Below are positions 1 to 64,000 of a stretch of 64,000 nucleotides of DNA, piece after piece. The translations under genes were made by a program, and so were the position numbers. How positions within the stretch are numbered: the first letter of the stretch is position 1; every line of letters starts with the position of its first letter. The stretch comes from Oscillospiraceae bacterium (GTDB lineage: Bacteria; Bacillota; Clostridia; Oscillospirales; Oscillospiraceae), in NCBI GenBank assembly GCA_015068035.1, contig SVLI01000007.1:31176-95175 (forward strand). Reading direction: 5' to 3'. A model generated the notes under the pieces. It did not search any database and had not been told where the DNA came from. It saw nothing but the letters and a program-made list of their open reading frames with translations.

Positions 1-1
1 T

Positions 2-1522
2 GTGCGCAATCTTCACGCTGCGGACATTGCGGAAATGGGCAAGCCGGAGATTGCGCCCGATCCCGATGTTTTCGCGGACGAAGTGTTTTTGATGTCCTCA
101 AACTCCTCCAATCATCTCAAAGTTTGCGGCTACACCGGCGAGCGGTTTTACTGGCAGGTCTGCAACAGCGCGAAAATCCTGCAGATGGGCCGCTCCATCC
201 AGAAGCATTACGAGGGCAACCTGAAGCAACTGACGATTTTGCCGTTTTATCACATTTTCGGTCTGGCGGCCGTGTATCTCTGGTTCTGTTTCTTCTCCCG
301 GACGCTGGTTTTCCTTCGGGATCTCAACCCGAAGACCATACTCAGCACCGTGAAAAAGCATAAGGTTACGCATATTTTTGCCGTTCCCGTGCTTTGGGAA
401 CGCCTGTATCAGTCCGCGATGCGGGAGATCCGCTCGCGCGGCGAAAAAACTTACGGCAAGTTCACGCACGGCATGCACCTTGCCGAAAAACTTAACGCCG
501 TTCCCCCGCTCGGAAAGCTGTTTTCCAAACTTGCTTTCCGTGAGGTTCGGGACAACATTTTCGGGCCGAGTGTTCAGTGCATGATCAACGGCGGCGGCGC
601 CATCTCGGCTGAGGCGATGAAGTTTATCAACAGCATCGGCTACCATCTCGTAAACGGCTACGGTATGACGGAAATCGGCATCACCTCGGTGGAGCTCTCC
701 GAGAAAACGAAGCAGATAGTTCTGGGTTCTGTCGGCAAGCCTTTCTCCTCGGTTGAGTACAGTCTCAACGCCGAAAACGAGCTTCTGGTTCGCGGGAATT
801 GCCTTGCGAGCGAAATCTATCAGGACGGGGTCTGGCGCAAGCTGTCCGCAGATGAATGGTTCAACACGCAGGACCTGTTCACGGAGCGAAACGGCGATTA
901 TTACATTGACGGCCGGACAGACGATCTCATCGTCTGCAGCAACGGCGAAAATCTCAACCCCAATCTGGTTGAACCGCTTCTGACGGCGGACGGGATTGAG
1001 CAGGTCTGCCTGATCCCCGCGGAGAATGTCTCCGGCAAGGCGGTCCTTCTGTGCAAGGTCAAGCGTTTTGCAAACAGAGATGCTCTGCTTGCGGTGCGCA
1101 AGAATTTGACCGAGAAAATCCGCACGCTTCGTCTCGACGGCGTCATCAGCGGCATCGTGTTTACCTCCACTCCCCTGCTGGAAGCGGACGATTTCAAGCT
1201 CAACCGCAAGAAAATCCGCAGACGTTTTCAGGCCGGCGCATTCCGGCTGATCGACCTTAGCGAGGATTCGCGCGCAATGGAAGAGGAAGACCGGGAGCTG
1301 GCAAAGGAAGTGGCACAGATTCTTGCCGCAGCGCTGGACCGTTCTGCGGATGAGATCACCCCCGACACGGATTTCTTCCTTGATCTTGGCGGCAGCAGTC
1401 TGGACTACTTTGCTGCCATGACGAATATACAAAACGAATACGGCGTACCTTTCCTGGCAGCCGATGGAACGGGCGCTGCAACCGTGCGCGAGATCGTGAC
1501 TTACATCAAAGCCAACGCGTAA
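2..1522 (+). CDS. Long-chain fatty-acid adenylating enzyme (AMP-binding superfamily) with fused C-terminal carrier-protein domain; 5' end lies outside the window
   Basis: The ORF is open at the window edge. AMP-binding motifs GYGMTE and YYIDGRTDDLIV are present, with a terminal Lys region FKLNRKKIRR. These are followed by the carrier motif FFLDLGGSSLDYF, whose Ser is the phosphopantetheine site. Confidence 0.85.
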   Translation: MRNLHAADIAEMGKPEIAPDPDVFADEVFLMSSNSSNHLKVCGYTGERFYWQVCNSAKILQMGRSIQKHYEGNLKQLTILPFYHIFGLAAVYLWFCFFSRTLVFLRDLNPKTILSTVKKHKVTHIFAVPVLWERLYQSAMREIRSRGEKTYGKFTHGMHLAEKLNAVPPLGKLFSKLAFREVRDNIFGPSVQCMINGGGAISAEAMKFINSIGYHLVNGYGMTEIGITSVELSEKTKQIVLGSVGKPFSSVEYSLNAENELLVRGNCLASEIYQDGVWRKLSADEWFNTQDLFTERNGDYYIDGRTDDLIVCSNGENLNPNLVEPLLTADGIEQVCLIPAENVSGKAVLLCKVKRFANRDALLAVRKNLTEKIRTLRLDGVISGIVFTSTPLLEADDFKLNRKKIRRRFQAGAFRLIDLSEDSRAMEEEDRELAKEVAQILAAALDRSADEITPDTDFFLDLGGSSLDYFAAMTNIQNEYGVPFLAADGTGAATVREIVTYIKANA

Positions 1523-1589
1523 ATCCGATCTTCCAGAAGGGCAAAGCGGCTATGTATGATTTTTATATTGATCAGTGAGGATGAATAGA

Positions 1590-2552
1590 ATGGAAAAGAA
1601 ATTTGTTATTCTTTGCGACGGATCCTGCGACCTGACCCGCGAACTCCGCGAAAAATATGACATCGAGTATATGGCCGGAGTTTTTTCCTATCCCGACGGT
1701 TTTGAGGAGGTCGGTTTCCTCGATTGGGCCGATTGTCAGCATATCCCGAACTGCACTTCGGAAATTTTCTATGAGCAGCTCAAAAAGAATCCGACCGGCT
1801 TCAAAACCGCGCCGGTTTCCCCGCAGGCCTGCTACCGCGAGATTGAGAAATATGTCAAGCAGGGCTACGGTGTCATGACGCTGTCGCTTTCTCAGGCTCT
1901 TTCCGGCGCCTACAGTTTTGTTCTGATGGCGAAGCAGAATATTGAGAAGAATTACCCGGATGCGGAGGTTTACTGCATTGACTCCCGGCGCTACGCCTGC
2001 GCAATCGGCCTGCTGGCCATTCATGCCTCCATGCTCCGCAGCGAGGGCAAGAGTCTGAAGGAAACCGTGGATTACATCGAGGCGAACAAAATCCGCTTCC
2101 ACCAGGCCGGCTGGGTAGACGATCTTTCCTATCTGGCCAAGCAGGGCCGTCTGACCAACTCCAAGGCCTTTTTCGGCTCGCTGATCGGCCTTAAACCCAT
2201 CGGGGAGCTGGACAGCAACGGCCTGACAACGATTATCGCCAAAGTCAAGGGTGAAAAGCTGGCCTTCAAGGTTCTTCTGTCCTATATGGAACTGGTGGGT
2301 GAGGATCTGGGCAATCAGGTCATCGTCATCTCCCAGTCGAACCGGAGAAAGCAGGCCGAAATTTATAAGCGCATGATTGAAGAGCGCTTCCATCCGGAAG
2401 CCGTCTATATCAGCGATGTGTTCCCGCTCACCGGCGTGAACGTAGGCCCCGGCCTGATGGCGGCATATTTCATGGGCAAGCCCATAACCGAGGGTCTCGT
2501 CGCCGAAACCGAGGCCATCAACAAGGCGATTGAACTCAACTCCAAGGCGTAA
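1590..2552 (+). CDS. DegV family fatty-acid-binding protein (FakB-like)
   Basis: ORF 1575..2552. The ATG at 1590 lies 9 nt after GTGAGG. The N-terminal FVILCDGSCDL and a length of about 320 aa are typical of DegV. Confidence 0.85.
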   Translation: MEKKFVILCDGSCDLTRELREKYDIEYMAGVFSYPDGFEEVGFLDWADCQHIPNCTSEIFYEQLKKNPTGFKTAPVSPQACYREIEKYVKQGYGVMTLSLSQALSGAYSFVLMAKQNIEKNYPDAEVYCIDSRRYACAIGLLAIHASMLRSEGKSLKETVDYIEANKIRFHQAGWVDDLSYLAKQGRLTNSKAFFGSLIGLKPIGELDSNGLTTIIAKVKGEKLAFKVLLSYMELVGEDLGNQVIVISQSNRRKQAEIYKRMIEERFHPEAVYISDVFPLTGVNVGPGLMAAYFMGKPITEGLVAETEAINKAIELNSKA

Positions 2553-2610
2553 GCGAACATTTCAACAAACGCACAGTCGACCCCCTAAGATATATGCGAA
2601 GGTGATATTG

Positions 2611-3975
2611 ATGCGGATTATTCGATCAAAATGGAAACTGTTTTTTTACGGCATGGGCGCCATGGGCGTCAACATGCTCAACCTCATTGTCGGTTCCTAT
2701 CTTTGCGACGCGCTTATGACCGAGGGCTTCGCGCAGGAGATTGAATACTGGACCTATGCCAACACGACGCTGGTCGTGGCGGGAATTTGGTCTGTTCTGA
2801 TTGCGGTCTCCAAGATACTTGATGGCTTGATTGACATTCCGCTTGCATCTTTTGCGGACAACCTCAAATCGAAATGGGGCAGACGGCGGCCCGCCCTCCT
2901 AATTGGTCTGTTTCCGATGATCCTGGCTTACATCGGCTTTCTCAATCCCATCGCGGGGCCGGTCAAAAGCCTTGTCAACACCATTTGGTGCGGTGTGATG
3001 CTCTGCATTTTCTATTCGTTTTACACGCTTACCATGGGCACCTATTACGCCACGTTCTCCGAGATCGTGGATAATGACGGTGATCGTCTCTCCCTTTCCA
3101 ACTTCAAAACCGTTTTTGACATTGTTTACTACGTGATGGGTTATGCACTCATCCCGCTGATGATCTCTGCGCGCATCAACATCCGGATCGTCGGCTACAT
3201 TTTCCTGCCGCTGGTTCTGCTGATGCTCATCCCGATTTCCCTCATCAAAGAACCCTCGTCCCTGGACAAGGACCGCAATGATGCACAGAAAAAAGAAATT
3301 CATGTGGGCATGGTGCAGTCCTTCAAATACTGCATTGCCAACAAGTCTTTCGTGATTTGGATGGTAATTTACTGTTTCCTGCAGTTCGGCCTGCAAATTT
3401 ACATCACCGGTCAAAACGTATACTATTCCGGCATCATGAATCTTCAGGGTTTTCAGATGACGATTCTGATGGCATGTGTCTATGCGCCGGTTCCGTTCAC
3501 CCTGATTTTGTATAACCGCATCGTCCGAAAGCGCGGCCTGCGGACAGGTTATCTGTTTTCGCTTTCTGCTTTCACCATCGCCATGGTCTTCATGCTGATT
3601 TGCCGGGCCGATATTCTGAAAGACGTTACACTCCGGCTCGTCGTTGCCGCAATCGGATCGGTCATTTCATCCTTCGGCATCGGATGCTTTTTCTCCATCA
3701 ACTACACGGTCCCCTCTTCGCTCGCGGATGCAGAATATCGGCAAACCGGCATCACACATCCGACCATGTTCTTTGCCGTGCAGGGGCTGTCCTCCGCAAT
3801 CGCCACGGCGATCGCAACGGGACCTGTGTGGGTTAATCTGAAAGGTGCCGGACTGACATGGCTGCTGCCGGTTGTTGCCATTGCCGGAACTGCTGTGTCT
3901 TTCGGCCTTACGTTCCTGCTCCCGAAGGAACTCGGCATGATCGGAAAAACGCCGGACGAAGAAACCGCCGGATAA
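2611..3975 (+). CDS. MFS transporter, GPH/MFS_2 (MelB/Mfsd2a-like) family
   Basis: ORF 2530..3975. The internal ATG at 2611 (MRIIRSKWKLFFYGMGAMG) starts the hydrophobic core. The GPH-type loop LDGLIDIPLASFADNLKSKWGRRRPALL is present, and hydrophobicity suggests about 12 TM segments. Confidence 0.8.
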   Translation: MRIIRSKWKLFFYGMGAMGVNMLNLIVGSYLCDALMTEGFAQEIEYWTYANTTLVVAGIWSVLIAVSKILDGLIDIPLASFADNLKSKWGRRRPALLIGLFPMILAYIGFLNPIAGPVKSLVNTIWCGVMLCIFYSFYTLTMGTYYATFSEIVDNDGDRLSLSNFKTVFDIVYYVMGYALIPLMISARINIRIVGYIFLPLVLLMLIPISLIKEPSSLDKDRNDAQKKEIHVGMVQSFKYCIANKSFVIWMVIYCFLQFGLQIYITGQNVYYSGIMNLQGFQMTILMACVYAPVPFTLILYNRIVRKRGLRTGYLFSLSAFTIAMVFMLICRADILKDVTLRLVVAAIGSVISSFGIGCFFSINYTVPSSLADAEYRQTGITHPTMFFAVQGLSSAIATAIATGPVWVNLKGAGLTWLLPVVAIAGTAVSFGLTFLLPKELGMIGKTPDEETAG

Positions 3976-4008
3976 ACCACAAACAACTGCAAGGATACGA
4001 TTTGATTT

Positions 4009-5631
4009 ATGGAACATTTCTGCATTGACGGCATTGTTTTTGCGCAGATGCTTTGGAACGGACTGAAGAATCTGAAGCTCTGCGAAAGTGAGATCAACGA
4101 CATGAATGTGTTTCCCGTCCCGGACGGAGACACGGGCACAAACATGCGCAGCACGCTGGAATACGGCTTGCGGCAGGCGGAGCCTTGCCCGGAGTTGGGT
4201 GGCTACCTCGCTTCGTTTGAAAACAGTGTCCTTCTTGGCGCGCGCGGCAACTCGGGCGTCATCCTGTCCCAGATCTTCAAGGGCATCAGCTCGGCGCTCA
4301 CGGGCACGGCGGAAGCCGGAGCTTCGGAGTTTGCCGATGCCCTCACCCGCGCCTATAAAACCGCATACGATGCCGTCCTCAACCCGGTTGAAGGCACGAT
4401 TCTGACCGTCGTGCGCGAGAGTATTGAAAGCGCAAAAGCACAGATGCCATCCGACGCTTCTGTGGAGGAACTTCTGCGCCTGTATATCGCAGAGATGCAC
4501 GCTTCCCTGCTGCGCACCCCTGCCCTGCTGCCCGTTCTCAAAAGTGCAGGCCTTGTGGACAGCGGCGCGCTCGGCTATATCCGCATTCTTGAGGGCATGC
4601 TCATGTCGCTGCACGGGGAGATGCTCCAGCTGGATGAATCGTTTGAAACATCGGCGGTCGCGCCCCCCATTGACGACAGTTCCTTCACCGCCGACTCCTC
4701 GTTTGGCTACGGCTATTGCCTGGAATTTCTGCTCCAGCTGATGAATAACCGCACCGACGTGCAGAACTTTAACGTGGACGACTACACCGCCCGAATTACG
4801 CCTTTCGGCGATTCTTTGATCGTTACGCAGGTGAAGGACCGCATCAAGGTTCATATCCACACCTTCAAACCCGAACATGTTATGGAACTCAGCCGCAAAT
4901 ACGGAGAGTTTCTGACCTTTAAGCTTGACAATATGCAGCTGCAGCATAATGAATTCAGCGCTGCGAAGAAAGAACACAAGCCTTTGGCTCTTCTCGCCGT
5001 TGCGGATGGCGAAGGTTTTGCCGAGCTATTTGAGGGCCTGGGCTGTGATCTTGTTCTCATGGGCGGAAAAACCATGAGCGTGTCGGTCGGGGAATTCATC
5101 GAGGCCTATAAGTCACTGTCTGCCGATCGCATCCTGATCCTGCCGAATGACAAAAACATTGCCCGCACGGCAAAGCAGGCCGCGCAGATATACGGCGAAG
5201 AAACACTGGAATTTCTTGACACGGAAAACATGGTGCAGGGATATTTCTCCCTGGCCTCTGATATGCCTTGCGATGACATCGACGAGCGCATTGCCTGTCT
5301 GCGCCAGGGCTGCGACGGCGTGGATGTGATTGAGATCAGCCGCTCCACGCGTGATATTGTTTATAACGGCGTGGAGTGCCGCATCGGTCAGGTCGTCACG
5401 CTTATCAACGGAGATGTGAAGTTCTGTGGCGAAGATGTATTCGCCGCGGTTGAATCCGCACTGGAAAGCATGGACGCCAACGAGCGGGACACCGTGGTTG
5501 TCTTCACCGGTAAAGATTATGGGGACAACGATGCTTTGGAGGCCAGGCTTGTAGAGCAGTTCCCCGATGTGGAGCTCCTGCTGATTTACGGTGGGCAAAG
5601 CACCAGCGAACTGATAATCGGAGTGATCTGA
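4009..5631 (+). CDS. DAK2-domain protein, YloV/FakA-like (fatty-acid kinase ATP-binding subunit)
   Basis: 540 aa. The Dak2 nucleotide-binding motif FPVPDGDTGTNM is present. Length and three-part architecture match YloV/FakA. Confidence 0.8.
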   Translation: MEHFCIDGIVFAQMLWNGLKNLKLCESEINDMNVFPVPDGDTGTNMRSTLEYGLRQAEPCPELGGYLASFENSVLLGARGNSGVILSQIFKGISSALTGTAEAGASEFADALTRAYKTAYDAVLNPVEGTILTVVRESIESAKAQMPSDASVEELLRLYIAEMHASLLRTPALLPVLKSAGLVDSGALGYIRILEGMLMSLHGEMLQLDESFETSAVAPPIDDSSFTADSSFGYGYCLEFLLQLMNNRTDVQNFNVDDYTARITPFGDSLIVTQVKDRIKVHIHTFKPEHVMELSRKYGEFLTFKLDNMQLQHNEFSAAKKEHKPLALLAVADGEGFAELFEGLGCDLVLMGGKTMSVSVGEFIEAYKSLSADRILILPNDKNIARTAKQAAQIYGEETLEFLDTENMVQGYFSLASDMPCDDIDERIACLRQGCDGVDVIEISRSTRDIVYNGVECRIGQVVTLINGDVKFCGEDVFAAVESALESMDANERDTVVVFTGKDYGDNDALEARLVEQFPDVELLLIYGGQSTSELIIGVI

Positions 5632-5634
5632 ATC

Positions 5635-6618
5635 ATGGAAATCGTCTTATGGATCATCGTAGGCCTTCTGGCCGCGCCGCTGCTGTTCTATTTTTTCCCG
5701 ACATTTTTGGTGTCCGCCGTTTTGTATCGACGGACTTTGGTGCGCGAATCGGCAGAATCCTGGGGACGGGCCTGCAGCGAGCCGGAGGACGCCGAGACGA
5801 TGGATATGTTTCAGCGGGGCCTCGCCTGGCGGGATGCGCATATTTCTTTTAAGAAAGATGTACATATTGTCAGTGAGAAACTCAATCTTTGGGGCGAGTA
5901 TTTCGATTTTGGCTATGACAAGGCCGTGATCATCATCCCCGGGCGGATGGAAAGCTGCTTCTACTCCCTGTATTATGCAGCGCCGTACAGAGACGCCGGC
6001 TACAACGTGCTGACGATTGACAGCCGTGCGCACGGACTTTCTGACGGGAAGCGCAGCGGCATCGGACTTCGGGAATACCGTGACGTGATCGAATGGGGAA
6101 AATTCCTCACAGAAACACACGGCGTGAAAGAGATCGTGCTGCACGGCATGTGCATTGGTGCTGCCACGGCGCTCTATGCCCTGAATGCAGCGGATGTTCC
6201 CGAAAACTTCACGGCCATCATCGCAGACGGCATGTATTCCACCTTTGCTGAGTCCTACCGGCGGCATATCGTGGAGCGCGGACATCCGGCTTTTCCGTTC
6301 CTTTGGGAAGTTATGCTGATCGAGCGGATTCTGGTCGGTGTCGATGCGATGCACAACGGCCCGATGTACTGCATCGATCAACTCAAAAAACCGATCCTTT
6401 TCCTTTATACAAAAGAGGACAAATATGCATCTCCCGAAATTGCGGAGATGCTTTACGGCAAATGCGTCGCGCCGAAGAGACTTGTCTGGTTTGAAAAGGG
6501 CAAGCACTCGCGCATCCGCATCAATGCCGAGAAAGCATATGACGATGCCATAACGGCATTTCTTGCGGAAAAGGCTGTGCTGCAGCCGGAAACAGCCGCG
6601 GTGAATCCAGAAAGATAA
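5635..6618 (+). CDS. Alpha/beta-fold hydrolase with Cys in the nucleophile elbow; N-terminal TM anchor
   Basis: The elbow reads IVLHGMCIGAA (G-x-C-x-G, Cys173, codon 6151-6153). Candidate Asp (YTKEDKY) and His (EKGKHSR) follow. The N-terminus is hydrophobic (MEIVLWIIVGLLAAPLLFYFF). Confidence 0.75.
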   Translation: MEIVLWIIVGLLAAPLLFYFFPTFLVSAVLYRRTLVRESAESWGRACSEPEDAETMDMFQRGLAWRDAHISFKKDVHIVSEKLNLWGEYFDFGYDKAVIIIPGRMESCFYSLYYAAPYRDAGYNVLTIDSRAHGLSDGKRSGIGLREYRDVIEWGKFLTETHGVKEIVLHGMCIGAATALYALNAADVPENFTAIIADGMYSTFAESYRRHIVERGHPAFPFLWEVMLIERILVGVDAMHNGPMYCIDQLKKPILFLYTKEDKYASPEIAEMLYGKCVAPKRLVWFEKGKHSRIRINAEKAYDDAITAFLAEKAVLQPETAAVNPER

Positions 6619-6625
6619 GAGGCGT

Positions 6626-7561
6626 TTGACATTGCGAAAATCAAAAAAAGTCTACTCGGGGCTTGACAGTTTGCCGCACGGCATGGCATCGACCGAGATC
6701 ACGCCCGGTTGTGTGGCTTTGGAGGGCGGGGCACTGCGCGGCGTCTACACCTCCGGTGTGCTGGATGCCCTTATGGAAGCCGGCATTAACTTCCAGTGCA
6801 CAGTCGGCATTTCCGCAGGCGCACTCACCGGAATCAACTACGTCTCCGGTCAGATCGGCCGCAGCGCCGCGACAAGCCTGCGCTATGCGCGCGACACGAG
6901 ATTCATGGGGCCCAAGGCCTATCGACGCAACAAATGCATCGTCGGCTTTGATTACATCTACAACGAGATCAACAAGGCATACCCGCTCGATAAAAAACGT
7001 TTTTTTGACCCGGCGCGCCGTTTTGTTGCCGTTGCAACGAACTGCCGGACGGGCGAGCCCACATACTTTGACCGCGACACCTGTTCGGACATTTTTCAGG
7101 CCGTGAAGGCCTCCTCCTCCATCCCCTACGCCTCGAAGATGACTATGATCGACGGCGATCCCTATCTGGATGGCGGCTGCTCCGTCAAAGTTCCGTATGC
7201 CTGGGCGCTGGAGCAGGGCTATGAAAAAGTCGTCGTGATCCGCACGCTGACTGCGGACTATCGCAACCGCGTCACGCCCCGCATGTATACCGACAAGGTG
7301 CCGCTGCTGATGGGCCTGTTTTACAGGAAATATCCGGAGCTTCTCCGCAAGCTTATGGCTACCGAACCGCGTGGCAACGCAGAGTTTGAAGAGATGCAGC
7401 GTCTGCATGACGAAGGCCGGATCTTTATGATCTGCCCGTCCAGAGACCTTGGGTTCGACATGGTCATGCGGGATATGGAAAAGCTCGGCGCCATTTATTA
7501 TCTCGGCTATGAGGACGGAAAGGCCGCCATAGAGCCTTTGCGCGCCTACCTCGCCAAATGA
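6626..7561 (+). CDS. Patatin-like phospholipase
   Basis: Three patatin motifs are present: oxyanion GGALRG, nucleophile GISAGA, and catalytic Asp in YLDGG. The track start is TTG at 6626; an alternative ATG lies at 6683. Confidence 0.85.
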   Translation: MTLRKSKKVYSGLDSLPHGMASTEITPGCVALEGGALRGVYTSGVLDALMEAGINFQCTVGISAGALTGINYVSGQIGRSAATSLRYARDTRFMGPKAYRRNKCIVGFDYIYNEINKAYPLDKKRFFDPARRFVAVATNCRTGEPTYFDRDTCSDIFQAVKASSSIPYASKMTMIDGDPYLDGGCSVKVPYAWALEQGYEKVVVIRTLTADYRNRVTPRMYTDKVPLLMGLFYRKYPELLRKLMATEPRGNAEFEEMQRLHDEGRIFMICPSRDLGFDMVMRDMEKLGAIYYLGYEDGKAAIEPLRAYLAK

Positions 7562-7586
7562 GCAAATCCCCCTGTGAAGGGAGAGA

Positions 7587-8255
7587 ATGAGAATGAAATT
7601 TACCTTTCTCAGCAAGGCGTTTATGGCCTTCGTGCGCATAACCGGCCTTATTCCCTACGCGCTGTGTTTCAAAACGAAGGTTCACTGCGCGAACGGAAAC
7701 CGCGCGCTGCGTCATCCTAAGGGCAGCGCCATCATCATTTCCAACCACACCTCGGTGTTTGACTACGCGGTGCTGTTGTTTACCTATCCGCTGCGATACA
7801 TCCGCTGCCAGATCGCGGAGCTGATGTTCCGCAAGCCGGTGATCGGGCCTTTCCTGCGCGCGATGGGCGGCATCTACGTCAATCGGGACAGCTTTGATTT
7901 CTCTTTTGTGGAGGAATCGCTGGAGATTCTGGATAACGGCGGCGTTGTAGCCGTCTTTCCTGAGAGCCGCATCCCTTTGGCGGGCGAGGCACTGCCCCTG
8001 CCGTTTAAGCAGAGCCCCACGCTGATCGCCGCGCGCAGCCGCGCTCCCATCTATTTGATGTATACCGACGGCTGCTATTTCAAAAAAAAGCGGGCGCATG
8101 TCCTGCTGGACGGCCCGGTATATGTGCAGGATTTTTGGGACGATACGAAAAGCGAAAAAGAAAACCTCGCCTCGGTCACGGAATTGCTTCGGAAGAAGAT
8201 CGCAGAGATGGGGCAGGAACTTGAAAGCCTGAAAGCAAAGAAGAAGGAAAAGTGA
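7587..8255 (+). CDS. PlsC-type lysophospholipid/1-acylglycerol-3-phosphate acyltransferase
   Basis: The HX4D motif NHTSVFD is present, followed by a VAVFPESR block. A GAAGGGAGAG RBS region lies upstream. Confidence 0.8.
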   Translation: MRMKFTFLSKAFMAFVRITGLIPYALCFKTKVHCANGNRALRHPKGSAIIISNHTSVFDYAVLLFTYPLRYIRCQIAELMFRKPVIGPFLRAMGGIYVNRDSFDFSFVEESLEILDNGGVVAVFPESRIPLAGEALPLPFKQSPTLIAARSRAPIYLMYTDGCYFKKKRAHVLLDGPVYVQDFWDDTKSEKENLASVTELLRKKIAEMGQELESLKAKKKEK

Positions 8256-8264
8256 GCGCTGCAA

Positions 8265-8963
8265 ATGAATCCATGCAACACACAAAATGAAGAAAAAAAA
8301 GAAAAGAAGCTCCGCGCAAAGCTTCTGAGCCTCCGTTATTTGGTGTTGGACAGCGGCAGAGTGATTGCCGGTCCGTTTGTCCTGCTTTATTTCAGGCCGA
8401 AGTTTTACTATGAAAATGCGGCCGCCCGCAGGAAACTGCGCGGAAACGCGCTGGTCATTGCAAACCATCCCGGACAGTTTGACTGCGTGAAGCTCCTTGT
8501 CGCAGTCTGGTACAGGCGGCTGCACATAATCGCAACAAAAGATATCTTCGAGCGGAGCAAATTCGCCAACTGGTTCTACACGCAGTGCCAGTGCATCAAG
8601 GTGGACAAGGACAACTTCAACTATGACACCTTCCTCACCGTACAGGAGCGGCTTGCCGGCGGCTGTGTCGTGGGGCTGTTCCCGGAAGGACAGGTGAGCG
8701 CTTCGGACGAGGGTGTTTCCGCGTTCAAATCCGGCGTAACGCTTATGGCGATGAAAAGCGGCGCACCCGTTCAGCCCATTTTCATTGCAGAGCGTAAAAA
8801 CGTGTTCCAGCGGCTGCGCATCGCGGTTGGTGAACCGATTCACGTGGACGAGCTGAGCAAGGACAAGCCGGCCATGCTTGCGATTCAGGAAGCCACGCAG
8901 AAAATCCGTGAAAAAGAACTGGAGCTTAAACAATTGATAGATACAGAAAGGCAGGAAAGATAA
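8265..8963 (+). CDS. PlsC-type acyltransferase (second paralogue)
   Basis: The HX4D motif NHPGQFD and the block GLFPEGQ are present. Confidence 0.8.
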   Translation: MNPCNTQNEEKKEKKLRAKLLSLRYLVLDSGRVIAGPFVLLYFRPKFYYENAAARRKLRGNALVIANHPGQFDCVKLLVAVWYRRLHIIATKDIFERSKFANWFYTQCQCIKVDKDNFNYDTFLTVQERLAGGCVVGLFPEGQVSASDEGVSAFKSGVTLMAMKSGAPVQPIFIAERKNVFQRLRIAVGEPIHVDELSKDKPAMLAIQEATQKIREKELELKQLIDTERQER

Positions 8964-8964
8964 C

Positions 8965-10455
8965 ATGTACGACAAGTTCAAAGATTACACCGAGCCGGAG
9001 AATTTCGCCAAGATTGTCGATTACGGCACAGTCGGCGAAATGTGGGCTTATGTATCCAAGCAGTTCGCGCAGAACACCGCCATCGTATACGGCGAGAAAA
9101 CCTACACTTTCGCCGAGCTTGACAGCGACGTTGCGCATTACAGAGCCTTTCTGCTCTCCCAGGGCGTTAAGAAGGGCGACTGTGTCGGCATGCTGCTGCC
9201 GAACAGCTACGCCTTTGCCAAGGTCTTTCTTGCGCTGACAACGCTGGGCGCCGTGGCCGCCGTTCTGCCGCCGCAGCTTCCGGCGGAGGCCGTATTTGGC
9301 TGCGCGATGAAGTTTGGCATGAAAGGGCTGGTATATGCGCCCGGCCTCGCGGAAAAAACCGCGGTACTGCAGAAGATGAATCCGTCCTGCCTGCTGCTGG
9401 ACAGCGACGCCGCCTTTGACGGCACCGCGCCGGCCGGCGAAGTGCTGCCCAAAGATCCCTGCGCGATCATGTTCACGGGCGGCACCTCCGGCAAGAGCAA
9501 GGGCGCGCTGCTCTCGCATCAGGCCGTGATGGCCGGCACGCGCAACGGCTGCTACGGCGTCAACCCCGCGTTTGAACAGCGCTACGTCCTCGTTCTGCCG
9601 CTGTCCCACGTTTTCGGCCTCATCCGCAATCTGATGACCTCGCTGTACTCCGGCAGCGGCCTGTTCATCTGCCAGGATACGAAGGACATGTTCCGCGACA
9701 TCGCCATGTTCAAGCCGACCATTATGGTCCTTGTTCCCGCGCTGGCCGAGATGGCGCTCACCCTCTCCAAGCAGTTCGGACGGAACATGCTGGGTGACGA
9801 CCTGAAATACATCATCTGCGGCGCCGCGCCGGTTCCGCAGTACCTCGTGCGGGAATACCACGCCATGGGCGTACAGATGGCGCCCGGCTACGGCCTCACG
9901 GAGAGCGCCAACCTCGTCAGCGGCAACCCGGATGCGATGGGACATCCGGACTCCGTCGGCATCCCCTATGCCGGCCAGGAGATCAAGTTCGTCGACGGCG
10001 AAATCTGGCTTAAGGGCATCAACATGATGGAAAGCTATGTCGGCGAGCCGGAGGAGAACGCTGAGGCGTATGAGGACGGCTGGTTCAAGACCGGTGACCT
10101 CGGCCGTCTGGACGAGGACGGCTTCCTCTACATCACCGGCCGCAAAAAGGCAATTCTCGTGCTTCCCTCCGGCGAGAACGTCTCCCCGGAGGAGGTTGAG
10201 GCCTGCTTCAACGCCATTGATCTGGTGCAGGACAGCCTCGTGTACTGCGATGAGAACGGCGCGCTGGTTCTGGAGGTTGTGCCGAGAAGAACAGAGATGG
10301 CCAAGGTCGAGGGTGACGCCGGAAAGCTTCTGCAGGAGCAGATCGCCCAGGCAAACAGCACGCTTCCGTCAATCAAGCGCGTCAGCCGCGTTGTGATTCG
10401 CGAGGAAGACTTCAAGCGCAGCCCGAGCATGAAGATTTTGAGGGATCAGAAATGA
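8965..10455 (+). CDS. Acyl-CoA/acyl-ACP synthetase (AMP-binding)
   Basis: Motifs FTGGTSGKSKGALLSH, GYGLTE and GWFKTGDLGRLDEDGFLYITGRKK are present. The gene starts 1 nt after the preceding stop. Confidence 0.88.
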   Translation: MYDKFKDYTEPENFAKIVDYGTVGEMWAYVSKQFAQNTAIVYGEKTYTFAELDSDVAHYRAFLLSQGVKKGDCVGMLLPNSYAFAKVFLALTTLGAVAAVLPPQLPAEAVFGCAMKFGMKGLVYAPGLAEKTAVLQKMNPSCLLLDSDAAFDGTAPAGEVLPKDPCAIMFTGGTSGKSKGALLSHQAVMAGTRNGCYGVNPAFEQRYVLVLPLSHVFGLIRNLMTSLYSGSGLFICQDTKDMFRDIAMFKPTIMVLVPALAEMALTLSKQFGRNMLGDDLKYIICGAAPVPQYLVREYHAMGVQMAPGYGLTESANLVSGNPDAMGHPDSVGIPYAGQEIKFVDGEIWLKGINMMESYVGEPEENAEAYEDGWFKTGDLGRLDEDGFLYITGRKKAILVLPSGENVSPEEVEACFNAIDLVQDSLVYCDENGALVLEVVPRRTEMAKVEGDAGKLLQEQIAQANSTLPSIKRVSRVVIREEDFKRSPSMKILRDQK

Positions 10456-10706
10456 GCAGAGAAGAAATTTTTGAAAAGCTGAAATACATTCTGAAGTACA
10501 CGCTTTCGAACGCGGACGAGATTTTGCCCATCGTCACGGAGGACTCGGATTTATACGTGGATCTCGGCCTGACTTCAGTCGGTATGCTGTATATCGTCAT
10601 CTCCGTTGAGGAGATGTTCAAAATTTCCATGAGTAATGCCAAATTTGACGATTTCAAAACCGTCAAAAACGTCATTGACTATCTGGAGAAGAAGATCAAT
10701 CTATGA
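10452..10706 (+). CDS. Acyl carrier protein (stand-alone)
   Basis: 84 aa and acidic. The motif DLGLTSVGML places Ser at the canonical phosphopantetheine position. ATGA overlaps occur at both ends. Confidence 0.8.
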   Translation: MSREEIFEKLKYILKYTLSNADEILPIVTEDSDLYVDLGLTSVGMLYIVISVEEMFKISMSNAKFDDFKTVKNVIDYLEKKINL

Positions 10707-11749
10707 AATGGCTTATGAAGGACCCGAAGCCGGGCGATATTCTTCGGGTTGAAAGCGGAATTTTCATGCACTTCGGCATCTATGTGTCTGACGAGGAGAT
10801 CATCCAGTTCGGCATGCCCCCCACCTCCCTTGAAGACCTGCAGGGGAAGGACATCCGCATTTGCGTATCCGACATTGATGCGTTCTGCCGCGGTGCGTTT
10901 GTGGAGGTCGCTTCCCTGAGCTTTCAGGAGAAAAAGAAGGCACGCAAGCCGGCGGATGTCATCGCCTATGCGCGCTCGAAGATCGGCATGGGCGGATATG
11001 ACATCCTGGAAAACAACTGCGAGCACTTTGTAAACGACTGTGTTTTCGGCAAAAAGTTCAGCGAACAGGTCGACAAGGTCAAGCGCAACACTTTCCGGCG
11101 CATCCCGTATATTGACCTGTACATTTCGGAAATTCCCGCTTCTCTCCCTCCCTGCCCGCTGTTCCCGCCCGAACGGCAGGCAGAGCTGGACGCCTGCGGC
11201 AACGAAAACGTCCGCAGGCAGAGGCAATACGCCTGGCAGGTTTTGCGCTTCGCGCTGAAAAAAACCTGCAGCATCGACATGCGGGAAAGCGACATTCATA
11301 AAACGGAGAGCGGTAAGTGGATCTGCTCTGACGCCTGCTTCTCCCTCTCCCACTCTCCCAATTTCGTTGCGGTCGCTGTGGCGAAAATGCCTGTCGGCGT
11401 TGATATTGAGGAGCTGCCGGATTTGCGCATGGAGGAAAGGCTCTATGAGCGCATCGCAACAGAAGGGGAGCTTTCTTCGCTTGGAGCTGCTCCCTCCCGG
11501 GAGGACGTTGCGCGCCTGTGGACGCTCAAAGAGAGCGTTTTTAAGCGCATCGGCACGGGACATTTTTCTCCCTGCAGCATCAACACACTGACGGAATCCG
11601 CCCGCTGCTTTCGGGACAATGCCTTTGATGGGCTGATGATCGCCGTTTCCGCCGAGTCGCTCGAGTGCATAAACGTCTATCACCTCAGTCCCGAAACGGA
11701 GGCGTGCGCGGACTTTACGCTCACGCCGGCTTCCGTTACGACGGCCTGA
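10703..11749 (+). CDS. Fusion protein: N-terminal LRAT/PLAAT (NlpC/P60-like) thiol acyltransferase domain plus C-terminal Sfp-type 4'-phosphopantetheinyl transferase
   Basis: The N-terminal part has His23 in MHFGIYV and NCEHFVNDC (Cys106, codon 11018-11020). The C-terminal part has SLSHSPNFVAVAV, VGVDIEE and WTLKESVFK, which are PPTase motifs. Confidence 0.8.
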   Translation: MKWLMKDPKPGDILRVESGIFMHFGIYVSDEEIIQFGMPPTSLEDLQGKDIRICVSDIDAFCRGAFVEVASLSFQEKKKARKPADVIAYARSKIGMGGYDILENNCEHFVNDCVFGKKFSEQVDKVKRNTFRRIPYIDLYISEIPASLPPCPLFPPERQAELDACGNENVRRQRQYAWQVLRFALKKTCSIDMRESDIHKTESGKWICSDACFSLSHSPNFVAVAVAKMPVGVDIEELPDLRMEERLYERIATEGELSSLGAAPSREDVARLWTLKESVFKRIGTGHFSPCSINTLTESARCFRDNAFDGLMIAVSAESLECINVYHLSPETEACADFTLTPASVTTA

Positions 11750-11765
11750 AAAATGCTGTAAATGC

Positions 11766-11803
11766 AAAAAACTGTTGCAGGGAAACTCCTGCAACAGTTT
11801 TTT
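11766..11803. terminator. Bidirectional intrinsic terminator closing the lipid operon and the convergent gene
   Basis: An 11-bp perfect stem (actgttgcagg / cctgcaacagt) carries a 6-nt loop. It is flanked by an A5 run and a T6 run. Confidence 0.85.
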
Positions 11804-11823
11804 AGTTTATTTCTGCCGTATGT

Positions 11824-12354
11824 TTAATATGCGAACGCCGCGGCAATAATGATAACAATCCAATAGAAGATCATGCAGATGGACGCAATCAGTCCGACGA
11901 TCGACGTGATCCTGCCGACCCTCGCAAAAGCTGTCGTAAAGCCAAAGGTAACAGCTCTTTCCTTTGCGGAGCCGGACTTCTTCATGCCGATGATCGCCAA
12001 AACAAAGCCGGCCACGACGGTCCAGCACGTGCACAGGGAAAGGATGCCGAGAATCATTGCGGTGATGCCCAGCTTTCTGGAATCGTCCACCTGCGCCGTG
12101 TAAACAGGCTGCTGTACGTAAACGGGCTGCTGCGCATACTGCTGCTGCACGGGCGGCTGCACATAAACCGGCTGCTGATACTGCGGCTGCGCGGGCTGCT
12201 GGGTGTACTGCTGCTGTGTATAGACGGGCTGCTGATACTGCTGCTGGTAGACAGGCTGCTCATAAACAGGCGGCTGCACGGGCTGCTGTTCGTAGACAGG
12301 CTGCTGTGCAGACTCGACCGTTTCGTTCAGATTGTTCTGCTCGTTCATGTTCAT
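11824..12354 (-). CDS. Membrane protein with Q/P/Y-rich repeat N-terminus and DUF4190-like C-terminal TM pair
   Basis: The N-terminal roughly 70 aa are degenerate QQPVY repeats. The C-terminal part has 2-3 hydrophobic helices (ITAMILGILSLC..., IVGLIASICMIFYWIVIIIAAAF). Confidence 0.7.
   Translation of the reverse strand: MNMNEQNNLNETVESAQQPVYEQQPVQPPVYEQPVYQQQYQQPVYTQQQYTQQPAQPQYQQPVYVQPPVQQQYAQQPVYVQQPVYTAQVDDSRKLGITAMILGILSLCTCWTVVAGFVLAIIGMKKSGSAKERAVTFGFTTAFARVGRITSIVGLIASICMIFYWIVIIIAAAFAY
12094..12306 (-). repeat. Degenerate tandem codon repeat encoding (Q-Q-P-V-Y)n
   Basis: The plus strand shows reiterated ctgctg / gtagac / gtaaac units. Translation gives QQPVYEQQPVQPPVYEQPVYQQQYQQPVYTQQQY... 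Confidence 0.75.
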
Positions 12355-12472
12355 ATCTCCTTCACATAGAGTGTGGCTTCAGTATAACAGGCCACAAATC
12401 ACAAGTCAAGTTTGGCATGCTGCTGCATGGCGGGAATCAAAGGCTTCGTACATAAGAAAGGAACGGCTGCTT

Positions 12473-13531
12473 ATGCCGAAAAGGTTCAAAAAACTGGTCA
12501 TTATGATTGCCGCCGCGGTGCTGCTTTTCGCGTTTGTGATTCCGGAGGCTGCGGCCATTGTTGTCTACAATTCCATATTCGGCGACCGCTACGAGCCCTA
12601 TGCCCCGCTGATGTTTCACATGGAGGATTTCCCCGGTCTGGAGCGCACGCGCTACAGCTTCCCCTCGGACAGAGGGCAGACGCTGGTCGGCTATCTTTTC
12701 CGCCGCGGCGCGGAGAAGCCCAAGGGCGTCGTCGTGATCTGCCACGGTCTTGGCGGCGGTGGACAGATTGACTATCTGGACTGCGCAAACTGCTTTGCCG
12801 AGAACGGATACTGGGTCTTCGCCTATGACGGAACGGGCAACGGCGAGAGCGAGGGCAAGGACGTGCGCGGTCTGCCGCAGGCTGTGATTGACCTTGACTA
12901 CGCGATTTCCTTTGTCAAGGAGACCTTTTCCGATCTGCCTGTCATGCTGTTCGGGCACAGCTGGGGCGGTTACGCGGCGGCAAGCGTGCTGCAATATCAC
13001 CCGGATGTGAAGGCGGTTGCCTCGGTCGCGGGCATGAACTGCTCAGCCGATCTGATGCGTGTCTACGGGAAAGAGGCCGCCGGCTTCTTTGCGGACATCT
13101 CCATGCCGTACGTAGATTTGTATGAACGCCTGAAATTTGGGAAATACGCTTCCGCCGCCGCTCTGGACGGCTTTGAAGCCTCCGACGCGGCCGTGCTCAT
13201 CGTGCACAGCGAGGACGATGCCCGGGTTCCAATCTCCATCGGCTATGAGCTCTACTATGAACAGTATGCCGACTCCGAGCGCTTCCGCTTCATCCGCTAC
13301 ACGGACCGCGGACACGGCTACGTGTATGCTTCGCAGCACGCAGTGGATTATCTTGATGATTTCTATGCGGGACTGGAGGCCTGCGAGGAAAACGAAAAGA
13401 ACGCATATGTCGCCCAAAACCTGGATTGGACGCTATGGACGAACCGTTTGGACGCCGAACTGTTCTCCGAAATCGTCAGCCTGTACGACAGTACGCTGGA
13501 GTCTGTTCCAAATCAGGACAAATCCGCATAA
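12473..13531 (+). CDS. Membrane-anchored alpha/beta hydrolase
   Basis: ORF 12332..13531. The internal ATG at 12473 (MPKRFKKLVIMIAAAVLLFAF) gives a signal/anchor. The nucleophile elbow is GHSWGG. Confidence 0.8.
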   Translation: MPKRFKKLVIMIAAAVLLFAFVIPEAAAIVVYNSIFGDRYEPYAPLMFHMEDFPGLERTRYSFPSDRGQTLVGYLFRRGAEKPKGVVVICHGLGGGGQIDYLDCANCFAENGYWVFAYDGTGNGESEGKDVRGLPQAVIDLDYAISFVKETFSDLPVMLFGHSWGGYAAASVLQYHPDVKAVASVAGMNCSADLMRVYGKEAAGFFADISMPYVDLYERLKFGKYASAAALDGFEASDAAVLIVHSEDDARVPISIGYELYYEQYADSERFRFIRYTDRGHGYVYASQHAVDYLDDFYAGLEACEENEKNAYVAQNLDWTLWTNRLDAELFSEIVSLYDSTLESVPNQDKSA

Positions 13532-13537
13532 ATCACA

Positions 13538-13586
13538 CCCCCACCGGGAATACGGCAAACCGCCGTTTCCCGGTGGGGGTGTTTTT
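13538..13586 (+). terminator. Intrinsic terminator
   Basis: A 13-bp stem (cccccaccgggaa / ttcccggtggggg) is followed by tgttttt. Confidence 0.8.
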
Positions 13587-13619
13587 GTACGCTTTTTTCA
13601 TAACTGCACACCGCGGTAC

Positions 13620-13648
13620 TGTACACCCCGCGGCAATGATGTTATAAT
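13620..13648 (+). promoter_or_regulatory. Putative sigma-A promoter with extended -10
   Basis: TGTACA, then 17 nt, then TATAAT preceded by TGT. It lies 40 nt upstream of the 13688 start. Confidence 0.5.
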
Positions 13649-13687
13649 AGGTTAAATTTTCATAGGAAGAGAAAAGGAGTGTCAAAA

Positions 13688-15076
13688 ATGAAGTATTTTA
13701 AGTATGGCTCCCCCGCCCCGATCGCATATGCCGACTTCATGGCAAAGAACAAGGTTCCCCCTGTTGAGAAACTCAACATCTGCCACGAAAGCATCGTTCC
13801 GGACATGATGAACGTCTGGTACGAATACATTCCCGCATCCTATGATGGAAATACGCCTCTGCCGCTGATCGTGCAGCTTCACGGCGGCGGTATGGACGGC
13901 AGACGTTGGGCCGATATGACAGTCTGGCATGTGCTGGCTGAGCGCAAGGGACTGATCGTGATTTATCCCAACTCACCGGACTACGGCACCTGGCGCTGCG
14001 ACGACCGCGATGTGGAATTTCTCTATCAGCTCATCGCACTCGTCTGCGAAAAATACAGCATCGACAAAACCCGGATCTACATGCAGGGCATGTCCAATGG
14101 TGACATGATGACGCTTGCCTTCACCATGCAGCACCCGGAGATCTTGGCTGCCGCAGGATACTCCACCGGCCCCTCCGCACACATGTATGTGGATGACGAG
14201 CGCCCGGTCGGTGCCCTGCCCGCCATCCAGATGCGCGGCGAGCTTGACCTCCTCTCCCAGCAAACGGAGGCCGAGCCACTCGATAAATATGAGATCCGCT
14301 ACAACATCAACGACTTTAACCGCGAACTCTGGCAGGATGTGAACGAACTGGACGAGCTTCCGCTTCTGACGCTGCGCGGGAAGGACAACTTCATGCGCTT
14401 CAAAGGCGAGACGGCCGACCTCATCAACTGGGAGATCGTGGGCTGCGGCCACAGAGAACCCGCCGACATGGCGCAGGTTTACTGGGACACACTGTATTCC
14501 GGATACATCCGCGTGGATGGGCAGCTTGTGCGCAGAGACTTTGAGGATCCGCTCACGCCCGACGAAGACCTCGTTGCCATCGCGCTCGGCAGCCGCAATG
14601 CCTTTGTTGGCAACAAGGTCGTGCAGATGACGGAGCTTGACTCCGGTGTTGTGCGTCTCCTTGACCCGACCATGAGCATGTATAAAAAAGTGGTCGACCC
14701 CAACGAAATGATGGAAACCCCTGCGCTTTTTGCTCCGGTGGAATTCTTCGTGGCCGCCTTCGGCGCCAAACTCAGCTATCTTGATTCCGGCGACTGTGCT
14801 GTTGTGGAATTCCCGGATGGGAATGTTGCGATCTTCCGGTCCGACTCCCTTCTGGTTGAATACAACGGACGCTTCCGCTCCATGCGCAAGCCGAGTGTTC
14901 TTCTGGGGGGCAACTTCTATATCCCCGTGGGTGAATTCTGCGCGGACTTTATGAACATGTTTGTGTCCCAGGCGGCAGATGTCATGCTGATCTCCGGCCA
15001 CGCCGCCATCTTGGGCCGCTACACCGCCAGAGTGCTGCGCAGAATCCTCGGTGGTTACGTCCGCGCCATTGAATAG
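13688..15076 (+). CDS. PHB-depolymerase-family (LpqC-like) esterase fused to a C-terminal copper-amine-oxidase-N-like 'stalk' domain
   Basis: The esterase half has LIVQLHGGG and the nucleophile elbow QGMSNGDMM. The ATG at 13688 lies 8 nt after AAGGAG. No signal peptide is evident. Confidence 0.7.
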   Translation: MKYFKYGSPAPIAYADFMAKNKVPPVEKLNICHESIVPDMMNVWYEYIPASYDGNTPLPLIVQLHGGGMDGRRWADMTVWHVLAERKGLIVIYPNSPDYGTWRCDDRDVEFLYQLIALVCEKYSIDKTRIYMQGMSNGDMMTLAFTMQHPEILAAAGYSTGPSAHMYVDDERPVGALPAIQMRGELDLLSQQTEAEPLDKYEIRYNINDFNRELWQDVNELDELPLLTLRGKDNFMRFKGETADLINWEIVGCGHREPADMAQVYWDTLYSGYIRVDGQLVRRDFEDPLTPDEDLVAIALGSRNAFVGNKVVQMTELDSGVVRLLDPTMSMYKKVVDPNEMMETPALFAPVEFFVAAFGAKLSYLDSGDCAVVEFPDGNVAIFRSDSLLVEYNGRFRSMRKPSVLLGGNFYIPVGEFCADFMNMFVSQAADVMLISGHAAILGRYTARVLRRILGGYVRAIE

Positions 15077-15127
15077 TTCACTGCAGCGCAGCATGGCTGC
15101 CTGCGACAATATCCAACGGAGGAAACC

Positions 15128-16975
15128 ATGTCCAAAAAACAAAACCAATCCGTACCGCCCGCTTCCGGGCCGTACCGGTCCAACAGCCGCCTGATCTGGC
15201 ACTTTCTCAAGGGCTGTAAGCGATATTTCCTCTGGGGCATTCTGACGCTTGCGCTCGTATCCGTTCTGGAAATGCTCAACCCGCAGATCATCAGCTTTGC
15301 CATCGACTCGGTGATCGACTCCATCGAGCCGACGGAATTTCCGCAATTTCTGCTGGATTTCATTGCGAAAATCGGCGGTAGGGACTATTTCCGCGCGCAT
15401 ATGTGGGTCATCGCGCTGATGATCATTCTCATCGCGTTTCTGGCTGTGATGTTCCGGTATTTCTACCGTGTTTTCAATGCCAGGGGCGGCGAGCGCTTTG
15501 TTGAGCGCATCCGCAACGCGCTTTACGGGCATATTGAAAGCCTGCCCTATGCCATGCTTAACGAAAACATGACCGGCGATCTCATCCAGCGCTGCACCTC
15601 GGACGTCAACACCGTTAAGCGCTTTATCTCCGAGCAGCTCACCTCGATCGTCCGGATCGTCATCCTGCTCGCGCTGGCGTTTTTCTTCATGTTCCGGATG
15701 AACTGGAAACTGAGCCTGATCGCCGCCGCTTTCATCCCGGTCATCGTTTTGTATTCCCTGTTTTTCCGCATCCGGATTGAGCGCAATTTCCGCCGCTGCG
15801 ATGAGGAGGAGGGCGTGCTCTCCACCGTCGTGCAGGAAAACCTCACCGGTGTGCGCGTGGTGCGCGCCTTTGGGCGGGAAAAGTACGAGCTGGATAAGTT
15901 CCGCGCCAAAAATGACCATTTTCGCGACAGCTGGATCAAATTGGCAGATCTGATGAGCTTTTTCTGGAACTTTGGTGACCTGTTCTCCGCGCTGCAGGTG
16001 ATGGCCGTTGTGCTGTGCGGCACGGTGTTCTGCGTCCGGGGCGAGCTGACGCCGGGCAATCTGATCGCCTTTATCTCTTATAACTCCATGCTGATCTGGC
16101 CGGTGCGGCATCTCGGCCGGACAATCAGCGAAATGAGCAAGGCCAACGTCTCCATCAACCGCATCCGTTACATTCTGCTCATGGAGCCGGAAAAAGACCC
16201 GGAAAGCCCCGAAATGCCCGATATGCGCGCGGACATCGTCTTCGATCACGTCGGCTTTTCTTACGCAGACGGCGTCAAAACGCTCAACGACGTCTCCTTT
16301 TCCATCGGCAGCGGCCAGACCGTTGGCATTCTCGGCAGCACGGGCAGCGGCAAATCAACGCTTATGTACCTGCTCACGCGTCTGTATGACCCCGACGAAG
16401 GCCGCATCACAGTCGGCGGTGTGCCACTGGAAAACATCCCACGGCAGTATGTGCGCCGCAACATCGGCATTGTGCTGCAGGAGCCCTATCTGTTCTCGCG
16501 GACGCTGGGAGAAAATATCCGCATCACCTGTGCGGATATGCCGGAGGAGACCTTTGCCGAAGCGGTCTCAACCGCAAGCCTCGACGAAACGGTACAAAAG
16601 CTCACGAACGGGCTGGATACCGTTGTCGGTGAGCGCGGCGTGACCCTTTCCGGCGGGCAGAAACAGCGCACCGCCATCGCGCGCATGATGACCGGGAAGC
16701 CACCTGTGATGATCTTTGACGATTCGCTCTCCGCCGTGGACACCGAAACGGACGCGAAGATCCGCGATGCGCTGCGCAAAAAATGCGCGGGCAGCACCGT
16801 CGTGCTGATCTCCCACCGCGTTACAACGCTGATGGATGCCGATCTGATCCTTGTGCTTGACAAGGGCCGAATCGTCGAATCCGGCACGCACGGCGACCTG
16901 ATGCGCCGTGGCGGCGTTTACCGCCGGATCCATGACATCCAGAATCAGAACATGGAGGAGGTGACGGGCGCATGA
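15128..16975 (+). CDS. ABC exporter, fused permease/ATPase (heterodimer half 1)
   Basis: Six-TM N-terminal half. Walker A is GSTGSGKST, signature is LSGGQKQR, Walker B is VMIFDDSLSAVD. Confidence 0.92.
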   Translation: MSKKQNQSVPPASGPYRSNSRLIWHFLKGCKRYFLWGILTLALVSVLEMLNPQIISFAIDSVIDSIEPTEFPQFLLDFIAKIGGRDYFRAHMWVIALMIILIAFLAVMFRYFYRVFNARGGERFVERIRNALYGHIESLPYAMLNENMTGDLIQRCTSDVNTVKRFISEQLTSIVRIVILLALAFFFMFRMNWKLSLIAAAFIPVIVLYSLFFRIRIERNFRRCDEEEGVLSTVVQENLTGVRVVRAFGREKYELDKFRAKNDHFRDSWIKLADLMSFFWNFGDLFSALQVMAVVLCGTVFCVRGELTPGNLIAFISYNSMLIWPVRHLGRTISEMSKANVSINRIRYILLMEPEKDPESPEMPDMRADIVFDHVGFSYADGVKTLNDVSFSIGSGQTVGILGSTGSGKSTLMYLLTRLYDPDEGRITVGGVPLENIPRQYVRRNIGIVLQEPYLFSRTLGENIRITCADMPEETFAEAVSTASLDETVQKLTNGLDTVVGERGVTLSGGQKQRTAIARMMTGKPPVMIFDDSLSAVDTETDAKIRDALRKKCAGSTVVLISHRVTTLMDADLILVLDKGRIVESGTHGDLMRRGGVYRRIHDIQNQNMEEVTGA

Positions 16976-18813
16976 GCAAATCACCCCGACGCACGGACGA
17001 AGAATATTTCCGCCGTCCCATGCGCTTTTTCGGCTTTAACCGCATTGTCCCCGTCATGCGTCCCTATGCCAAACGCCTTGTTTGGATGACGATCATCGCG
17101 TTCATCGGCACCCTGTTTGATATTTTCATTCCGCAATTTCAAAAATACGCCCTTGACACTTTTATTGGCGGAGAAACACTCAGCGGCTTTGCTCGCTTTG
17201 TGCTGATCTACGTGGCGTTCCTGCTCGCGCAGGTTGTTTTCAACCTGGTGTCCATCATCATTGCGCAGAGAGTGGAGCTCAACATCACACACGATCTGCG
17301 CGAGCGCTGCTACCGACATCTGCAGGAACTCTCCCTGTCCTACTACAACCGTTTCAGCGTCGGCTATATCCACTCGCGCGTAATGAGTGACATTGCCACC
17401 ATCGGAGAAACGGCGGTGTGGAGCATTATGGAGGGGCTCTGGCACGGCGTTTATATCCTCGGCGTCGCCATTGCGATGTTCGTGATGAACTGGAAACTCG
17501 CGCTGGTCACGGTGGCAATTCTGCCTGTGATGGCAGTGCTCGCTGTGTTCTTTGAACGCAAACTCGTGCGCGTCAACCGGAAGATCCGCGAGCTCAACTC
17601 CATCATCACCGGCGACTTCAACGAGGGCATCACGGGCGCAAAAACCATCAAGACGCTCGCCATTGAGGAAAAGATGAAAGGCGAATTCCACGAGGATACG
17701 AAAAACATGCGCGTTTTCTCCGTGCGCAAGCAGCGGCTGGACAGCATTTTCTTCGCGGTTGTCTCCTTCTCGTCAAGCTTTGCGCTGGCGCTGGTGCTTT
17801 GGCGCGGCGGCATCATCGCGATGGACGGCCTCATGCTGATCGGAACGCTCTCTGTTTTCATGACCTATGCCATGAACATTGGTGAGCCGATTCGCGCGCT
17901 GGTGCAGATCATCTCCAACTGCATTCACGAAAAAGTCAACATTGAGCGCGTCACCGCCCTGCTGTCCGAGGATTCCTGCGTGAAAGACACGGCGGAGGTC
18001 ATCGCGCGTTATGGCGACGCTTTCACGCCCAAAACAGAAAACTGGGAGGAGCTGCGGGGTGACATTGAGTTCCGGGATGTGACCTTCCGCTATCCCGACG
18101 GCGAGGAAAACGTGCTTGAGCACTTCAATCTGACAGTTCCCTTCGGCACGAACGTTGCAATCGTCGGCGAAACCGGTGCGGGAAAATCCACGCTGGCAAA
18201 CCTGATCTGCCGTTTCTTTGAGCCCACGGAGGGTGCCGTTCTGGTCGATGGCCGTGACCTGCGTGAGCGCAGCCAGCTCTGGATGCACCGCGCCATCGGT
18301 TATGTGCTCCAGACCCCGCACCTTTTCTCCGGCACCATCGCCGAAAACCTGCGTTACGGAAATCCCGATGCCACAGAGGAAGAGTTGCACGAGGCGCTGC
18401 GATTGGTGGGCGCGGACTTCGTACTCGATTCTATGGAACTGGGCCTGAGCAGCCCCGTCGGTGAGGGCGGTGATTTGCTCTCCACCGGACAGAAGCAACT
18501 GATCTCCTTTGCCCGCGCGATTCTGGCAAAGCCGAAGATTCTGATTTTGGACGAGGCAACCTCTTCCATCGACACGCTGACAGAGCAGCAGATCCAGCGC
18601 GCCACCCGGGAAATCATTCAGGGCCGGACCTCCTTTGTGATCGCGCACCGCCTCTCCACCATCCGCGATGCGGACATCATTTTGGTAGTGCGGGATGGAA
18701 AAATCGTGGAAAGCGGCAAGCATGCGGAGCTTTTGGCAAAAAAGGGCTACTATTACGAGCTTCAACACAGCCAGTTCCGTGAGGATGCCGCCCGCGCGGC
18801 CTATGCCGACTGA
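16972..18813 (+). CDS. ABC exporter, fused permease/ATPase (heterodimer half 2)
   Basis: Walker A is GETGAGKST, signature is LSTGQKQL, Walker B is ILILDEATSSID. It overlaps the preceding gene by 4 nt. Confidence 0.92.
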   Translation: MSKSPRRTDEEYFRRPMRFFGFNRIVPVMRPYAKRLVWMTIIAFIGTLFDIFIPQFQKYALDTFIGGETLSGFARFVLIYVAFLLAQVVFNLVSIIIAQRVELNITHDLRERCYRHLQELSLSYYNRFSVGYIHSRVMSDIATIGETAVWSIMEGLWHGVYILGVAIAMFVMNWKLALVTVAILPVMAVLAVFFERKLVRVNRKIRELNSIITGDFNEGITGAKTIKTLAIEEKMKGEFHEDTKNMRVFSVRKQRLDSIFFAVVSFSSSFALALVLWRGGIIAMDGLMLIGTLSVFMTYAMNIGEPIRALVQIISNCIHEKVNIERVTALLSEDSCVKDTAEVIARYGDAFTPKTENWEELRGDIEFRDVTFRYPDGEENVLEHFNLTVPFGTNVAIVGETGAGKSTLANLICRFFEPTEGAVLVDGRDLRERSQLWMHRAIGYVLQTPHLFSGTIAENLRYGNPDATEEELHEALRLVGADFVLDSMELGLSSPVGEGGDLLSTGQKQLISFARAILAKPKILILDEATSSIDTLTEQQIQRATREIIQGRTSFVIAHRLSTIRDADIILVVRDGKIVESGKHAELLAKKGYYYELQHSQFREDAARAAYAD

Positions 18814-18934
18814 GTTTCGCGCAGCAGCTTCCGCAAAAGGCGCGAAGCGTCGCGCCGGGCATCGGATTTTTCTCCGGCCGGCATGACCTTTACGCTGCAA
18901 AAAGCCAGACAACCGTGCCGGCAACAGCAAAGAA

Positions 18935-18987
18935 ATCCCCTCGGGATACCGGATAAGCGTCCGGCATCCCGGGGGATATTTTTGTTT
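18935..18987 (+). terminator. Intrinsic terminator of the ABC operon
   Basis: A compound hairpin: outer stem atcccc(t)cggg / cccgggggat, inner stem ccgga / tccgg. It is followed by atttttgttt. Confidence 0.75.
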
Positions 18988-19050
18988 CAGCTCCGTTTTG
19001 CTTATAACCCGCTCTTATCCAAAGAGCGCATTTTGCGGCACGGAGAATGC

Positions 19051-19079
19051 TTGCAATCCGGGTAAAGCGATGGTAAACT
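19051..19079 (+). promoter_or_regulatory. Putative sigma-A promoter
   Basis: TTGCAA, then 17 nt, then TAAACT. It lies about 50 nt upstream of the 19131 start. Confidence 0.5.
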
Positions 19080-19130
19080 GTAAGCAGGCAAAGTAATGTT
19101 CCCGTAAAAATAATGACAGAGGTGTTGCAG

Positions 19131-20888
19131 ATGTCAAAGGATTTCAACTGTGTTGAAAAAGTCTCCATTGAGGTTCTCAACCCAAAGGGCGCCTTGGCGT
19201 CTCCGAAAGTGGAGGGGCTTCATGCGCCGCGCCCGGCAGATTTGAACGGCAAACGGATTGCTCTGCTCAGCGAAAGACCGGACGCCGTAGTCTTTTTTAA
19301 GGCTGTGGGCGCGCTGCTGAAAGCGCGCTTTCCGGATTGTTCCCTTGTTTCCTTCCCGTCCTACTGCAATCCCCTCATCGGCGATAACACGCAGGAGGTT
19401 GCCGCGAACTGCGACGTCTGGCTGCAGGGCGTAAAGACGGCAACGAACAGCTGGTTCGACGGGGATGTGACGATGGAAAAGCTCGGCAAGCCCGGCGTTT
19501 CCTTCAGCGTGGACAGCCTTTGCGCGCAGAAAACCGCCGTTGCCGAGGCAAACGGCATCGGCGCGATCCGCCTGATCTCCGTTCCCTCGCTGGCTTATTC
19601 CAAAGCGAAAGCAAATCCGGCGCTGATGGAAGATCTGGCCGCATCTCTGATCGACGAGATCGTGGAGGCCCTCACCTCCCCGCTCACGGAGGCAGAGATC
19701 AATCCGCCGCAGCCGGAATATGACGATTCTCCGGTGACCTTTACCGGCGATAGCTATGACGAGGTTTTGGAGCAGTATCAGGATTACTGCATCCAAAACA
19801 AGCTTTGCGACGGTTTCCCCGTCATCCCGCCGACGCGCAAGCGCGTGGACGAGATGCTGCGGGGCACCAGCTACGCGCCGGACAAGGAGATCGGCATCGT
19901 CATGCCCCGAGGGGGAATCGCGACGGTGGAGAAGATCGCGATCAACGCGGTCATGGCGGGCGCGAAGCCCGAATATTTGCCCGTGATCATCGCCATGCTC
20001 GAATGCATCTCCGACCGGGATTTTAACCAGTTCCACATCTCGGCAGGCATTCTTCCGGTCTACTGGATCAGCGGGCCGATCATTGAAGAGCTGGGCATGA
20101 ACAACGACATCAACTATCTCGGCCCCGGCAACAAGGTCAACAATACCATCGCCAGAGCCGTCGCCCTTTGCCAGATCAACATCGGATGGCGCGATCTGAG
20201 CGTCTACGGTTCTCCCGGCGGCACCGGCAAGGCGGACAACTTCACCAACTATCTGATTCCGGAAAACCTGCGCTACGGCCCGTGGGAGGAATCCTACGCC
20301 GTATCCAGAGGCTACAAGGCGGAGGAGAGCATTGTTTCCGCCTGTGAGTTCCTTGAGATGCATTACGGCCTCCGCGAGACACACACCGCCTCTTTTGACG
20401 CCGCGCTGCGGGCAATCGCAAAAGTCTTCGACGTGAACAAAGTCGATCTCTACGGCTCCGTCGGCGGCAAGGCCCCCGGCACGGATGCCCCGCGCTACAT
20501 TGTGGTGCTGCATCCGACCTTCGCCCACCAGATTGCGGAACAGGGCCTTGACCGGCGCTCCTTTGTGCAGAAAATCTATGACATGACTGCCATCAACTGG
20601 GATAAGATGAGTGAGGAAGCGCGGGCGAAGTTCCGGCAGGAGGTCATTGACGGCAAGTGGGGGCGTCTGCGGGAGGAGGACTGCAGGCCCGGGCTTCTGC
20701 TTGAACCCTTTAATGATTTAGACAATGTTGCGGTTCTTGTTTCGGGCAACTGGTGCGGCAGAACCGCGGTGTACAAAACCTCCTGCGGTTCGACGGCCTG
20801 GATGGCGGAACGTCCGGCCGATTTTGTCCCCCGCCCGTATATGACCAAGGTCATCCACGGCGCGACCATGACAGAAGCAGGCAAATAA
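19131..20888 (+). CDS. Hypothetical two-domain protein with no family I can name confidently
   Basis: ORF 19113..20888. The ATG at 19131 lies 6 nt after AGAGGTG. Codon usage matches the neighbours. No TM segment or signal peptide is evident. Confidence 0.75.
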   Translation: MSKDFNCVEKVSIEVLNPKGALASPKVEGLHAPRPADLNGKRIALLSERPDAVVFFKAVGALLKARFPDCSLVSFPSYCNPLIGDNTQEVAANCDVWLQGVKTATNSWFDGDVTMEKLGKPGVSFSVDSLCAQKTAVAEANGIGAIRLISVPSLAYSKAKANPALMEDLAASLIDEIVEALTSPLTEAEINPPQPEYDDSPVTFTGDSYDEVLEQYQDYCIQNKLCDGFPVIPPTRKRVDEMLRGTSYAPDKEIGIVMPRGGIATVEKIAINAVMAGAKPEYLPVIIAMLECISDRDFNQFHISAGILPVYWISGPIIEELGMNNDINYLGPGNKVNNTIARAVALCQINIGWRDLSVYGSPGGTGKADNFTNYLIPENLRYGPWEESYAVSRGYKAEESIVSACEFLEMHYGLRETHTASFDAALRAIAKVFDVNKVDLYGSVGGKAPGTDAPRYIVVLHPTFAHQIAEQGLDRRSFVQKIYDMTAINWDKMSEEARAKFRQEVIDGKWGRLREEDCRPGLLLEPFNDLDNVAVLVSGNWCGRTAVYKTSCGSTAWMAERPADFVPRPYMTKVIHGATMTEAGK

Positions 20889-20923
20889 GTTTTCCGGCTT
20901 TTGGTGCGTATTTCAGCAAAAAC

Positions 20924-20965
20924 AAGCCGGAAGCCCCGGGATCGGAGCTTCCGGCTTAGCTTTTC
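20924..20965 (+). terminator. Intrinsic terminator
   Basis: An 11-bp stem (aagccggaagc / gcttccggctt) is followed by agcttttc. Confidence 0.7.
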
Positions 20966-21103
20966 TCCGCACTGCTTTTTTGCATAGATCATGTGTGCGT
21001 TTTTCACATTTTTTGCAGCGCAAATTTTACAAACGCTTTTTGCTGCGATGTGGTAAAATTATATTTATACCGCACATCCGAAAAGAATAAATGAGGTAAA
21101 GCA

Positions 21104-22051
21104 ATGGAACAAACAATTCACGGCAGGATCTACGATATACAGGGTTTTTCCGTGCAGGATGGACCCGGAATCCGCACAACGGTGTTTCTGAAAGGCTGCC
21201 CGCTGCGCTGTCCGTGGTGCCACAGCCCGGAATCCCAGTCCTTTGAGATGCAGCTTTCCTGGATGGCGGCACGCTGTGTCGGCTGCGGCCGCTGCGCCAT
21301 GAGCTGTCCCAAGAGCGCAATTACCCGCGGCGATCCGAAGCCGCCCGGCCCGGACGGCACAGTGACCTACGGCGTCAAGGTGGACCGGAGCGTCTGTGAC
21401 AGCTGCTGGAAATGCACGGAGGCCTGCCTGCACAATGCCATGTACATCTGCGGCGAAGACTATACGGTAGAGCGTGTTTTGGAGCGCGTTTTGCGCGACC
21501 GCCCCTTCTATAAATCCTCCGGCGGCGGCGTAACCATATCCGGCGGAGAGGCGCTGGCGCAGCCGGAATTCACCCTTGCACTGCTCAAGGCACTAAAGGC
21601 GGAGGACATCCACACCGCATTGGATACAACGGGCTTCTGTGCGCAGGAGATCATCGACCGCGTCCTCCCCTATACGGATCTGTTCCTGTACGATCTCAAG
21701 CTCATGGACAGCGCGCGGCACAAAGAGGTCATCAAGGTGCCGAACGAGCGGATTTTGTCCAACGCCAGGCACATTGCGGAAAAGGGCGGCAAGATGCAAA
21801 TTCGCATCCCGCTGATTCCGGAGGTCAACATGGACGAGGAAAACCTGCGCGCCACGCTTGATTTCTGTCTCAGCCTTGGCGAAGCGGTCACTTCCGTGCA
21901 GCTTCTCCCCTACCATGAGCTCGGCCTTTCCAAGTATGCGCGTCTGGGCGTGACGGAAGGTGTCTTCTCCAGCTATACGCCCGACCCGAAGTGGGTGGAG
22001 GAGATCCGCGATATGTTTGTAAGCGCCGGTGTGCCCACCGTGATTCATTAA
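21104..22051 (+). CDS. Glycyl-radical enzyme activating protein (radical SAM)
   Basis: The radical SAM cluster motif is CPLRCPWC. An insert with two ferredoxin-like Cys clusters follows (CVGCGRCAMSCP, CDSCWKCTEAC). GGEAL is also present. Confidence 0.92.
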   Translation: MEQTIHGRIYDIQGFSVQDGPGIRTTVFLKGCPLRCPWCHSPESQSFEMQLSWMAARCVGCGRCAMSCPKSAITRGDPKPPGPDGTVTYGVKVDRSVCDSCWKCTEACLHNAMYICGEDYTVERVLERVLRDRPFYKSSGGGVTISGGEALAQPEFTLALLKALKAEDIHTALDTTGFCAQEIIDRVLPYTDLFLYDLKLMDSARHKEVIKVPNERILSNARHIAEKGGKMQIRIPLIPEVNMDEENLRATLDFCLSLGEAVTSVQLLPYHELGLSKYARLGVTEGVFSSYTPDPKWVEEIRDMFVSAGVPTVIH

Positions 22052-22118
22052 GGCGCGCGCCGTCAAAATATTGATAAGTAAAATAATAATATAACAGGAT
22101 CAGAAAGGAGAGTCCCTT

Positions 22119-24548
22119 ATGAAGTATGAGCTGTCCCCCATTTCCCCGAGGCTGAAGCGTGTCCGCGAAAAGTATCGCGCCACGCGCCCCTGGCTGGATG
22201 TCACGCGCTACCGCATCGTTACGGAGTTCTATCAGGAGAACATCCAGACCGACGGCATTCTCAAGCGCGCCATGAGCTTCAAGAACCTCTGCGAGAAGCT
22301 TCCCATCATCATGAAGGAAGAGGAGCTCATTGTCGGAAGCTATGCCGAGGGTTACATCGGCGCAGCCCTTTATCCGGAGCTGGGCATCTATTCGATCATC
22401 AGCATGGTGGAAGACCTCAAGCGCGGCGATGAGAAGAGCTCTTTCCGCGCAACGCCGGAAGTTATTGACTATATCCTTTCCACCGCGGATTTCTGGAAGG
22501 TGCACTGCTCCAGCTCCAAGCTGGATGCCTACATCCCCGAGGCCTACAAGAAAATCGCGGGCAGCGGCGTTATCTCCTTCGCGCCGCAGAATATGGCTTC
22601 GATGCCTGTCGGCCACTTCTGCACCAACTATAACAAGGCCATCCGCGTTGGCTTCAAGGCGATCAAGGCCGAGGCTGAAGGCTATATGCGTCAGCTGGAG
22701 GAAACCGGCTTTGCCGGCGAAGACGCCAGCCGCTATCACTTCTACCGTTCCATCTGCATCGTTTGCGACGGAATCATGCTCTTTGCAAAGCGCTATGCCG
22801 CCGAGTGTGCGCGCCGCGCCGAAGCGGAGACAGACCCCGTCCGCAAGGCGGAGCTGGAGCGCATGGCGGACACCATGGGCTGGGTTATGGAGAACCCCGC
22901 GCGCGACTTCCGCGACGCGATTCAGGCGCTCTGGTTCTACCAGATGTGCGTCTATCTCAACGCCAACCTCCACGGCTGCAGCATCGGCCGAGTGGATCAG
23001 TATCTCGGCTCCTATCTGGAGGCGGATCTGGCCTCCGGCGCCATCACGCGCGCCGAGGCGCAGGAACTCATGGATCTCTACGTGATGAAAACCGCGGAGC
23101 TCTGCAGCCCCACCAACTGCGGCAAGATCAAGGGCAAGACCAGCTACACGAACGGCAGCCTCATCACCGTGGGCGGCATTGACGCAGAAGGCAAGGACGC
23201 CACAAACACCGCAACCTACATGATGCTCGAGGCCGTCGGCCGTCTGAAGATGGTCACGCCTCCCATCGCGCTGCGCATGAACCGCAACGCCCCGAAGGAG
23301 CTTTGGGCCTGCGCGCTGGCAGTGAACCAGCAGGGCGGCGGCGGACTGCCGAGCTACTATTCCGACGACGTGATCATGAAGGCGCTCGTCAAGCGCGGCA
23401 TTGCCGAGGACGAAGTCTGGGATTACTGCGTTGTCGGCTGCGTGGAGCCCTCTCTGGGCGGCGCGGAGTGGCCCGCCTGCGGCGGCACCGGCGGCGATTC
23501 CTTTATGAATCTCGTCAACGTCTTCATGATGGCCATCAACGACGGCAAGAACCCGCTGGTCCGCGCTGACGGCACCGTAAACGAAACGCAGTTTGGCCCC
23601 CGCACCGGTTATCTCTACGAGATGAACTCCATAGAGGAGGTCAAGGAGGCCTTCCTCACCCAGCTCAGATACTGGGTGCAGTGGAACGTGAACATGATCA
23701 ATATCTATGAGTCTGTGACGCCGATGTATATGCCCCGTCCGGTGGTTTCCGCGACCATGAAGGGCTGCATGGAAAAGGGCAAGGACGTCACGGAGGGCGG
23801 CGCACGCTATAATTCCACCGGCCTGTCCGCCATCGGCCTCGGCAACGTCACCGACTGCTTCTACATCACTGAGCGCCTGTGCTTCGTGGATAAGAAGTGC
23901 ACGACGCGCGAGCTCTACGATGCCCTCACGCACAACTGGGAGGGCTATGAGGAGCTGCGTGACTACATCAACAACCGTCTGCCGCGTTACGGCAACGCCG
24001 TGCCGGAGGTTGACCGTTACTGCGAGTGGATCGCCAAGTCCTATGCCGACATCGCCAACAGCAAGACCGGTCCCCGCGGCCGCTACTCTGCGGGTCTGTA
24101 TCCGGTCACGATGAACATCGCGCTCGGCAAGCAGACGGCTGCAACGCCCGACGGACGTCTGTCCGGCGAGCCGCTGGCAGACGGCATCTCCGCCGTGCAG
24201 GGCATGGACAAGAACGGCCCCACCTCCATCCTGTGCTCGGTGGACTGCTTTGACCACAGCGAATTTTCCAACGGCACGCTGTTGAACATGAAATTCCACC
24301 CGACCGTGCTTTCCAGCGAGGACGGCTTTGATAAGCTGGTGAATCTGATGCAGGCGCACTTCTTCCAGCTGGGCGGCATGCAGATGCAGTTTAACATTGT
24401 CTCGGCGGACACGCTGCGCGACGCGCAGAAGAACCCCGAGAACTATAAGGATCTCGTTGTGCGCATCGCCGGCTTCTCCGCTTACTTTGTGGAGACCTTC
24501 AAGAATTGTCAGGACGACCTCATCCGCCGCACAGAGCTGGGAATGTAA
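22119..24548 (+). CDS. Glycyl radical enzyme, PFL2/dehydratase-lyase-like clade; substrate unknown
   Basis: 809 aa. The glycyl radical loop is VVRIAGFSAYF (Gly785, codon 24471-24473). The thiyl loop is VVGCVEPS (Cys441, Glu443). Confidence 0.92.
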   Translation: MKYELSPISPRLKRVREKYRATRPWLDVTRYRIVTEFYQENIQTDGILKRAMSFKNLCEKLPIIMKEEELIVGSYAEGYIGAALYPELGIYSIISMVEDLKRGDEKSSFRATPEVIDYILSTADFWKVHCSSSKLDAYIPEAYKKIAGSGVISFAPQNMASMPVGHFCTNYNKAIRVGFKAIKAEAEGYMRQLEETGFAGEDASRYHFYRSICIVCDGIMLFAKRYAAECARRAEAETDPVRKAELERMADTMGWVMENPARDFRDAIQALWFYQMCVYLNANLHGCSIGRVDQYLGSYLEADLASGAITRAEAQELMDLYVMKTAELCSPTNCGKIKGKTSYTNGSLITVGGIDAEGKDATNTATYMMLEAVGRLKMVTPPIALRMNRNAPKELWACALAVNQQGGGGLPSYYSDDVIMKALVKRGIAEDEVWDYCVVGCVEPSLGGAEWPACGGTGGDSFMNLVNVFMMAINDGKNPLVRADGTVNETQFGPRTGYLYEMNSIEEVKEAFLTQLRYWVQWNVNMINIYESVTPMYMPRPVVSATMKGCMEKGKDVTEGGARYNSTGLSAIGLGNVTDCFYITERLCFVDKKCTTRELYDALTHNWEGYEELRDYINNRLPRYGNAVPEVDRYCEWIAKSYADIANSKTGPRGRYSAGLYPVTMNIALGKQTAATPDGRLSGEPLADGISAVQGMDKNGPTSILCSVDCFDHSEFSNGTLLNMKFHPTVLSSEDGFDKLVNLMQAHFFQLGGMQMQFNIVSADTLRDAQKNPENYKDLVVRIAGFSAYFVETFKNCQDDLIRRTELGM

Positions 24549-24580
24549 AGCTGTCTGACATCCGAAAACAAAAAGAAACG

Positions 24581-24620
24581 GCAAAGGGGCACTCACGAAG
24601 GAGTGCCCTTTTGCTGTTTG
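24581..24620 (+). terminator. Intrinsic terminator
   Basis: A 14-bp stem (gcaaaggggcactc / gagtgcccttttgc) carries the loop acgaag and is followed by tgtttg. Confidence 0.8.
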
Positions 24621-24825
24621 AAATGCGTGCTGACTAAATCTTTGTATTGAATTGCATGCCATCGATGTAATCTTGACGTATATTTTAATATGGTGTAGAA
24701 TACTTTCGTAATATTGGAGTTTTTGCCCTTTTGTGTTTTAAGCCACATAATGAGTGATGTTTTGCGCACCTGTGTGCTGGGGATACTTCTAACCCGGTTC
24801 ATCTACCGCTATTGTCCAGGAAAAT

Positions 24826-25125
24826 CTGGAAATAAGCGTACAATGCCATACCAGTGGCGATTGTTGGTGCCGTGCGGCGGGACTGCTTGTTCTAAAGATG
24901 ATCCCAGCCAGTCAGCGTGATGTAAGGTGCTTTTTCGACGATGCTCCTGAAAAGCAGAGCCATCGCATACATAACATTCCGGTAAAAGGCTGGATTGATG
25001 AGATTCCTGAGAAGCTCAGGACGATGAAAATCAACTTGATTATTGTTTCGATTCCCTCCCTTGATGAAAAGTGGCGGCAGGAGATCCTGCAAATGCTGGC
25101 CGGATGGATTGCCCGGTCTTTTTAA
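24826..25125 (+). pseudogene. Fragment of a CapD/WbaP-type polysaccharide biosynthesis protein (N-terminal CoA-binding-like region only)
   Basis: Two frames carry RLLVPCGGTAC and then VRCFFDDAPEKQSHRIHNIPVKGWIDEIPEKLRTMKINLIIVSIPS. This mirrors the (V)GF(I)DDDPxKxGxxIxGxPV...IDxVIIAIPS pattern. The catalytic domain is absent. Confidence 0.55.
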
Positions 25126-25187
25126 ATTAAGGCGATATGAATGTTATCGGTCCCAGCCCATAGGCACAAATTTATGGAGGATGTTTT

Positions 25188-27092
25188 ATGAGTGCAATCA
25201 GCGGTGTCATCAGTTTGAATCAAGCAGGAATTCCTTATGAAACAGTATTGCAGTTTGATCAAGTCATGCGTACACAGAAGCACCGCGGCCCCTGCGCTAC
25301 ACGTTTCTGCGCTTTGGGCTTTGATAAAAAGACTATACTTGCGGAAAGCACCGCGCAGTTCAATGGCAATTCTGCAATCAAGAGCCTGATTGGGCACAAT
25401 CTTTTGTGGATATATAAGGAAAAAGCCCCCGTTTTCCATCCCTTCTGCAGCGAAGACAAAACCATAGGCATTGCTTATGACGGGCAAATCTTCAACATTG
25501 CTGAAATCAAGGCCGAGCTGACCGCAAAGGGCATCCGTTTCCGATCGGAGACGGATGAAGAAGTTCTTCTGTGCGCTTATGTGGAATACGGCATTGAGGA
25601 GATGTCTCGCAAGCTCAATGGTCTCTTCGTTTTTGTGCTGTTTGATCTGAACCGGGACGTATTGCACATCGTTGGCGACCGGTATGGTGCAAAGCCCCTG
25701 TATTACACAGTGTCCGACGACAAGCTTTATTTTGCATCTGAATTGAAGGGTCTCATCCAAATCGATGCTCTCAACCGGGAACTCGACCTCGATGCCTGCA
25801 ACGCACGTTTGATTTTTGCACGCACCGGCAGCCGAGTCCTCCTCAAAGGTGTAAAACTGCTGGCTCAGGCGGAAATACTGACCGCCACCGCAGGTAACGT
25901 CAGCAGCAGCACATTCTTCAGTTGGGATTCCTATCAGCGTAACAACGACATGTTCAAAAGCGCAGAGGATGCCATCGCCGCAACGGAAGAGGTTTTTGAA
26001 AAGATCGTCTCTCGTCAGCTGGAGAAAAAGCGCATGGGCATCCAGCTTTCTGGCGGTATTGACTCGACGCTGACGGCATATTTTGCCAAAAAGCTGGAAC
26101 GCGATAACTTCACCGAGGCGGTCGGTATTGTTGACGGAATGGGTGATGCCGGTGAGGAGCGCTACATCCGCATTGTTTCTGACAAGCTGGGTCTAAATCT
26201 GCATACCTTCCAGATGAACCCGAATTACTTTGCTGACAACTATGAAAAGATGGTGTGGCACAACGATGCCCCCGTCTATCGTCCCTATTTCTCATGCTTC
26301 ATGCGTCTTGGCGAGCTCGCCAAGGCAAACGCCGATGTTCTTTTCTGCGGTGAAGGCGCGGACGAATTTGCCGGCGGATACAGCCGTTTTGCTGGCGGCG
26401 CAATGGTACCTTTTCTCTCAAAGCTGCAAATTACCAACAACGCTGTCAAGAGCTACCACAGCTACGCCGAGTATGCAGTTATGGCCGGCGAAACCATCAC
26501 GGATTTCACCACTCTCGGCTACGGCAACGTGGAAGGTCTGCTTCAGGAGCGAATGGATATCTTCAACAAATCCGAAGGCACCAACTTTACCAAGCACCTG
26601 AAATTTGAAATCCGCGAATGTCTGCCTGAAGCTTCACTCCGGCAGGACAAGATGACCATGGCAAGCTCCATCCAGAACCGCGCTCCGTTTCTGGATAACG
26701 AACTGGTAGAACTGCTTATGACCATGCGTGAGGATTATCTCGTACGTTTTGTGGATCATTCCCCCATGAATCTCGGTACCGATCCCTTTACCTGGATGCA
26801 GGGCAAGTGGATACTCAAGGAGATCGTGGCCAAGCACTTCGGCCGTGACTTTGCCTACCGCAAAAAGGCCATTATGAATCTGGACGAGCGCAGCATGCTC
26901 ACCGACCCGCAGTTTGTGGAATACGCACACGATCAGGTATTCCCCCGTATGAAAGACCGCGGGATGTTCGATGCACAGATGGTGATGGACCGTTTTGACC
27001 GCGCTGCAACCATCACTTCCCGAGAGTTCACCAGCATGTGGAAGGCAATCAGCACGGAAACCTGGTGTCAGCTGTTTATTGACAGAAAATAA
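25188..27092 (+). CDS. Asparagine synthetase B-like amidotransferase lacking the N-terminal Cys nucleophile
   Basis: The PP-loop motif is GIQLSGGIDST. The N-terminus is MSAISGV where the canonical sequence is MCGIxG. A GGAGG RBS lies 7 nt upstream of the ATG. Confidence 0.85.
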   Translation: MSAISGVISLNQAGIPYETVLQFDQVMRTQKHRGPCATRFCALGFDKKTILAESTAQFNGNSAIKSLIGHNLLWIYKEKAPVFHPFCSEDKTIGIAYDGQIFNIAEIKAELTAKGIRFRSETDEEVLLCAYVEYGIEEMSRKLNGLFVFVLFDLNRDVLHIVGDRYGAKPLYYTVSDDKLYFASELKGLIQIDALNRELDLDACNARLIFARTGSRVLLKGVKLLAQAEILTATAGNVSSSTFFSWDSYQRNNDMFKSAEDAIAATEEVFEKIVSRQLEKKRMGIQLSGGIDSTLTAYFAKKLERDNFTEAVGIVDGMGDAGEERYIRIVSDKLGLNLHTFQMNPNYFADNYEKMVWHNDAPVYRPYFSCFMRLGELAKANADVLFCGEGADEFAGGYSRFAGGAMVPFLSKLQITNNAVKSYHSYAEYAVMAGETITDFTTLGYGNVEGLLQERMDIFNKSEGTNFTKHLKFEIRECLPEASLRQDKMTMASSIQNRAPFLDNELVELLMTMREDYLVRFVDHSPMNLGTDPFTWMQGKWILKEIVAKHFGRDFAYRKKAIMNLDERSMLTDPQFVEYAHDQVFPRMKDRGMFDAQMVMDRFDRAATITSREFTSMWKAISTETWCQLFIDRK

Positions 27093-27221
27093 GGCGTCCT
27101 TCCTATGCCAGCGGAGCCTTAACCGACGTCTGGAAGCTGCCATCTCCCGTAAGTTTTTCTTCCCTGCAACATAACACTTCGATGCTGTTTTAAAAACTGA
27201 TTGCATAGTTTTGGAGGCAAT

Positions 27222-27953
27222 ATGTGCGAGAATTCCACACCAGTACCCGAAATCCAGACTAATATCCCCAAACCGAAGGATACTATTTATACCCGATATA
27301 TCAAACGCCTGCTGGACATCATTCTCAGCGGTGGAGCAATTGTGGTATTGAGCCCCGTACTGCTGGTGCTTTGTATTTTGGAGCTCATCTATCACGGAAA
27401 GCCTATTTTTTACGTGCAGCGCCGTCCGGGCAAGGATGGAAAGTTGTTCGATATGTATAAGTTCCGCTCCATGAACAACAAAACAGATGAGAATGGTGTG
27501 TTGTTGTATGCACATTTGCGCATTACGCCCTTTGGGCGCTTTATCCGCCGTTACTCTTTGGATGAGCTCGCCGGACTATTTAATGTATTTAACGGTACGA
27601 TGTCTATAATTGGCCCCCGCCCTCTTCTTGCGGATTATCTGCCCCTGTACACCGAACGACATCAGTATCGTCACAGTGTGCGTCCCGGTCTGGCCTGCTG
27701 GGATTTGCGAGAAAACAAGGAACTCACCGCCGATCAGTGGACCTGGAATGCGCAGTTTGAAAGCGATATTTACTATGTGGAAAATGTCAGTTTTCTTATG
27801 GATGTAAAGATGGTTCTGAAAACGCTTCAGGTTATCTTTGCAAAAAACGAAATGCGCACCAACGGTGACCGTCTGCGGTATGACGGCACGAATCTCAACG
27901 ATACAAGAACCTTTGCGCAATTCCTTCAGGATCAGGAGAAGGAACAGAAATAA
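27222..27953 (+). CDS. Small bacterial sugar transferase (monotopic phosphoglycosyl transferase, initiating enzyme)
   Basis: YIKRLLDIILSGGAIVVLSPVLL...GKPIFYVQRRPGKDGKLFDMYKFRSM and IGPRPL are present. The ATG at 27222 follows GGAGG. Confidence 0.88.
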   Translation: MCENSTPVPEIQTNIPKPKDTIYTRYIKRLLDIILSGGAIVVLSPVLLVLCILELIYHGKPIFYVQRRPGKDGKLFDMYKFRSMNNKTDENGVLLYAHLRITPFGRFIRRYSLDELAGLFNVFNGTMSIIGPRPLLADYLPLYTERHQYRHSVRPGLACWDLRENKELTADQWTWNAQFESDIYYVENVSFLMDVKMVLKTLQVIFAKNEMRTNGDRLRYDGTNLNDTRTFAQFLQDQEKEQK

Positions 27954-27992
27954 GTGCAAGAAGCGCAATTCAAGTTTTACGGGGAGACATTG

Positions 27993-29420
27993 ATGAAAAT
28001 CTTTCAGAAAATAATCTCAAGCAACAGCTTGACGGGTTTTCCCGCGCTTGGTAAAAACAATACCAATGCATTGGATAAGCTTGTGGCTCTTGTGCTCGCA
28101 ACAGCACCTCTGCTACAGTACTATAAGGGGATCTCCGTTTTCCATGCCGGTTTTCTGGTTCTTATTGTTTGCATCCCCTATATCGGCATCCGGCTGCTGC
28201 TACGCATCCGGGAGCTGGAGTGGAAAAATCTTTGGTATGCGTTGCCCCTTGTATTGTTTCAAGTCTACCGTGTAGTTGCGCATGGAACAGATTTTATCGA
28301 GTTTATGCACGGTGTGGTGCTGAGCGCTTATTTCATTGCGATAGCGCTCGGTGGTATTAATCTGCGCTATGTAACACTGTCTGCCTGCGTTATCTCGCTT
28401 ATGGCGGGTTTTTTGGTCATAGTACAAACGATTTCGTACTTTGTGTTTCACACTCATCTCCAGCTAACTGCAACCGGCCTTCTGCTGGCGGAAAGTGAGC
28501 AGTGGGTTGCCCTTGCGCAGACAGGAATTATCGGCATTACCGGAAAGGCCGGTCTGCTCTATCGCCCATCCGCCTTTTTTCTTGAACCGTCTCACCTTCT
28601 GATGTACAGCATGCCGGTTCTCTTTGTTCTGCTGCTCACCCCACAGATGACGCGTATAAAACGCATCGGTGCGGTAATTATCTCCCTCGGACTGATACTG
28701 TCCACCTCAGGAATGGGTATCATGTTGGTGCTCGGTGTATGGATGCTACAGCTTGGCTTTTCGAACGGTAAGGAAAACCATTTGGCCTTTAAAAATCTAT
28801 TTTGTAAACAGAGCATCTTGCGTTGTTTTGCCTTTTTGATTGTATTCTGTATGATTTGCTTTATCCTGCCGTCCCTTCGCTATGCTGTCTTGCGAAGTGT
28901 TATCAGTGACAAGCAGCTTGCTGATATCATGCCAAAGACAAGTCAAACGTTGGCGGATTTTAGAACAAAGGCTTTTGATGAAATATCCACTTCTATGTCC
29001 CCCTCTACTTCTACTGAAATAGCAGGTCTTTCAGATAATACTGCTACACCAAGCACTTCAACGGCAATTTCCGGGCGCACCGAATGGCCCCTTATACGAC
29101 TAAAGCAAATGACTGCATCCGAGTTGTGCACCGGCGTAGGCGATACTTTGCCCGCGAATTATGACTTCCCCAAACCCGGCTTCTTTGCAACCATGTTTAA
29201 ATACGGAATCATCGGCACCGTGATATCCTACCTTTACTATTTGCTCTGCGCCTGCTATACAAAACACGCTTACAGATGGATTGCGATCATTACAATCCTT
29301 CTCTCGTTTGTTGATGCACAATCACACGGAACATTCTGTATGCTACATTATGTGCTGATCCTCATGGGCGGCTGCTATCTCCGTTCGAGAGACCGTGTAG
29401 GAAGTACGGAAAAAACATGA
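27993..29420 (+). CDS. Polytopic membrane protein, O-antigen polymerase/ligase (Wzy-like)
   Basis: At least 10 hydrophobic segments. The ATG at 27993 lies 6 nt after GGGGAG. The locus context is polysaccharide synthesis. A Ser/Thr-rich loop lies around 28980-29075. Confidence 0.65.
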   Translation: MKIFQKIISSNSLTGFPALGKNNTNALDKLVALVLATAPLLQYYKGISVFHAGFLVLIVCIPYIGIRLLLRIRELEWKNLWYALPLVLFQVYRVVAHGTDFIEFMHGVVLSAYFIAIALGGINLRYVTLSACVISLMAGFLVIVQTISYFVFHTHLQLTATGLLLAESEQWVALAQTGIIGITGKAGLLYRPSAFFLEPSHLLMYSMPVLFVLLLTPQMTRIKRIGAVIISLGLILSTSGMGIMLVLGVWMLQLGFSNGKENHLAFKNLFCKQSILRCFAFLIVFCMICFILPSLRYAVLRSVISDKQLADIMPKTSQTLADFRTKAFDEISTSMSPSTSTEIAGLSDNTATPSTSTAISGRTEWPLIRLKQMTASELCTGVGDTLPANYDFPKPGFFATMFKYGIIGTVISYLYYLLCACYTKHAYRWIAIITILLSFVDAQSHGTFCMLHYVLILMGGCYLRSRDRVGSTEKT

Positions 29421-29482
29421 CCATTACGGCGAGAGTTTTCCCTCTGTAATGCACAAAGTAATAATCAACTTAGGAGTTTCTC

Positions 29483-30640
29483 ATAAAAGCACTGATTCTG
29501 GCCGGCAGTCTGCCACAGATTGATCTTATCCAGCAGTTGGAGGACTGCGGCATATACACTATCTTGGTGGATGGGGCAAAAGAGCCTGTTGTTCTTCCCT
29601 ATGCGGATACCTTTTATCAGGTGGATATTTTCAATGTGGAAATGATAAAAGAAATCGCCCTCTCATAAAAGCCAGACTTCCTCACCACCGTCTGCGCTGG
29701 TCAGGTTCTGTGGGTAGCGGCTCAGGTTTATGAAATGCTCGGCCTCCCCTGCTACATTGACTACCATATGGTTCAGCTCGTTTCCGACAAGACTTACATC
29801 TTCCTAGAGGACGATATTCCCAGTTCCCGCTATGTTGAGTTCTGGGAACTCGAGTGGGAAAAGATCAATCCCCTCTGATATCCGCTGGTTGTCAAACTGG
29901 TGGACGCATGCAGTTCCAAGGATGTCCGCAAAGTCCGGAACAGGGAGAAGCCGAAAACCTATTTCCGGGAGGGCTTTGGGATCAGCCGTAGCGGCGGTGT
30001 CATTATCGAGGAATTCTGCGTTGGTGATAAGTTCAGCTTGGGCCGCTACGTGGAAGACTGTGAAGCGAAGCTTCTCCGCGTTTCCAACCGCGAAAAGCTT
30101 TGCGTGGATGACCGCTTTATCATTTTCCACGGACGTTTCCCCGCTAATGTCTCCCCGGCACTTACCGAAAGATCCACCACGTTGCTTAGCAGATTGCAGG
30201 TGCCTTTGGACTGAAGAACACGCCTATGCTTGTCCAGGTGATCATCGACAGCGAAAATGTATCGGTTCTGGAGTTCTGTACCCGTACCGGCGGCTGCATG
30301 AAGCATCTGCTGTTCCGTCGTTCCTGTGGCTTTGATGTGATTCGCACAGTTATTGACCGCACTCCGGGCCAGTTCCCCCATGTGGAGTTGAGGCATCCGG
30401 AGAGCGCCATCATTGTCAATGACATCATCTATTGCAACAATGGTGTGTTCTACCATCTAGACGACTTTGACGCGCTCATGGACGAAGAAGTTATTTCGGA
30501 CTATGCTGTCTGCAGCCCAAGGGCATGACCGTCAACGGCATTCACAGCTGCAGCAACCGCATTTCCAGCTTTACCATTCATGCCGACACGCCGGAGGGGT
30601 TCAATCGCAAACAGCGGATTACCGTTCACGCGCAAAGGCA
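29483..30640 (+). pseudogene. ATP-grasp enzyme of capsule/EPS loci, inactivated
   Basis: An AGGAG RBS is followed by ATA (29483) where ATG is expected (IKALILAGSLPQIDLI...). In-frame TAA at 29666 and TGA at 29876 interrupt it. Frameshifts follow after about 30210, with pieces in three frames. Confidence 0.8.
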
Positions 30641-31800
30641 AGCATCCTGTTTATCTCTGTCAGCAGAATCTGCTCCACCTGCACATTGCGTATCTGGTAG
30701 GATGTGCATTTTCCTTGCTACTTGCGGTAGAGGTGGTGCACGCGAAATGTTGCTGCTCGTATGTCCACCCGCTGACTCGGACTTGGTACAGTTTCGTACC
30801 GCAGTCAGCGCAGAACAGCATTCCCGACAAGACCGGCTTTCGCCCATCAGCGTGAGTCTGCGTCTGCCGTTGCGGATATTCTAGACAATTTCAAAGGTCT
30901 CTTGGTCAATAATGGCTTCGTGGGTGTTTTCAAAGATCACCCATTCAGACGGGCCATTGCTGACCTTTTTCTTTGATTTGCAGGATTTCTTCTGGGTCTT
31001 GAAATTTACCGTGTGACCCAGGTATTCCATCTTCACTAGAATATCTGCCACTGTGCGATGTTGACATGCGCAAATGTCCTCCATCTCTTAGGGATGTTGT
31101 TGATACCCACGCGGCGGAGATGCACTGCAGGAGCAGGTATCTGCTTCTACAACAGCTCCTTCGCAATATGCGAAGGCCCCTTTCCAGCTACACACATTTT
31201 GAAAATGTCCCTGACCACATTAGCTGCGACCTCATCCACGATCCAGTGATGCTTATCGTCTGGGTTTTTGAGTTAGCCAACGGGTGGGTTGGTGCACAGC
31301 GGTTTGCCAGATTCGCCCTTTGCCTTGAACCCCGCGCGAATCTTCTTACTGGTGTCTTTGGCGCACCATTCATTCGTTGATGATATTGAGGAACGGAGTA
31401 AAATAACTGTCCTGCTGATTGGCACCGTCCACGCCATTGTTGATGACGATAAAACAGACATCTACTCCGAGCGGCACCACCTCGGTGTAGTAACCTGTCT
31501 TGAGGTAATCTCTGCCTAGTCTGATCATGTCCTTTACGATGTCCGCGCGCCCTTGTCTACGTCCGCAAAGGCATAAGGCCCTGCAAGTCCGGGCGATCAG
31601 AGTTCATACCGCTTTAAGCACCATCTACAAAAACAAGGTATTTCCAACGCCGTTGTCATCGGCGTATTTCTGGAGGATAGCCTTTTGATTCAAAATGGAA
31701 TTGCTATCGCCCTACAGTTTATCGTCACGGGAGAGTCTGCAATACAGCGCCGTGATCTTATCCACCGCAATAGTGAAAGATGCCCAAAGAATACGATGAC
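30620..31800 (-). pseudogene. Large serine recombinase remnant (mobile-element integrase), multiply frameshifted and C-terminally truncated
   Basis: Minus-strand fragments include ITALYCRLSRDDKL*, IVKDMIRLGRDY, DTSKKIRAGFKAKGESGKPL, FENTHEAIIDQETFEIV, KPVLSGMLFCADCGTKLYQ and CTSYQIRNVQVEQILL. They are spread over all three frames with internal stops. Confidence 0.8.
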
Positions 31801-31920
31801 TGCGTCAATGAAAAGTACGGCTTTATCGAACTGGGGATATTCTCCTATGCTTTCCGTCTCGGCGGTAGACTTCTTATGCTTACCAAACTGATGGACAGCG
31901 GCGAAGATGTCTAAAACAGA

Positions 31921-31963
31921 AAAGACCGCACAGCAGGCTATATAGCCTGCTGTGTGGTCTTTT
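31921..31963. terminator. Bidirectional intrinsic terminator
   Basis: A 19-bp stem (aaagaccgcacagcaggct / agcctgctgtgtggtcttt, one G-U pair) carries the loop atat. T-runs are present on both strands. Confidence 0.8.
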
Positions 31964-32065
31964 CGTTGGCGCCATTCGATGACGTCACTCAAAAATTATC
32001 GATGTTTTTAATAATCCCTAAGTGAACGCTCCAAAATGAGCGCCTTTTTCCAGACAGATAAAGTC

Positions 32066-32344
32066 TTACTGGCCTTCTCTCATGCGAGCGAAGCAATCGC
32101 TGCAGTAAACAGGGCGATCAGACTTGGGCTCGAACGGAACGCGAGCCTCGCCGCCGCAATTCGCGCAGACAGCCGTGAAGAACTCACGGGGGCCACGGGC
32201 AGCGTTCTTGCGGGCGTCACGGCAGGGCTTGCAGCGCTGGGGCTCATTCTGGAAGCCGCGCTCAGCGTAAAACTCCTGCTCACCGGCGGAGAAGATAAAC
32301 TCTGCGCCGCACTCTTTGCAAACCAGTTTCTTGTCTTCGAACAT
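32066..32344 (-). CDS. Zinc-ribbon protein (two CxxC...CxxC units)
   Basis: The sequence reads CKECGAEFIFSAGEQEFYAERGF...CKPC and CANCGGEARVPF...YCSDCF. This matches the small 'probable zinc-ribbon' family found widely in bacteria. Confidence 0.8.
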   Translation of the reverse strand: MFEDKKLVCKECGAEFIFSAGEQEFYAERGFQNEPQRCKPCRDARKNAARGPREFFTAVCANCGGEARVPFEPKSDRPVYCSDCFARMREGQ

Positions 32345-32397
32345 TTTACATCCTCACTTTACTTTGAGAGCCTACCCTTTCGGGCTGAAATATTGCG

Positions 32398-33018
32398 TCA
32401 GCTTTCGCTGAATTCGCCAAGGTCATAGTACCGGGCCAACTTGCGCCTGATACGCTGCACCGCGTTATCCACCGATTTGACGGACCTTCCCGTCCGTTCA
32501 GCCATTTCCTGATAGGACAAGCCTCTCAAAAACAGCTCCAGCACCTCTTGCTCGTAAGCGGACAAACGCTGTGCGATATTCTCATTAAACTCATCTGCGC
32601 GCTCTCTGGCCAGTACCATTTCCTCAGGACCACGGCGGAACGCTATCTTGGATTTGTTTGCAGAACCCTCATCCTCAAGCATCATAGCTTCAATCGGAAC
32701 GCCTTGATTCAGGGGCTGATGTTTTAATCTAGAAGCTGCGCGAATCGCAGAACGCAAGCGATTGCGGATACAGGTTTCTGCATAGGCCTGAAAGGGAACC
32801 TGCTCGCTCGGGTCATATTCGCGTATCGCAGAGAGCAAACCAAACATGCCCTCCTGCGTGAGATCCTCGCTGTCGCCGCCCGCGAGGAAATAGGGCCGTG
32901 CACATGCACGCACCAATCGGCTGTATCGCAGAGCCAAAGCCTCTTCCGCTTCCCGGTTTCCGGCCGCGACCAACGCAAACAGCGCTTGCTCTTCCTGCTT
33001 ATTGTACTTTTCTGCCAT
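32398..33018 (-). CDS. sigH: RNA polymerase sporulation sigma factor SigH
   Basis: YSRLVRACARPYFLAGGDSEDLTQEGMFGLLSAIREYD...FQAYAETCIRNRL matches Spo0H. The start is ATG at 33018; an alternative GTG lies at 33030. Confidence 0.85.
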   Translation of the reverse strand: MAEKYNKQEEQALFALVAAGNREAEEALALRYSRLVRACARPYFLAGGDSEDLTQEGMFGLLSAIREYDPSEQVPFQAYAETCIRNRLRSAIRAASRLKHQPLNQGVPIEAMMLEDEGSANKSKIAFRRGPEEMVLARERADEFNENIAQRLSAYEQEVLELFLRGLSYQEMAERTGRSVKSVDNAVQRIRRKLARYYDLGEFSES

Positions 33019-33038
33019 TTTTCTTATCACTTAGCGCC

Positions 33039-33067
33039 ATTATATGCGTGTTTTTGCCACTTGTCAA
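33039..33067 (-). promoter_or_regulatory. Consensus sigma-A promoter for sigH
   Basis: On the minus strand the sequence reads TTGACA, then 17 nt, then TATAAT. Both hexamers are perfect. Confidence 0.75.
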
Positions 33068-33095
33068 GAATATTTGTAAAATATCTTGAATGATC

Positions 33096-34454
33096 TTATG
33101 GATTCATGTGATTTTTTATTAATTTTGTCAAAAATTCAGCCGTCTGCTCTGCAAGTTCCTGCGTCTGCGCTTCAACCATAACGCGGATGAGCGGCTCCGT
33201 CCCCGAGGGACGAACCAGCACTCTTCCCTGCCCCGGGATGGCCGCCTCCGCTTCTTTGATTTCGCGCAGCAGCTGCTCATTTTTCATAATCGCTTCCTTG
33301 ACGCTGTTTCCGCCCTCAACCCGGATGTTTTGGAGCACCTGCGGGAAGGCCGGGACTTCGGCAGCCAGCTCGGAAAGCTTTTTGCCGCTCGCGCACAGGA
33401 CGCTGAGGAACTTGACGGCGGTCAACTGTCCGTCGCCGGTGGTCACATCGTCCAAAAAGATCATATGGCCGGACTGTTCTCCGCCCAGATTGTAGCCACC
33501 CTCAAGCATCTTCGCCAACACGTTGCGGTCACCGACCGCCGCGCAGTGCAGCGTGATGCCGTTTTCTTCCGAGAACACGTGCAATCCGAGGTTCGACATC
33601 ACGGTTGCCACGATGCTGTTGCCTTTGAGCTTGCCCTTTTGCAGCATACTGCGGCCGATGATTCCCATGATTTTGTCGCCATCCACCAGTTCGCCACACT
33701 CATCCATCACGAGGCAGCGGTCAGCATCTCCGTCAAAGGCAATACCGATATCATAGCCGCCGGCCGTAACCATGCGGCTGAGAAGCTCCATATGCGTGGA
33801 GCCACATCCGTCGTTGATATTGCAGCCATCCGGATGATCCTGAATCAGCTCAAGGGAAATCGGGAAACGGCTGAAAATTTTGCTTGCCGTGCGGGAAGCC
33901 GCGCCGTTGGCACAGTCGATGATCACCTTCAGCCCGGCAATCTCTCCCTCCGCGCAGGAAACGATATGCTCGATGTACTGCTTAGTATATTCCCCGCCGC
34001 GGTCAATAAACCGACCCATCTCTCCGCCACGGCAGATCTTCAGTTCCTCTTCCCCGTCCAGCAGCGCTTCAATCCGCGCCTCCAGCTCATCGGAAAGCTT
34101 GAATCCGTTTGCGTTGAAAATTTTGATGCCATTATCCGGATACGGATTGTGGGAGGCGGAGATCACAATGCCCGCATCCGCATCGCTTTGCGCCGTGATA
34201 TAGGCAACCGCCGGTGTCGGCACAACGCCCAAACGAATCACATCCGCACCCGCCGTGAACAGTCCCGCCGCCAGGGCGGATTCCAGCATATCACCCGAAA
34301 TACGGGTGTCTTTTCCAATCGTAAAAACCGGACGCTCATGCCCGGCTTCGGCCAGCACCATGGCCGCCGCCTGCCCCACGCGGAAAGCAAGCTCTGCATT
34401 CAGCCCGGCGTTGACTACGCCGCGGATGCCATCAGTACCGAAATATTTACCCAC
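33096..34454 (-). CDS. glmM: Phosphoglucosamine mutase
   Basis: (V)GKYFGTDGIRG and the active-site loop ISASHNP are present. The GTG at 34454 lies 7 nt after GGGGGA. The longer track ORF would overlap ruvB. Confidence 0.93.
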   Translation of the reverse strand: MGKYFGTDGIRGVVNAGLNAELAFRVGQAAAMVLAEAGHERPVFTIGKDTRISGDMLESALAAGLFTAGADVIRLGVVPTPAVAYITAQSDADAGIVISASHNPYPDNGIKIFNANGFKLSDELEARIEALLDGEEELKICRGGEMGRFIDRGGEYTKQYIEHIVSCAEGEIAGLKVIIDCANGAASRTASKIFSRFPISLELIQDHPDGCNINDGCGSTHMELLSRMVTAGGYDIGIAFDGDADRCLVMDECGELVDGDKIMGIIGRSMLQKGKLKGNSIVATVMSNLGLHVFSEENGITLHCAAVGDRNVLAKMLEGGYNLGGEQSGHMIFLDDVTTGDGQLTAVKFLSVLCASGKKLSELAAEVPAFPQVLQNIRVEGGNSVKEAIMKNEQLLREIKEAEAAIPGQGRVLVRPSGTEPLIRVMVEAQTQELAEQTAEFLTKLIKNHMNP

Positions 34455-34467
34455 AGCTGTTTCCCCC

Positions 34468-35508
34468 TCACATATCCAACTGTTCCTGGCCGAGATAGGC
34501 CAGACCGAGATGTTCATAGGCGCGCCGCGTCACGCAGCGGCCGCGCGGCGTGCGGATCAGGAATCCCTGCTGCAGCAAATAAGGCTCGTAAACGTCCTCA
34601 AGCGTCACCGTCTCCTCGTTGATCGTGGCCGAGAGCGTCTCCAATCCAACCGGGCCGCCGTTATAATAATCGATGATGCTGCGCAGCATCAGGCGATCGG
34701 TCGCGTCCAGGCCGCAGTCGTCCACCTCCAGCTTCGTGAGCGCAGCGTCCGCAACCTCTTTTGTGATCACGCCGTCTGCGCGCACCTGCGCAAAATCGCG
34801 CACGCGGCGCAGCATGCGGTTGGCAATACGGGGTGTGCCGCGAGAACGCGCGGCGATCTCGTATGCGCCCTGCGTTTCAATGGCAATGTTCAGAATGCCC
34901 GCCGAGCGCTCCACGATCCGGCGCAGCTCCTCAACCGTGTACAGCTCCAGCTTAAGAATCACGCCAAAGCGGTCACGCAGGGGCGCCGTAAGCTGACCGG
35001 AGCGCGTTGTCGCGCCGATCAGCGTAAACTTCGGCAGATCGAGCCGGATGGAATTCGCGCTCGGCCCCTTGCCGATGATGATGTCAATGGAATAATCCTC
35101 CATCGCGGGATAGAGAATCTCCTCCACCGAGCGGTTGAGCCGGTGAATCTCGTCCACAAACAGAATGTCGTTCTCCTGCAGATTCGTCAGCAGCGCGGCA
35201 AGGTCGCCCGCCTTTTCAATGGCAGGCCCGCTCGTGATGCGCATATTCACGCCCATCTCGTTTGCAATCACCGCCGCGAGCGTCGTTTTGCCGAGGCCCG
35301 GAGGGCCGTGCAACAGCACGTGGTCAAGCGGCTCATTGCGCTTACGCGCTGCCTCGATAAACACGCTGAGATTGTCCTTGGCCTTCTCCTGGCCAATGTA
35401 TTCCGAAATGTTTTTCGGACGCAGAGAACCCTCACTCACATCCTCCGGCAAAATGCTTGCGGAGGTCACCAGATTCTCAGCGTAGCTGTTGGAAAATTCG
35501 ATGCTCAT
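34468..35508 (-). CDS. ruvB: Holliday junction branch-migration helicase RuvB
   Basis: Walker A is [17 protein letters not shown] and RTPRG are also present. Confidence 0.97.
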
Positions 35509-35515
35509 AGCTGCC

Positions 35516-36118
35516 TCACTTTATCATGCGCCGCAGCGCCAGCTTGATGATCTCATCGACCGCCAGATCCTGCGCGTCGATGCCCTTGAGCGCAGCGCTG
35601 ATCTCCGCGCTGCTGTAACCGAGAACCGCCAGCGCAGCGGCGGCATCCGAAGCTTTCGAGCTCCCGACGGGCGCCGCGCCCGACGGCATGCCGGACACAC
35701 CGGAAAATTCCGGCGCCTGCTTGCTCATTTTGTCCTTCAGCTCCAGAATCACGCGCTGGGCAATTTTCTTTCCGATGCCCGGGGCGACGGTCAGCGCCCG
35801 CTCATCGCCGGTGAGAATCGCCATAGCAAGCGCGTCTGGCGTGCTGGATGAAAGGATGGAAAGCGCCGCCTTCGGGCCGACGCCGGAAACACCGATGAGT
35901 TGCTCAAAGCAGCGCTTCTCGCCCAGCGTCAAAAAACCGTAGAGGTCAAAGCAATCCTCCCGCACATTCAGGTATGTATAAAGCTTCGCGCGCTCGCCAA
36001 CCCGCAGCCCCGCAAGGGTGTTTGTCGTGGTGTTGAGCGCATAGCCAACGCCGCCGCAGTCCACCACGGCCAGCATATTGAGAATATCGGTTACTTTTCC
36101 TTCTATATGGTAGAACAC
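35516..36118 (-). CDS. ruvA: Holliday junction DNA-binding protein RuvA
   Basis: 200 aa. The helix-hairpin-helix motifs are [16 protein letters not shown] and [10 protein letters not shown]. Confidence 0.95.
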
Positions 36119-36615
36119 GGGTCAAATCCTCCTCTGCGCAGCAGGGATGTGCTGCTGCGGGCATGGCACAACGCGATTGCAACCGCATCCGCCGCATCGT
36201 CCGGCTTCGGCGGCGCACTGAGATGCAAAATGCGCGTGACCATGTCGATCACCTGCTTTTTTTCTGCCTTTCCGTAGCCGACAACGGCCTGCTTCACCTG
36301 CGAAGGCGTATACTCAAAGATCTCCACGCCGAGCTGGTAAGCCGCAAGCAGGATCACGCCTCTGCCGTGCGCCACGGAAATGCCCGTTGTGATGTTCGTG
36401 TTGAAAAACAGCTCCTCGACCGCCATACAATCCGGCGAATAGGCCCTGATCAGATCACTCAAGTCTCTGTGAATGCTCTCAAGCCGGCTCGAGAGCATCA
36501 CACCCGCGGGCGTAGTGATCACGCCGCAGCTTTGAAGCGTCTGTCTTCCCCTGTCCGCATCCAGGATGCTAAAGCCGATTGTTGCAATGCCGGGATCCAC
36601 ACCGAGTATCCGCAT
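36103..36615 (-). CDS. ruvC: Crossover junction endodeoxyribonuclease RuvC
   Basis: MRILGVDPGIATIGF is present. It overlaps ruvA by 16 nt. Confidence 0.95.
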   Translation of the reverse strand: MRILGVDPGIATIGFSILDADRGRQTLQSCGVITTPAGVMLSSRLESIHRDLSDLIRAYSPDCMAVEELFFNTNITTGISVAHGRGVILLAAYQLGVEIFEYTPSQVKQAVVGYGKAEKKQVIDMVTRILHLSAPPKPDDAADAVAIALCHARSSTSLLRRGGFDPCSTI

Positions 36616-36902
36616 CGTCTCGCCTTTCTGTTTCGTAATTGTTTCGCGCGCCTGCGCAGCACTGTTGTTTTCCTTACTAATACATTATTATACTATAGCA
36701 CGTTTCAAACTCGAAAGCAATCCCGGGTTTTGAAGCTTCCTGCCCCTTTCTGATGCAGCGCAGCTCCCATCGCCGCTTCTCCGCGCGGCAGATCACAGCG
36801 CCGTTGAGCGCATAAGCAATCACCTCCATCAGCCTTGGCGGATGGAGGTGATTCTTTGCGGCGGTTCCGTCCGATCAGCAAACGGAATTGCCGGATATTT
36901 TC

Positions 36903-37673
36903 TTATCCGCGACGGTTACGCTGATAGATCAGCCAAAGTCCGCGCATGATGAGCTGCTCGTCCACCGTGATCTCTCTGCGGCAAAACGGCGTTACGCTCG
37001 CGGCAAAGTCGCCGGTCGCGACAACGCTCACCGGCTTGCCCAGCTCCGCTTCAATGCGCTCAATCAGTCCGTCAAGCATGGCGGCGGTGCCGTAGATCAA
37101 ACCGCTTCGCATCCCGTCAATGGTGCTTTTGCCGATCACATGCGCGGGCGGCTGAAGCCCGACGTTTGGAAGCTGCGCAGTTCTTCTTGCCAGCGCCGTT
37201 CCGGAAACGGCCACACCCGGACAGATCGCGCCGCCAATGTAGCTGCCGTTCTCGTCAAGCACGCCGATGGCCGTTGCCGTGCCCATATCGATCGTCACAC
37301 AGGGCAGCGGCAGGCTCTGCAGCGCCGCAACCGCGGCTGCAACAAAGTCCCCACCCAGCGCACCGGGGTCATCAATGCGGATTTTCAGCCCCGTTTTGAC
37401 GCCGGGACCCACCACGAGCGGCACCTGCTTTGTCAGCCGCTGGATGACAGCCGAGAGCGTCTGCGTCAATTGCGGAACGACAGAGCAGATCACGGCACCC
37501 TCGATTGCGCCCAGCTCCGCTCCGCAGGCCGCGGCCGAGAAGCTGACCAGTGCTGCATATTCGTCCGTCGTGCGGCTCAGGTCAGAGGAAAGGCGGAAGG
37601 TGAACCTCGCCTCGCCGTCTTCCATACCGCTGATGACAATGTTGGTGTTGCTGATATCCAAAGTCAGAATCAT
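36903..37673 (-). CDS. coaX: Type III pantothenate kinase
   Basis: MILTLDISNTNIV is present, with later GTA/ATGD blocks. Length is 256 aa. Confidence 0.9.
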   Translation of the reverse strand: MILTLDISNTNIVISGMEDGEARFTFRLSSDLSRTTDEYAALVSFSAAACGAELGAIEGAVICSVVPQLTQTLSAVIQRLTKQVPLVVGPGVKTGLKIRIDDPGALGGDFVAAAVAALQSLPLPCVTIDMGTATAIGVLDENGSYIGGAICPGVAVSGTALARRTAQLPNVGLQPPAHVIGKSTIDGMRSGLIYGTAAMLDGLIERIEAELGKPVSVVATGDFAASVTPFCRREITVDEQLIMRGLWLIYQRNRRG

Positions 37674-37830
37674 TCTACTTCACGCTCCTACCGGGAATAC
37701 TCTAACAAATACGAACGGGAATGTCAAAATAAACTCGCGAACGCTTGCATTTTTTGCACAAGCTGTTATAATTAAGCAAGAGCATACTGAAAAGTTGCCA
37801 CAGGAATCAAATTTGAAAGGAAGTATACCT

Positions 37831-38181
37831 ATGAGCTACAAGATCGTTCGCAAAGAGGATGCATATCCCTATGAGGCTGCCAAGCACTACAACATGCTGG
37901 CCACCCGCCTGCACAACCCCGTCGATGTCAATGACGGCGTTCTGACCGTTGGCCTGTCCCACTTCCTGCCCGGCGGCGGCTGCGAGTTCGGCAACAACGC
38001 CATGGAGTCCGTCTACTACGTCATCTCCGGCGAGCTGACCCTGAAGACCGAGGACGTCGAGACCGTTCTCAAGCCCGGTGACACCTTCCACTGCGGACCT
38101 GGCACCAACAAGGCCATCCACAACAACGGCACCGAGACCGTTAAGATGCTCGTCGTGCTCACCAACCCCAACGCGAAGTAA
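37831..38181 (+). CDS. Cupin-domain protein
   Basis: 116 aa, found inside the longer track ORF 37267..38181. ESVYYVISGELTL...GDTFHCGPGTNKAIHN is present. A strong terminator follows. Confidence 0.75.
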   Translation: MSYKIVRKEDAYPYEAAKHYNMLATRLHNPVDVNDGVLTVGLSHFLPGGGCEFGNNAMESVYYVISGELTLKTEDVETVLKPGDTFHCGPGTNKAIHNNGTETVKMLVVLTNPNAK

Positions 38182-38192
38182 GCACGCCTTCT

Positions 38193-38228
38193 AAAAGACG
38201 GACAGCGTTATGCTGTCCGTCTTTTTTG
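38193..38228 (+). terminator. Intrinsic terminator
   Basis: The stem is gacggacagc / gctgtccgtc, the loop is gttat, and a T6 run follows. Confidence 0.85.
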
Positions 38229-38346
38229 TTCTCCCTTTCCTATTATTTTGGTTTTCATTTCGTAATTTTTGCAAGTTCCCTCTTCATATGTTGCAAATTG
38301 CCCGTCATTCGATGCATTCCGCCTTGTTTTTTCGGGAATGTGTCCA

Positions 38347-38375
38347 TTGACGAAAAACAAAAGCTATACTATCAT
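38347..38375 (+). promoter_or_regulatory. Putative sigma-A promoter for citrate synthase
   Basis: TTGACG, then 17 nt, then TATCAT. An AAGGAGG RBS lies 8 nt before the ATG at 38406. Confidence 0.6.
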
Positions 38376-38405
38376 ATAAAAATCTAATCCCAAGGAGGCT
38401 GTGAC

Positions 38406-39770
38406 ATGGACGCGATCAACTGCACAAGATCCGATGAGAATCTCGCTGCGCTTTGCAGCATGTATGCCGCCGGCAATCATATCGACACGAAGGGCTATCG
38501 CCGACACGAGGTTAAACGCGGTCTGCGTAATGCGGACGGCACCGGCGTGCTTGCCGGACTCACACAGATCGGCAACGTTCTGGGTTACTATGTGCAGGAC
38601 GGTGAGCGCTATCCCATGCCCGGCCGGCTGTTCTTCCGCGGCATCAATGTGGAGGAGCTTGTCAACGGCTTCATGAGCGAAGACCGTTTCGGCTATGAGG
38701 AAACCGTCTATCTGCTGCTGTTCGGCGAGCTGCCCACAGAGGCGCAGATGCAGGCATTCCATGACATTATGGATGAGTACCGGGAGATGCCCCGCCGCTT
38801 CACGGAGGACATGATCCTCGCCGCGCCGAGCCGCGACGTGATGAACAAGCTCGCCCGCTCGGTGATGGCCATGTATTCCTACGATCCGGATCCGGAAAAC
38901 AACAGCTATACGGAGCAAATGCGAAAGGCGCTGCATCTCATCGCCCGCTGCCCGACTCTGGTTGCGCACGCGTTTGCCGCCAAAAAGCACTATTACGACA
39001 ACGAGAGTCTGGTTCTCCACCGCCCGAAGGCCGGATTGACCATCGCGGAAAACTTCCTGCACGCCGTGCGGCCGGACAATCAGTTCACCAAAGAGGAGGC
39101 GCGGCTGCTCGACCTGTGCATGGTGCTGCATGCCGAGCACGGCGGCGGTAACAACTCCGCTTTCGCCTGCCGCGTTCTGTCTTCCTCCGGCACGGACATC
39201 TATTCCTCGATCGCAGCAGCCGTCGGCTCTCTGAAGGGGCCGCGGCACGGCGGTGCGAACATGAAGGTCATGGAGCAGTTCGACATGCTGGAGGCGCGCA
39301 TCCGCGACTGGAAGGATGAAGACGAGATCTCCGCAAATCTCCGGCTGATCGCAAACAAGGAGATTGGCGACGGCAGCGGCCTCATCTACGGTGTCGGCCA
39401 CGCCATCTATACCCTCTCCGATCCCCGCGCCGTTCTCCTCAAGCGTTTTGTCCGCTCCGTTGCGGAAAGCAAGGGCATGACCGATGAGCTGGATCTGTTT
39501 GAGGCCGTCGAGCGTCTTGCTCCCGCCGTGCTCAACAGCCACCGCGACGAGAACCGCGTTTACTGCGCGAATGTGGATATGTATTCCGGCCTTGTCTACA
39601 AGATGCTCGGCATCCCGGTGGAACTGTACACGCCGCTGTTTGCCATGGCGCGCATGGCCGGTTGGTGCGCACACCGCATTGAGGAAATCTGCAACGCCAA
39701 CAAAATCATCCGTCCGGCCTACAAAAACATCACCAAGGCACGTCCTTTCACCCCGCTCAGCGAGCGGTAA
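38406..39770 (+). CDS. Citrate synthase family protein
   Basis: LHAEHGGGNNS, GPRHGGAN and GVGHAIYTLSDPRA are present. Confidence 0.9.
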   Translation: MDAINCTRSDENLAALCSMYAAGNHIDTKGYRRHEVKRGLRNADGTGVLAGLTQIGNVLGYYVQDGERYPMPGRLFFRGINVEELVNGFMSEDRFGYEETVYLLLFGELPTEAQMQAFHDIMDEYREMPRRFTEDMILAAPSRDVMNKLARSVMAMYSYDPDPENNSYTEQMRKALHLIARCPTLVAHAFAAKKHYYDNESLVLHRPKAGLTIAENFLHAVRPDNQFTKEEARLLDLCMVLHAEHGGGNNSAFACRVLSSSGTDIYSSIAAAVGSLKGPRHGGANMKVMEQFDMLEARIRDWKDEDEISANLRLIANKEIGDGSGLIYGVGHAIYTLSDPRAVLLKRFVRSVAESKGMTDELDLFEAVERLAPAVLNSHRDENRVYCANVDMYSGLVYKMLGIPVELYTPLFAMARMAGWCAHRIEEICNANKIIRPAYKNITKARPFTPLSER

Positions 39771-39781
39771 GCACGATCAGC

Positions 39782-39812
39782 AAAGCGGAGCAGAAAACTG
39801 CTCCGCTTTTTT
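39782..39812 (+). terminator. Intrinsic terminator
   Basis: The stem is aaagcggagcag / ctgctccgcttt, the loop is aaaa, and a T-run follows. Confidence 0.85.
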
Positions 39813-39929
39813 CATGCCCGAAAGCAGCCGCATCGTCAGATACTTCGCTGCTTGATGCTTTACAGCAGCACATTTCTATGATAGCATGGACACAAAATAA
39901 CCGCCCCGGATATTGGAAGGAGAATCGCC

Positions 39930-40955
39930 ATGCAGACTGTTGACCATGTCCATCTGAGCGAGGACGAGAAGGAACTGATCATTCTCGACCAGACGCAGCT
40001 TCCCAACCGCCGGATCTATCTCCGCCTGCGCAGCAGAGAGGAGCTTTTCCGGGCAATCAAGGAGCTGCAGGTGCGCGGCGCGCCCGCCATCGGCATCTTT
40101 GCGGGCTTCGCCATGTACGTTCTGGCGCAGCAGTACAGCAGAGAGGAATTTCTATCCCGCTTCCGGGAAGACGCGGCCTATCTCAACTCTTCCCGTCCCA
40201 CAGCGGTCAATCTGAGCTGGGCGCTCCGGCGCATGACCCGCACGGCGGAGGAAAGCGGCGGCGATCTGCACGCCCTCCGTGCGGAATGTCAGACCATTCT
40301 GGACGAGGACATCGCCATGTGCACCGCCATCTCGGAGCATGGGCTGAGCCTTCTGAAAGAGGGAGACGGCGTGCTGACCCACTGCAACGCAGGCCCCATC
40401 GCCACCTCGCGCTACGGCACCGCCATCGGCCCCATCCTCATGGCGCAGGAGCGCGGCATCCGCCTGCGGGCTTTTTGCGACGAGACGCGTCCGCTTTTGC
40501 AGGGCGCGCGGCTCACAAGCTGGGAGCTCCAAAACGCGGGTGTGGACACCACGCTCATCTGCGACAACATGGCCGCGACCGTCATGTCGCAGGGAAAAAT
40601 CCAGTTTTGTTTCGTCGGCTGCGACCGGGTGGCCGCCAACGGCGACACCGCCAACAAGATCGGCACCTACGGCGTGGCCATTCTGGCAAAGCACTTTGGC
40701 ATCCCGTTTTACGTTTTGGGGCCTTCCTCCACCATTGATATGGCCTGTGCCACGGGAAAGGACATTCCCGTCGAGCTGCGCGAAGCGGATGAGATCCGCA
40801 GCAAATGGTATCGCGAGCCGATGGCGCCGGAGGGCGTAAAGTGCTACAATCCCTCTTTTGATGTGACGGATCACAGCCTCATCTCCGGAATCATCACGGA
40901 AAAGGGCATCTGCCGCCCGCCATATACGGAAAGCCTCAAGGCGCTTTTTGAGTAA
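39930..40955 (+). CDS. mtnA: S-methyl-5-thioribose-1-phosphate isomerase (MtnA/eIF-2B-like)
   Basis: [24 protein letters not shown] and [18 protein letters not shown] are present. Confidence 0.9.
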
Positions 40956-41048
40956 ATACACATCCGGGTTTCGTGGCCGCACCCTCCCGCGCGACGGGTT
41001 TCGCACCCATAACCCGGAACGAGTAAAAGGATAAAAGGAGAATTTACC

Positions 41049-41783
41049 ATGTCAGAGCTTCGTTCCTCTCCCTCCACTTCCATTGTGGCGGATCCCGACC
41101 TGATCGCCAAGGTCGTTTTGATGCCCGGCGATCCGCTCCGCGCCAAAACGGTTGCGGAGAAATTTCTGGAAAATCCCGTCTGCTTCAACACCGTGCGCAA
41201 TATGCTCGGCTACACCGGCCTGTATAAGGGGCGGAAAATTTCCGTCATGGGCAGCGGCATGGGCGTTCCCTCCGCCACGCTGTATATCCACGAGCTCTTC
41301 CATTTCTTCGATGTGGACGCCGTGATCCGCATCGGCTCCGCCGGCGGCCTCGGCGAGGACGTTCAGGTGCGTGAGCTGGTCGTTGCCATGACCGCCTCCA
41401 CCAACAGCGACTATGTCCGGCAGTACCAGTTCCCGGGCCTTCTGGCACCGCAGGCGGACTTTTCAATGCTTCGCACGGCCGTGGAGATCGCCGAGCAGAA
41501 GGGCATCCCAACCCGGGTCGGCAGCGTCTTCACCTCCGACCAGTTCTACAATGCCAATCCCCACGCCAACGAGCAGTACCGTGACATGGGCCTGCTGGCT
41601 GTGGAGATGGAGACGGCGGGCATCTACTGGGAAGCGATGGCCTCACACAAGAAAGCCCTGAGCCTGCTTTCCATTTCGGATCACATCTTCACCGGGGCAT
41701 CCCTCTCCGCCGAAGAGCGGCAAAATTCCTTCACGGACATGATGGAAGTGGCGCTCGAGACGGCCTGGACCGTCGCGGAATAA
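41049..41783 (+). CDS. deoD: Purine nucleoside phosphorylase, DeoD (hexameric) type
   Basis: VLMPGDPLRAK, GYTGLYKGRKISVMGSGMGVPS, RIGSAGG and VEMETAG are present. Confidence 0.9.
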   Translation: MSELRSSPSTSIVADPDLIAKVVLMPGDPLRAKTVAEKFLENPVCFNTVRNMLGYTGLYKGRKISVMGSGMGVPSATLYIHELFHFFDVDAVIRIGSAGGLGEDVQVRELVVAMTASTNSDYVRQYQFPGLLAPQADFSMLRTAVEIAEQKGIPTRVGSVFTSDQFYNANPHANEQYRDMGLLAVEMETAGIYWEAMASHKKALSLLSISDHIFTGASLSAEERQNSFTDMMEVALETAWTVAE

Positions 41784-41875
41784 GGCATCCCGACGCGCAA
41801 AACAAGCAGGAATCGCCGGGCATCGAATCCGTCGACGGATTTGCTGATTTATTTCTCAATTTTTGAAAGTTTTTC

Positions 41876-41904
41876 TTGCAATCACAGAAATGCTGTGATA
41901 TAAT
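41876..41904 (+). promoter_or_regulatory. Sigma-A promoter (extended -10) for rplS
   Basis: TTGCAA, then 17 nt, then TATAAT preceded by TGA. A leader of about 95 nt follows. Confidence 0.7.
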
Positions 41905-42006
41905 GCCAACGCATTTTGCGGGCTGAGCCCGCATATCAAGGCGGTCCGCTGCCGGATTGTGCTGTGTGCCACGGTATGAACGTCTGTAGAAAAGGAAGGA
42001 TTTTTT

Positions 42007-42348
42007 ATGGATCTCATCAAAACCCTCACCGAGCAGTACATGAAGCCTGAGCTTCCCGCACTGAACGTCGGTGACACCGTTCGCGTTACCGTCCGCGTCA
42101 AGGAAGGCAGCCGCGAGCGCACCCAGGCCTTCGAGGGCATCATCATCGCCAAGAAGCATGGCGGCATCAACGAGACGATCACCGTGCGCCGCATCAGCTA
42201 CAATGTCGGCTGCGAAAAGGTGTTCCCCGTCCACTCCCCCACGATCGTTTCCGTGGATACCATCCGCCGCGGTAAGGTTCGCCGCGCGAAGCTGTATTAC
42301 CTGCGCGACCGCGTGGGCAAGAAGGCCAAGGTCAAAGAGCGTCTGTAA
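42007..42348 (+). CDS. rplS: 50S ribosomal protein L19
   Basis: [32 protein letters not shown] is present. Length is 113 aa. Confidence 0.97.
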
Positions 42349-42365
42349 GGCAATCGTGCCTAAGA

Positions 42366-42402
42366 GAAACAGGGTTTCCGGTTTTCGGAAGCCCTGTTTT
42401 TC
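42366..42402 (+). terminator. Intrinsic terminator
   Basis: The stem is gaaacagggtttccg / cggaagccctgtttt, followed by a T-run. Confidence 0.8.
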
Positions 42403-42430
42403 TATTCATTTCTCAATATGCACACAAAAA

Positions 42431-42459
42431 TTGACTTTTCCCGACTGCTGTGATAAATT
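42431..42459 (+). promoter_or_regulatory. Putative sigma-A promoter (extended -10)
   Basis: TTGACT, then 17 nt, then TAAATT preceded by TGA. Confidence 0.6.
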
Positions 42460-42562
42460 ATTTGATATGTTACCGTTTGTACTGGGACACGCTTTGGAAT
42501 CAGATGTCGAATGCGCTTCATGCGCTCTTACAGGATAAAGAATAAAAGGAGAGAGAGCACAG

Positions 42563-43747
42563 ATGGATATTTTCGAAAAATGCTTCAACTACAAGCAGGC
42601 AGATGAGCTGCGCGCGCAGGATCTGTTCCCCTATTTCCGCGAGCTGCAATCCCGTCAGGACGTGGAAGTCATCATGGAGGGCAAGCGCCGCATCATGCTC
42701 GGCTCCAACAACTATCTCGGTCTGACCACGAATCCGGAGATCATCGCCGCAGGCGTAAAAGCGCTTGACGAATACGGCACCGGCTGCTCCGGCTCCCGTC
42801 TGCTCAACGGAACGCTGGTTCTGCACCTGCAGTTTGAAAAGGAGCTTGCTGAATTCCTTGGCGTAGGCGACGTGGCAACCTTCCCCTCCGGCTTTCAGTC
42901 CAACCTTGGCATCATTTCCGCGCTTGTCGGCCGCAATGACTATGTGATTTGCGACAAGGAAAATCACGCAAGTATCTATGACGGCTGCAAGCTCTCTTAC
43001 GGCAAGATGCTCCGCTATCGCCACAGCGACATGGCGGATCTGGAAAAGCAGCTTCAGCGTGTTCCGGAAGAGGCCGGCTGCCTGATCGTGACGGACGGCG
43101 TGTTCTCCATGGCCGGCGACATTGCCAAGCTTCCCGAAATCGTGGCGCTTGCGAAGAAATATCACGCGCGTGTCATGGTCGACGATGCGCACGGCTTTGG
43201 TATCCTCGGCAAGGGCGGCCGCGGTACGGCCAGCCACTTTGGTCTGGAAAAGGATGTCGACGTCATCATGGGCACCTTCTCCAAGTCCCTCGCCTCGCTG
43301 GGCGGCTTCATGGCGGCGGACGCCAAGGTTGTGGACTATGTGCGCTGCAACTCCCGTCCCTACATCTTTGCCGCTTCGGTTCCGCCCGCAAGCATTGCCG
43401 TTGCAAACGCTTCCCTGCGCTATCTTGCCGCGCATCCCGAGCTTCCGGTCAACCTGCTGGCCAACGCGCAGTATATGCGTGAGAAGCTGCGCGCCAACAA
43501 CATTCAGATCATCGACGCGGAGACGCCCATCATCCCCATCTTTACATATGATCCGATCGTCACGCTGCAGGCGCAGAAGGAGCTCTACGATCGCGGTGTA
43601 TACGTCAACGCCACGCTGCCGCCCGCCTGCGCGCCCGGTGAGTGCCTGCTGCGCTGCACGCTGATGGCAACGCACACGAAGGAACTCATCGACGAGGCGA
43701 CGGAGATCATTGTCGATGTTCTCTCCCACTATGAGCTCAAAAAATAA
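42563..43747 (+). CDS. PLP-dependent alpha-oxoamine synthase, serine-palmitoyltransferase-like
   Basis: The PLP-Lys motif is GTFSKSLASLGGF (SPT-type, versus GTLGKA in KBL/BioF). PYFRELQS, GSNNYLGL, NHASIYDG, DGVFSMAGD and the C-terminal PPACAPGECLLRCTLMATHT are also present. Confidence 0.8.
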   Translation: MDIFEKCFNYKQADELRAQDLFPYFRELQSRQDVEVIMEGKRRIMLGSNNYLGLTTNPEIIAAGVKALDEYGTGCSGSRLLNGTLVLHLQFEKELAEFLGVGDVATFPSGFQSNLGIISALVGRNDYVICDKENHASIYDGCKLSYGKMLRYRHSDMADLEKQLQRVPEEAGCLIVTDGVFSMAGDIAKLPEIVALAKKYHARVMVDDAHGFGILGKGGRGTASHFGLEKDVDVIMGTFSKSLASLGGFMAADAKVVDYVRCNSRPYIFAASVPPASIAVANASLRYLAAHPELPVNLLANAQYMREKLRANNIQIIDAETPIIPIFTYDPIVTLQAQKELYDRGVYVNATLPPACAPGECLLRCTLMATHTKELIDEATEIIVDVLSHYELKK

Positions 43748-44531
43748 GCCCGTTGTCGTCATCACCGGCGGCAGCAGCGGCATTGGGAAGGCAGCAGCGG
43801 CGCTCTTTGCCGGGCGCGGCTGCCGCACCTATGAACTCAGCCGCAGCGGCATCGATGCGGAGAATATCCGCCACATCACAGCGGATATGACGGATGAGCA
43901 GAGCGTTTCCGACGCTGTTGACCGGATTCTGTCCGAGTGCGGGAGGATTGATATTTTCGTCTGCAACGCCGGATGGGGCATCTCCGGCGCGGTGGAATTC
44001 ACGGAGACGGAGGCCGCGCAGCGGCTGTTTGACGTCAACTTTTTCGGCGTCCTGCGCTGCATCCGCAAAGTTGTGCCTGTTATGCGCACACAGAAAAGCG
44101 GACGCATCGTCTGCCTGAGCAGCGTGGCAGCGCCCCTTGCCATCCCCTATCAGGCCTTCTATTCCGCAAGCAAGGCAGCAATCAACGATCTTGTGCTCGC
44201 GCTGCGATGCGAGCTGCGGCAGTTCGGCGTAAAGGTGAGCGCCGTGATGCCGGGCGACGCGCAAACCGGCTTCACCGCAAACCGGGAAAAGGCATCTGAG
44301 GGTGATGCGCTTTACGGCGGCGCGATTGAGCGCGCCGTCTCCGCCATGGAAAAGGACGAGCGCGGCGGCATGCCGCCCGAAACCGTTGCTAAGAAGATTT
44401 ATCTTGCGGCAACGAGAAAACACCCGCGTCCTTTCTATGTTGCGGGCGCCAAATACCGCCTGTTTGTGATGATCGCCAAGTTCCTGCCGACCTCCCTCGT
44501 CAACTGGATCATCGGCAAGATGTACGGCTGA
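43731..44531 (+). CDS. Classical short-chain dehydrogenase/reductase
   Basis: VVVITGGSSGIGKA, NAGWG and YSASK (YxxxK) are present. The ATG at 43731 overlaps the preceding gene by 17 nt. Confidence 0.85.
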   Translation: MSSKNKPVVVITGGSSGIGKAAAALFAGRGCRTYELSRSGIDAENIRHITADMTDEQSVSDAVDRILSECGRIDIFVCNAGWGISGAVEFTETEAAQRLFDVNFFGVLRCIRKVVPVMRTQKSGRIVCLSSVAAPLAIPYQAFYSASKAAINDLVLALRCELRQFGVKVSAVMPGDAQTGFTANREKASEGDALYGGAIERAVSAMEKDERGGMPPETVAKKIYLAATRKHPRPFYVAGAKYRLFVMIAKFLPTSLVNWIIGKMYG

Positions 44532-44550
44532 AAATTATATGCTGCATACA

Positions 44551-44584
44551 AAAAAGCTTCGGGCATTGAGCCCGAAGCTTTTTC
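44551..44584. terminator. Bidirectional intrinsic terminator
   Basis: The stem is aaaaagcttcgggc / gcccgaagcttttt, with A and T runs on both sides. Confidence 0.85.
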
Positions 44585-44607
44585 TGCTGATTCAAGTCAA
44601 ATCCGTC

Positions 44608-45909
44608 TCATGATCCGGAATATTCACTGTAGACTTCCGAAAGCGCAACGCCGTTTTCCTTTGCAAGTGCTGCAGCGCTGTCAAATTCCGCTTTCTCCCG
44701 GGAAACACCCCAGCCCTCGGCACGTTTGGTGCGGAGCGTGCCGAATTTCGTCTCCACGCTGCCCGCCGACGGCGTGAGGAAATATTTGCCGCAGCGGCGC
44801 ACACGCAGGCCGATGGTGCTGGTGTTCTCAAAAATCGCGCGTGCAAGCGCCTCCTCGTCCTCCGGCGCACAAAGCACCGTCAACACATGCCCCGGTCTTC
44901 CCTTTTTCATCGTTCCGGGCTGGAGGTACACATCCAGCGCGCCGCGCTCCAGCAGCACAGTCTGCGCGAAAGCAAGCGACTCGGGCGTCATGTCGTCCAG
45001 ATTACAGACGAGCTCTGTAATCTCGCCGCGCTGCCCACCGCGCTGCTCGCCGAGCGTTGCGCGCAGGCAGTTCGCTTCCGCAAACTCCCGTTTGCCGAGC
45101 CCTGTTCCGATCTGCTGCGGAATCATGTCGGGCTGCGCACCGAATTCCTGCACGAGTTCCGCAAGCAAAGCAGCGCCTGTCGGCGTGCAAAGCTCGCCCT
45201 GAATCTCGCCGCCGTAGCAAGGCAGACCCAGCAGCAACTGCGCCGTTGCGGGCGCAGGAACGGGCAGAAGCCCGTGTGCACACCGAACCTGTCCCGTACC
45301 GAGCCGGATCGGCGAGCAGACGATCTTCTCCACGCCGAGCATTTCCGTCAGCAGGCAGACCCCGACGACATCCGCGAGCGCATCCAGCGAGCCAAGCTCG
45401 TGAAAATGAATGTGTCCAATCTCCGTCCCATGCACCTTGGCCTCTGCCTCCGCAATGCGGTGATAGACCTTTTTGGCCCGCGCGAGAACTGCCTCCGGCA
45501 GCGCAAGCGTATCAAGCAGACGGAAAATCTCCTCCGGCGACATGCCGTGGTGGTGATGGTGATCGTGATGATCGTGGTGCTCATGATGCCCATGATGGTC
45601 ATGGTCGTGGTCATGTCCATGATCGTGATCATGGTGGCTGTGATGGTCATGGTCTTCGTGGTGCTCATGGTGGCCGTGACCGGTTTGCACAGGATGGTCT
45701 TCCTCCTCCGCGCCGTGAAAACGCAGCTTCATGCGCGTTCCCGCAATGCTGCGGGAAGTGCCTTTTTCCGCCTCGACAGTCAGCCCCGGAATGCCGGCGC
45801 CGTGCATGGCGTCCAGAAAAGCGCTGCCATCCGGCAGCAGCTCATAAAGCGCGGCCATCAGCATATCGCCGGCAGCACCCATGCCGCAGTCCAAATAAAT
45901 CAGTTTCAT
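44608..45909 (-). CDS. larC: Nickel-pincer cofactor biosynthesis protein LarC (nickel insertion)
   Basis: MKLIYLDCGMGAAGDM is at the N-terminus. An internal tract of about 45 aa is His/Asp-rich. It is a single uninterrupted ORF. Confidence 0.88.
   Translation of the reverse strand: MKLIYLDCGMGAAGDMLMAALYELLPDGSAFLDAMHGAGIPGLTVEAEKGTSRSIAGTRMKLRFHGAEEEDHPVQTGHGHHEHHEDHDHHSHHDHDHGHDHDHDHHGHHEHHDHHDHHHHHGMSPEEIFRLLDTLALPEAVLARAKKVYHRIAEAEAKVHGTEIGHIHFHELGSLDALADVVGVCLLTEMLGVEKIVCSPIRLGTGQVRCAHGLLPVPAPATAQLLLGLPCYGGEIQGELCTPTGAALLAELVQEFGAQPDMIPQQIGTGLGKREFAEANCLRATLGEQRGGQRGEITELVCNLDDMTPESLAFAQTVLLERGALDVYLQPGTMKKGRPGHVLTVLCAPEDEEALARAIFENTSTIGLRVRRCGKYFLTPSAGSVETKFGTLRTKRAEGWGVSREKAEFDSAAALAKENGVALSEVYSEYSGS
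45544..45680 (-). repeat. Low-complexity His/Asp codon tract inside larC
   Basis: The plus strand is a run of gtg/atg/gtc triplets. It encodes HGHHEHHEDHDHHSHHDHDHGHDHDHDHHGHHEHHDHHDHHHHHG. Confidence 0.9.
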
Positions 45910-46682
45910 TCCTCTGCCCCCTGTTCGTCCGCCGGACTTTCCATCCGGTTGATGCGGTTTGCAAGGAATCCGGCGCCGAAGCCGTTATCAATGTTGACAA
46001 CGCAGCTTCCCGAAGCGCAGGAGTTGAGCATCGCCAAAAGCGCTGCAACGCCGCCGAAGCTCGCCCCGTAGCCGATACTCGTCGGCACCGCGATCAGCGG
46101 GCAATCCGTCAGCCCCCCCACGACGGAGGCCAGCGCGCCCTCCATGCCCGCAACGGCAATGATCACGCGCGCGTTCATCAGCTTATCCGTATTGGCCAGC
46201 AGCCTGTGGATGCCGGAAACGCCGACATCGTAAAGCCGCGTCACCCGGCTGCCGAGGGTCTCCGCCGTGATGGCGGCCTCCTCCGCAACGGGTATATCAC
46301 TCGTTCCGCCGGTTGCGATCACAACATTGCCAACGCCTTTGACCGGCTTCGGATACGCCACGCCGATTTTGGCATCGGCATGATAGCAAAGCTCAACCTG
46401 GGAGGCAACGCTTGCCGCCGCATCCGCGCTCAGGCGTGTGATGAGAATATTGTCGTTTCCGGCCTCATGCAGAACGCGGACGATGCCCACGATCTGTTCC
46501 GGCGTTTTCCCCGCGCCGTAGATAACCTCCGCCCGGCCCTGTCGCAGACTGCGGTGGAGATCCACCTTGGCGTAGCCAAGCTCCTCAAACGGCTCCATGC
46601 GCAGGGAGAGCAGCGCATCCTCCGGCGTGACCGAGCCGGAGGCAACCTCCTGCAGCAGACGCAAGGTCTGTTCATTGTGCAT
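45906..46682 (-). CDS. larB: Nickel-pincer cofactor biosynthesis protein LarB (PurE-like carboxylase/hydrolase)
   Basis: ORF 45906..46862. The ATG at 46682 lies 8 nt after GGAGGAC and 5 nt after the upstream stop. GYAKVDLHR..RQGRAEVIYGAGKTPEQI and AVAGMEGALASVVGG are present. Confidence 0.88.
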   Translation of the reverse strand: MHNEQTLRLLQEVASGSVTPEDALLSLRMEPFEELGYAKVDLHRSLRQGRAEVIYGAGKTPEQIVGIVRVLHEAGNDNILITRLSADAAASVASQVELCYHADAKIGVAYPKPVKGVGNVVIATGGTSDIPVAEEAAITAETLGSRVTRLYDVGVSGIHRLLANTDKLMNARVIIAVAGMEGALASVVGGLTDCPLIAVPTSIGYGASFGGVAALLAMLNSCASGSCVVNIDNGFGAGFLANRINRMESPADEQGAEE

Positions 46683-46687
46683 AAAAC

Positions 46688-47581
46688 TCAGTCCTCCTGT
46701 CTCTCCATTGTCGCCACGATGCGGGAAAAGCTTTCCGATATGTACCCAAAGCTGTTGCGCTGGTGCGGAAGCAGGCATTTGCTGCAGTCCTTGAGTCCGG
46801 AATCCGTCTTGGAGAAGTTCCCGCCGCATTTGTCGCCGAGCACGTAGAGCGGGCAGTAGCAAAACATGCAGTTAAAATTGTCCGGGTCATCCGTCTTGTG
46901 GCAGGGGAAAAATTCACATTCCTTGTGGCTGAAGAAAGAATAGTGCTTTGTCTTCCAATCCTCCTGACTGGACGCAGCCACGCTGCGCAGCGCGCGCACG
47001 GCGGGCAGGCGGGTATAAGACGCGGGGCGCAGGCCCTCATAACTGATCGCATAGCCACAGCCGGGAGACGGCTGCCAGGAATAACGGTTCTTGCCCTCGC
47101 CGGGGAAGAGATGCGCCATGATCGCCGCGATCACGCCGCCGTGCGTGACAACAATCGCGTTTCCGGCCGCGCCGGCAAGCGCCGTAAAGGCCGCGATCGC
47201 GCGCTTTTTCAGCTCCACGCCGCTCTCTCCGTTCGGGCAGACATTCGCCTCGTTATCGCCGCTCAGCCACGCAGAAAATGCAGCGTCATCCTTGAGTTCC
47301 TCATAGGAATGCATCTCAAAATCGCCGAAATTCATCTCTCTGAGCGCCGGCAGCTTTTCATGCGGTTGTTTGCCCCAGATCAGCTTAAGCGTCTGCTCTG
47401 CGCAGAGCATCCCGCTGGTATAAATGCGGCAGTTTTCCGCGGATGGATAGCTGAATTCCTCCGCCGCCTTGCGCAGCTCGGCAGCGCCGGATTTTGTCAG
47501 CGGCAGATCCGTCGCGCCGCAGTAAAGCCTGTGCTTGTCCGCGCGCGTCCAGCCATGCCGGATCAGATAGATTTTCTTCAT
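46688..47581 (-). CDS. Fusion: histidine-phosphatase (CobC/alpha-ribazole-phosphatase-like) domain plus C-terminal cysteine-rich small domain
   Basis: The N-terminal part has IYLIRHGWT...THGGVI. The C-terminal part is HKECEFFPCHKTDDPDNFNCMFCYCPLYVLGDKCGGNF...CSKCLLPH. The start at 47581 lies downstream of a mapped promoter. Confidence 0.8.
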   Translation of the reverse strand: MKKIYLIRHGWTRADKHRLYCGATDLPLTKSGAAELRKAAEEFSYPSAENCRIYTSGMLCAEQTLKLIWGKQPHEKLPALREMNFGDFEMHSYEELKDDAAFSAWLSGDNEANVCPNGESGVELKKRAIAAFTALAGAAGNAIVVTHGGVIAAIMAHLFPGEGKNRYSWQPSPGCGYAISYEGLRPASYTRLPAVRALRSVAASSQEDWKTKHYSFFSHKECEFFPCHKTDDPDNFNCMFCYCPLYVLGDKCGGNFSKTDSGLKDCSKCLLPHQRNSFGYISESFSRIVATMERQED

Positions 47582-47629
47582 GAAACACCCTCGCCTCCCG
47601 GTATTAGGAGCATACTTTTCTAACTGTAT

Positions 47630-47659
47630 ATTGTAACATTTCCTTATACGTTTTGTCAA
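47630..47659 (-). promoter_or_regulatory. Putative sigma-A promoter of the phosphatase-larB-larC operon
   Basis: On the minus strand the sequence reads TTGACA, then 18 nt, then TACAAT. Confidence 0.6.
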
Positions 47660-47703
47660 TTTCCGCCGCCCGGCTTCGGTGCAAAGAAAGGCCGGGCAAA
47701 TTA

Positions 47704-47732
47704 TTGCCCGGCGCGCGTTTGTATGCTAAAAT
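47704..47732 (+). promoter_or_regulatory. Putative sigma-A promoter (extended -10) for grpB-like gene
   Basis: TTGCCC, then 17 nt, then TAAAAT preceded by TGC. Confidence 0.5.
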
Positions 47733-47774
47733 ATTTGTATGCAATTCATGCTCCGGAACTTGGCGGTGGTTTAT

Positions 47775-48290
47775 ATGCGAACAGCAAACGTGATCGTCCT
47801 GCCTTACGACAGCGCATGGGCAGGCGCATTCGGGAAAATCAAAAAAGAGCTTGAAAGCGCGATCGGTGATTTGATTGTCGGGATCGAGCACGTCGGCAGC
47901 ACTGCGGTTGAAGGACTTTCTGCTAAACCGTGCATCGATATTGATGTAGTAATGAAAGATTATTCGGTATTTGAGACTATTGTCTCAAGATTGGAAACGA
48001 TTGGATATTTACATGAAGGCGACCTCGGAATCAAGGACAGAGAGGCATTTAAGTATTGGCACAAACCTCATTTGCAGACGCACCATTTGTATGTATGCCC
48101 ACAATATTCTGAGGAATTGCGCCGCCATATTACATTTCGGAATTTTTTGCGGAATAACCGCGAAGCGATCCGAAAATACAGTCTGGTGAAGGAAAAAGCG
48201 GCAAAGCTTTTCCCAAACGATATAGAGAAATACATGGAATACAAATCAGCTTGCATCGAAGAATTCTATGCGCAGTGCGGTTTGATGTGA
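47775..48290 (+). CDS. GrpB-family protein
   Basis: VLPYDSAWAGAFGKIKKEL...IEHVGSTAVEGLSAKPCIDIDVV is present. The ATG at 47775 follows GGTGG. Confidence 0.8.
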   Translation: MRTANVIVLPYDSAWAGAFGKIKKELESAIGDLIVGIEHVGSTAVEGLSAKPCIDIDVVMKDYSVFETIVSRLETIGYLHEGDLGIKDREAFKYWHKPHLQTHHLYVCPQYSEELRRHITFRNFLRNNREAIRKYSLVKEKAAKLFPNDIEKYMEYKSACIEEFYAQCGLM

Positions 48291-48326
48291 TTTGGCAAAT
48301 CCGAATTTGACAAAGGAGGTTTTCCG

Positions 48327-48569
48327 GTGATTCATCTTCTCAACAGAAAGGCCCTGATCACAACGCTTTCCGACCGGGAACTGTTTCGCATTCAATCTGC
48401 GTTAACCGATGCCAAAATCCCGCATTTCGCAAAGCCCGGCGCACCCGCTTTTTCCGCCGGTCGCTACCGCGCATCCCCTTTTCTCAAACACGATGCCGTC
48501 CCCACGGTAATCTACGTAAAAGCCACCGACTATGACCTCGCCAAAGCGGCCATTCAAGCGGTTTTGTAA
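48327..48569 (+). CDS. Hypothetical small protein
   Basis: 80 aa with a GTG start after AAAGGAGG. I recognise no family. Confidence 0.5.
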   Translation: MIHLLNRKALITTLSDRELFRIQSALTDAKIPHFAKPGAPAFSAGRYRASPFLKHDAVPTVIYVKATDYDLAKAAIQAVL

Positions 48570-48711
48570 GGTAAGGGCGCTTGCCGAACACGGCGCGCAG
48601 CCATATCTTCCCGCAGAACGCCTGCTCCGTTCCCTGTCCGGAGTTGGGAAGACAGAAAGAATGCGCCGAACAGACCCGCAGCATACAAACGCATATGCCT
48701 TGGGGAAACAA

Positions 48712-48743
48712 AAACGGGAGCGGACTTACGTCCGCTCCCGTTT
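48712..48743 (-). terminator. Intrinsic terminator
   Basis: A 14-bp stem (aaacgggagcggac / gtccgctcccgttt) is followed on the minus strand by tttttgttt. Confidence 0.85.
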
Positions 48744-48745
48744 CC

Positions 48746-48952
48746 TTATCCGTTATACTGGATTATTGCTGCGACAATTACAAAAACCACAATTGCAATG
48801 GCTGCGATGATCATAACCGCGCCTTTGGCTTGTTTTTTTGCGTACTCATCCTGCTGTTTGCTTGGTTGTTTACCCGCAACTGCGCAGCCGCACTTGGGGC
48901 ATATGACCGCCTCATCCAGCAATTGATTGCCACACTTTTCACAGTATTTCAT
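48746..48952 (-). CDS. Zinc-ribbon plus single-TM small protein
   Basis: MKYCEKCGNQLLDEAVICPKCGCAV is followed by a C-terminal hydrophobic helix. Confidence 0.75.
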   Translation of the reverse strand: MKYCEKCGNQLLDEAVICPKCGCAVAGKQPSKQQDEYAKKQAKGAVMIIAAIAIVVFVIVAAIIQYNG

Positions 48953-48964
48953 ATCGACTTCTCC

Positions 48965-49249
48965 TTAGATTGACAGCGCCACTATAAGAACCAGATTGAT
49001 AACAAAACCGACCAATGCAAATATACCAATTTGCTTTGCCTTGCGTGGTGTTCTCCCCTGCATCGTGCAAAACATAATCAAACCGGCCAAAGGAATAAAA
49101 AATGACAGGATATTCAAACCGCCGTTTGGCACATCATCGCCGGCGATGGCACCTTTTATACTATTGGCGCCATTGACTGCGCAACCGCAATTCATGCAAA
49201 CGACAGCTTCGTCCATCAGTTCCTTTCCGCAATGCGTGCAATATTTCAT
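48965..49249 (-). CDS. Zinc-ribbon plus two-TM small protein (paralogue of the neighbour)
   Basis: MKYCTHCGKELMDEAVVCMNCGCAV is followed by two hydrophobic helices. Confidence 0.75.
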   Translation of the reverse strand: MKYCTHCGKELMDEAVVCMNCGCAVNGANSIKGAIAGDDVPNGGLNILSFFIPLAGLIMFCTMQGRTPRKAKQIGIFALVGFVINLVLIVALSI

Positions 49250-49269
49250 ACAATCGCTCCAAACACAGG

Positions 49270-49605
49270 TCAGTCCATATCAACGTCAACGGAAGCCTTT
49301 TCGGTTTCGGGATTGTAAGTTCCCGTTCCCGTAAACTTTCCGTTCACGGTTTCGCTAAACTCATTTTTTGCAGAGTATGTGCCGTAGAACTCGAACTCGT
49401 TTTCACCGACTTCTTCAATGGACGTGATTTGAACGCTCGGCAATCCCTTGCATCCGCTTGCAGTAAGCGTGAATTGGACATCCCATTCGGCTGCATCAAC
49501 AACTGCCTCTTTGGGTGTCATTTTGTCAGGGGTGTCCTTGCCACCGCAGGCGCAAAGGGACAAGCACAGCACGAGGGTCAAAATCAGAGAAACTGCTTTT
49601 TTCAT
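49270..49605 (-). CDS. Small lipoprotein
   Basis: MKKAVSLILTLVLCLSLCACGG carries a lipobox (L-C-A-C). The ATG at 49605 follows AGGAAG. Confidence 0.75.
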   Translation of the reverse strand: MKKAVSLILTLVLCLSLCACGGKDTPDKMTPKEAVVDAAEWDVQFTLTASGCKGLPSVQITSIEEVGENEFEFYGTYSAKNEFSETVNGKFTGTGTYNPETEKASVDVDMD

Positions 49606-49844
49606 TGTTGCTTCCTTCTTTCTCACTCATCAATATAAAGCATCACCGCATTCATGCCGACGGAATTTGCATTTTTAACAAATTCCGGGCACAAACGCAA
49701 AAGGGTATGCTCCCCCTGCGACGATGCTTCATCTTTATTCGATTGGTTTGATATCCTGATTCTACCACGACTGTCACGCGAATTCAATATCGCACAGAAC
49801 GAAAACATCTGTTCTCGTTTTCATCCACCCACCACAATGCAGAA

Positions 49845-49879
49845 AACCCTGTGCAGCATTCTGCGCGCTGCACAGGGTT
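49845..49879 (-). terminator. Intrinsic terminator of the SLH-esterase gene
   Basis: A 13-bp stem (aaccctgtgcagc / gctgcacagggtt) is followed on the minus strand by ttttct. Confidence 0.8.
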
Positions 49880-49953
49880 CATCTTTTACATTCCGTTAAG
49901 AACTCCGCTGTAACTCAGCGGCAGGGCCTATGACTCTAACGCCAAAAGGCGGC

Positions 49954-51444
49954 TTACACAACGTGCGTTTTCAGATAATTCTTGATCATGGCGTACTGCG
50001 GAGCAAGAATGTGGAGGCCGTCCGCCAAAGCGTGATCTTCGGGCAGATAACCGTCCTCACCGACAAGTATGCTGAACACATCAAGCAGATAGACCTTCTC
50101 GCTCGCCGAAATTGCGGCAAGCCGCTCATTGTAGGCACGGATGTTTTGCAGATTGAAGATCTCGCTATCCTCGCTGCACTTTTCCGTAACGGGCGGAATG
50201 TTGATCAGATAGATCTGCGCGCCCGGCTGCGTCTCCCGCACGAGGGCAATGAGCTGCTTCATATAGGACGCAAAACTGTTGATATGCTCCGGCTTCGGGC
50301 CAAGGTCATTTGTGCCGAGCATGATGTAGACCTTGTTGTAGCTGGCTTCCCGCTCCTGCAAAATATCCTCAATGTTTCCGCGCACGGGAACCTCTTCCCC
50401 GTCCTCGTCCGTGGTCATCTCTTCAAGGTCGAAGTAGTCAAATTTGAACAGGCCCGCGGCAGAGGCTCCGTTGACCGCAAGGAAATCCGCATTCGGCAGG
50501 TTGAAGTAATTCGACATGCCGACAACCATAGAATGGCCAATGAAGCAGCTACCCGCAAACCAACCGTCGGAAACCGCGCTGCTCTCCGGAATCGGAACGC
50601 CGTACTGCACGCCGACATTGGGAAGCGCACTCTGTCCGACTGTGTTGATAAACCGCATCAGCAGCATAGCAACCTGCGCACGCGTGGCCTGGCCCTGCGG
50701 CGCAAAGTGCGTTGCATCCATGCCGGTGATGATGCCCGCATCGCGCATCGTATACACTGCGGTCTTCGCCCAGCCGCTGATTTCGGCATCGTCTGCAAAT
50801 TTGCCCGCGTTCTGGATGCGCTGCAACGGCACGTCAAAACGCTTTGCAAAGTTATAAAAGATGGCGCAGAGCTGCTCGCGGGTGATGGACATATCCGGCG
50901 CGAAGATACCGTTTCCCATGCCGCTGACGATACCTTCCCGCGCTGCCCACTCAATATAGGGCGTGTAGTACATAGCCCGCGGAACGTCCGAAAATGTCCC
51001 GTTCGTTTTCGTCATCAGGTCGTTGCGGACATAACCGGTCAGGCCGTTTGCACGGATTCTGTACCAGTTGTTTTCCGTTCCTAAAATCTCCACGCTCGTG
51101 CCGCTGTTAAGCACGGCAAGAATTTGCGAGTTCGTGTTCGATTCCGCGCGGAAATTCACGCCGTTCTTGGTGATCATGCCGCTGTCTGTAAGCGCATTCG
51201 AGACGTTGGAAATGCGCCCAAGCACCGTCACCACCATCCCGCGCGTCATGGTGATATCGGGGCCGAATTCCGTTTCCGTCACGCCCACGTAATAGCCGCG
51301 CTGGGTCACGAACGCAACCGCTTCGCTAAACCACATGCCGTCCGGCACATCCGTAAAGCGTCCCGCAGCATACGCAGCAGGCACGAGGGCAAGCAGCATC
51401 GTGACGGCCAAAAGAAGCCCCAAAAATTTTTTCAAGCACCGCAC
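49954..51444 (-). CDS. Secreted cell-wall-anchored SGNH/GDSL esterase with SLH and SH3b domains
   Basis: The signal peptide is ...LVPAAYA|AG. SLH-type segments are FTDVPDGMWFSEAV and FSDVPRAMYYTPYIEWA. An SH3b-like segment is VNFRAESNTNSQILAVLNSGTSVEILG..NWYRI. The C-terminal part has FIGHSMV...GTND...DGLH. Confidence 0.8.
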   Translation of the reverse strand: MRCLKKFLGLLLAVTMLLALVPAAYAAGRFTDVPDGMWFSEAVAFVTQRGYYVGVTETEFGPDITMTRGMVVTVLGRISNVSNALTDSGMITKNGVNFRAESNTNSQILAVLNSGTSVEILGTENNWYRIRANGLTGYVRNDLMTKTNGTFSDVPRAMYYTPYIEWAAREGIVSGMGNGIFAPDMSITREQLCAIFYNFAKRFDVPLQRIQNAGKFADDAEISGWAKTAVYTMRDAGIITGMDATHFAPQGQATRAQVAMLLMRFINTVGQSALPNVGVQYGVPIPESSAVSDGWFAGSCFIGHSMVVGMSNYFNLPNADFLAVNGASAAGLFKFDYFDLEEMTTDEDGEEVPVRGNIEDILQEREASYNKVYIMLGTNDLGPKPEHINSFASYMKQLIALVRETQPGAQIYLINIPPVTEKCSEDSEIFNLQNIRAYNERLAAISASEKVYLLDVFSILVGEDGYLPEDHALADGLHILAPQYAMIKNYLKTHVV

Positions 51445-51541
51445 CTCTCTTTCTTCAAAGAAAGCTTTTGCGCATTATATTATAGCGAATACGTGCTTCG
51501 TTGTCAAACTTGCTGCCTTTTTGTCACATTTTCCGCCATTT

Positions 51542-52327
51542 TCAGGCATCCGATATGCTGCGTTTGATCTGCGCGATGGCGTTCTTTTCCAGCCGTGACA
51601 CCTGCGCCTGACTGATGCCGACCTCCGAGGCAACCTCCATCTGCGTCTTGCCGTCATAGTAGCGCAGGGCGAGGATGCGCTTTTCACGCGCACCCAAGTT
51701 TTCCACCGCGTCGGAGATTGCCAGCCGCTCCAGCCAGCTCTCGTCGGAGTTGTTTGGATCGCGGATCTGATCCATCACGCAGATGCTCTCCCCGCCGTCG
51801 CTGTAAACCGGCTCGTAAAGGCTCACGGGATCGCTGATGGCGTCCATGGCAAAGACGATCTCCTCGCGCCGGATCTGCAGCCGCTCGGCCAGCTCCTCCA
51901 CGCTCGGCTCGCGCCCCAGCTCCCCGGTCGCCTTCTCCTTCGCCTGCAGCACACGGTAAGCCGTATCCCGGATGCTGCGGCTGACGCGGATGGCGCTGTT
52001 ATCGCGCAGGTAGCGCCGGATCTCGCCCGCGATCATGGGCACACCGTAGGTGGAAAAGCGCACCGGCTGCGTAACATCAAAGTGGTCAATGGCTTTGATC
52101 AGACCGATGCAGCCCACCTGAAACAGATCGTCCATATTCTCCCCTCGTCCGGAAAACTTTTGGATCACGGACAGCACCAGGCGCAGATTCCCGTTGATGA
52201 GTTCCTGCCGCGCCTGCTCATCTCCGCTACGCGCACGCGCAAGAAGCTGCCGCATCTCATCGCTGTGCAAAACCGGAAGTCTGGCCGTGTTGACGCCGCA
52301 AATCTCCACTTTGCCGCTGCCTGCCAT
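51542..52327 (-). CDS. sigG: RNA polymerase sporulation sigma factor SigG
   Basis: KVEICGVNTARLPVL, GNLRLVLSVIQKF, DDLFQVGCIGLIKAIDHFD and GEIRRYLRDNSAIRVSRS are near-identical in pattern to B. subtilis SigG. The ATG is at 52327. Confidence 0.9.
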   Translation of the reverse strand: MAGSGKVEICGVNTARLPVLHSDEMRQLLARARSGDEQARQELINGNLRLVLSVIQKFSGRGENMDDLFQVGCIGLIKAIDHFDVTQPVRFSTYGVPMIAGEIRRYLRDNSAIRVSRSIRDTAYRVLQAKEKATGELGREPSVEELAERLQIRREEIVFAMDAISDPVSLYEPVYSDGGESICVMDQIRDPNNSDESWLERLAISDAVENLGAREKRILALRYYDGKTQMEVASEVGISQAQVSRLEKNAIAQIKRSISDA

Positions 52328-52528
52328 AGAATGCACCTCTCTCTTTTTCGCCGCCTTTTCCGGGGTGAGGCGGGCTATGTAGCGCTTCGGCAGACGAGTA
52401 GTATTATTTCCGATCCGGTTGGAAATAACGCACATTGTAAACATTTTTCTTTTTTTGCGAAAAACTCTTTCAAAATCTGTTAATTTATATTAGAATAGCA
52501 GGGAACATGTTTTTTGGAGGAATCTAAA

Positions 52529-53257
52529 ATGCTGGATATGGAGGGCGTGAAGCCCGTTTATAAGCGCATTCTGCTGAAAATCAGCGGAGAAGCTCTTGCC
52601 GGAGCCAACCGGAGAGGTTTGGACTTCGGCGTAATCGAAAAGGTCTGCACCGCGGTTAAGCAGTGTGCGGATATGGGTGTCGAGGTTGGCATCGTCGTTG
52701 GCGGCGGCAACTTCTGGCGCGGCGTGAAAGATGGCAGCGGACGCATTGAGCGCACACGTGCCGACCACATGGGCATGCTCGCAACCGTGATGAACTGCCT
52801 TGCGCTTGCCGACGTGCTCGAAAACATGGGCGCGGAAGTTCGCGTACAGACCGCGATTGAAATGAAAGCCATCGCCGAGCCGTACATCCGCCTACGTGCC
52901 ATGCAGCATCTCCGCCGGGGCCGCATCGTCATCTTCGGCTGCGGCACGGGCAGCCCGTTCTTCTCTACGGATACGGCCGCTGTGCTCAAGGCCGCCGAGA
53001 TCGGCGCCGATGCCATTCTTTTGGCCAAGAACATTGACGGCGTGTATTCCGCTGACCCGCGCATCGACCCCTCTGCCGTCAAGTATGACCGCATCAGCTA
53101 TGATGACATTCTTGCCCGTCATCTGGAGGCCATGGACTCTACCGCCACTTCCCTTTCCATGGACAACCACATCCCCGTTATCCTCTTTGCGCTGGAGGAC
53201 CCGCAGAACATCATCCGTGTCGTGAGCGGTGAAAAGATCGGCACGATCGTCGGTTAA
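52529..53257 (+). CDS. pyrH: UMP kinase
   Basis: YKRILLKISGEAL and VVGGGNFWRG are present. The ATG lies 8 nt after GGAGG. Confidence 0.95.
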   Translation: MLDMEGVKPVYKRILLKISGEALAGANRRGLDFGVIEKVCTAVKQCADMGVEVGIVVGGGNFWRGVKDGSGRIERTRADHMGMLATVMNCLALADVLENMGAEVRVQTAIEMKAIAEPYIRLRAMQHLRRGRIVIFGCGTGSPFFSTDTAAVLKAAEIGADAILLAKNIDGVYSADPRIDPSAVKYDRISYDDILARHLEAMDSTATSLSMDNHIPVILFALEDPQNIIRVVSGEKIGTIVG

Positions 53258-53317
53258 TTCCCTGCGGACGCAGATTGAATATCAACGAACTCAAATTCCA
53301 TAAGGAGGTCTTGAATT

Positions 53318-53872
53318 ATGGCAGCCGAATACCAGGAATACAAAGACAGAATGAAAAAGACGACCGAGGTGCTCTCCCAGCAGTTTGCAACTGTGCGCGC
53401 GGGACGCGCCAACGCCGGTGTACTTGACCAGATCAGCGTGGATTACTACGGCACGATGACGCCCATCCGGCAGATCGCATCCGTGGCAACGCCCGACGCC
53501 CGCACGCTGACCATTCAGCCCTGGGATCAGAACGCGCTCAAGGGCATCGAGAAAGCGATTCTCACCAGTGACCTCGGCATCAATCCGCAGAACGACGGCC
53601 GCATCATCCGCCTTGTCTTCCCGCAGCTGACCGAGGATCGCCGCAAGGAGCTGGCCAAAGTCGTGCGCAAGTACGGTGAGGACGGCAAGGTCGCCATCCG
53701 CAACATCCGTCGCGATGCAATGGATAAGTTCAAAAAGCAGCAGAAGAAGTCCGAGATCACAGAGGACGATCTCAAGGACGTGGAGAAGGATCTTCAGAAG
53801 CTGACGGATGAATACATCAAGGAAATCGACGCACTTACTTCGAAGAAAGAGAAAGAACTCTTTGACCTGTAA
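53318..53872 (+). CDS. frr: Ribosome recycling factor
   Basis: 184 aa. RAGRANAGVLD, LTEDRRKELAK and IRNIRRDA are present. Confidence 0.96.
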   Translation: MAAEYQEYKDRMKKTTEVLSQQFATVRAGRANAGVLDQISVDYYGTMTPIRQIASVATPDARTLTIQPWDQNALKGIEKAILTSDLGINPQNDGRIIRLVFPQLTEDRRKELAKVVRKYGEDGKVAIRNIRRDAMDKFKKQQKKSEITEDDLKDVEKDLQKLTDEYIKEIDALTSKKEKELFDL

Positions 53873-53873
53873 A

Positions 53874-54605
53874 ATGCGCTGGTTCAAACGTAAACAAAAG
53901 GCGGAGGAGCTCGGGCTGACCGATCTCCCCCGCCATATTGCCGTTATTATGGACGGCAACGGGCGTTGGGCGACGAAGCGCGGGCTGCCCCGCAGCGCCG
54001 GACACAGTGTCGGCGCGGAGGTTTTCCGCACGATCGCAACGCATTGCCGCGACCTCGGAATCGAGCACCTGACCGTGTACGCCTTTTCCACAGAGAACTG
54101 GTCACGACCCGCGGACGAGGTTCGCAGCATCATGAAGCTGCTGGAGAAATACCTGCGCGAGGCCATCGAGACGATGGAGCGTGACCATATCCGCCTGTGC
54201 ATTTGGGGCGACACCAGCGTTCTGTCTCCGGAGCTGCAATCGCTCATCCGCACAACAGACGACCTTTCTCAGAATTACAAAGGCTTTCAGGCCAACATCT
54301 GCATCAACTACGGCGGCAGGGACGAAATCGTGCGCGCTGCAAATCTTTGCGCGGAAAAAGGTCTTCCGATCACCGCCGAAGCGCTCTCCGGCGCGATGTA
54401 CAGCGCCGGCGTTCCCGACCCGGATCTCATCATCCGCCCGAGCGGAGAGTACCGGCTGAGCAATTTCCTGCTCTGGCAGTCGGCTTATGCAGAACTTTAT
54501 TTTACAGACACGCTGTGGCCGGATTTCACGACCGCGGATTTGGACGCCGCGATCGTAGACTATCAGCACCGCAGCCGCCGTTATGGAGGTGTCCAGTCCA
54601 AATGA
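53874..54605 (+). CDS. uppS: Isoprenyl transferase (undecaprenyl-diphosphate synthase)
   Basis: HIAVIMDGNGRWA, FSTENWSRP, NYGGRDEI and RPSGEYRLSNFLLWQ are present. Confidence 0.95.
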   Translation: MRWFKRKQKAEELGLTDLPRHIAVIMDGNGRWATKRGLPRSAGHSVGAEVFRTIATHCRDLGIEHLTVYAFSTENWSRPADEVRSIMKLLEKYLREAIETMERDHIRLCIWGDTSVLSPELQSLIRTTDDLSQNYKGFQANICINYGGRDEIVRAANLCAEKGLPITAEALSGAMYSAGVPDPDLIIRPSGEYRLSNFLLWQSAYAELYFTDTLWPDFTTADLDAAIVDYQHRSRRYGGVQSK

Positions 54606-55423
54606 TGGCCAGACTGATTGTGGCCGCGGTCGGGATTGCCGTTTTGCTCCCGGTTGTGTTTCTTTGCCCGCTTTGGGTGTTTGCCATTTTCATCGGCGCA
54701 ATCTGCGCACTGTGCGTGCGCGAGTTTCTGCGCTGTGCCGCGCCGGAGCTTCCGCTTCGCATGCGCATCGTCGGCATGGTTTTTGCCGGCATTGTGCCCT
54801 TTGCGGGCGCTTTTGGCGGACATAACGCCGTAACAGCAGCGGCAATCATGCTTTCGCTGCTGTACCTCGCTGCAGAAGTGGTCCTCTCCTTCCAGCGGGA
54901 GGAGCCCTTCTCTCTGCAGGGCATCCTTGCTTATGTGTTCTCCGTTGCGTTCATCCCGTTTATGCTCGGCGCGCTCGTGCGCGTGGGCACCGCCGGGGAA
55001 TGGTTCAGGGCCCGGCTGCTGCTCCCCTTCCTGATCGCGTTCACCTGCGATTCCGGCGCCTACTTTGTCGGCATTGCCTTCGGCAAGCACAAGCTCACGC
55101 CGAAGCTCAGCCCCAACAAGTCGCTCGAAGGCTATATCGGCGGCTTTCTGACCGGAATTGTTTGCGCGCTGCTTTATGGCGTTGTCCTCCACCTTTGCGG
55201 TGTGGAGGTTCGCTTCGTCGTGCTGATGATCTACGGCTTCCTCGGCAGCTTTGCCTGTGAGCTCGGTGACCTGTTCTTCTCTGCTGTCAAGCGGCTTTGC
55301 GACGTGAAGGACTTTGGCCACCTCATCCCTGGGCACAACGGCGTGATGGACCGCTTCGACAGCCTGGTCTTCGTTGCGCCGCTGGTTGAAGTGCTCCTGC
55401 TGTGGGTTCCCGCAATTCTCTGA
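54602..55423 (+). CDS. cdsA: Phosphatidate cytidylyltransferase
   Basis: The signature SAVKRLCDVKDFGHLIPGHNGVMDRFDS is present. An ATGA overlap joins it to uppS. Confidence 0.93.
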   Translation: MMARLIVAAVGIAVLLPVVFLCPLWVFAIFIGAICALCVREFLRCAAPELPLRMRIVGMVFAGIVPFAGAFGGHNAVTAAAIMLSLLYLAAEVVLSFQREEPFSLQGILAYVFSVAFIPFMLGALVRVGTAGEWFRARLLLPFLIAFTCDSGAYFVGIAFGKHKLTPKLSPNKSLEGYIGGFLTGIVCALLYGVVLHLCGVEVRFVVLMIYGFLGSFACELGDLFFSAVKRLCDVKDFGHLIPGHNGVMDRFDSLVFVAPLVEVLLLWVPAIL

Positions 55424-55443
55424 TCATTCCTTCGGGGGAAACT

Positions 55444-56586
55444 ATGAAAACAATTTCCATTCTCGGCTCAACCGGTTCCATCGGGCGTCAGACCATTGAG
55501 GCCGCGCAGCACCTTTCTTTGCGCGTGGCCGCGCTCGCCGGAAACCGCAACACGGCGCTCCTGGAAGAACAGGCGCGCCGTCTTCGTCCTGCGCTTCTTG
55601 CGGTTTGGGACGAGTCAAATGCCAAAGATCTTCGCATCGCGCTGGCGGACACCGATGTGCGCGTCGTTTCCGGCATGGACGGGCTTATGGAAGCCGCGTC
55701 GCTGCCGGAGGCGGAAGCCGTTGTAACCGCCGTTTCCGGTTCGGTCGGCCTTCAGCCCACGCTGTGCGCAATTCGGGAGAAAAAGCGCATCTGCCTTGCA
55801 AACAAGGAAACCCTTGTCTGCGCCGGCGAGCTTGTGATGGCCGAGGCGGCAAAGCAGGGCGCGGAGATTCTGCCTGTGGACAGCGAGCATTCCGCCATTT
55901 TTCAGTGCCTGGACGGGCACGATCCCAAAGAGGTCAAAAAGCTCCTGCTTACCGCCTCCGGCGGCCCTTTCCGTGGGAAAAAGCTGCAGGAGGTCTATTA
56001 TGCCGCGCCCGAGGATGCAATTGCCCATCCGAACTGGAGCATGGGCGCAAAAATCAGCGTGGACAGCGCCACGATGATGAACAAGGGTCTGGAGTTTATC
56101 GAGGCCATGCACCTGTTCGGCGTCACGCCGGAGCAGATTGAGGTGCTGATTCACCCGGAGAGTGTCATACACTCTATGGTGGAATATACGGACGGGAGCG
56201 TTCTGGCGCAGTGCGGCACGGCGGATATGCGCCTGCCGATCCAATACGCACTCACCTACCCCGCGCGTATGCCCTCTCTGGCCGGAAGTCTGGATTTTGC
56301 AAAGCTCGCATCGCTGCATTTCATGGCGCCGGATCTGGAAAATACGCCCTGCCTTGCCCTTGCGATCGACTGCGCGAAGCGCGGCGGCAATCTGCCTGCT
56401 GCGATGTCCGCGGCAAACGAGCTTGCCGTTTCCCGTTTCCTGAACCGGGAACTTCCGTTTGGCGCAATCTATGAATGTGTTGCCGCCGCGCTGGACAGCA
56501 TAGACATAGTAGAGAATCCGACGCTGGATGCTCTTTTAGAAACGGACCGTGCCGCGCGCGAGGCTGCGGCAGCTTTTCAAGCTTGA
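55444..56586 (+). CDS. dxr: 1-deoxy-D-xylulose-5-phosphate reductoisomerase
   Basis: ILGSTGSIG, LANKE and DSEHSAIFQC are present. Confidence 0.96.
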   Translation: MKTISILGSTGSIGRQTIEAAQHLSLRVAALAGNRNTALLEEQARRLRPALLAVWDESNAKDLRIALADTDVRVVSGMDGLMEAASLPEAEAVVTAVSGSVGLQPTLCAIREKKRICLANKETLVCAGELVMAEAAKQGAEILPVDSEHSAIFQCLDGHDPKEVKKLLLTASGGPFRGKKLQEVYYAAPEDAIAHPNWSMGAKISVDSATMMNKGLEFIEAMHLFGVTPEQIEVLIHPESVIHSMVEYTDGSVLAQCGTADMRLPIQYALTYPARMPSLAGSLDFAKLASLHFMAPDLENTPCLALAIDCAKRGGNLPAAMSAANELAVSRFLNRELPFGAIYECVAAALDSIDIVENPTLDALLETDRAAREAAAAFQA

Positions 56587-56603
56587 TTTCCATGAGGTGA
56601 AAC

Positions 56604-57668
56604 ATGTTTATTGTGGTTGCAATCATCGCCTTTGTCGTGCTGATCATTTCGCACGAGTTCGGACACTTCATTGCCGCGAAGCTCTGCGGCGTGAAAGTTC
56701 TGGAATTCTCAGTCGGCATGGGCCCGAAGCTGCTGAAAAAGCAGGGCAAGGAAACGCTCTATACGCTGCGCTTATTGCCCATTGGCGGTTTTTGCGCCAT
56801 GGAAGGCGAGGACGAGGACACCGGCGACCCGCGCGCATTCACGCAGCAGCCGGCCTGGAAACGCATCATCATTCTCTGCGCCGGCGCGGCGATGAACTTT
56901 CTGATAGGCCTCATCCTCATCTGTCTCTTGTTCTCCTCCGTCCCCAGATACGGCACAAACACCGTAGACAGCTTTATGGACGGTTGCCCCTATGTGGGCG
57001 AAAACATGCTCCAGCCCGGCGACACGATCTATTCGGTCAACGGCGAGCGCTGCTACATCAGTACCGATGTGACAACCTTTATCTCCCGCGCCGGCGGGCG
57101 CGACATTGAGGTCGTTGTCAAGCGCGGCGGCGAAAAAGTCACGCTGCATTTTGACGAACTTATCCCCACTTTGGAGCTCACGGACGAAAACGGAAACACA
57201 TCTCTCAAGTACGGTTTCAACTTCCGGGTGCAGGAGCGCAGCTTTGGCTCTCAGCTCAAATACTCGTGGTATCAGGCAATGGATTTCGTGCGCATGGTGC
57301 GGCTGAGTCTTGTGGACCTGTTCTCCGGGGCGGTGGGTGTCAAGGATCTTTCGGGCGTTGTCGGAATCGTCTCCATCATCAATGACGTCGGGCAGTCCTC
57401 TCCAAGCGTCACGGCGGCGCTGGAAAACATCGCTTATCTGGTTGCTTTCATCGCGATCAATCTGGCCGTGATGAATCTGCTTCCCATCCCGGCGCTTGAC
57501 GGCGGACGGATACTCTTTTTGATTTTGACATGGTGCATCGAGCGTATCATCCGCAGGAAGCTCGATCCCAAATACGAGGGCTATATCCACGCAGCGGGGC
57601 TTGTGCTCCTGATTGGACTGATGCTCTTTGTGATGTACAACGATATTGTGCGCATTATTACAGGATAA
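56604..57668 (+). CDS. rseP: RIP metalloprotease (site-2 protease, M50, RseP/RasP)
   Basis: HEFGHF, a PDZ-like middle region and NLLPIPALDGG are present. Confidence 0.93.
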   Translation: MFIVVAIIAFVVLIISHEFGHFIAAKLCGVKVLEFSVGMGPKLLKKQGKETLYTLRLLPIGGFCAMEGEDEDTGDPRAFTQQPAWKRIIILCAGAAMNFLIGLILICLLFSSVPRYGTNTVDSFMDGCPYVGENMLQPGDTIYSVNGERCYISTDVTTFISRAGGRDIEVVVKRGGEKVTLHFDELIPTLELTDENGNTSLKYGFNFRVQERSFGSQLKYSWYQAMDFVRMVRLSLVDLFSGAVGVKDLSGVVGIVSIINDVGQSSPSVTAALENIAYLVAFIAINLAVMNLLPIPALDGGRILFLILTWCIERIIRRKLDPKYEGYIHAAGLVLLIGLMLFVMYNDIVRIITG

Positions 57669-57685
57669 AAGCGAGGCGAAACGGC

Positions 57686-58732
57686 ATGCGAAAACAGACG
57701 AGACAAATTCACATTGGCAGCGTGGCGCTCGGCGGCGGCGCGGATGTTTCCGTGCAGTCCATGACCAACACAAAAACGAGCGACCCTTCCGCAACCCTCG
57801 CGCAAATCGCGCGCCTTGCGGAGGCCGGCTGTGATATTGTGCGCTGCGCCGTGCCGGACACTGCCGCTGCGGAAGCCATGCGGGAAATTTGCAAAAATTC
57901 TCCGATTCCGGTTGTGGCAGACATTCATTTTGATTACAAACTTGCGCTGGCCTCCGTCGAGGCGGGCGTGAGCAAAATACGCATCAACCCGGGCAACATC
58001 GGTTCGCGCGAGCGCGTCCGCGCCGTTGCGGACGCCTGCCGCGAGCGGAACATCCCCATCCGTGTCGGCGTGAACAGCGGCAGCATTGAAAAAGAACTGC
58101 TGGAAAAATACGGCCGCAGCCCGACGGCGCTGGTGGAAAGCGCGCTCGGGCACGTACGCATTCTGGAGGATGTCGGCTTTTCCGACATCTGCATTTCCCT
58201 CAAGTCCTCGGACGTGACGGAGACGGTGGAGGCTTACCGTCGGCTCGCGGAACGCGTGGACTATCCCCTGCACATCGGCGTTACGGAAGCGGGCACCGCT
58301 TATAACGGCATCATCCGCTCCTCCGTCGGCATCGGAACCCTGCTCATGGAGGGCATCGGCGACACGCTGCGCGTGTCCCTCACGGCCGACCCGATGGAGG
58401 AAATCCACGCCGGAATCGCCATTTTGAAAGCCGTCGGCCTGCGCAGGGACGGCGTGCGCGTGATCTCCTGCCCCACCTGCGGACGGACGCAGATTGACCT
58501 GATCCCGCTTGCCAACGAGGTGGAGAAAGCGCTCTCCCATGTGAAGAAAAGCCTGACGGTGGCCGTTATGGGCTGCGTCGTCAACGGCCCGGGCGAAGCG
58601 CGCGAGGCGGATTACGGCATCGCCGGCGGCAAAGACGAGGGGCTTCTCTTCCGCAAGGGAGTTGTCATCGGAAAAGTGCCGGCGGACAAGCTCTGCGCAG
58701 CGCTTCTGGATTTGATCGAATCGGACGAGTGA
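57686..58732 (+). CDS. ispG: 4-hydroxy-3-methylbut-2-enyl-diphosphate synthase
   Basis: VQSMTNT, RINPGNIG and ISCPTCGRT are present. The ATG at 57686 lies inside the longer track ORF. Confidence 0.95.
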   Translation: MRKQTRQIHIGSVALGGGADVSVQSMTNTKTSDPSATLAQIARLAEAGCDIVRCAVPDTAAAEAMREICKNSPIPVVADIHFDYKLALASVEAGVSKIRINPGNIGSRERVRAVADACRERNIPIRVGVNSGSIEKELLEKYGRSPTALVESALGHVRILEDVGFSDICISLKSSDVTETVEAYRRLAERVDYPLHIGVTEAGTAYNGIIRSSVGIGTLLMEGIGDTLRVSLTADPMEEIHAGIAILKAVGLRRDGVRVISCPTCGRTQIDLIPLANEVEKALSHVKKSLTVAVMGCVVNGPGEAREADYGIAGGKDEGLLFRKGVVIGKVPADKLCAALLDLIESDE

Positions 58733-58739
58733 GGTACAT

Positions 58740-61700
58740 ATGGATAAAATCACTCCATTTTTAGATATTTTTTCCTGCTGCGGAGCACTTTCGGCCTCCT
58801 GCGGCGGGCTGGAAAAGGCAACAGTGCATCAGGTGACCGTCAATCGGGAGCGGATGTCCATGGTTGCGGATGTTGTGTTTGCCCAGACACCGCTTGCCTC
58901 CGAGCGGACGGCGCTTGAAAATTGCATCGCGGCGGAATATGGGCTGCGCAGCGTTGCGCTGCTCTCCCCCACCCCCGCACAGACGAGCGCTGCGCCCGCA
59001 GCCAAAGAAAAGAAGCCGGCCAAAAGTGCCGACAAAAAGTCCAGCGGCAGCGTGCTGCTTGGCAAGAGCTTCCGGGAACAGGGCCTCACGCCGATCGGCG
59101 AACTGACGCGCGAGAGCGGAAACGTCACCGTCCGGGGCGAGGTTTTTGCCGTGGACAGCCGGGAGATCAAGCGGACGGGCGGCGCGGTGCTCAGCTTCTG
59201 CATCACGGATTACACCGGCTCTGTGCACGTGAGCAAATACATCCGTCCGGGAGATGACAACGGCATCATCAAGCTCGTCAAGGACGGGATGTATCTGGCC
59301 ATCAAGGGCAACATGAACTACAACCGCTATGATGAGGACATCGCGCTTGAGCCCTCCGCCATTCAGGAGTCGGCGCGGCCGCAGCGGGAGGATAACCACC
59401 CCGGCGAAAAGCGCGTGGAGCTGCATCTGCACACCCGTTTTTCCTCTTTGGACGCACTGAGCGACCCCGCCGCCGCCATCAAGACCGCAGCGCGCTGGGG
59501 ACACGAGGCCATTGCCTTCACCGATCACGGCGTTGCGCAGGCTTTTCCGGACGCCTGGCTCGCTGCGAAAAAGGCCGGCATCAAGGTCATCTACGGTCTG
59601 GAAGGCTACTATGTCAATGATGTGGACGACAAGCTCGCCGTCCACGGCGAGGATGCGCGTGCGCTGACCGACGAATTTGTTGCCTTCGATCTGGAGACAA
59701 CGGGACTCGACCAGAGAAAAGACCGCATCATCGAAATCGGCGCGGTGATCTTCCGCAAAGGCGAGTCGGTTGCAAGCTTCAACAGCTTTGTCGACCCCGA
59801 GCGGGCGCTGCCCTCCAACATCACGGAGCTCACGGGAATCACGCCGCGTGATCTGTTCGATGCGCCCAGCGAAAAGGATGCGCTGAAGGCCTTTCTGGAC
59901 TTCGTCGGTGACCGCCCGCTGGTTGCGCACAATGCAGACTTTGACGTCGGCTTTCTCATGAATGCCTGTGCGCGGCAGGGCTATGCCTACGACCCGGTCT
60001 ATGTTGACACGCTCCTGCTTTCGCAGACGCTTTTGCCCGACCTGCGGCGACACAACCTCAATGTTGTGGCCGGACGGCTCGGCCTGCCGGATTTCCGCCA
60101 CCACCGCGCAAGCGACGATGCCTATGTCTGCGCCCGCCTGTGCGAGCGTTTCTTCACCATGCTTGCGGAAAAGGGCGCTTCGTGCTTTAACGACATCCAG
60201 CCCATGATCGCAAACCTGCGCGTGGGCGACAGAAGCCGACGCACGCGGCACATCATCCTGCTCGCGCAGAACAAGACCGGCCTGAAAAACCTTTATGAGC
60301 TGATTTCCCGCTCCCATCTGGAGCATTTCCGCCGCAACCCCATCATCCCGAAAAGTCTGCTCAGTCAATACCGCGAGGGTCTGATCATCGGCTCCGCCTG
60401 CGAAGCGGGCGAGGTGTTTGCCGCGATTCTCGGCCGCCGCAGCGCAGCGGAGCAGCGCCGACTTGCCTCGTTTTACGATTATCTGGAAATCCAGCCGCGC
60501 TGCAACAACGCCTTTCTGCTCGCAGATGGCAAAGTTCCGGACGAGGAGGCGCTGCTTGATCTCAACCGCCGCGTTGTGGAACTGGCCGCCGAGCTTGGAA
60601 AACCTGTCGTCGCAACGGGCGACGTGCATTTCCTCGAGCCGGAGCATGAGGTCTATCGCCGCATCCTGCTCGCATCGAAAAAGATGAGCGACTGCGACCG
60701 GCCTCTGCCGCTCTACTTCAAAACTACAACGGAGATGCTCGAGGAGTTTGCCTATCTCGGCGAGGAGAAAGCGCATGAGGTCGTCATTGACGCGCCGCGC
60801 GCCATTGCCGAGCGCATTGAGAAGTTTGACATTCTGCCCGACGGACTGTTCACGCCGAAAATTGAAAACTCCGCTGAGGATCTGCAGGCGCTCTGCTATG
60901 AGAAAATGCACGCGCTCTACGGAGACAATCCGCCGGAGATCGTGTCTTCCCGTATGGAGACGGAGCTGCGCGACATTCTCGGGCGCAAATACGACGTCAT
61001 CTATATGTCCGCGCAAAAGCTCGTTGCCGATTCTCTTGCGCACGGCTATCTGGTCGGTTCGCGAGGCAGCGTCGGCTCGTCGCTGGTTGCCTATCTCTCC
61101 GGCATTACGGAGGTCAACTCACTCCCGGCGCACTATCGCTGCCCAAGCTGCCGCTATTCGGACTTTGAAAGCGGCAAGGACTTTGGCTGCGGCGCGGATA
61201 TGCCGGACAAGCTCTGCCCCGTTTGTGGCACGCCGCTGGATAAGGACGGTTTTGACATCCCGTTTGAAACCTTCCTCGGCTTCGGCGGTGACAAGGTGCC
61301 GGATATTGACCTGAACTTCTCCGGCGAATATCAGGCAAACGCCCACAAATACACGGAAACGCTGTTCGGGCGCGACCATGTGTTCCGCGCCGGCACGATC
61401 GGAACGCTCGCGGAAAAGACCGCCTACGGCTATGTGAAGAAATATCTGGAGGAGCGGGGCCTCACCGTCACAAAGGCGGAGGAAAACCGGCTGGCAGCCG
61501 GCTGCGTCGGCGTCAAGCGCACGACGGGACAGCACCCCGGCGGCCTTGTCATCATCCCGCAGGACATGGACGTGACGGATTTCTGCCCTGTCCAGCACCC
61601 CGCGGACGACAAAGACAGCGACATCATCACAACGCATTTCGACTATCACAAGATGGAGGATAATCTCCTTAAGCTGGACGAGCTCGGCCACGATGACCCG

Positions 61701-62750
61701 ACCATGATCCGCATGCTGGAGGACCTCACCGGCCTGGACGCCAAGAAAATCCATCTTGGCGAGCCGGAAACCATGGGCATTTTCTGCTCCCCCGCCCCGC
61801 TCGGCCTGCCCGACGACGATCCCATCATCGGCAAAACCGGCACAATCGGCGTTCCGGAATTCGGCACACCCTTCACACGTCAGATGCTGGTGGACACGCT
61901 GCCGAAGAGTTTTGACACGCTGGTGCGTCTTTCCGGCTTCTCACACGGAACGGACGTTTGGGCCGGCAACATCCGCGAACTGATCCTCAGCGGCACGGCC
62001 ACCGTAAACGAAACCGTCGGCTGCCGTGACGACATCATGCTCTATCTCATCTCTGTCGGCATCGATCCGAAGCGCGCGTTCAAATTCATGGAGGCCGTGC
62101 GTAAGGGCGCAATCCACAAGGGCAAGTCCTGGCCGGACGGCATTGTTGAAGAGATGCAGGCGCACGGCGTGCCGGAATGGTACATTGAGTCCTGCCGGAA
62201 GATCCAGTATCTGTTCCCGAAGGCGCACGCGGTTGCCTATGTTATGATGGCTTTCCGCATCGCGTGGTTCAAGGTTCACAAGCCGTTGGCTTTCTACAGC
62301 GCCTATTTCTACCGCCGCAGCCAGAAAGATAGCTTTGATGCGGACATGATGCTCGGCGGCGCGGAAAAAGTACGCAACAAGATCAAAGAGATCCAGCAAA
62401 ACCCCGCTGCCACCGCCAAGGAAGAGGATCTGCTCACCACGCTTGAGGCTGTTTATGAGTTCTATATGCGCGGCTTCTCCTTTGCCGGCATTGATCTCTA
62501 CAAATCCGACGCCACGCGCTTTGTCATTGACGGCGATGCGCTGCGTCCGCCCTTTGTGGCGATCTCCGGTCTTGGCGAGACCGCCGCGCTCGATCTGATG
62601 CATTGCCGGGAAAGCGGCAAGAGTTTCCTCTCCGTTGAGGAGCTCTCCGCGGCCTGTCCCAAGGTCAGCCAGACGCATCTGGAGACGCTGCGCGCCATGG
62701 GGGCGCTCGGAGATCTGCCCGAGACCAGCCAGATGAGCCTTTTCGGCTGA
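58740..62750 (+). CDS. polC: PolC-type DNA polymerase III alpha subunit
   Basis: PHP motif is ELHLHTRFS, exonuclease motif is FVAFDLETTGL, the Zn module is CPSCRYSDF...CPVCG, and the polymerase core has PDIDLNFS. Confidence 0.97.
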   Translation: MDKITPFLDIFSCCGALSASCGGLEKATVHQVTVNRERMSMVADVVFAQTPLASERTALENCIAAEYGLRSVALLSPTPAQTSAAPAAKEKKPAKSADKKSSGSVLLGKSFREQGLTPIGELTRESGNVTVRGEVFAVDSREIKRTGGAVLSFCITDYTGSVHVSKYIRPGDDNGIIKLVKDGMYLAIKGNMNYNRYDEDIALEPSAIQESARPQREDNHPGEKRVELHLHTRFSSLDALSDPAAAIKTAARWGHEAIAFTDHGVAQAFPDAWLAAKKAGIKVIYGLEGYYVNDVDDKLAVHGEDARALTDEFVAFDLETTGLDQRKDRIIEIGAVIFRKGESVASFNSFVDPERALPSNITELTGITPRDLFDAPSEKDALKAFLDFVGDRPLVAHNADFDVGFLMNACARQGYAYDPVYVDTLLLSQTLLPDLRRHNLNVVAGRLGLPDFRHHRASDDAYVCARLCERFFTMLAEKGASCFNDIQPMIANLRVGDRSRRTRHIILLAQNKTGLKNLYELISRSHLEHFRRNPIIPKSLLSQYREGLIIGSACEAGEVFAAILGRRSAAEQRRLASFYDYLEIQPRCNNAFLLADGKVPDEEALLDLNRRVVELAAELGKPVVATGDVHFLEPEHEVYRRILLASKKMSDCDRPLPLYFKTTTEMLEEFAYLGEEKAHEVVIDAPRAIAERIEKFDILPDGLFTPKIENSAEDLQALCYEKMHALYGDNPPEIVSSRMETELRDILGRKYDVIYMSAQKLVADSLAHGYLVGSRGSVGSSLVAYLSGITEVNSLPAHYRCPSCRYSDFESGKDFGCGADMPDKLCPVCGTPLDKDGFDIPFETFLGFGGDKVPDIDLNFSGEYQANAHKYTETLFGRDHVFRAGTIGTLAEKTAYGYVKKYLEERGLTVTKAEENRLAAGCVGVKRTTGQHPGGLVIIPQDMDVTDFCPVQHPADDKDSDIITTHFDYHKMEDNLLKLDELGHDDPTMIRMLEDLTGLDAKKIHLGEPETMGIFCSPAPLGLPDDDPIIGKTGTIGVPEFGTPFTRQMLVDTLPKSFDTLVRLSGFSHGTDVWAGNIRELILSGTATVNETVGCRDDIMLYLISVGIDPKRAFKFMEAVRKGAIHKGKSWPDGIVEEMQAHGVPEWYIESCRKIQYLFPKAHAVAYVMMAFRIAWFKVHKPLAFYSAYFYRRSQKDSFDADMMLGGAEKVRNKIKEIQQNPAATAKEEDLLTTLEAVYEFYMRGFSFAGIDLYKSDATRFVIDGDALRPPFVAISGLGETAALDLMHCRESGKSFLSVEELSAACPKVSQTHLETLRAMGALGDLPETSQMSLFG

Positions 62751-62768
62751 TGCAAACCGTATAAAATA

Positions 62769-62818
62769 ACCTCCCTGTGCCGATACTTCCTGTATCATCA
62801 CAAGGGAGGTCTTTTTTT
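62769..62818 (+). terminator. Intrinsic terminator after polC whose 3' arm contains the SD of the next gene
   Basis: The stem is acctccctgtg / cacaagggaggt (11 bp, one bulge) with a 19-nt loop. C plus a T7 run follows. GTG at 62820 comes immediately after. Confidence 0.7.
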
Positions 62819-62819
62819 C

Positions 62820-63248
62820 GTGAAAATCTGCGACATCATGTCAGACCGCGTCATCTCCATCGGCATGGATGAACCGGTCAGCGCGGCTGCGCGGCTGCTG
62901 AAAAGTCACAACATCGGCGCGGTTCCGGTATGTTCCGGAGACGGAAAGCTGCGCGGCATCGTCACCGACCGCGACATCGTGCTGCGCTGCGTTGCCGCGG
63001 ACGCCGACCCCAACACGACGCCCGTCAAGGAGATCATGTCCCGCGGCATCCTCACAGCGCAACCCTTTGACAATGCGGAAAAGGCCGCCATGCTCATGTC
63101 TCAGGATCAGGTTCGCCGCCTACCCGTTCTGGACAATGGGCGCCTTGTCGGCATCGTCGCGCTCTCGGACCTTGCGCGCAACTCCAACTGCGAGATGGAG
63201 GCTGCTTCCGCGCTTACGGAGATCTCCTCCAACCTGCGACGCCGCTGA
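62820..63248 (+). CDS. CBS-domain pair protein
   Basis: MKICDIMSDRVISI... shows two CBS repeats (GAVPV..GIVTDRDI; RRLPVLDNGRLVGIVALSDL). Confidence 0.85.
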   Translation: MKICDIMSDRVISIGMDEPVSAAARLLKSHNIGAVPVCSGDGKLRGIVTDRDIVLRCVAADADPNTTPVKEIMSRGILTAQPFDNAEKAAMLMSQDQVRRLPVLDNGRLVGIVALSDLARNSNCEMEAASALTEISSNLRRR

Positions 63249-63255
63249 AAATTCA

Positions 63256-63298
63256 CAAAGCCGCCGCCCGGAAAATGCCGGGCGGCGGCTTTGCTTTT
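63256..63298 (+). terminator. Intrinsic terminator
   Basis: The stem is caaagccgccgcccgg / ccgggcggcggctttg, followed by cttttg. Confidence 0.85.
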
Positions 63299-63390
63299 GC
63301 GCAGATCCTCTTGTTTTTTGCAGGTTTTGGGGCTGTGATTTTGTTTCTGCATATTTCTTTTCATTTCTTTGCCGGAAAGTGCCCGCATGT

Positions 63391-63420
63391 TTGACTTTTG
63401 ATGCAATTTCGCTGTATAAT
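63391..63420 (+). promoter_or_regulatory. Putative sigma-A promoter
   Basis: TTGACT, then 18 nt, then TATAAT. Confidence 0.6.
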
Positions 63421-63489
63421 GCCCGTATACATAGCAAACGGGGTCCTCGGGCCAATCCAATATAATATTCTGATTTCAGAGGTAGAACT

Positions 63490-64000
63490 ATGAAAAAGAA
63501 TCTTGATAGCGAAATGAAGCGCTATCTCCTGTTTGGCGGCATCGCGGCTGCAGCTGTTATCTGCATTCTGCTGATCCTCTTCCTCGGGCCGTTTTCAAAG
63601 ACGAACCGCTACGAGCGGCAGTATGATCAGGCCGAGGCGCTGTATATTGCCGGTGACTACGAGCAGGCCGCAAAGGCGCTTGACAAGGCCCTCAGACTCA
63701 AAGAGACCGAGGATGCCTATCTGCTCCTGGCAAAGAGCTATCTCGCCATAGACGACACCCAGCGCGCGGAAGAGACGCTTCGCTCAGCCGGCGACAAGTT
63801 TGACAGCGAGGCCATTGACGAACTGCTTGAGAGCATTCCCAAGCGGCCCGGTGGCGACGAGACCCAGGATCCGGAGGTTGGCACCATCGTCATTGCCGAC
63901 CAGGAAATCCGCCTGGATGCGACCATCGCCTCCATTCAGCAAAAGGGGTTGGAGGATCTCTCTCCCCTCGCAGAGCTCACGGAGCTGGAGAGCCTCACGC
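63490..64000 (+). CDS. Membrane-anchored TPR-like / leucine-rich-repeat protein; 3' end outside the window
   Basis: Not in the ORF track because it is open-ended. My own translation from the ATG at 63490 gives MKKNLDSEMKRYLLFGGIAAAAVICILLILFLG (TM), then a TPR-like helix pair, then LSPLAELTELESLT (start of an LRR). There is no stop before the window end. Confidence 0.6.
   Translation, partial: MKKNLDSEMKRYLLFGGIAAAAVICILLILFLGPFSKTNRYERQYDQAEALYIAGDYEQAAKALDKALRLKETEDAYLLLAKSYLAIDDTQRAEETLRSAGDKFDSEAIDELLESIPKRPGGDETQDPEVGTIVIADQEIRLDATIASIQQKGLEDLSPLAELTELESLT

Follow-up and report, generated by a model that had tools for sequence, protein, structure and literature searches.

An eleven-gene operon of uncultured gut Firmicutes that probably builds outside lipid into the membrane

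Results and discussion

An operon of an uncultured gut or rumen Oscillospiraceae bacterium, which recurs in rearranged form in many uncultured gut Firmicutes species, probably serves to build lipid from outside the cell into the membrane. We estimate a probability of about 55% that the block is one system which salvages outside fatty acids or lysolipids and re-attaches acyl chains to membrane lipid. This reading draws on the domains, the unbroken catalytic motifs and the conserved linkage of the genes, from which we infer all substrates and reactions. The proposed scheme is similar to lysolipid re-acylation by the Gram-negative LplT-Aas pair, to which the block adds private carriers, a phosphopantetheinyl transferase (PPTase) and an LRAT-type Cys enzyme. 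It combines this LplT-Aas-like part with a FakA-like subunit and a DegV protein, the components of the Firmicute fatty-acid kinase FakA/FakB. Both parallels had been drawn in a preliminary description of this DNA and are backed by the family and profile evidence given below. A literature search found no published description of such a system in Gram-positive bacteria.

Layout and boundaries of the operon

The window analysed here, a 64,000-nucleotide stretch of contig SVLI01000007.1, contains eleven co-directional open reading frames (g1 to g11), all on the plus strand. A Pfam run agreed throughout with the domains previously named for them, and inspection of the catalytic motifs in g5, g6, g7, g8 and g11 showed them to be unbroken. 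The spacers measure 67 nt (g1-g2), 58 nt (g2-g3; 100 nt with the alternative g3 start), 33 nt (g3-g4), 3 nt (g4-g5), 7-13 nt (g5-g6), 25-31 nt (g6-g7), 9 nt (g7-g8) and 1 nt (g8-g9), while g9/g10 and g10/g11 share 4-nt ATGA overlaps at 10452-10455 and 10703-10706. A strong bidirectional intrinsic terminator at 11766-11803, a 17-pair stem between A6 and T6, closes the operon. The other terminator-like candidates have stems of 5-10 pairs, and those on the plus strand within the block 5-6 pairs; candidates totalled 16 compared with 14.4 ± 4.1 in shuffled sequences, which is chance level.

The left edge was obtained from longer contigs of the same organism (ERZ27248446 k141_712329, 157 kb). There, the full g1 gene is preceded by a 225-nt intergenic region and then by DUF8180, CooC and ACS/CODH genes, so that the genes left of the operon are divergently transcribed Wood-Ljungdahl genes only. 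Hence g1 is the first gene, and the leftward extension that had been considered possible does not exist. Neither an NRPS/PKS nor a teichoic-acid pathway, either of which might have accounted for the carrier proteins, was found in the left flank on these contigs. A complete g1 with only divergent genes upstream indicates an operon of exactly eleven genes without NRPS/PKS, and spacing together with synteny suggests that these genes form a single operon.

Conservation in other genomes

Relatives of the LRAT seed are encoded in at least 565 genome stretches. The module of adenylase-ACP, PlsC and ACP is present in 75 of 82 LRAT-seeded loci, 42 of which hold FakA and DegV as well; among loci with at least 8 kb on either side of the LRAT gene, these numbers are 31 and 22 of 31, respectively. 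The gene set, whose synteny in related genomes the preliminary description had proposed to examine, thus turns up again in genomes of gut and rumen Firmicutes, with its genes reordered, fused or separated, which argues that the eleven genes are one functional unit. The cluster ranges over several Clostridia families and Bacilli/Mollicutes-like MAGs, a Mollicutes-like MAG being the source of the acyl-module locus L045. In a Bacilli MAG (L092), the co-directional order is MFS_2-DegV-FakA-PlsX-PPTase-adenylase/ACP-fused double PlsC-ACP, and L093 holds MFS_2-FakA-adenylase/ACP-fused double PlsC-LRAT. Locus L087 (MFS_2-PlsC-PlsC-ligase-ACP-LRAT/PPTase) represents a minimum set resembling LplT-Aas. 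FakA/FakB, PlsX, ACP and ACP synthase are also precisely the lipid-making set retained by JCVI-syn3A, a cell that lacks fatty-acid synthesis (PMC6609329), which speaks for salvage.

Proposed release and uptake of outside lipid

Downstream of the operon, a transcription unit of its own encodes a TM-anchored Ser alpha/beta hydrolase (12473-13531, plus strand; Pfam Hydrolase_4, Abhydrolase_1 and Peptidase_S9) that shares 31-34% identity with family U00, found in 37 of the 82 loci. Of the 34 U00 members that have a TM helix, 30 are richer in K/R on the N-terminal side, which predicts an extracellular catalytic domain. Outward-facing esterases near the operon, with this hydrolase as the main candidate, would release fatty acids and lysolipids.

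The transporter g3 (2611-3975; Pfam MFS_2, GPH family) would then import an amphiphile in a cation-coupled manner, and a lysolipid is our best guess for this substrate. Its start at 2611 agrees with that of the 454-aa NCBI-sourced homolog P0269 (97% identical, 100% query coverage); the other possible start, at 2653, is that of a 440-aa metagenome gene call. In the motif DGxxDxP, D71 and D75 are invariant. The top PDB match of the family profile is MFSD2A (E 3.5e-4; MelB 0.037), and a Foldseek search with the AF2 model (pLDDT 85.6) likewise ranked MFSD2A first (E 1.3e-10, TM up to 0.74) and MelB second (4.3e-10). By profile and fold, the nearest relative is therefore, marginally, the lysophosphatidylcholine symporter MFSD2A, although the likeness to the sugar carrier MelB is nearly equal.

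Hydrolases within the block

Gene g5 (5635-6618) encodes a conserved alpha/beta hydrolase with a single membrane-helix anchor and a Cys nucleophile (motif HGMCIG). Its triad of C173 (HGxCIG), D262 and H291 is invariant in 30 sequences, and the Cys elbow is retained in 42 of 44 orthologs within the loci. The AF2 model (pLDDT 89) shows an N-terminal helix at residues 2-35; nearest in fold are Pf2001 esterase and monoacylglycerol lipase, and the membrane phospholipase PlaF, at rank 50, has in common with g5 the build of single-helix anchor plus hydrolase domain. According to the positive-inside rule, the catalytic domain is predicted to be cytoplasmic in 36 of 40 orthologs.

The patatin-like phospholipase g6 (6626-7561; Pfam Patatin and DUF6363) has unbroken GGALRG, GISAG and DGG motifs and no predicted membrane helix. 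It is lineage-specific and no conserved part of the system: in the 82 LRAT-seeded loci, the cluster never contains an ortholog, the sole weak match (29% identity) lying upstream on the opposite strand in L033, and in 32 loci a Ser alpha/beta hydrolase occupies the patatin's place. As g6 has no predicted helix and g5 is predicted to be cytoplasmic, stripping of foreign lipid outside the cell is unlikely for both, and the predicted outward-facing hydrolase downstream appears to be the better candidate for it. On the cytoplasmic face, g5 and g6, or the Ser hydrolase elsewhere, may cut off acyl chains.

Putative fatty-acid kinase pair

The DegV/FakB-type fatty-acid-binding protein g2 (1590-2552; Pfam DegV, 162.7 bits) exceeds the NCBIfam DegV cut-off and has FakB1, FakB2 and FakB3 structures among its PDB matches; judged by these matches, it is a genuine FakB-fold protein. 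The His of the GxHxGPG motif, which presumably contacts the fatty-acid carboxylate and is kept in the aligned FakB/DegV structures, is Asn in g2, and nearly all DegVs of the cluster have Asn or Ser in its place; the ligand may therefore differ. The kinase subunit g4 (4009-5631; Pfam Dak2, FakA-like_M and FakA-like_C) passes the NCBIfam YloV cut-off (475 bits; cut-off 396) and remains under that of the FakA equivalog model (336; cut-off 975). Free fatty acid would be bound by g2 and phosphorylated by g4 to acyl-phosphate. Neither PlsY nor PlsX is among the eleven operon genes, and the earlier claim that the operon encodes every step needed was thus overstated.

Carriers, adenylases and acyltransferases

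In a parallel branch, the adenylase g1 would charge its own fused carrier domain with fatty acid, and g9 would charge the free-standing acyl carrier protein g10. The window copy of g1 (1-1522; Pfam AMP-binding and PP-binding) is incomplete; the full-length protein of 671 aa starts 493 nt left of window position 1, and the complete gene is seen at L001 7918-9933. Carrier Ser631, GYGxTE, K564 and R567 are invariant in 67 g1 orthologs. The first Gly of the P-loop is replaced by Asn in the window copy and likewise in 3 of the 67. The second adenylase g9 (8965-10455; AMP-binding, 207 bits) best matches fatty-acid CoA ligases such as FadD13 rather than DltA. It is joined by its 4-nt overlap to g10 (10452-10706; PP-binding) and is taken to be the putative ligase for this carrier. 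g10 scores under the cut-offs of ACP models and is found in 68 of the 82 LRAT-seeded loci. Near the cluster, 48 loci have only g9, 17 only PlsX and none of the 82 both (Fisher p 1.4e-8, uncorrected for phylogeny and mostly reflecting two architecture types), as would be expected if the two were alternative routes for loading the same ACP.

Both carriers would be converted to the holo form by the PPTase half of g11 (10703-11749; Pfam LRAT and ACPS), an LRAT/PLAAT-type Cys enzyme fused to an Sfp-type PPTase, with PLAAT3 and Sfp as PDB matches. The LRAT half may handle the carrier thioester via its Cys, either clearing misloaded carriers or passing the acyl group on. The window copy carries H23, NCEHF, GVDIE and WTLKESVFK, and H23, NCEHF, GxDxE and WxxKExxxK are invariant across 29 g11 sequences. 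At E ≤ 1e-30, relatives comprise 129 representative proteins, most top scorers aligning over both domains; in 31 loci the LRAT domain is unfused, with a separate PPTase close by in some.

The PlsC-family acyltransferases g7 (7587-8255; PF01553; NHTSVFD and FPE) and g8 (8265-8963; PF01553; NHPGQFD and FPEG) could transfer the carrier-bound acyl groups to lysolipid or glycerol-phosphate acceptors. Both match the PlsC domain of Aas-type models, the matches of g7 to Aas-type acyl-ACP--phospholipid acyltransferase models being under their cut-offs. The g7 type lies directly 3' of g1 in most loci without a long MFS_2, and in L092 and L093 the g8 and g7 types form one protein of about 420 aa.

Alternative readings

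Several features speak against salvage: the missing PlsY and PlsX, the odd P-loop of g1, the replaced DegV His and the closeness of g3 to MelB. An unlikely alternative is a bacterial Lands cycle, in which the cell's own phospholipids would be deacylated by cytoplasm-facing phospholipases (patatin or Ser hydrolase, Cys hydrolase, LRAT) and re-acylated by carrier-dependent PlsC enzymes, either to adjust membrane composition or to repair harm done by foreign phospholipases, bile or free fatty acids. For LRAT/PLAAT enzymes the acyl donor is phospholipid, and the PDB matches of g11 fit this. The predicted orientation of g5 and of the cluster Ser hydrolase towards the cytoplasm and the helix-free patatin agree with it as well. 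So does the presence among the g5 fold neighbours of PlaF, a phospholipase A with a single-helix anchor for which a part in a bacterial Lands cycle has been proposed (PMC9132575), and E. coli LplT-Aas is likewise a repair system (PMC11416262). However, the conserved parts of the cluster include a fatty-acid kinase and a cation-coupled MFS_2 of the importer type, both of which indicate uptake, and a conserved neighbour is the predicted outward-facing hydrolase. Salvage and a Lands cycle overlap, and both may be true at once.

Pathways for specialised lipids or natural products, too, typically have private carriers and a private PPTase. It is conceivable, if rather doubtful, that the genes work as an assembly line whose single product is a specialised acylated lipid, for example an N-acyl lipid, an acylated glycolipid or a lipoteichoic-acid anchor; the carriers would then hand over specific acyl groups, and the role of the fatty-acid kinase would be limited to supplying precursors. 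The two dedicated carriers, two adenylases and dedicated Sfp-type PPTase, the three acyl-transfer enzymes in the block and the unusual binding motif of the cluster DegVs would suit this idea, as would the GT2 glycosyltransferase found in 18 related loci and the polysaccharide deacetylase found in 9; yet this operon and most loci contain neither, and the Pfam-annotated neighbourhoods showed no ketosynthase, condensation or thioesterase domain. In addition, PlsX adjoins FakA in 17 loci and lies within the co-directional string of L092, linking the carrier with ordinary phospholipid chemistry, and the taxonomic spread is more typical of core physiology.

That unrelated lipid genes came to lie side by side by coincidence is very improbable: co-transcription in the window is supported by spacing only, but two junctions are 4-nt overlaps, and synteny contradicts chance adjacency, as dozens of species have the same families side by side, whether permuted, fused or split.

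Beyond the terminator, the minus strand encodes a small membrane protein rich in Gln, Pro and Tyr (11824-12354) with three predicted C-terminal hydrophobic segments. It matches family U01 (BLASTP E down to 3e-13), a zinc-ribbon/DUF4190-type membrane protein family that recurs beside the cluster in 38 loci.

Extent and composition of the operon

The window opens with 11.8 kb that contain eleven co-directional open reading frames, here numbered g1 to g11 from left to right on the forward strand, and Pfam bore out the domain call that the preliminary description had made for each of them. The encoded proteins are an adenylase with a carrier domain (g1, AMP-binding and PP-binding), a DegV protein (g2), an MFS_2 transporter (g3), a protein with Dak2, FakA-like_M and FakA-like_C domains (g4), an alpha/beta hydrolase (g5), a patatin with a DUF6363 domain (g6), two PF01553 acyltransferases (g7 and g8), a second AMP-binding protein (g9), a PP-binding protein (g10) and a protein that joins an LRAT to an ACPS domain (g11). 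Intergenic gaps measure 1–67 nt if g3 starts at position 2611; the metagenome gene call sets this start at 2653, which leaves a 100-nt gap before g3. ATGA overlaps occur at two junctions, and a 17-pair hairpin at 11766–11803, with A6 and T6 on its flanks, ends the block. Other terminator-like matches are not more frequent than expected by chance, and consensus matches to internal promoters and terminators likewise stayed at chance level. Based on reading frames, Pfam domains, motifs and hairpin, the eleven-gene block with its closing terminator is real.

As g1 is truncated by the window edge, the operon had been suspected to extend further left. Longer contigs of the same locus, found by exact-sequence look-up of the DegV protein, rule this out. 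The complete g1 begins 493 nt to the left of window position 1 and encodes an adenylase-carrier protein of 671 aa. It is preceded by a 225-nt intergenic region with two promoter-like sites (by consensus only), to the left of which lie divergent genes for DUF8180, CooC and an acetyl-CoA synthase/CODH set. Because g1 is complete and the genes upstream are divergent, the operon consists of exactly eleven genes. The complete g1 and the divergent Wood-Ljungdahl genes also exclude a hidden upstream NRPS, PKS or teichoic-acid pathway. Condensation or ketosynthase domains were detected neither in the operon nor in the 10 kb upstream or the other Pfam-annotated neighbourhoods, and an NRPS/PKS biosynthetic gene cluster was rejected since no such domains stand beside the carriers. 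A search of the 21-kb locus returned no Rfam match at E ≤ 1, and thus no known RNA or riboswitch in or upstream of the operon.

Conservation of the gene cluster in gut and rumen Firmicutes

Scanning one genome per species revealed at least 565 stretches with a gene for a relative of the LRAT seed, the best 80 of which are all recorded as uncultured or MAG-derived gut or rumen Firmicutes. We mapped the eleven proteins onto 82 loci seeded on the LRAT domain of g11, using tblastn and comparison at the level of open reading frames. The adenylase-ACP, PlsC and ACP genes (acyl module) adjoin the LRAT gene in 75 of the 82 loci, and FakA and DegV (Fak module) are found in addition in at least 42, with many contigs ending early. 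Where the LRAT gene has at least 8 kb on both sides, the acyl module is present in 31 of 31 loci and the Fak module as well in 22 of 31. The commonest gene order is g1-(long MFS_2)-g7-g8-(g9)-g10-LRAT(+/-PPTase)-Ser hydrolase-DegV-(MFS_2)-FakA-Cys hydrolase. The window shows a permuted version of it, in which the Fak block is placed between g1 and g7.

The linkage was independently confirmed by a look-up of transporter homologues, which was not seeded on LRAT. A locus of a Bacilli MAG (L092) contains, co-directionally, MFS_2-DegV-FakA-PlsX-PPTase-adenylase/ACP-fused double PlsC-ACP, and another transporter-seeded contig (L093) contains MFS_2-FakA-adenylase/ACP-fused double PlsC-LRAT. A Ruminococcaceae contig (L087) has only MFS_2-PlsC-PlsC-ligase-ACP-LRAT/PPTase. 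Since the PlsC pair can be fused, LRAT and PPTase occur fused or separate and both modules are repeatedly joined, we conclude that the genes work together. The proposal that they form one conserved unit is hence supported by the synteny found in the LRAT-seeded neighbourhoods. All parts of the cluster belong to familiar families, but as a whole it is widespread and coherent and appears undescribed, as full-text literature searches returned no account of it or of an LRAT-PPTase protein.

Loci of the L050–L085 type, which have a stand-alone LRAT gene, additionally carry a DegV-DegV-FakA-PlsX string, a GT2 glycosyltransferase, two TM hydrolases and a DUF2953-like membrane protein. An Sfp-type PPTase is encoded separately in six of these loci, and a DUF3473-containing polysaccharide deacetylase in some.

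Predicted acyl activation and transfer

The g4 protein contains all three FakA domains, namely the Dak2 N-terminal, the middle and the C-terminal FakB-binding domain (Pfam), and passes the cut-off of the NCBIfam YloV model (475 bits; cut-off 396). With 336 bits against a cut-off of 975 for the S. aureus-type FakA equivalog model, it is not a close orthologue of that enzyme. The g2 protein is a genuine FakB-fold protein and carries the Ser and Arg motifs (SQALSGAY and QGRLT). We take the carboxylate-binding residues of FakB to be the Ser of LSGxY, the Arg of GGR and, presumably, the His of GxHxGPG. The latter, present in the aligned FakB/DegV structures, is replaced by Asn in g2. Nearly all DegV proteins of the cluster (g2 and those of loci L007–L088) deviate at this position, with Asn in close orthologues and Ser in a second DegV type. 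Judged from this residue, their ligand may differ from a plain fatty acid, or the proteins may just represent a variant subfamily.

The adenylase of g1 is divergent. Its P-loop (residues 196–206; gene at 7918–9933 of L001, a longer contig of the same organism) reads SSNSSNHLK, whereas the family consensus is SSGTSxxVK, and Asn at the first Gly of the loop occurs in only 3 of 67 orthologues. The carrier Ser of g1 is invariant across all 67. The second adenylase, g9, is similar to fatty-acid CoA ligases, among them FadD13, and not to DltA: no DltA model is among the matches listed, which comprise fatty-acid, aryl-acid and malonyl CoA ligases. As, moreover, MBOAT (DltB) and DltD genes are absent from the Pfam-annotated operon and its upstream neighbourhood, we rejected a Dlt-like D-alanylation function of g9 and g10. 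Regarding the distribution of g9 in the neighbourhoods, it occurs without PlsX in 48 loci, PlsX occurs without g9 in 17, and no locus has both (Fisher p 1.4e-8, a value that ignores phylogeny and is confounded by lineage). This pattern fits g9 and PlsX as two alternative ways of loading one free-standing ACP.

Both PlsC-type proteins contain the HX4D and FPE motifs (NHTSVFD in g7, NHPGQFD in g8) and match the PlsC domain of the Aas-type acyl-ACP--phospholipid acyltransferase models PRK08633 and PRK06814, with scores below the cut-offs.

Over its first 130 residues, g11 aligns to PLAAT3 and PLAAT4 (PLAAT3, E 6.5e-8), and the LRAT motifs H23 and N104–F109 (NCEHF) are invariant in 29 sequences. 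Sfp matches g11 at E 7.7e-6; in its PPTase domain of about 220 aa, residues G232, D234, E236, W273, E277 and K281 of the Sfp-type motifs GxDxE and WxxKExxxK are invariant. The invariant His and NCEHF Cys are shared with the NlpC/P60-like PLAAT/HRASLS/LRAT phospholipase A/acyltransferases. Unlike these, g11 has no C-terminal membrane anchor (no hydrophobic segment was found), its C-terminus being the PPTase domain or, in stand-alone LRAT forms, a basic tail, and the LRAT domain is fused to or located beside PPTase and ACP. The LRAT-PPTase fusion forms a distinct family, with 104 clusters in a word-indexed search and 129 representatives at E ≤ 1e-30 in an exhaustive search, where most of the best-scoring ones span both domains. 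As the LRAT gene is always beside the ACP and fused to or near a PPTase, we infer that its Cys enzyme acts on a carrier thioester. This suggests such a thioester as the partner of the g11 LRAT domain, instead of, or besides, phospholipid.

Transporter and hydrolases

Among solved structures, the g3 family profile best matches MFSD2A (E 3.5e-4, compared to 0.037 for MelB). MFSD2A is also the top fold match of the AF2 model of g3 (pLDDT 85.6; E 1.3e-10, TM up to 0.74), with MelB close behind, so that its lead is marginal by both profile and fold. Similar to MFSD2A, a sodium-dependent lysophosphatidylcholine symporter of the GPH/MFS_2 family, the g3 family has an invariant pair of aspartates in DGxxDxP, which we take to be the cation site of a symporter. 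In contrast, identity is only 12–15%, MelB scores almost equally well and the lysolipid substrate of g3 is putative. In loci of the L008–L062 type (examples are L010 5049–6956 and, in the Ruminococcaceae contig, L087 5137–6978), another MFS_2 subtype, about 630 aa long, is located between g1 and g7. Compared to the 450-aa subtype of the Fak module, it has three extra C-terminal membrane helices.

The hydrolase g5 belongs to the core of the cluster; it is always beside FakA and found with it even in the Bacilli locus. Its nucleophile elbow holds a Cys (HGMCIG), the HGxCxG elbow is kept in 42 of 44 orthologues, and Cys173, Asp262 and His291 are invariant. The AF2 model (pLDDT 89) consists of one N-terminal membrane helix and an esterase/monoacylglycerol-lipase-like domain. 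The motifs of the patatin g6 are intact (GGALRG for the oxyanion, GISAG for the nucleophile, DGG for the Asp; Pfam Patatin, 72.8 bits). No orthologue was found inside the cluster in the 82 LRAT-seeded loci, and the single weak match (29%) lies upstream and on the opposite strand in one of them (L033). Hence, from the gene set of the preliminary description, the adenylase-ACP/PlsC/ACP module, FakA/DegV and the Cys hydrolase recur, whereas the patatin had to be dropped as a core part. A Ser alpha/beta hydrolase (YGxSMG) is located inside the cluster in 32 of the 82 loci, and a non-orthologous patatin was independently placed beside MFS_2-FakA in one other lineage. Together, this suggests a need for some acyl-ester hydrolase at this step of the pathway.

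Topology was predicted with the positive-inside rule, a simple charge rule applied to reading frames with uncertain start codons. It places g5 facing the cytoplasm in 36 of 40 orthologues and the Ser hydrolase of the cluster in 22 of 33. Two further conserved neighbours lie beyond the coordinates of the preliminary description, namely a small membrane protein (11824–12354, reverse strand) and a TM-anchored Ser hydrolase (12473–13531). For the family of the latter, the same rule predicts an outward-facing orientation in 30 of the 34 members with a TM helix.

Proposed function and relation to known systems

Our preferred reading, to which we assign a probability of roughly 0.55, is that the block is devoted to salvaging fatty acids and lysolipids from outside the cell and to re-acylation. 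The scheme starts from the observed domains, motifs and linkage, and every substrate and reaction in it is inferred from them. The MFS_2 symporter g3 would take up an amphiphile, and acyl chains would be freed by the hydrolases facing the cytoplasm. FakB/FakA would produce acyl-phosphate, g1 and g9/g10 would produce acyl-carrier thioesters, and the two PlsC enzymes would esterify lysolipid or glycerol-phosphate acceptors. The PPTase would prime the carriers and the LRAT Cys enzyme would handle the carrier thioester. FakA/FakB, PlsX (or a ligase), ACP, PPTase and PlsC correspond to the components retained for lipid assembly by JCVI-syn3A, which has no fatty-acid synthesis (PMC6609329). One of the acyl-module loci stems from a Mollicutes-like MAG.

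In function, the nearest known system is LplT-Aas of E. coli, which has been identified only in Gram-negative bacteria (2024 study, PMC11416262). In both, an MFS transporter gene adjoins a PlsC-type acyltransferase and an acyl-ACP synthetase (an ANL adenylase), and the acyl group passes via a carrier; the Ruminococcaceae contig shows this as a bare MFS-PlsC-PlsC-ligase-ACP arrangement. However, Aas is a single polypeptide and relies on the housekeeping ACP, whereas the block consists of separate genes with two PlsC enzymes, private carriers (g10 and the C-terminus of g1, fused to the adenylase) and a private PPTase, to which LRAT, Cys hydrolase and FakAB are added. Furthermore, g3 belongs to MFS_2/GPH and not to the LplT family, its nearest solved relatives being MFSD2A and MelB. 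Given the lack of a single Aas polypeptide and the non-LplT transporter, we do not regard the block as a member of LplT-Aas, though we lean towards it working in a similar manner.

A second comparison concerns FakA/FakB with PlsX/PlsY/PlsC, as in S. aureus and Mollicutes (JCVI-syn3A). Shared features are the three FakA domains of g4, the FakB fold of g2 and the DegV-DegV-FakA-PlsX arrangement of related loci; in mycoplasmas, fakA lies upstream of plsX (PMC6609329). In contrast, PlsX and PlsY are absent from the window operon, g2 is without the His of GxHxGPG, and the kinase is set among adenylases, carriers, hydrolases and a transporter. The FakAB-type kinase and the PLAAT/LRAT-type domain are thus found in a new context.

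A Lands-type cycle that remodels the cell's own phospholipids overlaps with the salvage reading and appears unlikely as the function of the block. A bacterial Lands cycle has been proposed to involve PlaF, a membrane-anchored phospholipase A of Pseudomonas aeruginosa (PMC9132575). PlaF is among the fold neighbours of g5, with which it shares the layout of one N-terminal membrane helix preceding an alpha/beta hydrolase domain. Yet PlaF ranks only 50 among the fold matches, the closest being an archaeal esterase and a monoacylglycerol lipase, and the nucleophile of g5 is Cys and not Ser. Dedicated assembly of one specialised acylated lipid would agree with the private carriers and with the GT2 and deacetylase genes of some loci, but seems quite improbable to us. 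Coincidental adjacency of the genes is contradicted by the synteny and scarcely credible.

A far-reaching version of the salvage reading, which we consider doubtful, is that in many uncultured gut Firmicutes the cluster is the main or only source of acyl chains for membrane phospholipid, FASII and its ACP and ACP synthase being lacking. These bacteria would depend on dietary or host lipid, with the cluster standing in as the source of carrier, PPTase, ligases and kinase and covering both glycerol-phosphate acyltransferase steps. Its LRAT domain would have a carrier thioester as substrate, which, to our knowledge, is without precedent in the LRAT family. FASII genes were not found in the window or the annotated neighbourhoods, which represent a small part of each genome. 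If true, this version would account for the lack of cultured representatives among the organisms encountered, and LplT-Aas would have a counterpart in Gram-positive bacteria.

The handling of dietary and host lipids by strict gut and rumen anaerobes is poorly understood, and we know of lysolipid uptake with re-acylation only from Gram-negative bacteria. The cluster offers concrete, clonable candidate genes for this process in uncultured Firmicutes. It makes testable whether an LRAT-type Cys enzyme works with an acyl carrier protein, which role the conserved Cys-nucleophile alpha/beta hydrolase has and whether a bacterial MFSD2A-like carrier is a lysolipid importer. Should the cluster-bearing bacteria need outside fatty acids, this would suggest a route to their culture and would have a bearing on resistance to FASII inhibitors.

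Genomic surroundings

Immediately left of the window, on the opposite strand (L001 1–7692), are genes for RACo, acetyl-CoA synthase/CODH (CdhC), CdhD, pterin-binding subunits, CooC and DUF8180. Based on this Wood-Ljungdahl gene set, the organism looks acetogen-like. Source databases assign the proteins of the locus to uncultured Oscillospiraceae/Ruminococcaceae MAGs. Downstream of the conserved TM-anchored hydrolase follow an Esterase_PHB-like protein (13688–15076), which has a weak match to a copper amine oxidase N-terminal domain below the Pfam cut-off, and two ABC exporter genes with ABC_membrane and ABC_tran domains (15128–18813), a pair that is near the cluster in few loci only. A separate unit at 19113–24548 encodes a UGSC-domain protein (PF24696), a glycyl-radical activating enzyme (21104–22051) and a PFL-like glycyl radical enzyme (22119–24548); a similar pair of activase and glycyl radical enzyme is near the cluster in the Ruminococcaceae contig.

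Otherwise, the window contains housekeeping DNA, including pyrH-frr-uppS-cdsA-dxr-rseP-ispG-polC. A run of very small open reading frames at about 29400–32000, including a 56-aa serine recombinase fragment (30881–31051, reverse strand), looks like a decayed mobile element. Adjoining Ni_insertion (LarC-like) and AIRC (LarB-like) genes at 44608–46682 (reverse strand) suggest, by their domains, a possible lactate-racemase-type nickel cofactor synthesis. The protein encoded at 49954–51435 (reverse strand) contains SLH, SH3 and GDSL-lipase domains; it is probably an extracellular esterase or lipase anchored to the cell wall and could provide the salvage system with free fatty acids.

Follow-up and report, generated by a model that had tools for sequence, protein, structure and literature searches.

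What would an LRAT/PLAAT-type acyl-enzyme do on the same polypeptide chain as a 4'-phosphopantetheinyl transferase (PPTase), in a gene that overlaps the gene of an acyl carrier protein (ACP)? The question is raised by the open reading frame 10703..11749 (+) of the window, i.e. the whole stretch of 64,000 nucleotides that was analysed, which encodes 348 aa from an ATG start, with the LRAT/PLAAT domain N-terminal and the Sfp-type PPTase C-terminal. The first-pass annotation had proposed that the fusion sets the enzyme that makes the ACP thiol beside one that forms acyl-thioesters from phospholipid, so as to load holo-ACP from a phospholipid donor or to proofread mis-acylated ACP, and had regarded the combination as uncharacterised. 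In agreement with this last point, no publication on the LRAT-PPTase architecture or on the operon was found in our literature searches.

Domain assignment of the fusion

The domain matches of the fusion are far beyond chance. Pfam LRAT (PF04970) matches aa 7-118 with an E-value of 1.9e-20 and 73.8 bits, against a gathering cutoff of 24.3, and the match spans positions 2-119 of the 120 of the model. Searched against the PDB, the family profile retrieved PLAAT3, PLAAT2 and an LRAT chimera over aa 5-128, with E-values from 7e-11 to 1e-8. The AF2 model of the fusion has a mean pLDDT of 89.3, and in Foldseek the predicted fold of the domain aligned with PLAAT3 (4fa0) with a TM score of 0.82 and an rmsd of 2.8 A, followed by further PLAAT-type matches to 7zom (TM 0.77) and 4dot (TM 0.80). 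The core is circularly permuted: the His lies N-terminal to the Cys, the Cys sits within NCEHF, and upstream of it a conserved Tyr is found. The catalytic residues are those named by the first-pass annotation, His23 (codon 10769-10771, in MHFGIYV) and Cys106 (codon 11018-11020, in NNCEHFVNDC). Together with Y99 (codon 10997-10999), H23 and the stretch N104-N105-C106-E107-H108-F109 are invariant in the 80-81 family sequences compared. In LRAT the conserved Tyr precedes the Cys by 7 residues, a spacing shared with the window domain. The third position of the triad varies across the family, with Gln, Ala or Glu.

A generic NlpC/P60 peptidoglycan peptidase was rejected, as the Pfam search of the fusion gave no NLPC_P60 match, a classical NlpC/P60 peptidase was absent among the best 50 Foldseek matches and the only relatives by sequence and fold were PLAAT/LRAT proteins; the earlier placement of this region in the LRAT clade thus holds. 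In the same Pfam search no match to Peptidase_C97 (Cln5/PPPDE) was observed. No transmembrane segment or membrane anchor was detected, the maximal 19-residue hydropathy being 1.14 for the fusion and 0.49-1.22 for the stand-alone LRAT forms of relatives, which end in a basic helix in place of the anchor. The comparison of charges between LRAT (pI ~6.1-6.3) and ACP (pI ~4.3-4.6) gave no clear signal of complementarity. As judged from sequence and predicted fold, the N-terminal half is shown to be a soluble Cys-His(-Tyr) acyl-enzyme domain of the LRAT/PLAAT family.

The C-terminal half matches Pfam ACPS (PF01648) at aa 230-290 with an E-value of 2.8e-12 and 47.1 bits (cutoff 25), and the family profile matches Sfp in the PDB over aa 179-288 with an E-value of 1.4e-15. 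Residues 136-348 aligned in Foldseek with Sfp (1qr0/4mrt) over 229-235 columns with a TM score of 0.63-0.64, normalised to Sfp, and this alignment covers a pseudo-dimeric, two-lobed PPTase domain. The motifs SLSHSPNFVAVAV, VGVDIEE and WTLKESVFK that had been reported were all found in the translation. The window protein has the residues H217, D234, E236, W273, E277 and K281 of the SxSH, GxDxE and WxxKExxxK motifs, as do ~57 of 62 family members. The domain scores below all NCBIfam equivalog cutoffs. The sequence and model comparisons show a complete Sfp-type PPTase that keeps all catalytic residues, and both domain assignments of the first-pass annotation are borne out, Pfam, PDB profile and fold matches being in agreement.

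An assembly or frameshift artefact is ruled out: the identical protein is encoded by at least 23 independent contigs from metagenomes, and ~97 clusters, at 34-47% identity, carry both LRAT and PPTase. The concern that the two halves might be separate genes in all relatives is thereby removed, but the fusion is not obligatory among them.

Gene neighbourhood

The fusion stands at the end of a row of 11 genes, given in their order in Table 1 from the ligase-ACP didomain to the LRAT-PPTase.

Table 1. Features of the fusion and of the surrounding genes, in window positions.
Feature	Position	Strand	Evidence
Adenylating ligase, ~640 aa, with C-terminal carrier (PP-binding); 3' part, the gene begins before the window	2..1522	+	Pfam AMP-binding E 2.2e-23, PP-binding E 7.5e-10
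DegV/FakB fatty-acid-binding protein	1575..2552	+	Pfam DegV E 1.5e-47
MFS_2 transporter, candidate importer of lysolipid or lipid-derived solute	2530..3975	+	Pfam MFS_2 E 6.1e-33
FakA, fatty acid kinase catalytic subunit	4009..5631	+	Pfam Dak2, FakA-like_M, FakA-like_C
Alpha/beta-hydrolase (Hydrolase_4 type), N-terminal membrane anchor	5635..6618	+	Pfam
Patatin-like phospholipase	6626..7561	+	Pfam Patatin E 5.7e-20, DUF6363
PlsC-type acyltransferase 1, NHTSVFD (HX4D motif)	7587..8255	+	Pfam Acyltransferase E 5.6e-15
PlsC-type acyltransferase 2, NHPGQFD	8265..8963	+	Pfam Acyltransferase E 7.3e-18
Adenylating fatty-acid ligase, ~500 aa	8965..10455	+	Pfam AMP-binding E 4.9e-61, AMP-binding_C_3
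Stand-alone ACP, 84 aa, attachment Ser in DLGLTS	10452..10706	+	Pfam PP-binding, NCBIfam ACP models
LRAT/PLAAT domain, aa 1-130 of the fusion	10703..11092	+	Pfam, PDB profile, Foldseek, family alignment
Sfp-type PPTase domain, C-terminal part of the fusion (aa 136-348)	11108..11749	+	Pfam ACPS, Sfp sequence/fold matches
Intrinsic terminator, 17-bp stem then T run, closing the operon	11766..11803	+	

Two carriers are encoded. At least 90% of the 115 orthologues of the ~640-aa ligase keep its attachment Ser, in FxDLGGtSLdYF, and at least 90% of the 111 operon ACPs keep that of the stand-alone ACP (pI 4.6). The ~500-aa ligase and the ACP are translationally coupled through an ATGA overlap, and the coupling of the ACP with the fusion gene, as first reported, was confirmed, the TGA of the ACP lying within the ATGA at 10703-10706 (4-nt overlap). 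Acyltransferase 1 shows sub-threshold NCBIfam matches to Aas-type acyl-ACP:phospholipid acyltransferases; against the Aas models NF006386 and NF005959 the window acyltransferases reach 42-46 bits, whereas the cutoffs are 886-1349. The membrane anchor of the alpha/beta-hydrolase corresponds to a maximal 19-residue hydropathy of 2.56 at aa 3-21, and relatives keep an MFS_2 gene in their operon. Elsewhere in the 64-kb window, FASII and AcpS genes are absent.

Distribution and architectures in Clostridia

The same module is carried by 83 genome loci from Clostridia, at 31-47% identity, in Oscillospiraceae, Christensenellaceae, Lachnospiraceae, Ruminococcus and Butyrivibrio crossotus. Ruminococcus difficilis has it as well, and 174 clusters at 50% identity, from gut and rumen Clostridia, score with E-values of 1e-30 or below. 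Every locus encodes a carrier that keeps this Ser. The start of LRAT overlaps the stop of the ACP by 4 nt in 43 of 75 loci and by 1 nt in a further 14.

In a sample of ~40 informative loci, chosen through acyltransferase 1 and hence independently of LRAT, the LRAT domain is present in 34 (85%). The other ~6 show no substitute at its position, FakB/FakA or an alpha/beta-hydrolase following directly after the ACP. Many loci have ACP and LRAT without the 500-aa ligase, and none has a stand-alone ACP while lacking the ligase and LRAT together; as ~0.3 such loci are expected under independence, this absence is not significant.

The architecture of the LRAT protein is variable. In many relatives a stand-alone LRAT of 135-145 aa lies directly 3' of the ACP, and R. 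difficilis has a stand-alone form too (9001-9423 of locus L168); in one locus (L054) the LRAT and PPTase halves are adjacent genes; in at least 8 loci the PPTase remnant is catalytically dead. In the LRAT tree the stand-alone, split and degenerate forms are interleaved with the fused ones. One lineage has LRAT fused to a PlsC-type acyltransferase instead of the PPTase, and acyltransferase 2 of the window shares 32% identity (E 1e-31) with the acyltransferase half of such a fusion (P0371). There, a minimal operon of three genes (L167) is composed of ligase-carrier, acyltransferase and acyltransferase-LRAT fusion. The only fusion partners of LRAT that were seen, PPTase and PlsC-type acyltransferase, are carrier-binding enzymes. 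These stand-alone, split, degenerate and acyltransferase-fused forms rule out the fusion as an essential functional unit.

In loci whose PPTase is lost or dead, LRAT has a dN/dS of 0.08-0.15. The dead PPTase remnants are of constant length and have a dN/dS of 0.36-0.46, with dS close to saturation, and this suggests that they retain a docking or structural role. In these comparisons LRAT appears as the constrained, conserved core partner, and the PPTase half as optional and repeatedly lost or inactivated. As LRAT occurs without a PPTase in cis, the earlier notion of a PPTase making the thiol beside the acyl-enzyme is not the core logic of the system. The first-pass annotation had also overlooked that two ATP-dependent ligases are at hand for the two carriers, and that FakAB, an MFS_2 transporter, lipases and two acyltransferases belong to the same operon. 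The proofreading idea is affected in one part: repair of PPTase mispriming specifically is weakened by the conservation of LRAT where the PPTase is lost.

Possible roles of the LRAT domain

The explanation that we favour is an operon for salvage and remodelling of fatty acids and (lyso)phospholipids, similar to the Lands cycle, with LRAT as core partner. We give it a probability of roughly 0.4. In it the gene codes for a real bifunctional cytoplasmic protein and is the last of an 11-gene operon, and we infer both the acyl donor and the acyl acceptor of the LRAT domain. The PPTase would convert both carriers to their holo form, the one at the end of the ~640-aa ligase as well as the stand-alone ACP, and the two ligases would charge them with exogenous fatty acids, using ATP. 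The two PlsC-type acyltransferases would, like Aas, put acyl chains on lysolipids or on glycerol phosphate. By the usual chemistry of its family, the LRAT domain would load Cys106 with an acyl chain drawn from the ester of a glycerophospholipid or lysophospholipid and set free the deacylated lipid, which the neighbouring acyltransferases would re-acylate, and the outcome would be a bacterial, Lands-cycle-like swap of resident or imported acyl chains. From Cys106 the acyl group could pass, as the first-pass annotation had proposed, to the phosphopantetheine thiol of a carrier, an ATP-free loading at which the gene coupling hints, or be hydrolysed to a free fatty acid, to be recaptured by FakAB or the ligases. 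The PPTase fusion may reflect the gathering of carrier-centred enzymes in one complex, and the function of LRAT would not need it. The minimal operon would combine activation, deacylase and reacylase, three functions of the Lands cycle, with what are presumably consecutive enzymes fused.

A phospholipid ester is the acyl donor, via a Cys thioester, for LRAT, the PLAATs, LnsA (sn-1 chain of phosphatidylglycerol) and Tox-Act1. Nevertheless, access of the window enzyme to bilayer phospholipid is in doubt, because the protein has no membrane anchor, unlike PLAAT/LRAT; a soluble enzyme would fit a protein-bound acyl-ACP or a monomeric lysolipid at least equally well. In addition, the patatin and several alpha/beta-hydrolases could deacylate and the two ligases load the carriers, so that the scheme could in logic do without LRAT, and the ~6 loci with nothing in its place make it look accessory more than essential. 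The fusion of neighbouring operon genes may itself be incidental. A different reading gives the loading step the central place: LRAT would load the holo-carrier from a (lyso)phospholipid ester through acyl-Cys106 without ATP, forming with the PlsC-type acyltransferases a carrier-mediated transacylation cycle, and the PPTase-like domain, active or dead, would dock the carrier. We hold this to be rather improbable.

The solubility of the LRAT protein, which suits a protein-bound substrate, brings in the main rival of the salvage and remodelling explanation, namely a Cys thioesterase similar to the type II thioesterases (TEIIs), which would hydrolyse acyl groups stuck on the phosphopantetheine of the carriers and so edit and recycle them. 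The stuck groups could stem from the loading of non-cognate dietary fatty acids by the ligases or from acyl-CoA mispriming by the PPTase, and the benefit would be the release of a scarce, dedicated ACP by a functional analogue built on a papain-like fold. Such an editor is consistent with the tight translational coupling of LRAT to the ACP, with the fusion to the PPTase and with its absence, without replacement, from ~6 of the 40 loci, as expected of an accessory function. In the literature, carriers that Sfp-type PPTases have misprimed with acyl-CoA are repaired by TEIIs, and the permuted NlpC/P60 enzymes Cln5 and PPPDE1/2 are efficient Cys-based acyl-thioesterases. However, the domain scores as a bona fide LRAT/PLAAT member and not as Cln5/PPPDE, and the dN/dS of LRAT where the PPTase is lost or dead argues that mispriming repair is not its main job. 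LRAT-type acyl-enzymes are characteristically poor at hydrolysis. A presence in 85% of the loci, in addition to the acyltransferase-LRAT fusion of the minimal operon, is high for an editor, and an acyl-carrier hydrolase fused to an acyl-carrier consumer would be wasteful. We consider this rival unlikely.

The succession of acyltransferase, acyltransferase and LRAT could also mean three successive acylations. LRAT would then be a third acyltransferase, moving the acyl group from the carrier thioester through Cys106 to an acceptor that is not an sn-1/sn-2 hydroxyl, e.g. a head-group amine or hydroxyl, to give a specialised tri-acylated or N-acylated lipid. The coupling of its gene to the carrier is compatible with this, as is the N- and O-acyl transfer to varied acceptors reported for the PLAATs and LnsA. 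A thioester donor would, however, be unprecedented among characterised LRAT-family enzymes, the operon holds no specialised lipid-scaffold gene beyond two ordinary PlsC-type acyltransferases, and its content in FakAB, MFS and lipases speaks for salvage rather than for a specialised product, which leaves a third acylation quite unlikely.

Finally, FakA and FakB are conserved in the super-operon and acyl-phosphate is a strong acyl donor, so a PlsX-like transacylase was considered, in which LRAT would carry the acyl group of the acyl-phosphate from FakAB over Cys106 to the holo-carrier. The many loci that have ACP and LRAT but no 500-aa ligase would suit this proposal. On the other hand, it is pure inference and lacks a precedent in the family, the Fak genes are absent from the available sequence of the minimal operon and of several other loci, and in LRAT-less loci FakB/FakA follow directly after the ACP, so that Fak works without LRAT. 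We regard this role as very improbable.

Implications

The 11-gene operon is a candidate major route for the use of exogenous fatty acids and bears on the lipid metabolism of the microbiome and on the bypass of FASII inhibitors. The wide spread of the LRAT enzyme among gut and rumen Clostridia suggests that abundant commensals assimilate dietary and host lipids by way of a step not yet described. If the LRAT domain does transfer acyl groups from a phospholipid ester to an ACP thioester, this would be new biochemistry both for the LRAT family and for ACP loading; should it prove to be an editing thioesterase that works through a Cys, it would be a TEII of a new kind. The LRAT-like enzymes of bacteria that our literature searches brought up (LnsA, Lnb, Tox-Act1 and TseH) act outside the cytoplasm; unlike these and the membrane-anchored animal enzymes, the LRAT of the window is a predicted cytoplasmic, soluble protein inside a carrier-protein-dependent lipid operon.

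Comparison with known systems

With PLAAT1-5 (HRASLS/H-rev107) and LRAT, the window protein shares the permuted NlpC/P60 fold, the His before the Cys, the NCEHF motif and the conserved Tyr. It differs from them in being bacterial and predicted to be cytoplasmic, in the lack of a C-terminal transmembrane anchor, in a shorter main loop, in the unconserved third triad position and in a gene that lies beside, or is fused with, those of carrier-protein enzymes. The hydrophobic anchor is a feature of the animal PLAAT/LRAT enzymes and not of the Pfam family. LnsA of Staphylococcus aureus likewise has an LRAT-like permuted NlpC/P60 fold with the His/Cys dyad and the Tyr; its dyad is essential and the third polar residue dispensable. 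However, LnsA is secreted (cleaved signal peptide), partners the membrane protein LnsB and acylates the N-termini of lipoproteins, whereas the window protein is predicted to be cytoplasmic and is carrier-linked.

The PPTase half shares with the group II enzymes Sfp, AcpT, AusB and AASDHPPT the two-lobed domain of ~215 aa and the motifs SxSHS, GxDxE and WxxKE(S/A)xxK, and Sfp (1qr0/4mrt) is its best PDB match by sequence as well as by fold; unlike them, it sits behind an LRAT domain and, in several lineages, is dead yet retained. The C-terminal PPTase of fungal FAS alpha, matched by the family profile (2uv8, others), is likewise fused into a complex with its carrier, but it is AcpS-like and part of a megasynthase, whereas that of the window is Sfp-type and fused to a single small lipid enzyme. 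TEIIs of PKS/NRPS, often encoded with PPTases, strip acyl groups from carrier thiols, possibly an analogous role; they are Ser-His-Asp alpha/beta-hydrolases, and the window LRAT domain, with its papain-like Cys-His site, has neither this fold nor this triad. Cln5/PPPDE demonstrate that the fold can hydrolyse acyl-thioesters, but they belong to another family of the superfamily.

In the LplT-Aas/AasS systems, a transporter, a PlsC-type acyltransferase and an adenylating acyl-ACP synthetase act together, and exogenous fatty acids serve to re-acylate lysophospholipids (PMC11416262). In comparison with the Gram-negative LplT-Aas, the functions are here on separate genes, the transporter is MFS_2 and not LplT (MFS_1), and two ligases, two carriers, of which one is a dedicated stand-alone ACP, two acyltransferases, FakAB and several lipases are present; the LRAT enzyme is without a counterpart in LplT-Aas. 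The operon is analogous to LplT-Aas, and not a member of that system.

Domain identity of the LRAT-PPTase protein

The fusion gene, for which the first-pass annotation had proposed an LRAT domain followed by an Sfp-type PPTase, closes an operon of 11 tightly packed same-strand genes. Its reading frame, His23 and Cys106, the PPTase motifs (SLSHSPNFVAVAV, VGVDIEE and WTLKESVFK) and the 4-nt overlap with the ACP gene were all borne out in the window sequence. Pfam LRAT (PF04970) covers residues 7-118 (E 1.9e-20; 73.8 bits for a cutoff of 24.3) and Pfam ACPS (PF01648) residues 230-290 (E 2.8e-12). Searched against the PDB, a family profile of 29 members matched PLAAT3, PLAAT2, PLAAT4 and an HRASLS3/LRAT chimera over residues 5-128 (E 7e-11 to 1e-8), and Sfp (1qr0) over residues 179-288 (E 1.4e-15). 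The N-terminal part of the AlphaFold2 model (mean pLDDT 89.3, pTM 0.68) superimposes on PLAAT3 (4fa0) with a TM of 0.82 and an rmsd of 2.8 Å. The C-terminal part aligns with Sfp across 229-235 columns and thus corresponds to a full two-lobed group II PPTase. Conserved in the family are H23, Y99 and NNC106EHF in the LRAT domain, and H217, D234, E236, W273, E277 and K281 in the PPTase.

An NlpC/P60 peptidase had also to be considered for the N-terminal domain. The Pfam scan of the fusion protein returned no NLPC_P60 match and the best 50 fold matches of its model include no classical P60 peptidase, which, with the PLAAT fold matches, places the domain in the LRAT clade. Neither a membrane anchor nor a signal peptide was found in the protein. 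By every sequence and fold criterion tested, the fusion is a Pfam LRAT member joined to an Sfp-type PPTase, and we regard both identities as practically certain.

Operon content and conservation

Features of the fusion gene, its operon, the rest of the window and selected relatives
Position	Strand	Feature	Remark
		Operon gene 1	Adenylating ligase with C-terminal carrier domain; incomplete at window start
		Operon genes 2-4	DegV/FakB, MFS_2, FakA
		Operon genes 5-6	Anchored alpha/beta-hydrolase; patatin
		Operon genes 7-8	Two PlsC-type acyltransferases, HX4D motifs intact
		Operon gene 9	~500-aa ligase; overlaps ACP start likewise
10452-10706	+	Operon gene 10, ACP	84 aa; Pfam PP-binding, NCBIfam ACP models
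10703-10706		ATGA	Contains ACP TGA; overlap with fusion start
10703-11749	+	Operon gene 11, LRAT-PPTase	348 aa
10769-10771	+	His23 codon	Within MHFGIYV
11018-11020	+	Cys106 codon	Within NNCEHFVNDC
11766-11803		Hairpin terminator	17-bp, 3' of fusion gene
11824-12354	-	176-aa protein, convergent with operon end	Weak Pfam matches only; N-terminal half Q/P/Y-rich repeats (QQPVYxQQ), C-terminal half hydrophobic
12332-13531	+	Alpha/beta-hydrolase (Hydrolase_4/Peptidase_S9)	Just downstream of terminator; may be a further lipase of the same regulon
13679-15076	+	PHB-depolymerase-type esterase with Cu_amine_oxidN1 domain	Just downstream of terminator; may likewise be such a lipase
15128-18813	+	ABC exporter half-transporter pair (ABC_membrane + ABC_tran)	Few kb downstream of operon; probably a heterodimer
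21104-24548	+	Glycyl-radical enzyme (PFL-like, 809 aa) and its radical-SAM activase	Similar pair near operon, other strand, in distant relatives L001 and L002
44608-46862	-	LarC (nickel insertion) adjoining LarB-like AIR-carboxylase-family gene	Pairing suggests nickel-pincer cofactor synthesis
54197-55423	+	CdsA (CTP_transf_1)	~135-aa N-terminal extension: either listed start too far upstream or extra region
L168 14855-15424		DUF4190-type gene, Ruminococcus difficilis	Few genes downstream of operon
L167 5505-6668		P0371, acyltransferase-LRAT fusion	
L086 10049 onward		LRAT ORF of just 118 aa	

ORF calling and phmmer on 83 genome loci of relatives gave a canonical order: ligase-carrier (~640 aa), optional MFS_2 (~630 aa), two acyltransferases, optional ligase (~500 aa), optional ACP, LRAT with or without PPTase, alpha/beta-hydrolase, FakB, MFS_2, FakA and a further alpha/beta-hydrolase. 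The hosts belong to the Clostridia of gut and rumen (Oscillospiraceae, Christensenellaceae, Lachnospiraceae, Ruminococcus, Butyrivibrio crossotus and Candidatus Scatosoma). Of 75 loci, 43 show a 4-nt overlap between ACP stop and LRAT start, and another 14 an overlap of 1 nt. The attachment Ser is present in at least 90% of 111 stand-alone ACPs and at least 90% of 115 carrier domains of the ~640-aa ligase, and this domain keeps it in all loci devoid of a stand-alone ACP. Therefore, a carrier is always near the LRAT, and two candidate substrates are available to the window PPTase.

Against circularity, the operon was re-sampled via acyltransferase 1 in metagenome contigs. Of about 40 informative loci, 34 contain LRAT; the six LRAT-less loci of this sample show no replacement for it. 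An exhaustive search yielded P0371, in which the second PlsC-type acyltransferase is naturally fused to LRAT; its operon is a minimal one of three genes (ligase-carrier, acyltransferase, acyltransferase-LRAT).

The LRAT domain is the constrained unit

The fusion itself is real, both Pfam domains occurring together in ~97 clusters at 34-47% identity and the exact window protein on at least 23 metagenome contigs, but it is not obligatory, as stand-alone, split and degenerate LRAT relatives exist. In many relatives the operon is the same, but its ACP is directly followed by an LRAT of 132-155 aa that stands alone. A profile search gave 554 matches, of which the best 120 are all stand-alone, including that of R. 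difficilis. Stand-alone LRATs reach 55% identity to the window domain, and fused homologues, except the near-identical P0001, are all less close to it than the best of these. LRAT and PPTase are separate adjoining genes in locus L054, and the PPTase lies on the opposite strand in L065, L077 and L083.

In at least 8 loci (L043, L047, L050, L106, L044, L062, L100, L156) and in protein P0098, the LRAT active site is intact while H217, D234, E236, E277 and K281 of the PPTase are lost, the C-terminal domain being often shortened. LRAT proteins with such a dead domain, to which P0240 and P0244 also belong, span 265-348 aa. The exhaustive search added ~25 clusters of 250-312 aa, those tested scoring as LRAT only. 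A rough NJ tree built from the LRAT domain intermixes fused, degenerate and stand-alone forms, which points to repeated PPTase loss. Stand-alone, split and dead-PPTase forms, together with this rough tree, establish the LRAT half as the constrained unit.

In the L043/L047/L050/L106 clade, the remnant has kept its length (280-282 aa) and, at a dS of ~0.9-1.1, shows a dN/dS of 0.36-0.46, compared with 0.08-0.15 for the LRAT domain. Selection on the dead remnant is relaxed, still purifying, suggesting a remaining non-catalytic role, e.g. docking or structure; it is a pseudo-enzyme domain and may serve as a module for carrier docking.

The main rival explanation is that LRAT acts as a Cys-based editing or recycling thioesterase on acyl-carrier. 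PPTase mispriming and its repair by type II thioesterases provide a logic for it, Cln5 and PPPDE have thioesterase activity, and the LRAT protein is soluble and, like an accessory, missing from some loci, which also fits; however, LRAT is conserved independently of the PPTase and, in P0371, is fused to an acyltransferase that consumes acyl-carrier. We consider this explanation unlikely.

Several irregular forms were also recorded. The short LRAT ORF of L086 contrasts with a 337-aa fusion in the near-identical L085, likely by a frameshift or assembly error in one contig. In P0245 (299 aa), an LRAT domain precedes a GH123 glycoside hydrolase catalytic-domain fragment, probably through a chimeric or frameshifted gene call. 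The exhaustive profile search also returned tandem LRAT/PLAAT proteins of 2 to 11 domains (P0238, 1125 aa; P0330, 637 aa; P0366, 565 aa; P0370, 403 aa), several copies reading NSEHF or NSEDF instead of NCEHF; they probably come from other lineages, possibly eukaryotic.

Proposed role in lipid salvage

The operon likely serves lipid salvage. Its products would provide all three Lands-cycle functions, namely activation (ligases, carriers, FakAB), re-acylation (PlsC-type acyltransferases, which resemble the Aas acyltransferase domain) and deacylation. In LRAT, PLAATs, LnsA and Tox-Act1, the catalytic Cys receives its acyl chain from a phospholipid ester. Since the characterised LRAT-like enzymes reviewed use phospholipid-ester donors, the conservative inference is that Cys106 would be acylated by a (lyso)phospholipid. 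The lipid deacylated by LRAT would be re-acylated by the adjoining acyltransferases, and the P0371 fusion would link consecutive enzymes. A phospholipase A in the cytoplasm is a hazard to the cell, which would explain a tight coupling of LRAT to the re-acylation machinery. To a phospholipid-donor LRAT coupled to re-acylation we assign a probability of about 0.4-0.45. That LRAT is instead a third, acyl-carrier-dependent acyltransferase seems quite improbable, and that it is a PlsX-like acyl-phosphate:carrier transacylase more improbable still.

With a phospholipid donor, the acyl group on Cys106 would be either passed to a carrier thiol or hydrolysed. That LRAT is linked exclusively to carrier-binding enzymes, and that the dead PPTase domain is retained, weakly favours the carrier thiol; such a transfer, proposed in the first-pass annotation next to proofreading, nevertheless appears doubtful.

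Comparison with known systems

The domain combination had been presumed uncharacterised, and full-text literature searches agree, having found nothing on an LRAT-PPTase protein, an ACP-linked LRAT or this operon. Database names for the LRAT-PPTase and stand-alone LRAT proteins are family-level only. The enzyme families themselves are established; new and uncharacterised are the cytoplasmic setting linked to carriers and the two architectures, LRAT-PPTase and acyltransferase-LRAT. The first-pass interpretation holds in part, and the main interest lies in the widespread ACP-linked soluble LRAT and its surrounding salvage operon, more than in the fusion. At the operon level, LplT-Aas is the closest analogue, and the window operon falls outside that system. 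Animal LRAT/PLAAT enzymes carry a membrane anchor, unlike the window protein, and those bacterial lipid enzymes of LRAT-like or permuted NlpC/P60 type that were found in the literature are extracytoplasmic, whereas the window protein is cytoplasmic.

Follow-up and report, generated by a model that had tools for sequence, protein, structure and literature searches.

The locus described here raises the question of whether a monoderm gut bacterium of the Clostridia could make sphingoid long-chain bases. Bacterial sphingolipids have for the most part been detected in Bacteroidota and in certain alphaproteobacteria (PMC10191378), and our search of the literature returned no report of a serine palmitoyltransferase (SPT) or a 3-ketosphinganine reductase in Clostridia. 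Within the window, by which we mean the whole 64-kb stretch of DNA that was analysed, a gene for an alpha-oxoamine synthase (AOS) is followed by a gene for a short-chain dehydrogenase/reductase (SDR), and the sequence features described below make it probable that the two form an operon for sphingoid long-chain base synthesis in a monoderm Oscillospiraceae bacterium. The kind of enzyme is a known one; the phylum is one without an earlier report of it.

Host and layout of the gene pair

The host is a gut member of the Oscillospiraceae (Clostridia). The same window encodes a PolC-type DNA polymerase III (1622 bits against a cut-off of 873), and a near-twin locus with 99% identity has been deposited as a sheep-rectum Oscillospiraceae MAG, both of which bear out the placement in a Clostridial genome that an earlier note on this DNA had made from the letters alone. 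GC3 is 0.74-0.75 in the AOS and SDR genes and 0.68-0.83 in the neighbouring genes, and by this comparison the two are native.

The features of the locus are collected in Table 1. The AOS gene ends with the TAA at 43745-43747, beyond the start of the SDR gene, which gives the 17-nt overlap that the earlier note had claimed. There is an alternative in-frame start, an ATG at 43716 with GGAG 11 nt upstream, which would lengthen the SDR to 271 aa and the overlap to 32 nt. Public gene callers choose this start; the N-termini of homologues agree with the one at 43731. Because the SDR start codon lies within the end of the AOS gene, the two proteins are probably translationally coupled and co-produced.

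Table 1. Features of the AOS-SDR locus, in window positions
Feature	Position	Strand	Details
Terminator-like hairpin	42363..42403	+	3' of rplS (42007-42348); 19-pair stem, 8 G-C pairs, T-rich tail
Sigma-70-like promoter candidate	42431..42459	+	TTGACT-17-TAAATT, TG before -10, 9/12 matches
AOS ORF	42563..43747	+	394 aa; AGGAGAG ribosome-binding site upstream
SDR ORF	43731..44531	+	ATG 43731, 266 aa
Bidirectional intrinsic terminator hairpin	44551..44586	.	A6-GCTTCGGGC-ATTGA-GCCCGAAGC-T5

A hairpin sets rplS apart from the AOS-SDR unit, and just past it, about 100 nt 5' of the AOS start, lies the promoter candidate, which is also conserved in L001 and L081. The earlier note had credited the unit with its own promoter-like element; the element is there, but statistical support for it is not, since a promoter scan of 3 kb returned 2 sites where 1.1 were expected, and it is position alone that makes the promoter plausible. 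An Rfam search of 41800-44700 found no significant family, leaving the leader without a match.

At the other end of the unit, a hairpin flanked by an A-run on its 5' side and a T-run on its 3' side is common to the SDR gene and the convergent larC (44608-45909, minus strand). It folds with -25.2 kcal/mol on the plus strand (z = -4.45) and -29.1 kcal/mol on the minus strand (z = -4.50), and 0 of 200 shuffles matched this folding on either strand. Its position between SDR and convergent larC makes 'bidirectional terminator', the earlier note's term, a reasonable description. A consensus terminator scan did not list this hairpin; our guess is that the scanner may have counted the flanking A and T runs into the stem.

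Family, active site and phylogeny of the synthase

The AOS contains an Aminotran_1_2 domain (E = 1.6e-54, residues 44-383), and every motif that had been quoted for it and for the SDR could be located in the translations. In the AOS these are PYFRELQS (residues 23-30), DVEVIMEGK (33-41), NHASIYDG (134-141), DGVFSMAGD (178-186), GTFSKSLASLGGF (237-249, containing Lys241) and PPACAPGECLLRCTLMATHT (353-372). Lys241, in GTFSKS, is the PLP lysine and aligns with Lys244 of the Sphingobacterium SPT and Lys265 of the Sphingomonas SPT, while His135, Asp207, His210 and Asn49 correspond to His138, Asp210, His213 and Asn52 of the Sphingobacterium enzyme.

Among curated families the AOS scores highest with the Bacteroidota SPT model (NF047600, 505 bits), followed by betaproteobacterial SPT (NF047599, 400 bits), KBL (376 bits), BioF (TIGR00858, 375 bits, below its cut-off of 426) and the alphaproteobacterial SPT model (NF047603, 345 bits). 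It lies below every SPT equivalog cut-off, these being 640 bits for NF047600, 500 for NF047599 and 670 for NF047603. The SPT of B. thetaiotaomicron, used as a positive control, gives the same family ranking (702 vs 383) and passes the NF047600 cut-off, and the AOS shares 50% identity with this protein over its full length. In the PDB, the top matches are the Sphingobacterium SPT (3a2b/8guh, 408 bits) and the Sphingomonas SPT (308-314 bits), with KBL (255 bits) and cysteate acyltransferase (239 bits) lower.

Of the 19 active-site positions of the Sphingobacterium SPT that we compared, which are those named in PMC10196870 or adjacent to them, 18 are kept in the AOS as identical or conservative residues. 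Asn52, Gly80-Ser81, His138, Asp210, His213, Thr241, Ser243 and Ala274 (Sphingobacterium numbering, which we use from here on) are identical, as is the C-terminal Arg that corresponds to Arg390 of the Sphingomonas SPT. At the positions that discriminate among the families the AOS has the SPT residues throughout: Gly80-Ser81 is Ser-Val in KBL, Ser243 is Gly in E. coli KBL and BioF, and Ala274 is Asn in KBL, Thr in BioF and Lys in SulA (SulA Lys281; PMC9304779). The earlier note had assigned the motif GTLGKA to KBL, BioF and ALAS; what stands of this is the Gly at the Ser243 position of E. coli BioF and KBL, and that position alone. The SPT-type active-site positions are invariant or nearly so in the 120 closest homologue clusters. 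In the wall of the acyl pocket, Phe83 is replaced by Leu in the window AOS and in 118 of 120 close relatives, so that chain preference may differ.

A distance-based neighbor-joining (NJ) tree of 85 sequences, with 100 bootstraps, places the AOS in an SPT clade that has 95% support and leaves KBL and BioF outside. Within it the AOS belongs to a Bacillota clade (61%, a modest value) that is sister to the Bacteroidota SPTs (80%). E. coli BioF falls on the outgroup side, and E. coli KBL, together with 19 KBL-like sequences from other genomes, falls apart from the AOS. A position within BioF or KBL, against which the earlier note had staked its reading, is thus not what the tree returned. Cysteate acyltransferase, ALAS and CqsA were compared with the AOS separately from the tree and by bit score only, the acyltransferase also at its Lys281 position. 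Family and PDB scores, active-site residues and tree placement together agree with the SPT-like assignment made earlier, and they support a prediction that the AOS is an SPT-type alpha-oxoamine synthase.

The reductase and its linkage to the synthase

The SDR contains an adh_short domain (E = 2.8e-44) with the motifs TGGSSGIGKA (residues 12-21, TGGSSGIG being 12-19), NAG (79-81) and YSASK (144-148), a Ser131/Tyr144/Lys148 triad and a hydrophobic C-terminal helix. Its top NCBIfam family is KdsR (NF049977), matched over profile positions 2-267 of 267 with 227.7 bits, which is under the cut-off of 400 bits and effectively tied with the 226.6 bits of the generic family PRK06179. The comparison was made with the KdsR profile, not pairwise with BT_0972, the B. 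thetaiotaomicron protein for which the NADPH-dependent reduction of 3-ketosphinganine to sphinganine has been demonstrated (PMC9278070). SDR orthologues that are linked to an AOS score 205-290 bits against the same model; KdsR leads the other families by 6-35 bits in all ten linked Bacillota orthologues and is the best family for 12 of 12 linked SDRs (that of the window, the ten Bacillota orthologues and L088), a result that upholds the earlier description of a 3-ketosphinganine-type reductase. We regard the SDR as a putative NADPH-dependent 3-ketodihydrosphingosine reductase, whose reaction we infer from operon linkage only.

The SDR adjoins the AOS in 22 of 28 Bacillota loci. In lineages whose AOS identity is 63-71% it follows and overlaps the AOS; in those at 53-57% it lies upstream in divergent orientation. 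It is the sole conserved neighbour of the AOS; the flanking genes otherwise vary, with a MarR regulator upstream of the pair in some lineages. The pair occurs, among others, in Oscillospiraceae, Lachnospiraceae, Anaerovoracaceae, Clostridiaceae-like lineages and Acholeplasmataceae (L012). A cultured carrier was sought among the named matches and cluster members and none was found, all being uncultured MAGs. Public annotation of the AOS and SDR proteins is generic, and some AOS homologues are named '8-amino-7-oxononanoate synthase'. Sphingolipids were reportedly described in Acholeplasma axanthum by Plackett, Smith and Mayberry in about 1970, which would fit the Acholeplasmataceae member of the clade.

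Approached from the side of the SDR, three of three homologues at 56-58% identity directly follow an AOS. One of these pairs lies in a Gram-negative (Paludibacteraceae-binned) context, which suggests that the pair moves as a module, and a Bacteroidales lineage seems to have acquired the module through horizontal transfer. One Bacillota group has, as neighbours of the pair, a DUF6938/GT28-like protein, FabI, an HD protein and others. The genomes of this group are 85-98% identical in their AOS, so the synteny is not independent evidence, and we rejected these neighbours as third pathway genes, as they are without a counterpart in the window.

Upstream lipid genes and candidate partners

The earlier note had also thought a functional link conceivable between the pair and an ACP/adenylase operon 30 kb upstream. 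Window positions 1-20 kb encode an adenylation-carrier fusion, DegV, an MFS transporter, a FakA/YloV-like protein, hydrolases, a patatin, two PlsC-type acyltransferases, an acyl ligase, an LRAT-PPTase fusion and ABC exporters, a set that resembles a cluster for the scavenging of fatty acids or lysolipids. Its adenylation-carrier, ligase and PPTase genes (window 1-11.7 kb) are 31-42 kb away from the pair, on the upstream side. None of the cluster genes recurs near the AOS-SDR pairs of other genomes, and in four diverse contexts we found neither PP-binding or AMP-binding genes within 6-10 kb of the pair nor an ACP or acyl-ACP synthetase adjoining it. For an acyltransferase that neighbours the pair in L088, the window offers a match no better than chance (E = 0.087). 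We have therefore set the proposed link aside as unsupported, though not disproved. A search near the pair for a ceramide synthase (bCerS), a head-group enzyme or a dedicated ACP likewise found none.

Proposed pathway and competing explanations

If the pair functions as these features suggest, the unit would probably be transcribed from its own promoter-like element, with some read-through from rplS past the intervening hairpin possible, and transcription would end at the hairpin that it has in common with larC. The soluble, PLP-dependent AOS would form the external aldimine of L-serine on Lys241-bound PLP, and would then convert serine and a long-chain acyl thioester, either acyl-ACP or acyl-CoA, to 3-ketodihydrosphingosine and CO2. 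The SDR, acting through Ser131, Tyr144 and Lys148 and probably with NADPH, would reduce the C3 ketone to give dihydrosphingosine (sphinganine). N-acylation to ceramide and the addition of a head group, if these steps exist, would be encoded elsewhere. The sequences show the structure of the genes, their family placement and the conservation of both active site and linkage; from these we infer for the scheme the use of serine and NADPH, the acyl donor, the order in which reduction and acylation occur, and the final lipid.

The choice of serine is where the scheme meets its most serious competitor, one that we nevertheless consider unlikely. The same chemistry could be carried out with alanine, glycine, threonine or some other amino acid to yield a 1-deoxy-sphingoid or another amino-alcohol lipid, and the product might be a free base, a signal or an antimicrobial instead of a ceramide precursor. 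Known SPTs accept alanine and glycine as well as serine (PMC10196870; PMC10191378), and the AOS contains no sequence determinant for serine over either of them. The scores of both proteins below their equivalog cut-offs, the lineage-specific Leu in the acyl pocket and the failure to find genes for later ceramide steps near the pair would all sit comfortably with such a product, as would the MarR gene that precedes the pair in some lineages, an arrangement that we take to be more typical of conditional or specialised metabolism than of the synthesis of membrane lipids in bulk. On the other hand, the network around the serine carboxylate and hydroxyl (Asn52, Gly80, Ser81, His138, Ser243 and Lys244) is identical in every residue, and the sequence holds no pointer to a different amino acid.

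Two further explanations change the assignment of the AOS itself. A housekeeping BioF (biotin) or KBL (threonine catabolism) beside an unrelated SDR might be suspected from the public names of some homologues and from the fact that the window contains no other AOS. We hold this to be very improbable: the tree places the AOS with the SPTs, the KBL and BioF signature residues at 80/81, 243 and 274 are absent, neither bioB nor tdh is found in the 64-kb window, and across Bacillota a KdsR-like SDR is the only neighbour that is kept, in one or other of two gene orders. To a capnine (sulfonolipid) pathway, in which the AOS would be a cysteate acyltransferase and the SDR a 3-ketocapnine reductase, we give next to no chance. 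Within the AOS family, cysteate acyltransferases do fall in the same SPT arm (PMC9304779), and capnine is likewise made by an AOS followed by an SDR (PMC11211663), but Lys281 of SulA, which has been proposed as the discriminator and is needed for activity (PMC9304779), is replaced by Ala in the window AOS and in 120 of its 120 closest homologues. This substitution makes the capnoid product that the earlier note had allowed for unlikely, as does the low PDB score of the acyltransferases beside that of SPT, and a cysteate synthase is not apparent in the annotated parts of the window (a few ORFs, for example at 30-32 kb, lie outside the scan).

Implications for gut sphingolipids

Synthesis of a serine-derived sphingoid base is thus the reading that we carry forward, and its reach may extend beyond one genome. 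We lean, with some caution, towards the view that a self-contained SPT-KdsR module is present in many uncultured Clostridia of the gut and rumen, which would use it to make sphingoid bases, and possibly sphingolipids, de novo. Sphingolipids derived from Bacteroidota reach the tissues of the host and modulate both its immunity and its lipid metabolism, and if the proposal is true, gut sphingoid lipids would have, besides Bacteroidota, a second and so far unrecognised microbial source in the monoderm Bacillota. Should the pair be active, estimates of gut sphingolipid capacity from metagenomes would be incomplete where they count Bacteroidota only, associations of host sphingolipids with the microbiome could be confounded by the abundance of Oscillospiraceae, and room for sphingolipid chemistry would have to be found in a monoderm envelope.

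Comparison with known systems

The SulA/CFAT enzymes and their 3-ketocapnine reductase (PMC9304779, PMC11211663) resemble the window pair in their catalytic cycle and in having an AOS of the SPT arm followed by ketoreduction by an SDR, but the window AOS has Ala in place of Lys281 and matches them with 239 bits, against 408 for SPT. In the Caulobacter-type ceramide pathway, which comprises Spt, a dedicated ACP, an acyl-ACP synthetase, bCerS and CerR (Stankeviciute et al. 2022, summarised in PMC10191378 and PMC9386255), an SPT-family condensation also comes first and a keto-reduction step is included. The window pair differs in being without an adjoining ACP or acyl-ACP synthetase and without a nearby bCerS candidate, and in having a classical SDR as its reductase. 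CerR belongs to an epimerase/NDUFA9-like family.

The window SDR is like KdsR (BT_0972; NF049977; Lee et al. 2022, PMC9278070) in its length of about 265 aa, its TGxxxGxG and YxxxK motifs and its end-to-end match to the profile. It is unlike KdsR in being operonic with an SPT, in scoring 228 bits against a cut-off of 400 and in tying with PRK06179. The Bacteroidota SPTs (BT_0870 type; Sphingobacterium multivorum 3a2b/8guh; NF047600) are, like the window AOS, soluble fold-type I PLP enzymes of about 394 aa, with identical residues for the binding of PLP and serine and with the GTFSKSLASLGGF motif in common, and the two form sister clades. The window AOS departs from them in its score below the 640-bit cut-off, its Leu for Phe83 and its monoderm Bacillota host. 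Gene arrangement separates the two as well: the AOS gene overlaps that of its reductase in the window, whereas the Bacteroides SPT has no such SDR within 8 kb in the loci examined, and the reductase of B. thetaiotaomicron bears the distant locus tag BT_0972 (PMC9278070).

Organization and host of the AOS-SDR pair

Two genes run in the same direction through 42431-44584, a PLP-dependent alpha-oxoamine synthase (AOS) and a short-chain dehydrogenase (SDR). The AOS stop codon is a TAA at 43745-43747, so the two genes overlap by 17 nt as the earlier note had claimed, and all of the motifs quoted there were found at their expected positions. An alternative SDR ATG at 43716, preceded by a GGAG 11 nt 5' and giving an overlap of 32 nt, is the start chosen by public gene callers; the start at 43731 agrees with the N-termini of homologues, and either start, as read from the sequence, implies translational coupling.

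The pair had also been credited with its own promoter-like element and a bidirectional terminator. The promoter element is present, but a scan returned 2 such sites versus 1.1 expected by chance, and it is therefore plausible by position alone. The terminator claim is reasonable: a hairpin flanked by an A run and a T run lies between SDR and the convergent larC, and its fold is strong whichever strand is read (-25.2 and -29.1 kcal/mol, z about -4.5). The AOS leader matched no Rfam family, and neither LarA nor LarE was seen near LarC/LarB.

Assignment to a Clostridial genome is borne out by a PolC-type polymerase, by FakA/DegV genes, an SLH-domain protein and an uppS-cdsA-dxr-rseP-ispG block, and by a 99%-identical locus (L001) deposited as a sheep-rectum Oscillospiraceae MAG. 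The GC3 of AOS and SDR is in line with that of neighbouring genes, which argues against a recent insertion. GC falls to 0.47-0.50, versus 0.55-0.60 elsewhere, at 24000-32000 (an asparagine-synthase-like gene, a Bac_transf sugar transferase and two ORFs without family matches) and at 48000-50000 (small zinc-ribbon proteins), and these stretches may be acquired islands.

Features of the window and of homologous loci (L-numbers, in their own coordinates)
Feature	Location	Strand	Remarks
Lipid-related cluster	1-20900		
Adenylation domain-carrier domain fusion	2-1522		Cut by window start
LRAT/NlpC-P60-like (aa 7-118) and 4'-phosphopantetheinyl transferase (aa 230-290) fusion	10703-11749		Adjoins carrier-protein genes
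Glycyl-radical enzyme (PFL-like, 809 aa) and radical-SAM activase	21104-24548		
rplS	ends 42348		5' of the pair
Terminator-like hairpin	42363-42403		Directly after rplS
Promoter candidate	42431-42459		TTGACT-17-TAAATT, TG extension
AOS	42563-43747	+	394 aa; AGGAGAG ribosome-binding site 5' of start
SDR	43731-44531	+	266 aa; ATG inside AOS 3' end
Terminator hairpin	44551-44586	both	
LarC, His/Asp-rich insert (~45 residues), then LarB	44608-46862	-	Nickel-pincer cofactor synthesis
Histidine-phosphatase/zinc-finger-like fusion	46688-47659		After LarB
PolC-type polymerase	58740-62750		Marks window as Bacillota
HAD hydrolase, PlsC-type acyltransferase, AOS, SDR operon	L088 3517-6786; L089 3268-6786		
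Chloroflexota SDRs	L051 7090-7926; L054 7292-7996; L060 6425-7255		Best NCBIfam match PRK06181
MarR-family regulator	L087 4210-4674; L090 4379-4816; L009 about 1696-2061		Directly 5' of pair
DUF6938 protein	L013 3391-4704		Equivalents in L014, L017-L021, L023, L061

Family placement of the AOS

The AOS had been described as resembling serine palmitoyltransferase (SPT), and scores, residues and phylogeny all uphold that description. Against NCBIfam it scored 505 bits with the Bacteroidota SPT model and 400 with the betaproteobacterial one, compared with 376 for KBL and 375 for BioF; the Bacteroides thetaiotaomicron SPT, as a control, gave 702 bits for SPT and 383 for the nearest non-SPT model. 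Among PDB entries, Sphingobacterium SPT (408 bits) and Sphingomonas SPT (308-314) ranked above KBL (255), cysteate acyltransferase (239) and BioF (about 207 or less), and the B. thetaiotaomicron SPT is 50% identical to the AOS over its full length. Both AOS and SDR fall short of the NCBIfam equivalog cut-offs and thus do not qualify as equivalogs of their Bacteroidota counterparts.

We compared 19 positions, namely the Sphingobacterium SPT residues that bind PLP and L-serine in crystal structures (PMC10196870) and adjacent ones, and 18 of them are identical or conservatively replaced in the AOS. These include the positions that separate SPT from its relatives: Gly80-Ser81, where KBL has Ser-Val; Ser243 (GTFSKS), where KBL and BioF have Gly; and Ala274, where KBL has Asn and BioF has Thr. 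The sole departure is at Phe83, which lines the acyl-chain pocket of the Sphingobacterium enzyme (PMC10196870) and is replaced by Leu in the AOS (residue 80, window 42800-42810) and in 118 of the 120 closest homologue clusters, whereas relatives elsewhere in Bacillota and in Bacteroidota have Phe or Tyr. This lineage-specific substitution may alter chain preference.

A neighbour-joining tree of 85 sequences (100 bootstraps) took as references three SPTs of solved structure, the B. thetaiotaomicron SPT, and E. coli KBL and BioF. The AOS fell in a clade of Bacillota and Acholeplasmataceae sequences only (61%), sister to the Bacteroidota SPTs (80%), with both groups inside an SPT clade that also contains the Sphingomonas enzymes (95%) and is well separated from the KBL clade and BioF. 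The AOS family is abundant, the homologue search having returned at least 8000 candidates; the best 120 clusters are 76-100% identical, and all source-named ones among them are from Oscillospiraceae, Oscillibacter or Clostridia. The carriers found are without exception uncultured MAGs, and public databases give the AOS and SDR proteins generic names.

The putative reductase and its linkage to the AOS

Among short-chain dehydrogenases the SDR is of the classical type and carries TGGSSGIG, NAG and a Ser131/Tyr144/Lys148 triad. Its best curated family is KdsR, the Bacteroides 3-ketodihydrosphingosine reductase (NF049977), matched end to end at 228 bits versus a cut-off of 400 and practically level with PRK06179, a generic family, and none of the solved structures is close (best 91 bits), so the SDR sequence by itself is weak evidence. 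The stronger argument for its identity is linkage to the AOS. The SDR adjoins the AOS in 22 of the 28 Bacillota loci recovered with the latter. In lineages whose AOS identity is 63-71% the SDR comes straight after the AOS, in most cases overlapping or abutting it; in those at 53-57% it lies immediately upstream on the opposite strand. From the SDR side, homologues at 56-58% identity directly follow an AOS in three of three cases, and when ten linked SDRs were scanned singly KdsR was the top family for every one (205-290 bits, margins of 6-35 bits). No further conserved neighbours were found across the Bacillota groups compared. Several Clostridial lineages have a MarR-family regulator directly 5' of the pair, which is absent from the window; in one Bacillota group, whose carrier genomes are closely related, FabI adjoins the AOS, and the SDR is adjoined by a 436-aa DUF6938 protein whose N-terminus is GT28-like and which faintly resembles diglucosyl-diacylglycerol synthase.

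A contig binned as Paludibacteraceae (L088/L089), with lipid A deacylase, EptA-like, sulfatase and TonB-receptor-type genes, encodes an AOS 62-66% identical to the Clostridial proteins and 52% to the B. thetaiotaomicron SPT, with the SDR at 58%. Judged by these identities, both are of the Clostridial and not the Bacteroides type, and since they lie on a contig so binned, the pair seems to have moved between phyla as a module. The operon on this contig also offers a candidate third pathway gene. In three Chloroflexota loci an SDR of a different subfamily, carrying a PPDTDT motif known from eukaryotic KDSR/FVT1, lies directly 5' of an SPT-like gene on the same strand. These loci may represent an independent SPT-reductase pairing, and the differing subfamily suggests that SPT and a ketoreductase form a recurring unit for which non-orthologous reductases have been used.

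Proposed reactions and alternatives

If the pair makes sphingoid bases, PLP bound to Lys241 of the AOS would join L-serine and a long-chain acyl thioester into 3-ketodihydrosphingosine, releasing CO2, and the coupled SDR would reduce this ketone to sphinganine. In SDRs, use of NADPH is suggested by an Arg placed two residues beyond the second beta-strand, and such an Arg in YELSRSG would point to NADPH here. What we observe is how the genes are arranged, the families in which they fall, the conserved residues and the linkage; the amino acid, acyl donor and cofactor are inferred, as are the final lipid and whether reduction precedes N-acylation.

Sphingoid-base synthesis from serine is, on the sequence evidence, the probable role. 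The same chemistry could instead use another amino acid or lead to a non-ceramide end product, which we regard as unlikely. Near the pair, in the window and in the loci examined from other genomes, we found neither a ceramide synthase nor a head-group enzyme nor a dedicated ACP. A capnoid (sulfonolipid) product had been raised as well. At the Ala274 position cysteate acyltransferases differ from SPT in carrying Lys281, which is essential to them (PMC9304779, Radka et al.), and this position is Ala in the window AOS and in all 120 closest clusters, so that capnine synthesis becomes very improbable. Equally little weight falls on a housekeeping BioF or KBL: placement within BioF or KBL, proposed as the outcome that would count against an SPT, is not what the tree gave, since the AOS lies inside the SPT clade. 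Within the 64 kb inspected there is neither a second AOS nor bioB or tdh.

The earlier note had further considered a functional link to the cluster about 30 kb upstream. This is a real lipid cluster, with DegV, an MFS_2 transporter, a YloV/FakA-like protein, alpha/beta hydrolases, a patatin-like phospholipase, two PlsC-type acyltransferases (faint Aas-like matches), an acyl-CoA/ACP ligase and two ABC exporters, and its gene content suggests that it scavenges and re-acylates fatty acids or lysolipids, but nothing was found tying it to the pair. Its LRAT/NlpC-P60-like-phosphopantetheinyl transferase fusion is unusual. Apart from this link, the earlier reading of an SPT-type AOS with a 3-ketosphinganine-type SDR is confirmed as an observation and supported as an interpretation.

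Comparison with known sphingolipid producers

According to a 2023 review (PMC10191378), bacterial sphingolipids have been detected for the most part only in Bacteroidota and some alphaproteobacteria. A Black Sea survey describes Spt-like genes across many phyla, with Firmicutes unmentioned in the portion of its text searched, and our literature search found no paper reporting SPT or 3-ketosphinganine reductase in Clostridia. If the proposed role is correct, then gut Clostridia make sphingoid bases. The enzymes themselves are of known kinds; the novelty lies in the host group and in the two genes forming an operon in which they overlap.
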